Counted from the first letter of the stretch, positions 1 to 36,410 are shown. The stretch is DNA of 36,410 nucleotides from a bacterium (GCA_963663405.2 CAXXSM010000001.1:1-36410); one strand, 5' to 3'. A program made the numbers and translations. Notes: generated by a model from the letters alone, not told the origin.

Positions 1-2217
1 ACCCAGCGACACCAAATCCTTTACATCGACAAGTTCGCGAAGGTTTTTCCGTACAGATTGAGCGTCCTTCGCGTCAATGTTGAATAGTAATGCGGTGCCT
101 GTATTGGCTAACGCGTCACGTTTGGATTGAGGGAATTGCGCGAGGTATTGATGCGCCAAAGTCAGATCCACTCCAAATTTCCGTGTTTCCGCAATAATGT
201 CATCAATGGATCCGGAGATAAAACGATGCGCTTCATCACAATAAATATGAAACGGTTTTCGCCGATTGTCTGGGATTTTATGACGGCTTAAGGCGGCTTG
301 ATGAAATAACGAAAGAATAAACGAACCAAGAATGTTACGCGTTTCAGAGCCCACATTGGCAAGATTGATTAAAAAGATCAATCCTTGATCCATGATCGAT
401 CTAAGATCGATCCGGTTTTCGCATTGGGACAGCATGAGAGAAACAGGCCCTGCGACCATTAATTTATCCAGTTTATTGATCGGAGGGTCAAACGCGTCTT
501 TTGGGAATCGTCTAAAACTTTCACTCCAGAACAGTTTCTCAGAGGCGGATAACTCTTGATTCAAGATTTCTTCTTGGAGCGTTTGACTCGCCGCCGAATC
601 GCGATGAAGAATCTTGTAAACATCCAGTAACGTGCTTTGTCTTCGATGGAGCAATCCGAGGAGGCTGTTCTTCAGAATTCGTTCCAGCCGATCCCCCCAT
701 CCTTCCACGATGCTCTTGAACGCGCCCACAATATCCTCCGCTATGCGAACCCGGTTTTGATACGCGTCGAGATTCATTGGATTCCAAGCCGGGATCCAAT
801 CTGGGTTTCCAGGATCGAAGTAGATGACGCGAGGCGCATGTTCTTTGGGAATTCGTTTCAGGATCTTATCGACGAGATCGGCATGAGGATCAAGTACCGC
901 AATCCCTTCGCCCCGGCTTAAATCCGCCAGCGCCATGGATTCCATTAAAGCAGATTTCCCTACACCGTTTTTCCCCAGTATGTGTGTATGTCTAGCCTTG
1001 ATATGCGGTGGAATGTGAATGAGCTTTTTCCCTTCCGCCGAATAGCAATACCCGATCAAGGTTCCTTCATTCAAGAGATTCGAGACAGGTTTTAATGTCT
1101 CCTGTTTTTGGATCGAAATACTGCGATTGACGAAACGTTTTGATAATGGGAGATGAGTCAAACCAGTCAATTCCCATGAATTAAGTACAAATCCGGGACG
1201 ATAGGATACCGCCTTCCTAAACATATCTCGTATATTCATCGCGGAGAGACGATTCAGATATTCTTCTTCGGTCATTCGATTGAGCGCTTTCCCTCCATGC
1301 TGAAACAGATTCACGATCGAATGCAATGTTTGTAAATACGCTTCCGAATCGTTTCCCCCATTCACCACGAGCGTGCGAATCGCGGTGGCATAGAATGGTT
1401 TGTCATTATGGGCTTTATTGTTGATTTCCTGGGAGGCGGTCCTTAAATCCAATGTGGGAGATTGCTGCGCAATCCGGCTGGATGCGAAGCCGTCTTGATG
1501 CAGGGTCAACTTGTATTCAAGATCCAGAAGGATTTCCACATTGCGATGCCAATCATGCTCCCGGCTCACGGGTTGAAAGAGGACCTGGTACAGACCGATT
1601 GCGGGTGTTGGAATCGCGAGGATTTGGTGGATCAATGATTCCAGGGGAGAGAGTTGGAGTTCAAATGGTCTCGTCAGCAAGTGTGAATACGGGGGATTAG
1701 GATAATAATCAAAAAATACTACCTCCTCCCATTTTCGCATGGGCGCCGGATCAAGAATCCAGTTATTTGAATCTGAAACACCGCAATCGGGATATTGCCC
1801 CCGCAACGCGGCTTGAAGAAGCGGAGAATCCTCATTCGAGGAGAGGTAAGAGATCGTAACGTTTTCTTCGTTTCCTGCGATCTCGAAAGCGAACCGGTTT
1901 TTTGATGAAGATAATTGCTTGATAAATAACTCCGGGTTGATCCATTCGAAGGAATCTTCTGGATTCAACCAAACGGTCAACCGTTTATAATCCCGTGTTC
2001 CCGCTGGCTGTTGAAAGATCTCCTGGTCTTGAGTAGTATCGGAATCCGGCTGGTTTCGATGGATTTGAATGGGCTGATAGACCGGTTCCAGTTCGATAGA
2101 GAGAGGGTAAATAAGAGGCTCGCATCCTTTCGTGATTTCTTTTTCGATCAGCGATTCGATTCTCGCGGCGAGAATACTGGGATACGAGCGCGCAATAAGG
2201 CTTTCTTGAATGCTCAT
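1..2217 (-). CDS. TraD/TrwB/VirD4-like (FtsK-HerA superfamily) ATPase, >739 aa, 3' end outside window
   Basis: Not in the ORF track (no stop in window). Hand translation is open from ATG 2217 (RBS GGAGG 5 nt upstream) to position 1. Motifs: Walker A RHTHILGKNGVGKS, GIAVLDPHADL, Walker B FHIYCDEAHRF, ETRKFGVDLTLAHQYLAQ. Confidence 0.85.
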   Translation of the reverse strand, partial: MSIQESLIARSYPSILAARIESLIEKEITKGCEPLIYPLSIELEPVYQPIQIHRNQPDSDTTQDQEIFQQPAGTRDYKRLTVWLNPEDSFEWINPELFIKQLSSSKNRFAFEIAGNEENVTISYLSSNEDSPLLQAALRGQYPDCGVSDSNNWILDPAPMRKWEEVVFFDYYPNPPYSHLLTRPFELQLSPLESLIHQILAIPTPAIGLYQVLFQPVSREHDWHRNVEILLDLEYKLTLHQDGFASSRIAQQSPTLDLRTASQEINNKAHNDKPFYATAIRTLVVNGGNDSEAYLQTLHSIVNLFQHGGKALNRMTEEEYLNRLSAMNIRDMFRKAVSYRPGFVLNSWELTGLTHLPLSKRFVNRSISIQKQETLKPVSNLLNEGTLIGYCYSAEGKKLIHIPPHIKARHTHILGKNGVGKSALMESMALADLSRGEGIAVLDPHADLVDKILKRIPKEHAPRVIYFDPGNPDWIPAWNPMNLDAYQNRVRIAEDIVGAFKSIVEGWGDRLERILKNSLLGLLHRRQSTLLDVYKILHRDSAASQTLQEEILNQELSASEKLFWSESFRRFPKDAFDPPINKLDKLMVAGPVSLMLSQCENRIDLRSIMDQGLIFLINLANVGSETRNILGSFILSLFHQAALSRHKIPDNRRKPFHIYCDEAHRFISGSIDDIIAETRKFGVDLTLAHQYLAQFPQSKRDALANTGTALLFNIDAKDAQSVRKNLRELVDVKDLVSLG

Positions 2218-2806
2218 CCTGACCTCCAAGCGAAATACGGCCGATATAGCGATTTCCAAAAAAACGATCCATGCCGGCGAGCCAGCCGGCTCGCTTAATT
2301 GGGAATCCGTTTCGATCCGGAAAATTCAAGTAGGCCTGAGCCGCGTGAAGGCGGTTTTTGTTTGGATTTTCCGAACCGCTTAAGCGTGGATGAGAATGAT
2401 TTCTCGTTTGAATTCTGTTTCAATTCGAAGAATCCGGCTTCATGGATTTTTCGAACCACCTTCACTCGTGTTGAGATTCAAAAAAAGTGATGTCGATTTT
2501 TTTTTGGGTTCAACCACACTAAGTATAAAGGAGGCAGAAAGCAGGAAAAATTTTTGGCAGGCGGTGGACAGTGAGAATTATCGGACGTTTCTGCTACGTA
2601 ATTGACGGACGAGTTCTGGATGTTTAAATAAGATGTCAGCCAAGTTCAGTGTCACGCGCGTGTTATGATCGTCTCTAAATTCGGCCGGGAGAAAATGCCC
2701 GTATTCCTCCACATACTCGTCAGCGATTTCGAATTTCTCGTCGGTAGACAGGCTGTTATATAACCGAAGCACAGGAAATTCGGTAGTGGTCCATATTAAT
2801 TGCAAG

Positions 2807-3967
2807 TCAAAAATTGGTGAATCTCAGGAGTTCCCCCATGCTCCAGACGTGATCGGTCAGATTCGCGGCCATGAAGGGAGTCGTGGATTTTCCATGCCGC
2901 TTGGTCAATGTTCCGTGTGGTTTACATAAGTGGTAATAGGCAAGAGTCAACGCGAGTTGATGGTGGTGGTTTTTCATGGATTTGGAGAATCGGAGCGATT
3001 TGCGTACGCACCGTGAATCCATGTGACGAATGATCCCGTTATTTCTCTCCACGTAGGATGTGTTGATTGTCCGGCTGACTTTGGATGCCGCCAGAATCGT
3101 TTCCACTCTTGCCGGATCGCCAAAAATTACCTTTCGTGTGACTTCAACCACTTTGTATTGTTTGTAGCGTTTCACGACGTGAACGTACACCAGATCGTTC
3201 GGAGGAACGAGTCGAGGATGCGGGGGTCTTCCCGGTCCCGGTTTCCGGTAAGGCTGGACCCATGTTCCATAGACTTGAAGCAACGCATTGGCATAATGAT
3301 CCAGTTGATCGGAGGAGAACAGATCGGGCATGGATACGGTGACTCGTTTCACCTCTTCAACCAGGGCGACGGCGGAAGGCAACGTTCGTTTCCCAATGAC
3401 ATGCGCGAGAACGACCTTGTTGACGGCATCGAAAGCAATCCAAATCCAGGCGTCGCCGAACACGCGCTGAAGTTTCTCGAACGGCTCCAGGTTTTTCTCC
3501 TTTTTCCCGACGAAAGACCACATTTCATCCAGCTGACATTCAGAGACGTTCGCCTTCACGAGGAGAGCGCGGTTGACCTTGACAGCATGCGCCCCGGCTT
3601 TCGCCAACACCATGAGAACGGTTTTCTTGTTCACGTTTTGAATGCGCGCCGTGGGCGAGATCCCCACCCCTTCCGCAAGGGATCGGGCAATGGTGGCAAA
3701 CCGTTCTTCCGAAAGACGCGTATGATGCAACGCGGTGTTTTTCCGTGGAGACGTTCGGGATGGGGAGGCCCTCAAAAAAATTCGTTCGGGATCAAGGAAT
3801 AAACCAGCTACGCCATGGATGGTCAGGGTTTTCCGGAGACGCTTGTCTATCCGATACCGTTGGTTAAGGGCGGCCTTACGCGCTTTCTCATAGAGTCCCT
3901 GGGCCTGATCCTCGTCTTCAAAGAACACCTGGTGAGGACAGTCTCCCGCGTTCACTTCCAAGGCCAA
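2807..3967 (-). CDS. IS1-family DDE transposase
   Basis: IS1-type motifs QLDEMWSFVGKK, WIWIAFD, FSSDQLDHY, TSYVERNN; HTH segment ISPTARIQNVNKKTV. Confidence 0.88.
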   Translation of the reverse strand: MALEVNAGDCPHQVFFEDEDQAQGLYEKARKAALNQRYRIDKRLRKTLTIHGVAGLFLDPERIFLRASPSRTSPRKNTALHHTRLSEERFATIARSLAEGVGISPTARIQNVNKKTVLMVLAKAGAHAVKVNRALLVKANVSECQLDEMWSFVGKKEKNLEPFEKLQRVFGDAWIWIAFDAVNKVVLAHVIGKRTLPSAVALVEEVKRVTVSMPDLFSSDQLDHYANALLQVYGTWVQPYRKPGPGRPPHPRLVPPNDLVYVHVVKRYKQYKVVEVTRKVIFGDPARVETILAASKVSRTINTSYVERNNGIIRHMDSRCVRKSLRFSKSMKNHHHQLALTLAYYHLCKPHGTLTKRHGKSTTPFMAANLTDHVWSMGELLRFTNF

Positions 3968-3969
3968 TG

Positions 3970-4431
3970 TCAGCGGAGCCCTTTTTTACTCAGACCCGTC
4001 TTTTCCACAATCCGTTCGACGGTCCGGCGTGAACAATCCACTTTATAGAGGCGTAAGATTTCTTGCCGCAAGTTCTCTCCCGACAAGTGAGGTTGTTCGA
4101 GTTTCCGGTGAATGATGAAGTTGACAATCTCTTGGTTGAGAGCGAGGAGGGGGCGGCGGCCCATGGAGGAGCCAAGTAAAGCCACGTAGCCCCGCTGCAT
4201 GAACATCCGTTCGAGCCGGTAGAAATACTCCCTGGAGAACCCAAAGAGGCGGCAGGCTTCAGCCACAGACATCGTGTCACTTCGAGCCGCGCGAAGCATC
4301 TCATATCGAACCTGGGGCAGGTCGAAGGGATCGAAGAAATCAAGAGTTTGGAACAGGGGGGAAGAGATTCGCTCCGGCTTTGGATTTAAGAGGCCTTCTT
4401 TTGCGAGGAACTGCGATTTCGTTTCGTTCAT
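3970..4431 (-). CDS. HTH DNA-binding accessory protein (153 aa) of the IS1-like element
   Basis: HTH motif SVAEACRLFGFSREYFYRL. ATG 4431 is chosen because copy 2 (34932-35393) encodes the identical 153 aa. Ends 2 nt before the transposase start. Confidence 0.82.
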   Translation of the reverse strand: MNETKSQFLAKEGLLNPKPERISSPLFQTLDFFDPFDLPQVRYEMLRAARSDTMSVAEACRLFGFSREYFYRLERMFMQRGYVALLGSSMGRRPLLALNQEIVNFIIHRKLEQPHLSGENLRQEILRLYKVDCSRRTVERIVEKTGLSKKGLR

Positions 4432-4466
4432 CGGTTCACTCCCATGGGCGGATTCAAGCATAAGGA

Positions 4467-4495
4467 ATTATACTCATGAAGGCGCAAAGTGTCAA
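4467..4495 (-). promoter_or_regulatory. Perfect-consensus sigma70 promoter of the IS1-like element
   Basis: Minus strand reads TTGACA (4495-4490), 17 bp, TATAAT (4472-4467). Both hexamers are conserved in copy 2. Confidence 0.8.
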
Positions 4496-4583
4496 CTATA
4501 TATGACGTTTTATTATTAATATATTCTTATTTTTATTGATATCCGACGTATATACGATTTCTATACGACATATATAGTTGACA
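4490..4583. repeat. 19-bp inverted repeat (18/19) overlapping the -35 box; candidate operator
   Basis: TGTCAACTATATATGACGT (4490-4508) vs ACGACATATATAGTTGACA (4565-4583). Also present at 18/19 in copy 2. Confidence 0.75.
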
Positions 4584-5095
4584 TGTTAATGAACGAAAAT
4601 AAGAGGCACACTACCCGCAACCTCTTGATATGATTGATTTTGGATGGTTCTATGACGAAGAGATAATTACGAGGAAAGGCTGCGACTAATCTACACCACT
4701 ACCGGAAATTCGATGTTCCTTTTTATTTCATAGTCCGCTATATGTTGGGCTAATTGGGTCAACAAAGGCCGGATTCCACCTTCCGCGCCGCTCTCGGCTA
4801 TTCGATGCGCAGCGATCATCCCATGCACCGGAAAGATTTGGTCAAAATAAATAATAGCTCGGCCAACATAATAGTCCCTAAAATCGCAATACGGATAAAT
4901 TATATCATTGATTTTTTGATCGGCCAAACACACAAATTCTCCCATTAACTCCTCAAACTCATCGTAGGAATTGAAATCCTTTTTTTGAAATTCATTCAAG
5001 GCCTCATTGACTCGATCTTCGACGAGATCCATCGACTTTCGGGGATCGATTTCCTCTAAAAGCGCTTTTAATTTTTTGTTCTTCAATGGCCTCTC

Positions 5096-5671
5096 CTATC
5101 TCGTGATACGGCGGTATGTATGCGCCATTTGCGACTTCGCGCGAAGAATGTCATAAATGATATTTTCCAATTCATCGCTATATTTTTCTGGATTAGTTAA
5201 ATCTATATCGGCAGCCAACAAACCGCCGTACTGTTGAAACAACTGCTTACACATCTCTTCCCGGTCCCTTGGATCATCTCTTTTGACATTGGCCGCAATA
5301 ATAACATTTGAATATCCTTGCATCGAACGCGTCTTTAAAGCATTCGCGATATAATCAAGGAGCATACGAATACCCCCATTCGCGCCGTTCTTCGCGTCTT
5401 TGAATAGAATCATGGAATCTTTTCTCGTTTGTTCTTGAAGAATTCTTTCGGCTTCTCCTTTCGCTTCGATTTTTGAAATGGTTCCTCCCACGGCGATACA
5501 TGTAGTAGTGTGATAACTGTAGTAATCACCAATTACCTCGAGAAAATCCTCGTATGTATTAATGGGAGGCGGTTTGGGATACTCGAGACGCGCATCGTCG
5601 TGCTTGTTCCCGATCATCTTTGCGATCGCGACATCATCCAACGCTCGTAATAGGTTATCGATTCTTGACAT
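5096..5671 (-). CDS. Hypothetical alpha-helical protein, 191 aa (paralog B); alternative in-frame start at 5830
   Basis: ATG 5671 (MSRIDNLL) has a GAGGAG RBS and aligns with the start of paralog A. Shared motifs TYEDFLE, AKNGANGGIRMLL, YGGLLAAD. Confidence 0.8.
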   Translation of the reverse strand: MSRIDNLLRALDDVAIAKMIGNKHDDARLEYPKPPPINTYEDFLEVIGDYYSYHTTTCIAVGGTISKIEAKGEAERILQEQTRKDSMILFKDAKNGANGGIRMLLDYIANALKTRSMQGYSNVIIAANVKRDDPRDREEMCKQLFQQYGGLLAADIDLTNPEKYSDELENIIYDILRAKSQMAHTYRRITR

Positions 5672-5842
5672 TGTCTTTCTCCTCTCAAACATGAGTTTTT
5701 GAATTCGCGAATTATAGAATCTATAGTCTGTTAATAGTTTTTTTTTGGTTTGATTCGGATTACCATAAGTTCTCGCATCACAATCCATTGTGTTGTAGAA
5801 AAAAATACCAGGATATCTCAGAACCTTCATTTGGATCTCCTC

Positions 5843-7510
5843 TTATCTATAGCTTTGCAAATTCCGATTCAGAGAATTAATGGATTCTATGATCACTCGA
5901 GTGAATTCTTTGTAATTCAACGCGATATGGTTCGCCGGAAGTTCCTGGAATTCTACGGGTAATAATTGCCCCAATTGCCTCTTGACCGCGGCGCTGAATT
6001 TCACCAAATCCGGCCAATGATCTGGATCGAGAATCTCGGTCAAAATATGCTCAATATGTTCATTCTTTTTTTCTAAAATGAATTGTTTCGTCATTTCATC
6101 TACAATCGTGCGAAGCCCCCCATCCACACCGGTCTTTGCCATGCGCCAAGCGATCTCAATCGCGTTGTCGCTCCTAAACGATCGTTTCAAAAGGCTTAAC
6201 GCCTCAGGACCTGCGGAGGAATGATGACCCGGCGTTTGGAAGATTCCAATCGAACGGTTTAAGCAGGTGTGACACGATTCGGTGGTTTCAAAAAATTCTT
6301 CGTAAGAGCTGGTCCGATTCTTGATAAGACGAAAGGAGAGTCTCGCCTCGTCAATTGCGCCAATAAATGAGTTGACGAGATTGGTGTCATTCAATTCATT
6401 CAAAAGGAATTTCAGCAATTCGTCGTATTCCTCATCCGTCTTTGGATTCTGTAAGATCGAATTGGCGGGCACAGAATCGAACTGAGAAAGGGATTCCGTC
6501 AAGTATTTAAAATCGGCTAGATCCGTATCCTCCACCAATGCGGCAAGAGCCTTCAGTTCCCGGCCTTGTAAAAAATGATCGATGATCTTCCGCGGCCGTT
6601 TGGATGGAGGAAGTGACTGGAATGTATTGAACAGGTTCAACCCAAAATCTTTTGGATAAAAACCAGAAGACGTGTGGGATTGGATACGAAGAGAAATGAA
6701 TCGTCTCGCGAGTCCAGCTTGGCCCGCAAAGAGAAAACCGGATACCTGCTTCCAGAATCGATCCTCGAGTTGCTGAGTCAATCCTGTAATGAATTCACTG
6801 CAGGGATTCGAGTTCATGAATTCGTCAGTGCGGCAATGGAAAAATCCCGCCGTTAGGGATCCATAAATCAACTGCCCTTCATCGATAATTCTCCCGATGA
6901 CGTCACGAAGCGCGTTTACTAAAACGAATTTGATTGCGCTTTTACTGGACGCAATCGCGATTTTCAATTCCTCTTGTTTCTGTGGAGTGATAATTCTCGT
7001 GGAGGGATCGCCATCGGGATCGGGACAAACAAACGTAGTAATCTCATCGTATTCCTGCGCGCCCCGGATTTTCGCGGGAATCGCTTCCACAATCGCGAGA
7101 TCCCCCTGCCGGGAACAGATATGGCCTGTCGCGGCAAAGTCCTGCCGCAGTGGAATGTTGAGATAGGTCGAGAGTAAAACCAAGAACACCGCGAGATCGG
7201 CGGAAAATCCATCCACTAAAAGGATCTTGTTCTGAACCGATGCGGCGCCGATATTAGAGACGGAAAGTATGATGGGAGACCATTCGACGTTTAACGCGTT
7301 TACGATTCGCTTCACGATGGGAAACACAATCCCACGAATATGATCCTGGGCTTCCGGAGAGAATTCTCCGGGGCCTTGGAACGAGATCTCTTCTTCCGCG
7401 GTTCGATCGATTTCCGCGGACAGAACGGCTAAGACCGATGTGGGATGTTCATCGTCTTCATACGCCAATACGATTTTTGCGCGCCCGATCGAGCCAGTCT
7501 CAATATTCAT
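5843..7510 (-). CDS. Stand-alone Lon-type (S16) Ser-Lys protease domain fused to a helical region and a C-terminal paralog-C domain
   Basis: DGFSADLAV...AATGHI...GDLAIVEAIPAKIRGA matches Lon DGPSAG..TGEI..G.V.P...EK..AA. Ser-to-Lys spacing is 44 (43 in E. coli Lon). No AAA+ Walker motifs seen. Confidence 0.75.
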   Translation of the reverse strand: MNIETGSIGRAKIVLAYEDDEHPTSVLAVLSAEIDRTAEEEISFQGPGEFSPEAQDHIRGIVFPIVKRIVNALNVEWSPIILSVSNIGAASVQNKILLVDGFSADLAVFLVLLSTYLNIPLRQDFAATGHICSRQGDLAIVEAIPAKIRGAQEYDEITTFVCPDPDGDPSTRIITPQKQEELKIAIASSKSAIKFVLVNALRDVIGRIIDEGQLIYGSLTAGFFHCRTDEFMNSNPCSEFITGLTQQLEDRFWKQVSGFLFAGQAGLARRFISLRIQSHTSSGFYPKDFGLNLFNTFQSLPPSKRPRKIIDHFLQGRELKALAALVEDTDLADFKYLTESLSQFDSVPANSILQNPKTDEEYDELLKFLLNELNDTNLVNSFIGAIDEARLSFRLIKNRTSSYEEFFETTESCHTCLNRSIGIFQTPGHHSSAGPEALSLLKRSFRSDNAIEIAWRMAKTGVDGGLRTIVDEMTKQFILEKKNEHIEHILTEILDPDHWPDLVKFSAAVKRQLGQLLPVEFQELPANHIALNYKEFTRVIIESINSLNRNLQSYR

Positions 7511-8127
7511 GAGGATCTCTCTCCGGAAGAACAGAATTCAATTGAAAGCGCCGCTTGGTCTTCTCCTGGAATAATTCTTACGAGCAGATCGCCGCCGGCT
7601 AGACTTTTTTGGTATATCCCAGACGTTGTTTTGGCTGCGAGTTTCAAGCGCTTTGGGGATGTTTTTTTTCGCAGGATGAAAAAGGATTCGCCGATCTCTT
7701 TTTTCCATAGCACCTGGCCGGTGTTCAATGCAATGGAATAGGTTCCAGTTTTAGTCAATTCCAGCTGTTTTCTGGTATGTGAATCCGGAAGATCAAATGT
7801 GTGGATCGGTTGATTGTTCCACCGTATAGTGATTCGGTAGAAATGGTGAATCGGCGATGAATCGGCAAATGTAGACCGATAGATGTTCTTGATTTCTTCC
7901 AGCGCTCGATCGGGGATTTCGCTGGAGAATTCGTCTTCGAATTCCATTTGTTCATGGATAGTCTTGCTTTCTTCCATAAACAGTTTGAAATTCTGATATC
8001 CTTCTCGATAATCGTCTTCTTTTCCGAGCCTTTCAATCTCCTCAAACGCATCGAACAGAGCGGTTTTCAGAGATGATGATCGGAAGGCGGTTTCGAGTAT
8101 CGGAATAAAGTAAAGGCGTTTATCCAT
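7507..8127 (-). CDS. Hypothetical protein, 206 aa (helical N-terminus, beta-rich C-terminus); possibly anti-sigma-like
   Basis: ATG 8127 (MDKRLYF) overlaps the upstream stop. Its stop overlaps the Lon start (ATGA). Function is inferred from position only. Confidence 0.65.
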   Translation of the reverse strand: MDKRLYFIPILETAFRSSSLKTALFDAFEEIERLGKEDDYREGYQNFKLFMEESKTIHEQMEFEDEFSSEIPDRALEEIKNIYRSTFADSSPIHHFYRITIRWNNQPIHTFDLPDSHTRKQLELTKTGTYSIALNTGQVLWKKEIGESFFILRKKTSPKRLKLAAKTTSGIYQKSLAGGDLLVRIIPGEDQAALSIEFCSSGERSS

Positions 8128-9280
8128 GATTGTGATTGTCCTTGTTGATTGCCGCTGTGATGAGCGTGATCGAATCCCAAACACCGGATTTCTTCGCCGC
8201 GTCAATCCATTCCGGTTCCATTGCCAGATACTGCGCAATGTTTTTGTATAAATCGGGGATTTTGATTTCCGCCTCTTCTGGTATCAATCCTTTTTTCCTC
8301 GCAGTACTATCGCCTCTATTTTGTTCGATTAACTTTTTCGTCCATTCCCTGCCTGCGAAATGACTCATACAAGACGGCTGAAGACCAAATTTCCCCGCGA
8401 GAAGAGAGGGTTGGAAACAATCCTCCGCGATCTCTTCCATGATCGTAAGAACCAGTTTACGAACTTTCAGGCGGCCGAGTTTTTGGATACAGGGCCGCAA
8501 CCTGGAAATATCCGAGGCTTTCTCATTCGCAATGAAGTCTCTCAATCGTTTTCGAGTGAATTGATCGAACGGAGAATCCGGCGCCGGATGATTCTCGCTT
8601 AATTCATCCAGACAGTCGTCGATACGCAAGAAACGGCCGGTAAACCGGAAATATTGGTCAATGATTCTTTGTATTCGTTCTTTCTCAACCGGCGTCCCAT
8701 TTTGAGCGTCCGGGATAAACGTTTCGAGCCATTTCTTTCTCTCCTGCCCAGGGAGCGAAAGTGGAAGGTACACAACAATCGTCATTCCGTTTCGTTCCCA
8801 GTTGTATCGGTTCCAGCCTTCAATCTCCCGTTGACATTCCCGCTGGGACCAAATGAAATGTCGATAGACCAATTTCTGGAATTCCCGTTCCTGCTCGATG
8901 AACTGTTCGAGTTTCGTGTCGTTCAATTCCGCCGTTTCCAATCCAGGGAACTTATGGAGGAAGGAACGGAATTGATTGCGGCAATCAGGACCGTGATTTC
9001 GATTATGGCCGCTCAATTCAGGGAGATTGATAAATTTATCAATCAGATGGTCGAATGTCTTTTCAGACAATGGTTCGTTATAAAGACTGAGCGCGTGGCG
9101 TAATTGAATTACAAATTCCCAGAAATTAAGGTTGTTCCTGTTGTGGGTATGAAAACAATACCGGTTTTCCAGGATTTCACGCAAAGCCGCTTCATCCGAT
9201 TGATGATAAATTCGGAACGAAAGATTGACTAAAGTTAATTGTGAATAATCTGTGATCTTTCGTAATTGTTTCATGATCAT
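8120..9280 (-). CDS. Hypothetical protein with C-terminal HTH; possibly a divergent sigma-factor-like regulator
   Basis: 386-aa ORF heading a translationally coupled run. HTH-like PSLLAGKFGLQPSCMSHF; N-terminal SDEAALREIL resembles ECF region 1.2/2.1. The sigma call is tentative. Confidence 0.55.
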   Translation of the reverse strand: MIMKQLRKITDYSQLTLVNLSFRIYHQSDEAALREILENRYCFHTHNRNNLNFWEFVIQLRHALSLYNEPLSEKTFDHLIDKFINLPELSGHNRNHGPDCRNQFRSFLHKFPGLETAELNDTKLEQFIEQEREFQKLVYRHFIWSQRECQREIEGWNRYNWERNGMTIVVYLPLSLPGQERKKWLETFIPDAQNGTPVEKERIQRIIDQYFRFTGRFLRIDDCLDELSENHPAPDSPFDQFTRKRLRDFIANEKASDISRLRPCIQKLGRLKVRKLVLTIMEEIAEDCFQPSLLAGKFGLQPSCMSHFAGREWTKKLIEQNRGDSTARKKGLIPEEAEIKIPDLYKNIAQYLAMEPEWIDAAKKSGVWDSITLITAAINKDNHNHG

Positions 9281-9562
9281 TATTGTTTATAAAAAAAAAT
9301 TTATTTTACTATCTGACGCTCGAATTCTATTGCGCTGCATATCCATCAATCATCTTCTTTTTTGAAAACGTCTTAACATTTTACGACCATCTTTTGAGTC
9401 TAATTCAACGTATTTTTATTCTGATCCATATATAGTGGGTTCTACTTATACCTTGATTAAGTATGTTCTAATCAACAAGAATTTAAGAGATCATTTCAAT
9501 TTTTTTTCAAAGCCATTCAGTTAATATCTTTTATCTGAATTATTTGTATTTTTTATCGCTGT

Positions 9563-11125
9563 CTATTCATTCTGTTGGTTTTGAAAACTGATTCTCTTAG
9601 TTTGATCCATAAAATTGTCTAAGGATCTAGCTAAAGACTTCGCTTTCTGATATTTCCCATCCGTCAAAGCTTGGTTCATCATGCTCTGGATCGTTGATTT
9701 CTTTTGAAGTATTGTTTGTAACCAATGTAAAGTGTTTGCTATTTCTCCTTGACATGGATTCATCTGAAATGCGAGATTTAAGGAATAGAACGCCGATTCC
9801 CAATAACTTTTTCGTAAAGCTTGTATTCCGTTTTCAATATTCTTTTTATATTGTTCAGTCCGATTCAATATCTTAAGTTGTGGACAACATCCATCTGGAT
9901 GATTGGGATATAATTCGTTTGCGCGTTCGAGAGTTTTAACTAATTCATATAAAGATAGAACATCCATGTTTTGGTTTATGTAGTGATAGATCTCTTTCAC
10001 CTGTTGATAGCGGTGATCAATTGTCTTCAGAGCTTGAGATGCTTCAAAATTCTTTAGTTGATGTTTAAGTACAATTTGATAACAATGTTTCGCATTGTCA
10101 TAATTTCTCTGTTCATATGCGTGACGGGCTTTTTGTAATAATTCTTCTATAAATTGTTCATTATATGATGGATGAACTATTTCTTTCTTTTTAAAAATGG
10201 TTTCTAAGATGGGTAGCAATTCAATCCCGCTTTGAAAGCGATTTAGTGGATTATAATCGATACATTCAGTTAAGAGAGAAAGATAGTCTGGATCATAATC
10301 TCCAAGAGACCGTGCTGTACTTGGATAAGAAAATTCTCTTTTTACATCGCCCGTGTGACTCAAGTAATAGGATCCGTCGGGATGAAGAAAGAAAGAAAGT
10401 AAAATCCCTAGACCAAAAATATCAGAACGTGTGTCTAAAACTCTATAATCAGCAGCATGAAAGTGTTCAGGACTGGCAAATAAAGGGTCAACCAGATGGA
10501 AGATCCATTCTTTCCAATTACGATGATAATAGTCAGGTGACATCCTTATAATTTCTGGTATGTGCAGAATATCCAGTTTAAAATCCTCGTTCTGTATAAA
10601 GACTTCCTTGGGAGACAGATTTAGATGAGGAATTCCTGCATGATGTAAGACTTCAACCGCTTTGCATAGTTTATGAAAATAAATCAGGTGGCATGATTCT
10701 TGTACTCGCCAATGGCTCTCTCCCGACTTTATCAAATCCAGCCAAGAATAATCTCCTACATATTCTTGAATAATAATGATAAGACCTATCCCTTCCTGTT
10801 GCGTGTGTTGAATATCCCATATTCTTTGGATATATTCATAGTTTGTAATCCGATCCGCAATGGATACAATTGAATTAATGAATCGTTGTGATTGTTCTGG
10901 GATATTGGGATTCGCAGCGATAATGGTAAGGAGCACGGTTTTAGAACTGACAGAATCCATGGCCATATAACGCAAACTGGTTTTGTTTTTTTTGTATAGT
11001 CTCTGTATTATAAACCGTTCCAATATACAGTCGCCAGTATTGAACTCAATAAGATAATCTGGTTCATTTCCAAAATTGACGCTCGGATCGAATTCCCTAC
11101 TTTGTTCATGATATTGATTGTTCAT
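9563..11125 (-). CDS. Ser/Thr protein-kinase-fold protein (probable pseudokinase) with C-terminal TPR-like repeats
   Basis: Kinase subdomains IIIIQEYV, LHHAGIPHLNLSPKEV, FASPEH, DTRSDIFGLG, NPLNRF. TPR-like ARHAYEQRNYDNAKHCYQIVL and ALRKSYWESAFYSLNLAFQMNP. Confidence 0.8.
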   Translation of the reverse strand: MNNQYHEQSREFDPSVNFGNEPDYLIEFNTGDCILERFIIQRLYKKNKTSLRYMAMDSVSSKTVLLTIIAANPNIPEQSQRFINSIVSIADRITNYEYIQRIWDIQHTQQEGIGLIIIIQEYVGDYSWLDLIKSGESHWRVQESCHLIYFHKLCKAVEVLHHAGIPHLNLSPKEVFIQNEDFKLDILHIPEIIRMSPDYYHRNWKEWIFHLVDPLFASPEHFHAADYRVLDTRSDIFGLGILLSFFLHPDGSYYLSHTGDVKREFSYPSTARSLGDYDPDYLSLLTECIDYNPLNRFQSGIELLPILETIFKKKEIVHPSYNEQFIEELLQKARHAYEQRNYDNAKHCYQIVLKHQLKNFEASQALKTIDHRYQQVKEIYHYINQNMDVLSLYELVKTLERANELYPNHPDGCCPQLKILNRTEQYKKNIENGIQALRKSYWESAFYSLNLAFQMNPCQGEIANTLHWLQTILQKKSTIQSMMNQALTDGKYQKAKSLARSLDNFMDQTKRISFQNQQNE

Positions 11126-11137
11126 AATCTTGCTTCC

Positions 11138-12988
11138 TCATGATTCAAATAGCATATTCGCTTTTACTTTATTTTCTATTTTTTGGAGCGCCTGAGTTAT
11201 AAATTCCTGAAGAAAAAACACAGGCTGATATAGATCCTGATCTTTATTTTGGATTTTCTTAAATATAGCTAATACAGTTTCATTGTATTCCTTATAGGAT
11301 TTATTCTCTTTGAAATCACTCAGCTGAAACGTCAAGACTTGGATCGTCTGAGAGTGAAACGGCCCAGGTATGACGATTAAGAGAAGGTTTAATACGATGC
11401 TTGGATTGAATTGATGTACTGGAATGACAACGCTTTGAGATATAATACTACTCTTTGATGGATTCCAGTCGATCTCTATCACATGCGCTGAGTGTAATAG
11501 TTCTATGTAATTTGTACATGAATCTCGATCTTTGTGATATTTTTCTACAATATGAGAGGCTTGTAACATAGGGATGTTCCACACTGTTGGATGCTGAACC
11601 TCAATCGGTCTCCAGCCACTTAGTGGTTCTTCTAATATGTCAGCCGCTCTTAGGAGATCGGTAAGAGAGAAATCTACTTTGACTGTGATTCTATGATTCA
11701 TCCGCCTCTCAATCTTCTCATCCTTAATATGAAATAGAGCCAATACAGAATTTGCCTTTTTATAAAATCCTAATTGTCTTAATATCGCTATATATCGTTT
11801 TACTGATTTATGTATCTTTGGATGATTAATTGGAAGTAAGGTAATTTGCTTTTGCCTGATGGATAATTCTTCTAGGATATTTTTTTGCTCCTTCGCAGAT
11901 TTTGCTTGTAGAGCCAAAGAAACATGCTCATAGCCAAGTTCTCCAAGTTGTGTAAAATATTGATTCAATTGTGCTAATGGAAGTTTCCCGGCTAGACTTT
12001 GTATATTGTTAATAATCGTTTGCGCCTGTTTCCTTCGATTGAATTCGTTGAGTTTTTGTATTACGTGTGAATCTGGATTGGTTACTTTGTAGCAGCGAAT
12101 CCTATCAATTTTCTTATAGTAGTCCAGTAAGTCACCATCAAAATGGTATATAAGAATTTCTCCTGCGCTATTCAAAAGATACAGGATTTGTTGGGATTCA
12201 GAACTGTGAATTGAGATCGTACCTTTAGGCAATATATGTTGATTGATAATTTCCATATCGTCGATTGAATAGACTTTCATCACCCCATCAAGATATCCGA
12301 CGGAGAGGAGATATTTATTAAACGGGCAAATTGTATAATAGGATCCATCTGGTATTGGAATCGACTGAACTTGTTCTATATCCAAGCGAAACAAAACCAA
12401 ATCAGTCATTCCTGGATATACAATCGCTTGCGCTTTTTGCCAATAGATCACTCTGGATTGATGGGATTTAGAGATGGGTTGTGGAAGTGAATATTCTGAC
12501 TCACTCACAGAATCTTTGTCATTCCAAACAACCAATTGTCCACAGGCCGTTAATCCTATAATTTCAGATTGTGGAACTTGAATTAATGAAAAGATGTTTT
12601 TGTTCTCTGTCTGGAATTGGACTGGTTTAGTATTCCATTCATCGATTGATTTAGTAAAACAACGATTCTGGTTATCACTAAAAATTATACGTTTTAAATC
12701 CTTGAAACAAACCGATTGAATAGAAGAGCCATGAAAGAACTTTTTTATTTTAATTGATTCTCTTACTGATTGTGAGCGCAAACCGGATAGGTGAAAGAGG
12801 AAGCCACGATCAGTGCCTAAGATTATTTGATCTAAATCCGAAGATATATGTAACGCTGTAATAAAGGAATCACGTGGTATCGTCATGATTGATTCAACAT
12901 GATCAGATCCGTAGATGTACCATTTCAATTGATCTCTCAGACCAAAAGTGGCAAACACAATATATTCTTTAACGCTACTCATGTTCAT
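11138..12988 (-). CDS. WD40-like beta-propeller protein with helical C-terminal half
   Basis: Blade-like repeats ITALHISSDLDQIILGTDRGFLF, IIGLTACGQLVVWN, LLSVGYLDGVMKVYSI, LYLLNSAGEILIYHF. Confidence 0.65.
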   Translation of the reverse strand: MNMSSVKEYIVFATFGLRDQLKWYIYGSDHVESIMTIPRDSFITALHISSDLDQIILGTDRGFLFHLSGLRSQSVRESIKIKKFFHGSSIQSVCFKDLKRIIFSDNQNRCFTKSIDEWNTKPVQFQTENKNIFSLIQVPQSEIIGLTACGQLVVWNDKDSVSESEYSLPQPISKSHQSRVIYWQKAQAIVYPGMTDLVLFRLDIEQVQSIPIPDGSYYTICPFNKYLLSVGYLDGVMKVYSIDDMEIINQHILPKGTISIHSSESQQILYLLNSAGEILIYHFDGDLLDYYKKIDRIRCYKVTNPDSHVIQKLNEFNRRKQAQTIINNIQSLAGKLPLAQLNQYFTQLGELGYEHVSLALQAKSAKEQKNILEELSIRQKQITLLPINHPKIHKSVKRYIAILRQLGFYKKANSVLALFHIKDEKIERRMNHRITVKVDFSLTDLLRAADILEEPLSGWRPIEVQHPTVWNIPMLQASHIVEKYHKDRDSCTNYIELLHSAHVIEIDWNPSKSSIISQSVVIPVHQFNPSIVLNLLLIVIPGPFHSQTIQVLTFQLSDFKENKSYKEYNETVLAIFKKIQNKDQDLYQPVFFLQEFITQALQKIENKVKANMLFES

Positions 12989-13682
12989 GGTTTTTATTTA
13001 TGGGGCTGATCGTCTGATTTTCCATAGGCCCTAATGAAAGCAAATCACTTATTTCAGTCTGGTTATTAAATCCATCGCTTGAATTTTGCTGTACGCTTTG
13101 TATTTGTCCAATAGGAGGGATTATATTCTTTGCGTCAATATCATTCGCTTCATTTATTCGTTGACTTTTTAACTGTGGTTGGTTCAATATGGTATGAACT
13201 TGATTAGGGCGTTTTTTTCGAGTTCCGGCTATGGCCCAATCACTGAGCGCCTGTTCAACGTGTTCAATAAGCAACAGCATCGTTTGACGGTGATGATCAA
13301 TTTGTTCGTACTGGTTCGCTTGTAGTTTCTCTGCTTTTAGGTAAGCATCTTCTACTTCATCCACATTCAATTTGTTTGTATCTGCGACAATGAGGAAAAG
13401 ATTGCGCGAACAACGAATCAGTTCTTTATTAAAGCGGCTTAAAGCCTGATATAAACTATCAAGATGCTTTAAGCACTGGTTTAATAACTGGTAGTACTGT
13501 TGACGGCTCATCATGTCACTTTTAGTATTGTCTGACCAGACTGGCGTTGATATTTCAGGAAATACAGATAACTGATCAAGAATCTGACTTGTTTTTTTCT
13601 GATATTTAACCAGTTCGCTGTCTTCGAATTGATTCATCCAATCAGGAATCGATTCTTTCATCGATTGACTAAACCAGTCCAT
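12975..13682 (-). CDS. Hypothetical alpha-helical protein, 235 aa
   Basis: Tightly coupled to neighbours (1-nt gap upstream, 14-nt overlap downstream); GGAG RBS. Confidence 0.75.
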   Translation of the reverse strand: MDWFSQSMKESIPDWMNQFEDSELVKYQKKTSQILDQLSVFPEISTPVWSDNTKSDMMSRQQYYQLLNQCLKHLDSLYQALSRFNKELIRCSRNLFLIVADTNKLNVDEVEDAYLKAEKLQANQYEQIDHHRQTMLLLIEHVEQALSDWAIAGTRKKRPNQVHTILNQPQLKSQRINEANDIDAKNIIPPIGQIQSVQQNSSDGFNNQTEISDLLSLGPMENQTISPINKNHEHE

Positions 13683-13683
13683 C

Positions 13684-14199
13684 TTACTTATCTCCTTTTG
13701 AATTCAACTTTGCTTCCATTTCTTGCCGGGCAAGTTGACTCGCTTCCTTTGCTTCCAGCGCTTTTTTGATTTCTTCTTGGAAGAACTCGATTTCTTCTGT
13801 TTCAGCTTCTATTACACGTTGTAGTTCTGAATTGATTTCCGTCGTTTTTATTTTGGATTCCGCTTCATTCACTTTTTGCATATCTGATTCAACACGTGAT
13901 TGGCGTTCCAAGTTTTCCTGAGTGATGTTTTCTGTCTCTGCTTGAATCTGCTCTAATACCTGATCCCTTTGTACGTAAATGTCCATCGATATCTGTTCTG
14001 CTGATTCCATTATCAATGAGACCGCTTCTGTGCCTTCCACCGTCCCTTCTAAATCCAATTTTTCTAACGTCTGACGTACTTGTTCCACTTCCTGTACGGC
14101 TTCTTCTAAATCCTGTTCTTTTTCATTGAGTGAATCCAGATTCTGTTCGATACGTTCAGAGATTTCATTTCTTGAATAGTGATTTCCTTTATGGTTCAT
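13684..14199 (-). CDS. Acidic coiled-coil protein, 171 aa
   Basis: E/Q-rich heptad pattern with a central LEGTVEG turn; starts 4 nt after the ATPase stop. Confidence 0.8.
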   Translation of the reverse strand: MNHKGNHYSRNEISERIEQNLDSLNEKEQDLEEAVQEVEQVRQTLEKLDLEGTVEGTEAVSLIMESAEQISMDIYVQRDQVLEQIQAETENITQENLERQSRVESDMQKVNEAESKIKTTEINSELQRVIEAETEEIEFFQEEIKKALEAKEASQLARQEMEAKLNSKGDK

Positions 14200-14203
14200 C
14201 AGA

Positions 14204-17004
14204 TCATCCTTTCTGAGTGGTTGGACGTAAGCGTTGCTTAAGCGAACTCAATCTTTTTAAAAATGATTCCGTATCGCGTTGAATTGTATTGTTAAATCTA
14301 TCGATTAACTGATCACGGTATTTTTTTATCTCAGGAAAACGATTACCATCTTCCTCTGTTTCTTTGATGACTGGCGAATATGTGTTAGTTTTGAAAATAT
14401 AAAAAAAGTGTTTTAAGCGACATTCGAACTTATGAATTTTCTGATATAAAGAGTTAAGATCAGTAGCCTTTTGAGTGGGTTGATGTAAGGCAGAAATCAA
14501 TTGAGTAAATTCTTCAGCAATCAGGATCCTTTTCTGATCGAATTGGTCCATATCTTCGTGTAACAATGAAAGATCTGCAGCGATGTTTTGTCGTTTGGTA
14601 TCTTTGTGCCAATCTTCATTTTCAATATGTGGAATGATACTTTCACTTATATGTACGTCATTTATCTTTTCATCAAGCGATGGTAGAATTGTTTTTATTT
14701 TTATTGGCTTATGAAATCCTTCGGTGTAAAGGTAAGCGTCTCCAGGCAGAAATCTCGCTATTTCTTCATGCTCCTTAGCCTTGAATAACATAGTTTGACC
14801 CAAAGCGATTCGTTCATCTTCTGCTACTTGCTTAAAGCCTACTTTAGTAGCCGTGTTTTTTATCACTTCCGCCGCGACAGCGGAAGGAAGTTGATCCGAA
14901 ATAATCAGCCCTACCTTGAGTGACCTCATTTCGGCCAACCAGCGAATAATAAACTCTGCCGCAAATGCCTTTGGATCTGGATTCGATTCTGAAACAGTAG
15001 CGTCTGTATTATTACCGACAAGTAAATGAGCCTCATCGAGAAATATCACATGACGCAAAGATCGATCGCAAACCGGTATCGTTTTGTAATATTCCTTGAT
15101 CAATGTGAGAACCACAAGAGTAAGAAATGCCATCTTTTCCACGGATAGACAATCAATTTCTAAAACGCAGGGATTGTTGACAATTTCCGGGATTGATGGA
15201 CTTGAATGACGACAATGAAATATTTTTCCAATATATCCAATCAAAAGTGGGCGTAAGCGGACATCCACGGCAGCGCGAATATCTGCGTATAGAGTACGTT
15301 CATAATGTTTCGCCTCTAAAATTATTTCAAAAATACGCATGAAATCACGTACCATAGGTGGATTATCTTTATCATAATTCTTATACAAAGTAGTTAGCGT
15401 TTCTTCAATTAATGAGGGAAGCGGACCAGACATTGGCATAGCTGCTTTAAAACAATGCATGATGTTATCGATATGCTCATTTTTTGAAATCCCAGGTTGC
15501 AATTCAAAAAAATTTATTTTAAATAATGATACATTCTCTTTAGCGGTATAAATACGTAGATCTTTTGCTAGACTGGAAATCCTTGAATCCGGATGATTTT
15601 TATAGAATTTAAATATCCGGCTATCGAGTTTTGCTGTATCAATGGCCAAAAAAGGAATGGATGAATGGTTACACGTCCCTTCATTGCTATCATTAAAGGC
15701 CCTTTGATAATTTCCACTATGCAATTGAATCTGCCAATTTCTTATAAAAGAGGTTTTTCCTGAACCAGGCATTCCAGATAAAAATCCGCCCTTAGGGAGT
15801 AGAGAATAACTTATATTGTATGGTATTTTCATATTATGTTGTTTTACATAATATGAAGAAAATCCTGTAAGTATTCCTTTAGATTCATGTATGATATCAG
15901 GATCAGTATCCATTCGCATGCATAATGGTGAATGATAATTCCCAATTGGAAGACGGATTAATCCCTCTAATTCATTACCCGGCGCAGTAAACAATAATCG
16001 TCGTAGATTCATATAAATCTTGGGCGTAGAATCAAGTTCTATTTCAGGTATAAAAACATCATAACATTTGACTCTATCTTGTAATAAATGGAAAACTGTA
16101 TCGCTGGACGTGAAGGTATCAATATTCCATGCGTTATCATCGAATCCACAGTTACAAAGTACATTGGCTATTAGTTTCGCGACAGATTGAGTTTGAGCGA
16201 AGACCGTAACACAAAATTGTAATTGTTTTTGAAATAGTGTTTCATGAAAGCGTTGTTGATTACGTAACACTTGCTTGGATAGAGGTTCTTCATACTGCAG
16301 TTTTTTTGTGGGAGAATTTATTGATTGATATGCCCAATCTTCAGTTTGGTTAGCAAGACACATATTGGTTAAATCAAAATCACTGCGGTCTCTCCGGTTG
16401 ATTGTATCTAATTTTGCTAAATATGCGGTGTGGTTTTCAAGTTCAAAGGCTATATCTGTTGGTTCAACTGTTAAAGTAATGAGAAGCTTCTCTTCAATTT
16501 GATTTAAAATCTGATCCAAATTGGAATAATCGTTTCTATCATTAGCATGGAATGACCTTAGAAACACATAGTAGGGTGGAATTTTTGAATTGTATTCCGA
16601 AGTATATAATGGTGAAAAACGATTGATTGACCTTGATACTTGTGAAACTGCGTGATATTCCTCCCATGGAATATGAGGTGTAACATTCTTCTTAAAAGTG
16701 TAAAATACGCTTAACGGCCCACGCTCTACAATCAAAGGAACCAAATTACTGGAGTCTTTCTCTTTACTATGTATAATTAAATATAACTGCAGACGGGATT
16801 GCGGATGATCAACGACACTGAGTGGATTGAATAAATACTGAAATGATAATGAACATGAATTGGATGGAAATTTTGAAATAGTTCTAGTGTATGGCGGGAA
16901 TTCTCTTTAATATTCTGACGAGCGTCACCATTATAGAAAAGAATATTACTAGATTCTGGATCTATGATAAATGGGATTCTATAAGAAATCATTTTATTTG
17001 ACAT
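14204..17004 (-). CDS. HerA/FtsK-like (DUF87-type) ATPase, ~933 aa if the single frameshift near 16866-16870 is corrected
   Basis: Walker A GMPGSGKT, Walker B VIFLDEAH, EMRSLKVGLIISDQLPSAV...NT. Adding one base after ...ELFQNF joins ORF 16777-17004 to 14204-16744 through an open frame (PSNSCSLSFQYLFNP...SSNLVPLIV). Confidence 0.82.
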
Positions 17005-17067
17005 AATTTTTTCAGGATATCTATTAAAAATTATATCGATTCGCTAACAGGGATTTATTATAGAAAA

Positions 17068-17948
17068 TTATTTTGAACACGTTGAGCAATTCATATATTG
17101 TTTTAAATCTATTCCATACCACCTTAAAATGCGCATTCCATCAACCTTATTCTCCAATGGGTGCCAATCCTTAATTTGAGACATAGGATCTCTGCGATTA
17201 AACCAAAGGTAATAGGGCATATTCAGGTCATCTTCCAGTGAGTGTAATGTGGTCGACTTATCTCTTATCAACTCCATAATGGCCAGCTTTACTGTCATAA
17301 AAGAGATAGGACTTATATCATTAGATAAACCAGGTTCAATAGGCATAGGTCGGTCTGAATAGGAGTATTTTAACGAATCCTTATTACTTGAAATCTCACG
17401 GTTTTCAGACATTTCTGGCAAGATTCCCAAATAACATTGGTAACAGGGAGTTTTGCTTGGCCTAACAATGAGGATCTGCCCCCGTATGCGCGCCGGAATA
17501 CCCCTGGATATATACATACTATTCCCTGTTCAACACAAATTTTATTAATTATTTTGGAACTTTCTTTATCCACTGTGGCGCATATTACTAAGTCAGATCC
17601 TCTTATGATTTCTTCTACCCTTGAATAACAATCCCAATCAATTTTTAAATCGCATTGGCAGACTTTCGCATAGGGATTGACCTCGTGAATGTGATCGCTC
17701 ACGGCTTTAACTTTTTTACGCCCAGCATGTGGACCGCCTATGATATGTCGAAATATGTTGCCGATTTCGTAACGATCGTTATCAACAAGGCTTGTATTCC
17801 CTAGCCCCGCTTTGACCAATCCATCGATTATTTGACTCCCTAAAGTTCCCACTCCAAGTACTATTACGTTTTTTTCCGCTAAATGATCGGCTTCTAGAAT
17901 CCCACAGTTTCTAGAATATAATTCTTCTTTTAGTGGTACGATTTGCAT
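17068..17948 (-). CDS. E1-like ThiF/MoeB adenylyltransferase, frameshifted at the C5 run 17479-17483
   Basis: YSRN arginine finger, GVGTLGS, DNDRYEIGNIFRH, PCYQC and C-terminal CSTC. One extra G gives FRRAYGG-QILIVRPSKTPCYQC. Confidence 0.85.
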
Positions 17949-18019
17949 TGAAGCAGGGATCCACTTCTTTGATGCCTGTAAGTAGTAGGATGTAACATTT
18001 TCGTTTAATAATTCTTTTG

Positions 18020-18466
18020 TTATTTATGAAGAATATCATCGGTAAGAATTCTTTCATTGACAACAATCCTGATATGATCATTTGAATAACCTATTTTATC
18101 AATATCAATGTCATCAAGTTCATTTACAGGATTGATTGAACCCGGTATAGTGTTGTAACGGTTTGTATGGCATGTTTGAAAACAAGCATTGTAAACCTCT
18201 CCATTATCCCACTCGAAAAAAGATATGGATTTACATTTACTGCATGCTTGCAATGATATGAATTCTTCTATTGGAAAAACAATGATCGGATTTTCACTAC
18301 CAACGATCGTGTCCTCAGGACTAAACCTAGGAGCGCTATCAGGATCGTCAAGAGAAGATTCTTCTCTTATTTGATTAGTGTCTCTGTCTGCGATTAACTC
18401 TTTACTGCTATTCTCCGCTGAATCTAAGTTTGATAAAATCTGGGATATCCAATCTTGCTCTATCAT
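18020..18466 (-). CDS. Hypothetical protein; probably the N-terminal domain of the E1 (second frameshift)
   Basis: One added A at CAT AAA (~18023) reads ILHK-ITKELLNENVTSYYLQASKKWIPAS-MQIVPLKEELYSR with no stop. Cys clusters CSKC and CFQTC. Confidence 0.6.
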   Translation of the reverse strand: MIEQDWISQILSNLDSAENSSKELIADRDTNQIREESSLDDPDSAPRFSPEDTIVGSENPIIVFPIEEFISLQACSKCKSISFFEWDNGEVYNACFQTCHTNRYNTIPGSINPVNELDDIDIDKIGYSNDHIRIVVNERILTDDILHK

Positions 18467-18917
18467 TTTTCATCCTCCTGCGTAAATTGTCTAAATACGA
18501 TTTAATGGTATTACCTGTTTTGAGATGTTCTTCATACCCGTTTAACCATAAATTCACAAGCTTCTTTATGTCGATCAATCTTTTATTTGAATTCCAATAG
18601 TGATTACAGATCTGCACAACGCCCTCAGGGCCATTCCTCCAGGTTTTATATATTTCACTCCCATTCAACGCATTTATTGTTTCTTGCGAATTAAATTTGT
18701 ATAAAGTAGTTGGATAAGTTATGTATATATGAGGAGTTACATCTGGATAAGTGTTTGGGATTTCACATTGAATATTGTAGTAATTTCCACTAAGTATAAA
18801 AAACACTTGACCTACAAGATATTGTTTCCCGTATTTATTATATAGGTAAAACTTATTGTTATCACGATTTGAATAATCTAATTCCATTTCTTCAATCTTT
18901 AATTCTGTAGATAACAT
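18408..18917 (-). CDS. E2/UBC-fold ubiquitin-conjugating-like protein
   Basis: YNIQCEIPNTYPDVTPHIYI (UBC P..YP..PP motif); GVVQIC candidate catalytic Cys followed by W; LWLNGYE helix. GAGGTG RBS. Lies between JAB and E1. Confidence 0.72.
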   Translation of the reverse strand: MLSTELKIEEMELDYSNRDNNKFYLYNKYGKQYLVGQVFFILSGNYYNIQCEIPNTYPDVTPHIYITYPTTLYKFNSQETINALNGSEIYKTWRNGPEGVVQICNHYWNSNKRLIDIKKLVNLWLNGYEEHLKTGNTIKSYLDNLRRRMKNDRARLDIPDFIKLRFSGE

Positions 18918-19944
18918 GATTCATCACCTCATATGGAGTATTAATATCTGTCATTCCAATTGAATACAAAAAATTGAAAGTTTGTTTTGATATGATCTTA
19001 TGTAAATAACTATTTCTATAATCTATAGTTGTTGTAAGTGCTTTACATTCTCCTTTTAATTTAACTCTATCCATAAATAGATCTATCGCATTATTATTTT
19101 CAATGATTTTTAACGTATTTTTTAATTCTACTTTTCGAAAATGTATACTAACAATTGATTGGCATAAATTATGTAAGTGATTAGGGATCAAATGAGGAGC
19201 CTCAACTAACACTTGATTAAGGAATTCAATGAACGCTTGATTGTATTTAAATAACTGAGGATTGTGCAATTCTGCAAGACGTACAGGACTCATCCCACGA
19301 ATGATTTTCATAGGACACCTTGTATAAAGACCATTTTTTGCGTCATAATAAACGAACGAATTCGCTCTGACAGAAAATGAAATTTGATTTTTGCGATTTA
19401 AAGGACAAGGTAGCGTCAGTTCCGTCTCAGCATTCTCATAGTCGGTGTACAATAAGACAAAAGAATCCTTTTTACTTATTCTTCTTTCATGGGTAAAGAT
19501 AATTTCACACGTTTGATCGATATTATTTCTGCGGGACATGGACGCCATGCGAAATTGATCTCTTGGTGATGGCTCAGATAATCCCAATTCCCAGTGTGAA
19601 TGTTGCTCACCATGGATTTGAATGTAATGCTCTGAATATTTCTGCACGCTCTCTTCTCTTAGACGGTCTAAATCCTGTTTAAAACGACTTGAAGAACAAA
19701 TTGATTTTGGGCCGGGTTGCGATGCATAACATATGATCGATCTACCTCCATGTGAACATAAACCATACAATTCACCTCCTATCTCTCTTCGAAATACTAA
19801 AAGCGACAAATAAGCGGAGAAAATCAACTCTAGTTCAAAAATCGTAATATATGTTTTACCAATAAATCTATCGAAGTATCGATATTTATAACCCAAAAAC
19901 TCATTTTGACTTTTAAAACTAATAGAACTTGATTGATCGTTCAT
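18892..19944 (-). CDS. JAB/MPN (Mov34) metallopeptidase domain protein
   Basis: REIGGELYG (catalytic Glu), PGPKS, HSH...EPSPRD (JAMM HxH..S..D motif). Confidence 0.82.
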   Translation of the reverse strand: MNDQSSSISFKSQNEFLGYKYRYFDRFIGKTYITIFELELIFSAYLSLLVFRREIGGELYGLCSHGGRSIICYASQPGPKSICSSSRFKQDLDRLREESVQKYSEHYIQIHGEQHSHWELGLSEPSPRDQFRMASMSRRNNIDQTCEIIFTHERRISKKDSFVLLYTDYENAETELTLPCPLNRKNQISFSVRANSFVYYDAKNGLYTRCPMKIIRGMSPVRLAELHNPQLFKYNQAFIEFLNQVLVEAPHLIPNHLHNLCQSIVSIHFRKVELKNTLKIIENNNAIDLFMDRVKLKGECKALTTTIDYRNSYLHKIISKQTFNFLYSIGMTDINTPYEVMNHVIYRIKD

Positions 19945-19979
19945 TTTTCCAAACCTGTTTATACCGCGTTAAAAAATTT

Positions 19980-20008
19980 AGTATACTTAAAATCAAGAAT
20001 ATTGTCAA
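19980..20008 (-). promoter_or_regulatory. sigma70 promoter of the JAB-E2-E1-ATPase operon
   Basis: Minus strand TTGACA (20008-20003), 17 bp, TATACT (19985-19980), ~35 nt upstream of the JAB ATG. Confidence 0.75.
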
Positions 20009-20264
20009 TACTTAGACAGAAAAAATAATATAAAAGGCAAAAAAAATAAATTTAATTTTTTTTAAAATATATTAACTAATATTATAAAATATTAGATAAA
20101 TAGATAATAAAAATATTGATTCATTTTGATATTGATTTTTTGATTTATTATAATATAATAATCCTCGACTCTTCTTTGTGACTCAGAGAGTTTGACAATT
20201 CCGGGAATACAGAGTTTTTTTTTGAACCATTCAAATTTAAAGATAATGAGATTATGAAAAATTT

Positions 20265-20293
20265 TTGACAATAAATGATATTGTTTATGGAAT
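20265..20293 (+). promoter_or_regulatory. Possible divergent sigma70 promoter
   Basis: TTGACA-17 bp-TGGAAT in very AT-rich DNA, so a chance match is plausible. Confidence 0.35.
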
Positions 20294-20603
20294 ATATGTA
20301 ACCTATTATTCTTGGGTTATGATATAGATGAAATAATTACTATAGTCAGAAATGGCGTAGAAAGAGATGAGAATATATTATAAAGAGGATGAACGATAGA
20401 TATGGTGGTTAAGTCAATTGCAAGAATCCGAAGAAATAACTTCCTCCTTTAGGCGACTCTTAATAATAACGCTTTGAGCGGTTTATTATTTACAGGTCTT
20501 CGACTCTACCGGAGGTTGTAACTGTTAATAGATGATTTCTTATTTGACTATTTATATAGCATCAATAATCAAATTGGTCACTTTTATATATTTGGAATGA
20601 ATT

Positions 20604-21916
20604 ATGAAAAATCCATTATCGCAATTGATGGGGCAAGTATTTAAGCATTTTTCGAGATCAATCAGGACGTTCTGTTGAAGAATTATCCAAACGCCTTGGT
20701 ATGAGCACATCAAGTTATCGTATGATAGAGGCGGGATCAATGCTTCTTCAACCAGATAAATCAATAAACTTGATTCAGCTATTTCCCGTATTTCATTTTC
20801 CTAAATTGTGCGAATTCATTACCGCCCAACATATGTTACAAGATTCTATCCACGATAAAGCAGATATCAAATCGACGATATTAACTATCTCAGAAGTTGA
20901 TGCTGGTTTGGAATCTCTATTTTCTAACTTAAAACCTTTATGGCATCCTGCAACACTTGATGATCCAATAAAGGTTGTCGAAATTATAAAACAATATAAT
21001 TTAGACAAAATATTAATTGATTTTCTATCAGATTCTGCGAATCCTCTTATTACAAATATTAACAATAATGAAAATACCCTTTGCATAAGAATACAAGATC
21101 AGATATCACCTTTTTATATTCAATGCGCCCAGAATTGGTTGAATGGTCTATATGGATTTTATCCATCCCTATCACCTGAAGGGAATTCGATCTTGGGAGA
21201 AGAATCATTCATCAATCATGCAAAGAATAATAGGAGTTGTCAGGAACGAGGAAACACTTATTGAAGATATAGAAAAATTTGATATGTGTTATGAATATTT
21301 ATGGAATCCAAATTTTTTATCAATGGAAGTAATTTGTTTATCTGAAAAAGATGCAAAATTAATCAAAGAAAAATTTACGGAAAAATTAGAAAATTATTTT
21401 AAGAAAAAACAAAATATATACACTTATCATCTAGACTATTTGGATAAAAATAATGAGGACAAAAGTCGCTATTTACAATGGATCTGCTTCGGCGAAAAAT
21501 GATATAGAATCTTTACTAACTTTAGAGATAAATGGAAGGATGAAAAAGTATGAATAATTTGTGGTTTTATGGTCTACAAAAGTATAACTTTATAGCTTTC
21601 ATGGATGATAGTAATCCTCACGATAATACATCATATCCTTATTTGGGTGTGAGTTTATACTACAAAGATACTTTACGGAAATTGAAAATGTTTAAAACAA
21701 TCAGGGATGATAAAATATTGAAAATTGGACAAAGCGGTACTGACCCAGAATTTTTTGTGCCGGATTATGGGACTATAGAATACCCCTCCTAAATCTACTG
21801 AGTTGTCATGTATTACAACTGAGAAGGCAGTGCTTGAAAGACTGTCAACAATCCAATACTTCCAGGATGTTGATCATGAATTAATTACGAAAACGCATGA
21901 TTTCTGGAAGATATGA
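20604..21916 (+). pseudogene. XRE-family HTH protein with large C-terminal domain (~435 aa), five +1 frameshifts
   Basis: Reads MKNPLSQLMGQVFKH/FRDQSGRSVEELSKRLGMSTSSYRMIEAG (XRE HTH). Removing one base from each of five short runs (~20650, 21223, 21497, 21545, 21785) joins ORFs 20701, 21143, 21550 and a tail ending HDFWKI*. Could be consensus error. Confidence 0.65.
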
Positions 21917-22133
21917 CATTCCGATTAGCAAGAATCAGTGAAGTCACACAAAAAGAATACACCCGAGCCTTAGTCTCGTTCACACCGGCAATTCGATTGT
22001 TCGCCAGAATGCAATACTGAGGAACTCTCCTAATATTTATTGAACTTTCGAGACGTTAAGAAGGCCGCTCTAGAAACGTTTAAAGTCTACTTGTCTATTC
22101 CATTCCGCTGATTTAGGTCACTATTTTCGGAGT

Positions 22134-23743
22134 GTAATTGGTCAGCCACCTGAAGTGAAAAATCCCTCTAAATAACATATTGTGTAATATCCCCCTTTAC
22201 AAATCCCTCTACTTTAGATTGACTACAGATATAGTCTATAATGCGAAATTGCTTGAGGGAAAATGCCCACAGAAGTCATTCGGAAACAGATTGGAGATTT
22301 TTTTAAATCAATCGGTCTCTGTTTCAGAAAAAGATCTCAAAAACTTAGCTCGCACTCTCATGGAAAATGGAGAAGACGGCATTCTATTTCTTCTTCTCCA
22401 ATGCTCCAAACGAATTCAAGAATTGGAGAAGGGACACCCATCATCAATCACCCCCTCAACGCCTTCTGGCATGATTCCTCCTTATCAAAAAGCATCTGCA
22501 CAAACAAAAAAGAAAAAGAAAAAAAGAAGGCGGGCGCCCAAAAGGGCCATCCAGGTTCCCGCCGTTCCAAACCTGATAAAATTGACCACCAAGAAGACCA
22601 TCGGCTCGACCGCTGTCCTGATTGCGGCGGGCCTCTCCAGCGATGCGATGGAGAGCAAAGCACTCGTTCTCGAATCATCGAGGATATTCCAGAGGACATT
22701 CAGCCCATAGTGACGGAACACATTATCCATCGAGATTATTGTCCGGCCTGCCAAAAACACGTTGAAACCGAAAATCGATACCGCTTTGCGAAAATCAACG
22801 ATTGGCAATCGCTTGTTGTGTTTGACGGCCTTCTGGCATTATGCGCTGGGGATGACGACGGCGCAAATTCCTGGACACCCTGAATTACCATTTGCACTTT
22901 CAATTAAGCAAGGGAGGCTTGATCCAGAAATGGCATCAGTTACGAATGATCTTGCTTGTCTGGTATGAAGCGCTGGCCGCCGAAGTCCAACAATCGGCGG
23001 TGTTGCACGCGGATGAAACCGGCTAGCGCGTGAACGGACAGGACCCATTGGTTATGGTGCTTCACCAACGATCACACGACCTTCTATATGGTGGATCGCA
23101 GCCGGGGCAGTCCGGCCCTGAAACGATTCTTCCAAGAAGAATTCAATGGGATTCTGGTCACGGACTTTTGGGCGGCTTACGATGCGGTCACGAATGGAGA
23201 CCGGCAGTTTTGTCTGGTTCATCTGCTGCGCGAGTTGGAAAAGGTGAACCAGCGGAATGCCGCGGATGAGTGGCAGGCGTTTTCCAAAAAGACAAAGCGT
23301 TTGATCAAAGACGCTCTTCGGTTACGCGCGCAGGAGGATTTCACTCCCCAAACCTATGCGTCCCGAATCGACCGGCTCTATGAACGCTTGTTGGATTTGG
23401 CGTTGGCCTCTTACACGGATCCTGATACGCGCCGTTTGGCGAAGCGCTTGGAGAAATACCGGGAAGAGTTGTTCACTTTCTTAACTCACCCAAATGTTTC
23501 GAGCGATAACAATCATGCGGAACGGGAAATCCGTTCGGCCGTGTTGATGCGGAAAGTCATTTATGGGAACCGCAGCGCCGATGGCGCATTGACTCAATCC
23601 GTTTTGATGACCGTGTTTCGAACTCTCAAACGGCGAGGCTATAATCCAATCCAGACGCTCGTCTCGACTCTCAGCGATTTTATACTAACCGAAAAATTGC
23701 CCCTTTTCCCACCCGTTATCACTTCACATGACTGACTTGATAC
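22134..23743 (+). mobile_element. IS66-family (single-ORF, ISBst12-like) element, 1610 bp
   Basis: Ends GTAATTGGTCAGCCA / rc GTATCAAGTCAGTCA. 8-bp TSD TTCGGAGT (22126-22133) vs TCCGGAGT (23744-23751), one mismatch. Confidence 0.78.
22263..23735 (+). pseudogene. IS66 TnpC-type transposase, several frameshifts and an in-frame TAG
   Basis: GAQKGHPG, CPDCG...CPAC zinc finger, LHADETG*RVNG (TAG at 23024-23026 replacing W), LVTDFWAAY, QFCLVHLLRE, DNNHAEREIR. The start position is uncertain. Confidence 0.85.
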
Positions 23744-23786
23744 TCCGGAGTAAACCGGCCACCTTTTCCGGGGATTCCGGCCACCT
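23744..23786. repeat. IS21-like terminal remnant (CCGGCCACCT twice, 22-bp period)
   Basis: TCCGGAGTAAACCGGCCACCTTTTCCGGGGATTCCGGCCACCT resembles reiterated IS21 end repeats. No istA/istB in the window. Confidence 0.5.
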
Positions 23787-23835
23787 TCTGTTGCTCTCTC
23801 TAAAACTCATTTACTTTTATGATAAATTGCGTATT

Positions 23836-24006
23836 CACTTTACTCTAGTTGAAGGAATTCCTTTGATTTGGTCCAATACGGCGCTATTGTGGTGATTACG
23901 GGCCAAAGAAGCATTAAGACGATATTGTTTGGGCTTACTAAAATCACCTCTGAATTGAGAACAATAGAGCCTATACACGTATTCAAAATGGCACTAGAGT
24001 AAAGTG
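23836..24006. repeat. Perfect 14-bp inverted repeat bracketing 171 bp
   Basis: CACTTTACTCTAGT (23836-23849) / ACTAGAGTAAAGTG (23993-24006). Confidence 0.7.
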
Positions 24007-24718
24007 CATAAGGAGATATGATATATTTTTCTCTTTTTTTTTACGAACCTGCCGCAACGAAAGGATCTTGTAGTAAGCCTGAAGTCGCAGCGGATCGCTT
24101 CATGTCATTTCTCCATCACGCTTTTCGGAAACAATCTGGAGCATGACAGCCCATTCCTAAAAAAACTCAGATTTCCTTCGTGTCGTTTTTGATATATTTC
24201 GTATGATTACATTCTCCCTTTTAGAATAATTTTCGTATTCGTCTATGGCCAGCCAGTCCGGAATTTCGGACTGGCCGTGCGGGCCACGGAATGGAGGCAT
24301 ACATCAAGCGAAAAAACGATATGAAGTCCCTCTTTTTTAGTGCTTGCTTCCGGTTAAAGATCGATTTCAAGCAAATGTTACAATGCCGATGGATTATTAG
24401 GAAGAGCGACAAAGAGGGATCGTTTATCTTTCCTCTACTTACCTGAAGTCAATGCATGGACTTTGGCAGTCCCATTGCTATCCCACTTGGATTTCCCCAA
24501 CCAAAAAACCTCCAACCACATCAGAGACACTTGGTAAAGAGTTTTTCACTCAGTCTGCTCCGCCACAGGGCTGCCAGACGTGAAACCATATTCTATGCAC
24601 TATTATAGGTTCTCTCATTTTCTCCGCAATTCGTCCAAGAAGGTAGACTTTCTGGACCACCAAGAAAATTCGTGGTTTAACGATAGATTTATATATAATT
24701 TCATGCATAGTTATTTCT

Positions 24719-24937
24719 ATGCAACAACCAACTGATCCTATCCTCACTTTTCCAAATAAACGTGGAAAGCGCCTTTCTCAAAATCTTGTTGTGTTACGAG
24801 AACAAAGGAGTAACGGCCAATTCACTATCACTATCCCCTCTGGAGTGGTAAAAGCCCTTCGTCTTCAAGGAGGAGACAAATTACAAGTGTTTATCGATCG
24901 TGGTGACATTGTATTTCGAGTGGTGAATGACAAATGA
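24719..24937 (+). CDS. AbrB/MazE/SpoVT-family DNA-binding protein
   Basis: GQFTITIPSGVVKALRLQGGDKLQVFIDRGDIVF swapped-hairpin motif; ATGA overlap with the recombinase. Confidence 0.8.
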   Translation: MQQPTDPILTFPNKRGKRLSQNLVVLREQRSNGQFTITIPSGVVKALRLQGGDKLQVFIDRGDIVFRVVNDK

Positions 24938-25701
24938 AAAAAAATGTATTTGGATATATAAGAGTTTCAACCGGTGAACAAGGAAAAAAATATTCATTAG
25001 AAGCACAAAAACTTGAAATCGAGTTGTATTGTAAAAATAAAGAATTAGAGTTACTACGGATATTTGAAGACCAGACCAGTGGAACCAAGTTACGGGAACG
25101 CGCCGGTCTTATGTCACTGCTCGATTCCGTCGATAAATCCTTGACAGCGGTCATCGTAACCGAGGCGGATCGTTTGTCTCGCGATGTTTTTCATTTCGGA
25201 TGGTTGTACACACATTTTATGCAGCAAGGCGTTGAACTCATCCTTATCAATGATCGAGTGGGAACGACACCGTCCGAAAGAGCGTTTTCCAAGGTCCGAG
25301 CAGTATTTTCGGAGTTTGAGCATGAATTAAGGCGAGCGCGTATTGAGCGTGGTTTGCTACGAGCACGCGAAAACGGTAAATTCATGAACCGTCCACCGCT
25401 TGGTTATCGTATGGAAAATAATCGCATAGTGATCGATGAAAAAGCAAGCGAAATTATCAAAGAAGTGTTCACCCTCGCATCGAATGGATCGTCGCTTTCG
25501 ATTATTTCTCAACGCACAGGAGTCAAACGCTCTACAGTTGGATCTATCTTGAAGAATCCATTCTACATTGATGGCGCTATTCATGGCCGTCATGATACGT
25601 TTCTTGATCCCAACCTATGGCGCTCTGTCCAGATGCGCACATCGAAGCGAAATCATAATCTACTCTCCCGTCATTCCGGTGAAAATAAACGAAAACTTTA
25701 A
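24934..25701 (+). CDS. Serine recombinase (resolvase domain plus short recombinase domain)
   Basis: GYIRVSTGEQ catalytic Ser, SLEAQ, DRLSRD, PPLGY, ILKNPFYIDG. Confidence 0.92.
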   Translation: MKKNVFGYIRVSTGEQGKKYSLEAQKLEIELYCKNKELELLRIFEDQTSGTKLRERAGLMSLLDSVDKSLTAVIVTEADRLSRDVFHFGWLYTHFMQQGVELILINDRVGTTPSERAFSKVRAVFSEFEHELRRARIERGLLRARENGKFMNRPPLGYRMENNRIVIDEKASEIIKEVFTLASNGSSLSIISQRTGVKRSTVGSILKNPFYIDGAIHGRHDTFLDPNLWRSVQMRTSKRNHNLLSRHSGENKRKL

Positions 25702-25726
25702 TAAGGTGTACGAATTCTCTATCCTT

Positions 25727-26152
25727 ATGGAAAGACAAAAAATCATAAATAAATACATCCTGTCACGAAAGATTTCAGAGAACTTTGATCTCACATTGAA
25801 GCGGTCGGGTAGAATAGTGAGTAAAATCTTTGATGTAATTGCGGAAGCGATCGTCAAAGGTGATCGAGTTCTGTTAGTCGGCTTCGGAACCTTCCATGCG
25901 AGAAATCGTAAAAGAAGACGAATCTTGCATCCAAGGACTCGTGAACCGATCGAACTTCCTGAACGACGAGTTGTTCAATTCCGGCCAGGAAAGAAACTCA
26001 AGAGAATGACGGCAAATCAATTGGATCAGTCGGAAGAAGAAAAGGGTGACCAACATGAACATGCGCACCCCCAGAATCAGTGTGAAGATTCAAATCAACC
26101 ACATTCCGATCAAAACACTCAACCAATGAATGATTATCCGGCTTCAGGATGA
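25727..26152 (+). CDS. HU/IHF-family DNA-binding protein with low-complexity tail
   Basis: GDRVLLVGFGTF...RRILHPRTREPIELPERRVVQFRPGKKLK. ATG 25727 avoids overlap with the recombinase. Confidence 0.85.
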   Translation: MERQKIINKYILSRKISENFDLTLKRSGRIVSKIFDVIAEAIVKGDRVLLVGFGTFHARNRKRRRILHPRTREPIELPERRVVQFRPGKKLKRMTANQLDQSEEEKGDQHEHAHPQNQCEDSNQPHSDQNTQPMNDYPASG

Positions 26153-28131
26153 GCACGAAATCTATCTTGTGAGAGATGGAATGGCATAAACCTTTATGTT
26201 ATTTATATTTAAGTTCGTTTTATATGAAATCTAGAGGTATACGGATGCAAAATCGGCTTCCATATGAGAATATTATATGATATAAAATTAAATTATTAAT
26301 GAGTTAAACATATAATAATATGGTATATATAATACTATATTATTCAAAAAATCCTCTATTCTTTAGCAATCTTAATTCAAGCAATTTTCCCCTTAAATCA
26401 AAAATTTGTTGTGATATCTTATACGTATATTTTAGAGTGATTTTGGAGGAAAATCATGGCTGATCAAACCCGAAAAAAGAAGATCAAGAGAGTTTATGGG
26501 GACCGGTTGTCTTTATCAGAGGAATGGGTTTTGGTATGTCAGTTTTCGTCATGAAGGAAAACAACTTGTACGCGCGGTTGTAGAACCGAGTACGAAACGG
26601 CGGGCGGTGAATAAAATCCAAGCCGAAAAATGGGCTCAGGAGATGATGTATCGAATTTCCCATGGCGAAAAGGGCGCATTGGATTGGAAGATCGAGTGAA
26701 GAAAAAGAATTTTATTTTACTCCAAGAACTTGATGAAGCTTATTGCCAGGCGTTTGAAGAACAATGGGATGAAAAACGAAGAGTCCATCACCGGAATGTC
26801 ATAGGGCGGTTTACAAAACGCTTTACCCATGTTCGTGATATTACACATGAATCGCTCGGACAATACGTGAAAGAACGTAAAAGTCCTTCATCCCGTGGTT
26901 CGATTCGTTCAAACGCTACTATCAACAGAGAACTATCAGAGTTACGAAGGATTCTGAATTGGGCTTTGCAAGTTGACCTCATTGAGAGAAATCCATTTCT
27001 TGGATTTAAACTACTCAAAGAAGAAAACCACCGGGAGAGAATTTTAACGGATGAAGAATTGCAACGTCTATTATCGACGCTCAAGAAGAAAGAATTTTCG
27101 GATTTTCGTCCAATTGTGTTGATTGCATTGTATATGGGAATGCGGCGGGGCGAGATCATGAATTTGAAATGGTCGGATGTTGATGAGTCGAAACAAGAAT
27201 TCGATCTACTCAAGACCAAAAATGGAAAACGCCGGAGGCTTCCAATCCCCGATATCGTGTGGAAAGAATTGAGAAAGATCAAAAGAAATTCTGAATACAT
27301 CTTTGACGCCCCGGTAAAAAGTCCGAATTTCGATTTATCCCGAAATACTCGTTTCTCATACCCTATGCAGTATGTCTATAATAAATTCTAAAGAACCGGA
27401 TTCCAACTATATGTTTTGACAGCCTCCCGGGTGGTTCTCACGTCGAAAAAGGCCGAAAACGGGCCTTTTTACGCCCGCGCCGCCTGAATGATGTTCCAAC
27501 CCAGCGCTTTCAGCGTGACCGCGAAGCGCACTCTCGCCAGCCCTCTCACTCGCAAGCGCCCCAATCCCAGCATTCGTTTCAGTTTCGCGTTCAGGGCTTC
27601 AATCCCTGAACGCAATCGGTACCTCTCCCGAAACTCATCCGACTCCTCCGCCACACGCCGTTGCGCCAATCGCAATTGCTTCGGCGTGTATTCCAACTTA
27701 CATTCCGCGTTCATTCCCACGCTGCAATAGTCATGATGTTCACAGTTGGCGCAGATTTCTGGATCGAAGTAAATTTTCAATCCATCGTCTTTCCCGCGCT
27801 GGATTTCACACGGCGCCTCCCCGGCCGGACACGACGTCACTTCCCCCGTTTCTTCATCGACCGTAAAGTCGTCCAAGATGAGTTTGGTCTCTTTGCTTTT
27901 CGGCTTTCCCATCGTGGGAGCGATCAAGTCCACTCCTTCTCCCGCCGCCTTCTGCACGTTCTCGTCGCTTCCATATAGACTATCAACCAACAACTCTTCC
28001 GGCGCGCAGCCCCGCTCTTTCGTCTCTTCAATGGCTGGCAGCGCCGCGTCGCTGTCACTGCAATTCGCCGGTTCCACGTCAACGTACGTGATCAAATCCG
28101 GCGCCGCCGATTCGTCATCGGCCGTCTTGTC

Positions 28132-30170
28132 TGTCGCCGCAAAGCGAAAATGTCAGGGTCTAACTGCAAAGCGAAAATGTCACCCTCCCATGACAAATAA
28201 TGCCGATAACGGAACTCAAAAAAGGAAGTTTCCGAAATGGCAAACGAGGTGACATTGAGCATGAATGAAGCAAAGAAACTTGGAATCATCAAAGAAACTT
28301 TGGCAGGACGCATGACTGCGAAAATGGCGGCAGAAATTCTTCACTTAAGTGAGCGTCAAATTTATCGCTTACGCAAGAATATTTTACTGCACGGAGATGC
28401 CAGAATTGTTCACGGCAATAGATGCCGTACTCCTCTCAATGCGTTTTCTCGTGGGCAAAAAGACTGCATTATTACTTTGTACAAAGAACAGTACAAATCT
28501 TATAATTTCACTCATTTTGCTGAAACGTTGGAGAAAGAACACAAGATTAAGATCAGCCGAGAAACCGTGCGCGGATGGCTGCGCAGTGAGAAGTTAGGAG
28601 GCAAGATCCGAAAAAGTAACAAACATCGCAAACGTCGTCTTAGAAAAGCGAGTGAAGGAGAAATGCTTTTTCTCGATGGCAGCCCTCATCATTGGTTTGG
28701 AAGGGAGCACTCCCCCTGCACTCTCCTCTTGACCTGTGACGATGCCACGGGGAAACCTCTTATGGGTTTATTTCGGGAACAGGAAGATAGAGATGGCTGC
28801 TTTCTTCTCCTGGGCCAACTCTTTAAGCGATACGGACTCCCACAGATTTTCTATCTCGATCGGGCCTCTCAATTCAAAACCACGCGACACAACAGGTTGG
28901 CTTCGGCTCATGTCACTGACCCCACCCAATTCCAACGGGCCATGGAAGAACTGAGCATCCAATTAATCTTCTCCAAAAGTCCTCAGGCTCGGGGACGTAT
29001 CGAGCGAATGAATGGGACATTTCAGAACCGTCTCGTGGCGGAACTGGATCATCATGGCATCACGACTCTCCCCGAAGCCAACGGCTACCTCAATAGGCAT
29101 TTCATCCCCGACATCGCACAAAAATTTGGAGTCCCTCCACGTGATCCGAGCCCCGTCTGGCGGGCTCTTCCTCCAAGAATGGATCTTTTCGATATTCTTT
29201 GCGTGAAAGTCAAACGGACCGTCAGCAACGATAATACCATTTCCTACAACAACATTCATTTTCAGCTGTTCCCTGCTCATGGCCGACAGCACTTTGCCAA
29301 AGCCAAGGTCGAAGTCCGCCACCGACCGGATGGCAGTATCCGAATTTTTCATTCCACTTTAGGAAAAATCCCTGCCCGTCGAATTTCTTGTTAAAGGCCG
29401 TCTTGATGGGCTTGCTTTTTGGACAGGGGATCAGAACCCAGATGGAAAATATTTATATGGAACTTTTCGATTGTCCAATGAAAAAGCAAACTAAACGCAG
29501 GTTTGAAGCAGAAGTGAAAGCGGTCATTTTTCAGTGATATGGTGAGACAAAGAAGCGATCAAAAGAGTTGGCCAATATAACGAGGAGTATACCAGCAAGC
29601 GGTGATTTCTTATGTGATGACTTATGATGCCTACAGAGCCCTTTAGGATCAATCGCTCATCAAAACGATGAGTGGGCGTAGTAGGCGGCTCCTTCTGCGT
29701 CCCCCTAAAACAATTCATCGGATTGATAGATTCCTGATGCCTAAACCCACGCCTGGCCGAAGGACAGTTTAAGGCGTCACAAGAGTATCTTTTTCTTGAA
29801 ACACTTCTCAGCAAAGACGGCTCACTAATTTCGGCATGGAGCCGTCTAAAATTGCTTGACACGTTTTGTAAATGAACTAACAAAATTGACTTTAGGTAAT
29901 GAGGTTAATGTTTAACAGAAAAAATAGTGTTACCTTGCATTTTGCTGCCATAAGATCATTGGTCATAAGTTAATATTTTTTTACTTAACACTCTGTTATG
30001 ATTGAGATATTCTCTTGAAAATATTTATGTGATAAGTAAGCAAAAAAAAAAATCCATTTACACACTTTATTCTTTTCGTGTTTTATGGCATTCTAGTATC
30101 GAAGTAAAATCGTGGAGAGGGTGACATTTTCCCTCTGCAAATAACATGACATTTTCCCTCTGCGCCGACA
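28132..30170 (+). mobile_element. IS1202-family (ISNCY/IS481-related) element, 2039 bp, copy 1
   Basis: TGT...ACA ends, each with two GCA(A/G)AG(C/G)GAAAATGTCA repeats. 16-bp TSD CATCGGCCGTCTTGTC at 28116-28131 and 30171-30186. Confidence 0.9.
28237..29394 (+). CDS. ISNCY/IS1202-family DDE (integrase-core) transposase
   Basis: HTH AAEILHLSERQIYRL, LDGSPHHW, DDATG, YLDRAS, SPQARGRIER. Confidence 0.92.
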   Translation: MANEVTLSMNEAKKLGIIKETLAGRMTAKMAAEILHLSERQIYRLRKNILLHGDARIVHGNRCRTPLNAFSRGQKDCIITLYKEQYKSYNFTHFAETLEKEHKIKISRETVRGWLRSEKLGGKIRKSNKHRKRRLRKASEGEMLFLDGSPHHWFGREHSPCTLLLTCDDATGKPLMGLFREQEDRDGCFLLLGQLFKRYGLPQIFYLDRASQFKTTRHNRLASAHVTDPTQFQRAMEELSIQLIFSKSPQARGRIERMNGTFQNRLVAELDHHGITTLPEANGYLNRHFIPDIAQKFGVPPRDPSPVWRALPPRMDLFDILCVKVKRTVSNDNTISYNNIHFQLFPAHGRQHFAKAKVEVRHRPDGSIRIFHSTLGKIPARRISC

Positions 30171-31768
30171 CATCGGCCGTCTTGTCCTGGCATGTTTCCA
30201 TCAACTGCGCTTGATAGCCTTGCCCTTTATGACCGCTATACCCCGCGTCCTCATCCGATGGATTCTGCAGACTGTCGGACGGAACCTCCTTGGGATTTTT
30301 CACTTCCACCTTCGCGTCTTCCCCTTCGCCGCTGACATGACATTGTTCGTCAAGCACACGCTGTAATAGGCGGAAAACTGCCATTCCCCGGATCTTGCGA
30401 TGCAGGCGAAAGATCTCCACCAAGACCAGTAAATCCTCGGCGGCTTGCTGCAGAGCGGCTTGGGCTTCCGACGGTTTGACCTGCCCAAAATACCCGCTTG
30501 TCTTACCCAGATACCGATCGATCAGTTCGCTGTCCACTCTCTTGGTTAACAGAGTCTTGTGTTCTTTGCTCATCACATTCAAAAATTTTCGAATCGTTTT
30601 GAGAAACAATTCCAACCGGCTTAAGCGCCGCATGTCGGATCGAATGTGCGTGGAATCCAAGCGCTGTTTTTTCGTCGGGATATTCAGTTTGGTCAGCAGT
30701 TCATCGGTCAACAACCGGAAGAGGATCGTATCGATTTTCAACTCCGTCGCAAGCGAACGATAAGTACGCAACGTGCGCTCACACAGATATTTGGACTCAT
30801 CGTCTTCCAGACGGATGTTCAACGCATAATGCCATTCGGTGTTAAAAGCAAACTGGTGGACCGTCTCTTGATCGGTCAGGTCGAACAGCTGTTGCAAGAT
30901 AAGCACACCAAGAACCGTCCGGATTTCTTTGGTCGGCCGCCCCATGTGGGTATGGAAACTGGATTGGATCTCTTCGACGGGGAGTTGATCAATTATGTTG
31001 GACTGGAAAAAACCGGCCCAACCTGAGTTCAGAAGTTCTTTCCGCTTGGGCCCGAGGTAGTCAAAGGGATCGATCAAAGAGCCTTGCTGATTGTCATCAA
31101 TTCGGAACATCTCTCAACCTTACACATTGAATTTACATAATTTAAGTATACACTTTTTTGGTAGTTTTTTCAAGAATTATTAGTCAGTTTTAACCATTTT
31201 TACATACTTTTTCTGCAGACTTTTTGCCGCGGCGTCATCTTTGTTTCACCGAGGAATCCAGAGCAACCACGAAAAAAGATATGGAATCGTTGGAAAGCGC
31301 TTTTGAAAGCTAGTAAGATTGATAACTTCCGCTTCCATGATGCGCGCCATTGGTGTGCATCAAATTTGTTACGAAATGGCGCCGATCTCGCGGTGGTGAA
31401 GGAGATTCTTGGACATACGACAATTGTGACTACCAGCCGATATTTAAATGTTCTTCAGGAGGAGAAGAAGGTTGCATTGCGTAATTTGGAGAATAATGTA
31501 GGATAGAATTATCGTAATGACTGTGGATAGACTATATGAATTCGATGCCATTCTATTGTGTCGACAAACGCACTATCTGGATCTGTTCGATCTCCCCTTG
31601 GAAAACGGCGAGGAAGTCACATCAACGCATCGTTTTCATCGGCGCTAAAAAAACTGTGTTTGGCGTGGATTGCACGCTAATGTTAATGTACAATCCTAAC
31701 TTAGTCCAGTAACAAGAACATACATTTCAGACTGGAACCGATAAGCTCAAACAGGAGATTTTCAATCT

Positions 31769-31854
31769 ATGGGATTCCCACACCTAGATGAGCACGGTCG
31801 TATTGAAAGAAGAATTGATCGATCTAAAAGAGATTCCTATGATTTAGAAATAAG
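31769..31854 (+). pseudogene. 5' fragment of an unknown gene truncated by IS1-like copy 3
   Basis: AGGAG RBS then MGFPHLDEHGRIERRIDRSKRDSYDLEI, which runs into the IS end at 31855. Confidence 0.45.
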
Positions 31855-32469
31855 GGTAGTGTTTCATATGAACAGCAAGTCAAAAATTGGTGAATCCCAG
31901 GAGTTCCCCCATGCTCCAGACGTGATCAGTCAGGTTCGCGGCCATGAAGGGAGTCGTGGATTTTCCATTCCGCTTGGTCAATGTTCCGTGTGGTTTACAT
32001 AAGTGGTAATTGACAAGGGTCAACGCGAGTTAATGGCGATGATTTTCCATAGATTTGAAGAATCGGAGCGATTTGCGTACGCAACGTGAATCCATGTGAC
32101 GAATGATCCCGTTTTTACTCTCGACGTAGGATGTGTTGATTTTACGGCTGACTTTGGACGCCGCCAAAATCGTTTCCACTCTTGCCGGATCGCCAAAAAT
32201 CACTTTTCGTGTGACTTCAACCACTTTGTATTGTTTGTAGCGTTTCACGACGTGAACGTACACCAGATCGTTCGGGGGAACGAGTCGAGGATGCGAAGGT
32301 CTTCCCGGTCCCGGTTTCCGGCATGGCTGAACCCATGTTTCATAGACTTGAAGCAACGCATTGGCATAGTGATCCAGTTGATCGGAGGAGAACAGATCGG
32401 GCATGGATATGGTGACTCGTTTCCCCTCTTCAACCAGGGCGACGGCGGAAGGCAACGTTCGTTTACCCA
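31855..32469 (-). mobile_element. Degenerate IS1-like copy 3 (3' part), interrupted by IS1202-like copy 2
   Basis: Starts GGTAGTGTTTCATATG and is colinear with 2782-3396, with more substitutions and a premature stop at 32030-32032. The rest should lie beyond the window. Confidence 0.88.
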
Positions 32470-32574
32470 TGTCGCCGCAAAGCGAAAATGTCAGGGTCTA
32501 ACTGCAAAGCGAAAATGTCACCCTCCCATGACAAATAATGCCGATAACGGAACTCAAAAAAGGAAGTTTCCGAA

Positions 32575-33732
32575 ATGGCAAACGAGGTGACATTGAGCAT
32601 GAATGAAGCAAAGAAACTTGGAATCATCAAAGAAACTTTGGCAGGACGCATGACTGCGAAAATGGCGGCAGAAATTCTTCACTTAAGTGAGCGTCAAATT
32701 TATCGCTTACGCAAGAATATTTTACTGCACGGAGATGCCAGAATTGTTCACGGCAATAGATGCCGTACTCCTCTCAATGCGTTTTCTCGTGGGCAAAAAG
32801 ACTGCATTATTACTTTGTACAAAGAACAGTACAAATCTTATAATTTCACTCATTTTGCTGAAACGTTGGAGAAAGAACACAAGATTAAGATCAGCCGAGA
32901 AACCGTGCGCGGATGGCTGCGCAGTGAGAAGTTAGGAGGCAAGATCCGAAAAAGTAACAAACATCGCAAACGTCGTCTTAGAAAAGCGAGTGAAGGAGAA
33001 ATGCTTTTTCTCGATGGCAGCCCTCATCATTGGTTTGGAAGGGAGCACTCCCCCTGCACTCTCCTCTTGACCTGTGACGATGCCACGGGGAAACCTCTTA
33101 TGGGTTTATTTCGGGAACAGGAAGATAGAGATGGCTGCTTTCTTCTCCTGGGCCAACTCTTTAAGCGATACGGACTCCCACAGATTTTCTATCTCGATCG
33201 GGCCTCTCAATTCAAAACCACGCGACACAACAGGTTGGCTTCGGCTCATGTCACTGACCCCACCCAATTCCAACGGGCCATGGAAGAACTGAGCATCCAA
33301 TTAATCTTCTCCAAAAGTCCTCAGGCTCGGGGACGTATCGAGCGAATGAATGGGACATTTCAGAACCGTCTCGTGGCGGAACTGGATCATCATGGCATCA
33401 CGACTCTCCCCGAAGCCAACGGCTACCTCAATAGGCATTTCATCCCCGACATCGCACAAAAATTTGGAGTCCCTCCACGTGATCCGAGCCCCGTCTGGCG
33501 GGCTCTTCCTCCAAGAATGGATCTTTTCGATATTCTTTGCGTGAAAGTCAAACGGACCGTCAGCAACGATAATACCATTTCCTACAACAACATTCATTTT
33601 CAGCTGTTCCCTGCTCATGGCCGACAGCACTTTGCCAAAGCCAAGGTCGAAGTCCGCCACCGACCGGATGGCAGTATCCGAATTTTTCATTCCACTTTAG
33701 GAAAAATCCCTGCCCGTCGAATTTCTTGTTAA
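32575..33732 (+). CDS. ISNCY/IS1202-family transposase, copy 2
   Basis: Protein is identical to 28237-29394. Confidence 0.92.
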   Translation: MANEVTLSMNEAKKLGIIKETLAGRMTAKMAAEILHLSERQIYRLRKNILLHGDARIVHGNRCRTPLNAFSRGQKDCIITLYKEQYKSYNFTHFAETLEKEHKIKISRETVRGWLRSEKLGGKIRKSNKHRKRRLRKASEGEMLFLDGSPHHWFGREHSPCTLLLTCDDATGKPLMGLFREQEDRDGCFLLLGQLFKRYGLPQIFYLDRASQFKTTRHNRLASAHVTDPTQFQRAMEELSIQLIFSKSPQARGRIERMNGTFQNRLVAELDHHGITTLPEANGYLNRHFIPDIAQKFGVPPRDPSPVWRALPPRMDLFDILCVKVKRTVSNDNTISYNNIHFQLFPAHGRQHFAKAKVEVRHRPDGSIRIFHSTLGKIPARRISC

Positions 33733-33768
33733 AGGCCGTCTTGGGTAGTGGTCCATATTAACTGCAAG

Positions 33769-34929
33769 TCAAAAATTGGTGAATCTCAGGAGTTCCCCCA
33801 TGCTCCAGACGTGATCAGTCAGGTTCGCGGCCATGAAGGGAGTCGTGGATTTTCCATGCCGCTTGGTCAATGTTCCGTGTGGTTTACACAAGTGGTAATA
33901 GGCAAGGGTCAACGCGAGTTGATGGTGGTGATTTTCCATGGATTTGGAGAATCGGAGCGATTTGCGTACGCAACGTGAGTCCATGTGACGAATGGTCCCA
34001 TTATTTCTTTCGACGTAGGATGTGTTGATTTTCCGGCTGACTTTGGATGCCGCCAAAATCGTTTCCACTCTTGCTGGATCACCAAAAATCACTTTTCGTG
34101 TGACTTCAACCACTTTGTATTGTTTGTAGCGTTTCACGACGTGAACGTATACCAGATCATTCGGGGGAACGAGTCGAGGATGCGGGGGTCTTCCCGGTCC
34201 CGGTTTCCGGCATGGCTGAACCCATGTTCCATAGACTTGAAGCAACGCATTGGCATAATGATCTAGTTGATCGGAGGAGAACAGATCGGGCATGGATACG
34301 GTGACTCGTTTCACCTCTTCAACCAGGGCGACGGCGGAAGGCAACGTTCGTTTCCCAATGACATGCGCGAGAACGACCTTGTTGACAGCATCGAATGCAA
34401 TCCAAATCCAGGCGTCGCCTAACACACGCTGAAGTTTCTCGAACGGCTCCAGGTTTTTCTCCTTCTTCCCGACGAAAGACCACATTTCATCCAGCTGACA
34501 TTCAGAGACGTCCGCCTTCACGAGGAGAGCGCGGTTGACCTTGGCAGCATGCGCCCCGGCTTTCGCCAACACCATGAGAACGGTTTTCTTGTTCACGTTT
34601 TGAATGCGCGCCGTGGGCGAGATCCCCACCCCTTCCGCAAGGGATCGGGCAATGGTGGCAAACCGTTCTTCCGAGAGACGCGTATGATGCAACGCGGTGT
34701 TTTTCCGTGGAGACGTTCGGGATGGGGAGGCCCTCAAAAAAATTCGTTCGGGATCAAGGAATAGACCAGCTACGCCATGGATGGTCAGGGTTTTCCGGAG
34801 ACGCTTGTCTATCCGATACCGTTGGTTAAGGGCGGCCTTGCGCGCTTTCTCATAGAGTCCCTGGGCCTGATCCTCGTCTTCAAAGAACACCCGGTGAGGA
34901 CTGTCTCCCGCGTTCACTTCCAAGGCCAA
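33769..34929 (-). CDS. IS1-family DDE transposase, copy 2
   Basis: 386 aa, about 9 substitutions relative to 2807-3967. Confidence 0.88.
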   Translation of the reverse strand: MALEVNAGDSPHRVFFEDEDQAQGLYEKARKAALNQRYRIDKRLRKTLTIHGVAGLFLDPERIFLRASPSRTSPRKNTALHHTRLSEERFATIARSLAEGVGISPTARIQNVNKKTVLMVLAKAGAHAAKVNRALLVKADVSECQLDEMWSFVGKKEKNLEPFEKLQRVLGDAWIWIAFDAVNKVVLAHVIGKRTLPSAVALVEEVKRVTVSMPDLFSSDQLDHYANALLQVYGTWVQPCRKPGPGRPPHPRLVPPNDLVYVHVVKRYKQYKVVEVTRKVIFGDPARVETILAASKVSRKINTSYVERNNGTIRHMDSRCVRKSLRFSKSMENHHHQLALTLAYYHLCKPHGTLTKRHGKSTTPFMAANLTDHVWSMGELLRFTNF

Positions 34930-34931
34930 TG

Positions 34932-35393
34932 TCAGCGGAGCCCTTTTTTACTCAGACCCGTCTTTTCCACAATCCGTTCGACGGTCCGGCGTGAACAATC
35001 CACTTTATAGAGGCGTAAGATTTCTTGCCGCAAGTTCTCTCCCGACAAGTGAGGTTGTTCGAGTTTCCGGTGAATGATGAAGTTGACAATCTCTTGGTTG
35101 AGAGCGAGGAGGGGGCGGCGGCCCATGGAGGAGCCAAGCAAAGCCACGTAGCCCCGCTGCATGAACATCCGTTCGAGCCGGTAGAAATACTCCCTGGAGA
35201 ACCCAAAGAGGCGGCAGGCTTCAGCGACAGACATCGTGTCACTTCGAGCCGCGCGAAGCATCTCATATCGAACCTGGGGCAGGTCGAAGGGATCGAAGAA
35301 ATCTAGAGTTTGGAACAGGGGGGAAGAGATTCGCTCCGGCTTTGGATTTAAGAGGCCTTCTTTTGCGAGGAACTGCGATTTCGTTTCGTTCAT
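34932..35393 (-). CDS. HTH accessory protein of the IS1-like element, copy 2
   Basis: Identical 153 aa to 3970-4431. Confidence 0.82.
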   Translation of the reverse strand: MNETKSQFLAKEGLLNPKPERISSPLFQTLDFFDPFDLPQVRYEMLRAARSDTMSVAEACRLFGFSREYFYRLERMFMQRGYVALLGSSMGRRPLLALNQEIVNFIIHRKLEQPHLSGENLRQEILRLYKVDCSRRTVERIVEKTGLSKKGLR

Positions 35394-35428
35394 CGGTTCA
35401 CTCCCGTGGGCGAATTCAAGTACACAGA

Positions 35429-35457
35429 ATTATACTCCCGAAGGCGCAAAGTGTCAA
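35429..35457 (-). promoter_or_regulatory. Perfect-consensus sigma70 promoter, IS1-like copy 2
   Basis: TTGACA (35457-35452), 17 bp, TATAAT (35434-35429); the spacer differs from copy 1 but the hexamers are kept. Confidence 0.8.
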
Positions 35458-36410
35458 CCATATATGACGTTTTATTGGTGATATATTCTTATTTTTATTG
35501 ATGATCGACATATATACGATTCCAATACGTCATATATAGTTGACATGTCAATGAACAAAAATAAGAGGCACATTACCCGTAACCTCTTGATATGATTGAT
35601 TTTGGATGGTTCTATGACGAAGAGACAATTATGAGGAAAGGCTGCAACTAATCTACACTACTACCCCGTCTTGATGGGCTTGCTTTTTGGACAGGGGATC
35701 AGAACCCAGATGGAAAATATTTATATGGAACTTTTCGATTGTCCAATGAAAAAGCAAACTAAACGCAGGTTTGAAGCAGAAGTGAAAGCGGTCATTTTTC
35801 AGTGATATGGTGAGACAAAGAAGCGATCAAAAGAGTTGGCCAATATAACGAGGAGTATACCAGCAAGCGGTGATTTCTTATGTGATGACTTATGATGCCT
35901 ACAGAGCCCTTTAGGATCAATCGCTCATCAAAACGATGAGTGGGCGTAGTAGGCGGCTCCTTCTGCGTCCCCCTAAAACAATTCATCGGATTGATAGATT
36001 CCTGATGCCTAAACCCACGCCTGGCCGAAGGACAGTTTAAGGCGTCACAAGAGTATCTTTTTCTTGAAACACTTCTCAGCAAAGACGGCTCACTAATTTC
36101 GGCATGGAGCCGTCTAAAATTGCTTGACACGTTTTGTAAATGAACTAACAAAATTGACTTTAGGTAATGAGGTTAATGTTTCACAGAAAAAATAGTGTTA
36201 CCTTGCATTTTGCTGCCATAAGATCATTGGTCATAAGTTAATATTTTTTACTTAACACTCTGTTATGATTGAGATATTCTCTTGAAAATATTTATGTGAT
36301 AAGTAAGCAAAAAAAAAATCCATTTACCACACTTTATTCTTTTCGTGTTTTATGGCATTCTAGTATCGAAGTAAAATCGTGGAGAGGGTGACATTTTCCC
36401 TCTGCAAATA

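Follow-up and report, generated by a model that had tools for sequence, protein, structure and literature searches.

The region at positions 9563-19944 of the window (the entire stretch of DNA analyzed here, a whole bacterial contig of 36,410 nucleotides) forms the front half of a rare, conserved array, about 20 kb long, which runs on to base 1, where the contig ends inside the gene for a second ATPase, ATPase B. All of the ORFs lie on the minus strand (Table 1). The array begins with a JAB peptidase, an E2, a small gene and an E1, continues with ATPase A, a coiled-coil protein, a helical protein and a WD40-like protein, and reaches 9563 with a kinase-TPR protein. Beyond that point the array encodes a sigma-like protein and the partner predicted for it, followed by a Lon-like protease, three helical proteins paralogous to each other and, lastly, ATPase B. 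The initial annotation had described eight or nine co-oriented genes with these domains, and its domain calls hold, but the unit it bounded at 9563-19944 extends to about twice the length claimed.

Table 1. Features of the array in the window, listed in gene order, with the inserted element last.
Feature	Position	Strand	Evidence or remark
Sigma-70-like promoter match, TTGACA-17-TATACT	19980..20008	-	36 nt upstream of JAB ATG
JAB/JAMM peptidase, 350 aa, with conserved C-terminal domain	18892..19944	-	PADLOC JAB (Cap3-type) 2e-6
UBC-fold E2, 169 aa	18408..18917	-	Invariant Cys in QIC(H) motif
Small gene, E1 N-terminal domain as its own gene, 148 aa	18020..18466	-	AF2 pLDDT 82
E1 adenylation enzyme, ThiF/MoeB/Atg7 type	17068..17948	-	ThiF 4.8e-24; split by frameshift
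ATPase A, HerA/FtsK-like, ~930 aa read through	14204..17004	-	Walker A and B; split by frameshift
Acidic coiled-coil protein, 171 aa	13684..14199	-	Conserved beside ATPase A
Helical protein, 235 aa	12975..13682	-	Disordered tail ending in short [LIF][SE][LM]GP motif
Beta-propeller (WD40-like) protein, 616 aa	11138..12988	-	Plus helical and C-terminal domains
Ser/Thr-kinase-like domain with TPR-like helical region	9563..11125	-	Pkinase 1.3e-7
Sigma-70-like (sigma2 + sigma4/HTH) protein, 386 aa	8120..9280	-	AF2 pLDDT 80.6
Partner of sigma-like protein, 243 aa	7507..8238	-	Anti-sigma-like by position and predicted contacts
Lon (S16) protease domain fused to helical domain X	5843..7510	-	1xhk 3.4e-10
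Xa, stand-alone copy of domain X	5096..5830	-	GxxGG[LMI] motif
Xb, 5' two-thirds, gene cut by IS	4691..5086	-	HMM positions 2-126 of 192
Xb, 3' third	2578..2805	-	HMM positions 132-189 of 192
ATPase B, TrwB/VirD4/HerA-like, 400-aa N-terminal region, cut by contig end	1..2259	-	Pfam TrwB_AAD_bind 4.4e-6
Inserted IS, ~1.9 kb, IS1-type DDE transposase and HTH ORF	2781..4704	.	24-nt inverted ends

The genes for JAB, E2, the N-terminal domain and E1 form a conjugation module of the Atg7/Cap2 class that lacks a ubiquitin-like protein. The promoter proposed ahead of them is present as a consensus match only; the window has a single occurrence, and 100 shuffles gave none. The JAMM residues of the JAB peptidase (E54, H115, H117, S126 and D129) do not vary across all 12 of the aligned sequences, and its best PDB match, a weak one, is Cap3 (9ild, E 0.11). 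A cysteine is kept in the E2 in 13 of 13 aligned sequences. The single E2 sequence weakly matches UEV/RWD (about 0.06–0.09); the top matches of the family profile are all UBC E2 enzymes (UBE2J2, 5.8e-4), and every locus showing an E2 (14/14) encodes it as a separate gene. The E1 profile matches ThiF (1zud) at 4.5e-23. Its crossover loop, between the CxxC and EPGL motifs, carries an invariant tyrosine in 15 of 15 homologues and a conserved cysteine in none of the 15. This tyrosine-type loop together with a cysteine E2 is a mixed catalytic set for which no description was found in the literature searched.

Structure prediction gives the small gene that separates E2 from E1 an Atg7-NTD / Cap2-linker / MPN-like domain, with modest fold scores: Foldseek returned Atg7 NTD entries at probabilities of 0.3–0.6 and Cap2 (7to3) at 0.25, while in VIA the comparison with 3ruj gave Z 5.2 (rmsd 3.4, 82 residues aligned) and that with Cap2 residues 168-311 gave Z 3.1. 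The same N-terminal domain is fused to E1 in many homologues. We also considered whether the small gene might be a ubiquitin-like protein, which was rejected because the model is not a beta-grasp or ubiquitin fold. A search for such a protein elsewhere in the array found no beta-grasp protein, no small conserved ORF and no room between genes, and none of the small ORFs upstream of JAB resembles one. Similarly, neither ATPase A nor the coiled-coil or helical protein has a conserved C-terminal Gly/Ala that tracks with the JAB-E2-E1 trio. Xb does have a conserved C-terminal GR, which occurs with and without the trio, and it was set aside as a marked substrate.

Immediately after E1 lies ATPase A, whose profile matches HerA (8wiv) at 3e-5. 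Features of the HerA/FtsK superfamily, including the P-loop with Walker A/B and HerA-type C-terminal motifs, are present at weak to moderate E-values, and Pfam DUF87 is annotated on some homologues. ATPase A and ATPase B are paralogous (hhalign 95.9%, E 5.8e-9), the latter belonging to a large family with 709 matches. Pfam beta-propeller matches of the WD40-like protein in the window are weak (0.008–0.017); there are homologues with clear WD repeats. The kinase had been annotated as a pseudokinase, and this is accurate for the copy in the window, which has lost the beta3 Lys and the catalytic-loop D, K and N, but not for the family, as these residues are retained in 13 of 13 homologues.

In the back half, the assignment of the sigma-like protein comes from its predicted structure. 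The top VIA-wide matches of the model are sigma factors (8x6g, Z 6.5; 5wuq, Z 6.0, rmsd 3.3 over 94 residues), at values (Z 5–6.5) beneath the level under which helical folds may match by chance. Foldseek gave nothing at E <= 0.001 and probabilities of at most 0.3, no Pfam sigma match was found in 19 family members, and there was no usable match in the ESM Atlas. Profile searches against solved structures and against Pfam returned nothing for the sigma-like protein, its partner or domain X, and domain X has no relative in Pfam or PDB. Modeling predicts that the sigma-like protein binds its partner: the complex reached an ipSAE of 0.69, compared with 0.37 for the best control. Of 80 solved complexes, 58 attain that mark, as do 2 of 110 mismatched pairs. 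Runs of this complex had at least 72% of contacts in common, with a partner pLDDT of at least 66, and the predicted contacts of the partner touch both the sigma2-like and the sigma4-like parts. The Ser-Lys dyad of the Lon domain is invariant (16/16).

The array is conserved well beyond the window. The gene order JAB-E2-(NTD)-E1-ATPase A-coiled coil-helical-WD-kinase-sigma-like-partner-Lon/X-X-X-ATPase B is found again in 17 of 41 related loci containing ATPase A, with at least five phyla represented. Since this order is kept in 17 other loci, chance can be ruled out, and the co-occurrence of homologues anticipated in the initial annotation is borne out. The catalytic motifs of JAB, E2, E1, Lon and the kinase are intact across the family. 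The trio had been taken as the core of the operon. It is present in 17 of the 41 loci and absent from 12 that keep the rest (the remaining 12 are too short to judge), and it is thus an optional add-on. Wherever it occurs, E1 is immediately before ATPase A: this is true of all 17 loci with an E1, the window, locus L182 and two further copies in the same genome. The two halves can also work apart, since front-half genes were not found within the fetched DNA at 13 of 34 evaluable back-half loci. In the cultured bacterium Desulfocarbo indianensis SCBM the front half is found twice and the back half once (L007, L018 and L147).

The surroundings of the array in its relatives point to a mobile carrier. 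There, the end of the array is made up of an additional X paralogue plus the genes for an AEP primase and a tyrosine integrase. The full back-half order was found in 34 of 78 ATPase B loci, an AEP gene in 59 and an integrase match in 28; 58 have at least 2 kb past ATPase B. In Pfam, the AEP gene falls in AEP-TOTE (5e-30 and 2e-35) and the integrase in PF00589 (5e-37). One chromosome has two 12,025-bp copies that are 99.99% identical and end about 114 bp past the integrase. These near-identical 12-kb copies, together with the terminal primase and integrase in relatives, indicate that the array rides on an integrative element. The genome of the window has at least three copies of the array, and an integrase and a replication gene at the array end, within a discrete repeated unit, are seen both in relatives and in another contig of that genome (C141). 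Because the contig breaks off within ATPase B, the primase and integrase are out of sight for the copy in the window; on the opposite side of the array, amid IS debris, there is an integrase fragment (26630-27391). Apparently the array belongs to a family of integrative mobile elements whose members occur in Planctomycetota, Desulfobacterota, Ignavibacteria and neighboring phyla. This carrier family, for which ATPase B is the marker, seems to be widely distributed among phyla that have been little studied, and no name or description of it was found in the literature searched.

The copy in the window is probably dead or mis-assembled: its kinase has lost the catalytic residues, an IS has inserted into Xb, and E1 and ATPase A each carry a one-base frameshift in a homopolymer. 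The E1 frameshift is a 1-nt deletion in the G-run at 17479-17483 and that of ATPase A is a 1-nt deletion in the A/T-runs at 16866-16875; homologues of both genes are uninterrupted in one frame. Between the other two copies in the genome of the window there are 36 one-base gaps, 11 of which fall in homopolymers of 3 or more. Further copies of the IS are found in the window at 31855 and 33744.

The closest known system is type II CBASS Cap2/Cap3 (operon class '6b'; Iyer et al., 2006). Both have an E1 adenylation domain, a cysteine E2 and a JAB peptidase without a ubiquitin-like protein, both have an Atg7-NTD-like domain between E2 and E1 (with modest fold scores in the array, Z 5.2 and 3.1), and in both the module itself is an optional regulator that adjoins the protein presumed to be its target and is carried on mobile DNA. 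According to the Ledvina preprint, the Cap2 linker is homologous to the Atg7 N-terminus and positions the E2. Cap2 is a single polypeptide, whereas the array has separate genes for E2, N-terminal domain and E1, or an NTD-E1 fusion; its E1 crossover loop has the invariant tyrosine and lacks the catalytic cysteine of Cap2; and the module adjoins a HerA/FtsK-like ATPase, with no CD-NTase among the array ORFs (Pfam, PADLOC) and no nucleotide-activated effector. The arrangement also resembles Atg7 with Atg3/Atg10, in which an E2-recruiting N-terminal domain is fused to a homodimer-type adenylation domain and the E2 gene is separate, a fold likeness that is modest (Z 5.2, Foldseek probability 0.3–0.6). 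However, the array lacks an Atg8/Atg12-like protein and the crossover-loop cysteine, and the E2 profile matches canonical UBC enzymes instead of Atg3/Atg10.

Other systems share single features with the array. Bub (6E) also has an E1 crossover loop with an invariant tyrosine and no cysteine, and its type I has JAB linked to E1, as described in PMC11601596, but it has a ubiquitin-like protein, a serine E2 and a DUF6527 protease, for which the array has no match (PF20137), its E2 cysteine being kept throughout. Bil (6C) has a ubiquitin-like protein (BilA) with a C-terminal Gly, unlike the array. Class 6a is an E2-E1-JAB triple fusion with a metallo-beta-lactamase, whereas the array genes are separate and match no MBL family. 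HerA-partnered defense systems (Sir2-HerA, DUF4297-HerA and NurA-HerA) likewise center on a large P-loop ATPase of the HerA superfamily, but the array has no Sir2, NurA or PD-(D/E)xK partner, its ATPases have N-terminal regions of 300–400 aa, and there are two paralogous ATPases per array. MADS consists of a methyltransferase and eight mad genes; the array gives partial P-loop and kinase matches to mad8 and mad6 and has no methyltransferase. The array resembles TOTE conflict systems (TPR, OB, TBP and Effector; PMC12458937) in the AEP-TOTE match at the array end in relatives and in the TPR-like regions of the kinase protein; of the TOTE domains proper only AEP-TOTE was recognized, with no OB/cold-shock or TBP protein among the array proteins to which a fold could be assigned. 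The initial annotation was right that defining partners are absent (no CD-NTase, cyclase, ubiquitin-like protein, sirtuin or nuclease is found in the E1/E2/JAB operon), and PADLOC gives no system model for the operon as a whole. The literature searched contained no paper on the array, although its E1/E2 genes might be listed in operon tables supplementing the CBASS, Bil and Bub papers, which the search did not reach.

We read region 9563-19944 as the front half of a mobile-element array with an optional, Ubl-free conjugation module of the Atg7/Cap2 class, in which a CBASS-like mechanism feeds a sigma-like switch, and assign this joint reading a probability of about 0.5. The substrate, the direction of signaling and the sigma/anti-sigma/protease logic are what we infer by analogy with type II CBASS. 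Some elements would have added the conjugation module directly before ATPase A. The E1 may adenylate the C-terminus of a protein encoded by the array; since the gene after E1 is invariably that of ATPase A, this ATPase is the prime candidate. The activated substrate would be handed to the E2 cysteine, possibly via the invariant crossover-loop tyrosine, and then ligated to its target, with the JAB peptidase trimming or reversing the link. Conjugation could in this way tune a cytoplasmic sensing complex of ATPase A, the coiled-coil, helical and WD40 proteins and the kinase, and the WD40 and TPR domains may be substrate receptors, as the initial annotation suggested. The output would be the downstream switch, where the sigma-like protein, held by its partner and freed by the Lon-like protease, might activate element genes for induction, transfer or host arrest. 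A bolder version is a bacterial Atg7-like pathway, built from an NTD-E1, a separate cysteine E2 and a JAB, that dispenses with both a ubiquitin-like protein and an E1 cysteine. In it, the C-terminus of a HerA-type ATPase would first be held as a tyrosine oxyester and then as a thioester on the E2, and this would set the sigma/anti-sigma/Lon switch on which the fate of a new mobile-element family depends; we consider this rather improbable.

The conflict system of the initial annotation survives as one of several readings beside the mobile-element behavior implied by the primase and integrase of relatives. The array, or its front half, could be a self-contained anti-phage or anti-plasmid defense cargo in which an ATPase-WD40-kinase complex senses infection, conjugation primes the response as in type II CBASS, and the Lon-like protease, ATPase B or the AEP is the effector, with the integrase being mere neighborhood. 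An integrase beside a system is indeed also typical of defense islands, which counts against the element reading. In addition, the ATPases and kinase partially match the PADLOC models for mad8, HerA, DndH, MkoA and PD-T4-6, the AEP falls in a Pfam family named after the TOTE conflict system, distribution is sporadic across phyla, and the front half occupies a variable slot between conserved element genes where other cargo is also seen, namely RM-like and PIN genes (L032) and an AAA+ five-gene block (L017, L040). So far, E1/E2/JAB trios are known from defense systems (CBASS, Pycsar/MBL, Bil and Bub). Nevertheless, Pfam and PADLOC recognized no nuclease, NADase, pore-former or other killing domain, the back half, AEP and integrase travel as one 12-kb unit that fits a backbone better than cargo, and ATPase A is paralogous to the backbone ATPase B. 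We therefore regard the defense reading as possible but doubtful.

Two further readings make the array part of an element in other ways. It could be the DNA-transfer and maintenance machinery of an element resembling the ICEs of actinomycetes, in which DNA would be translocated by FtsK/VirD4-type ATPases (ATPase B, perhaps also ATPase A), the AEP is a replicase, the integrase inserts the element, and the kinase, WD40 protein and conjugation enzymes merely time transfer. The TrwB_AAD_bind match of ATPase B (annotated in some sources as a DNA-binding protein of type IV secretion or as one of conjugative DNA transfer), the AEP and integrase adjoining it, and the several copies per genome, including identical duplicates, are consistent with such a role. 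It is nonetheless unlikely, as the conserved genes include no relaxase or mating-pore gene, the ATPases lack the N-terminal anchors of coupling proteins and no core protein has a convincing transmembrane segment, a finding on which the secretion link of the initial annotation was also dropped. Less likely still is a provirus, with ATPase B packaging DNA, the X paralogues as structural or scaffold proteins matured by the Lon-like protease, the sigma-like protein redirecting host transcription and the front half as a host take-over or counter-defense module. The order protease-X, X, X, ATPase, X does resemble a morphogenesis block, and a sigma-like factor, primase and integrase are common in temperate viruses, but no capsid, portal, tail or terminase family was matched in any search, and an 820-aa TrwB-like ATPase is unlike the small packaging ATPases known in the superfamily.

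While the window itself contributes merely a decayed copy, the mobile-element array it belongs to is of wider interest. Bacterial ubiquitin-type conjugation is represented by a handful of operon classes, each of which has so far revealed unfamiliar chemistry or a substrate of a new kind. The novelty here lies in the wholly different setting of a Cap2/Cap3-class module, on a mobile element beside a kinase, a sigma-like switch and a HerA-like ATPase, in an Atg7-like split architecture, and in the mixed catalytic set of E1 and E2. The cultured host Desulfocarbo indianensis SCBM makes the questions raised testable. If the Atg7-like pathway via a tyrosine oxyester were true, prokaryotic ubiquitin-type conjugation would gain a third chemical variant, and the pathway would be the closest free-standing bacterial counterpart of the Atg7-Atg3/Atg10 arrangement. 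The array bears on the origin of Atg7 and its E2s, and on control by protein conjugation in mobile elements or their hosts.

The gene content that the initial annotation had proposed for 9563-19944, namely JAB peptidase, E2, E1, ATPase, coiled-coil, helical, propeller and kinase-TPR genes, is borne out, and the 11 minus-strand ORFs of this interval correspond to nine genes. The extent given to the operon was right for these genes but too short, since the array continues past 9563 to base 1; the window comprises the complete contig. TTGACA-17-TATACT lies 36 nt upstream of the JAB start and occurs once within the window, as a consensus match only. In what follows, the HerA/FtsK-like and the TrwB/VirD4/HerA-like ATPases are called ATPase A and ATPase B, and the JAB, E2 and E1 genes the trio.

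Genes of the array in the window, listed from the JAB gene to the contig edge
Gene or product	Position	Strand	Evidence or remark
JAB/JAMM peptidase	18892-19944	-	PADLOC JAB, 2e-6; JAMM residues invariant in 12/12 aligned relatives
UBC-fold E2	18408-18917	-	Single sequence weak; top PDB matches of family profile all E2 enzymes; Cys invariant 13/13
Small gene, 148 aa	18020-18466	-	Model Atg7-NTD-like
ThiF-type E1	17068-17948	-	ThiF, 4.8e-24; profile vs ThiF 4.5e-23, vs Cap2 1.2e-13
ATPase A, HerA/FtsK-like	14204-17004	-	PADLOC and profile matches
Acidic coiled-coil protein	13684-14199	-	
Helical protein	12975-13682	-	
Propeller protein	11138-12988	-	
Kinase-TPR protein	9563-11125	-	Pkinase, 1.3e-7
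Sigma-like protein, 386 aa	8120-9280	-	Model fold matches to sigma factors
Partner protein, 243 aa	7507-8238	-	Predicted co-fold with sigma-like protein
Lon-X, 555 aa	5843-7510	-	Lon S16 domain, 1xhk, 3.4e-10
Xa	5096-5830	-	
Xb, IS-split	4691-5086 and 2578-2805	-	
ATPase B	1-2259	-	TrwB_AAD_bind match; extends off contig

Relatives of ATPase A are few: a word-indexed search of 5.8 billion proteins returned only 28, and a profile scan of species-representative genomes found 41 loci, mainly in Planctomycetota and Thermodesulfobacteriota and also in Lentisphaerota, Bacteroidales, Nitrospiraceae and Gammaproteobacteria. The claim of an operon had been made to depend on the co-occurrence of homologues in other genomes, and comparison of the loci by tblastn and ORF clustering yielded one shared order: JAB, E2, the small gene (frequently as a fusion with E1), E1, ATPase A, coiled coil, helical, WD and kinase, then the 386-aa, 243-aa and 555-aa proteins, a pair of paralogues of 193 aa and another ATPase (~820 aa). 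E1 is present in 17 of the 41 loci, together with E2 and JAB as far as the contig permits; the trio is absent from 12 loci in which upstream DNA is visible, and another 12 are too short to be scored. The conjugation trio is an optional part of the array. Wherever E1 is present ATPase A directly follows it (17/17 loci, the window, locus L182 and two further copies in the window's own genome). Some relatives carry additional genes. In two loci (L017:14681-17597 and L040:3726-6854) the WD gene is separated from the kinase gene by a five-gene insert. It encodes an AAA+ ATPase, a pair of 190-aa paralogues, a 135-aa protein rich in Cys and a coiled coil, and may be an alternative accessory module replacing the conjugation trio. 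Directly after ATPase A in L032:11764-14681 are genes that, named by sequence reading, would encode a type IIG-like DNA methylase/restriction enzyme and a PIN-domain protein. A divergent pair immediately upstream of the array in L017, L020 and L035 comprises a putative ECF-type sigma factor and a putative zf-HC2-like anti-sigma.

The model of the small gene (pLDDT 82) gave modest scores overall, and a ubiquitin fold was not among its structure matches in Foldseek or the VIA-wide search. Foldseek returned Atg7 N-terminal-domain entries with probabilities of 0.3-0.6 and Cap2 with 0.25, and in the VIA-wide search an Atg7 N-terminal domain (3ruj, Z 5.2, 82 residues aligned with an rmsd of 3.4) came first and was followed by MPN folds (Z 4-5), with the Cap2 linker, residues 168-311, at Z 3.1. 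The Ledvina preprint describes this linker as a homologue of the Atg7 N-terminus that positions the E2. Because of these fold matches, modest as their scores are, and this homology, we assign the module, on predicted structure, to the Cap2/Atg7 class, with its parts in split genes. Many relatives share the arrangement of Atg7, an N-terminal domain-E1 fusion with a separate E2. The E1 crossover loop (CxxC to EPGL) contains no conserved Cys, and a Tyr in it is invariant (15/15). Bub E1s, according to PMC11601596, likewise have an invariant crossover-loop Tyr and no Cys there and act via a tyrosine oxyester; the array differs from Bub in that its E2 retains its Cys. A search for substrates among the ATPase A, coiled-coil and helical proteins of loci with and without the trio found no C-terminal signature tracking with it.

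Downstream of the kinase, the 386-aa protein was modelled with a pLDDT of 80.6, and nearly all top VIA-wide matches listed were sigma factors (SigB, Z 6.5; SigW, Z 6.0, rmsd 3.3 over 94 residues). From the family consensus, the conserved C-terminal region can be read as a helix-turn-helix. Since Foldseek matches were weak and the family had no Pfam match, the sigma-like assignment is held to moderate confidence. Co-folding with the 243-aa protein gave an ipSAE of 0.69 against 0.37 for the best control, above the mark of the tool, which is met by 58/80 solved complexes and 2/110 mismatched pairs. At least 72% of contacts were common to the runs, the partner had a pLDDT of at least 66, and its predicted contacts involve the sigma2-like part as well as the sigma4-like part; the co-folding supports a predicted binding of the partner to the sigma-like protein. 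The Lon S16 protease domain forms the N-terminal part of the 555-aa protein, with Ser and Lys invariant (16/16), and the helical domain X its C-terminal end. Domain X also occurs in the two 193-aa proteins and had no relative in Pfam or PDB searches. ATPase A and ATPase B are paralogous (hhalign 95.9%, E 5.8e-9), and no convincing membrane segment was seen in any core protein of the array.

The relatives of ATPase B number 709, and back-half counts (sigma-like gene to ATPase B) were made on 78 genome loci containing it. The full back-half order is present in 34, an ORF matching the model of the AEP primase in 59 (in 58 loci ATPase B is followed by 2 kb or more of sequence) and an integrase match in 28. 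The Pfam match of the AEP gene is AEP-TOTE (4.6e-30 and 2.4e-35), that of the integrase PF00589. Front-half genes (JAB to kinase) occur in 21 of 34 evaluable back-half loci. One complete chromosome carries two copies, 99.99% identical, of a 12,025-bp unit containing small genes, Lon-X, ATPase B, X, AEP and integrase, with identity ending ~114 bp past the integrase. The ATPase-kinase-sigma-like array apparently travels on an integrative element. A divergent gene for a membrane and coiled-coil protein of ~400-465 aa lies upstream of JAB in L004, L007, L018 and L025, and upstream of the sigma-like gene in L166, L169, L188 and L190, with an Orc1/Cdc6-like AAA+ gene beyond it in some loci. As this gene is kept on the upstream side, the front-half genes are flanked by conserved element genes.

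The window's copy of the array is decayed. By comparison of the DNA with the family consensus, E1 and ATPase A, each in a single frame in homologues, are split into two ORFs by one-base deletions in a G-run (17479-17483) and in A/T runs (16866-16875), which are either real frameshifts or assembly errors. An IS of 1.9 kb with 24-nt inverted ends (2781-4704) interrupts Xb. The label of pseudokinase fits the window's kinase, in which the beta3 lysine is missing, as are the D, K and N of the catalytic loop, but not the family, in which all are kept in 13/13 aligned homologues. Breaks in the module are not limited to the window, since the E1 N-terminal-domain region has an in-frame stop in L002 (6878-7088) and a frame change in L003 (8247-8426). 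GC content steps sharply at 9000-9600, from 32-39% in the JAB-to-kinase block to 41-48% in the sigma-like-to-ATPase B block (genome 46.9%); the two halves of the window's copy may have separate histories. Beyond the array, 22180-36410 is mobile-element debris with split IS66 pieces, a resolvase overlapping an HU-like ORF, IS4/DDE fragments, a truncated integrase (26630-27391) and repeated blocks (28132-28431 = 32470-32769; 29398-29697 = 35666-35965).

The window's genome (8.44 Mb, 170 contigs, 46.9% GC), whose RpoB has its nearest relatives, 80-83% identical, among Candidatus Omnitrophota MAGs, contains other copies, to which the window's copy has no nucleotide similarity. The front halves on its contigs C110 and C141 share 93.5% identity over 12.2 kb; C141 also has a back half that includes AEP and integrase, and C64 and C28 carry fragments. 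Four ORFs of exactly 660 aa (C4:72290-74272, C86:27539-29521, C110:31247-33229 and C141:13627-15609), with matches of ~138 bits to the P-loop region of the ATPase A model, probably represent a repeated ATPase borne on an element. At C2:15225-35370, nine minus-strand ORFs of ~424-760 aa follow one another; each is a weak match to the WD-protein model, and together they are repeat-protein paralogues arrayed in tandem.

PADLOC gave generic matches only, to Cap2/Cap3-type E1 and JAB, HerA, DndH and mad8 P-loops, MkoA and PD-T4-6 kinases and PrimPol, and none to the sigma-like protein, its partner, Lon-X or X. The arrangement is not among the operon classes in Table 1 of Iyer et al. (2006), in the accessible part of that paper, nor in the accessible portions of later CBASS, Bil and Bub papers, and a literature search whose reach stopped short of supplements and some original papers found no description of the array. 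The initial observation of an E1/E2/JAB operon thus holds and is extended; its interpretation has to shift its centre away from the trio, an optional part of a longer array. The window carries a Cap2/Cap3-class module that has no Ubl and whose catalytic set is unusual, joined to an ATPase-kinase-sigma-like array apparently travelling on an integrative element, for which control of the element, defence or transfer are candidate functions.
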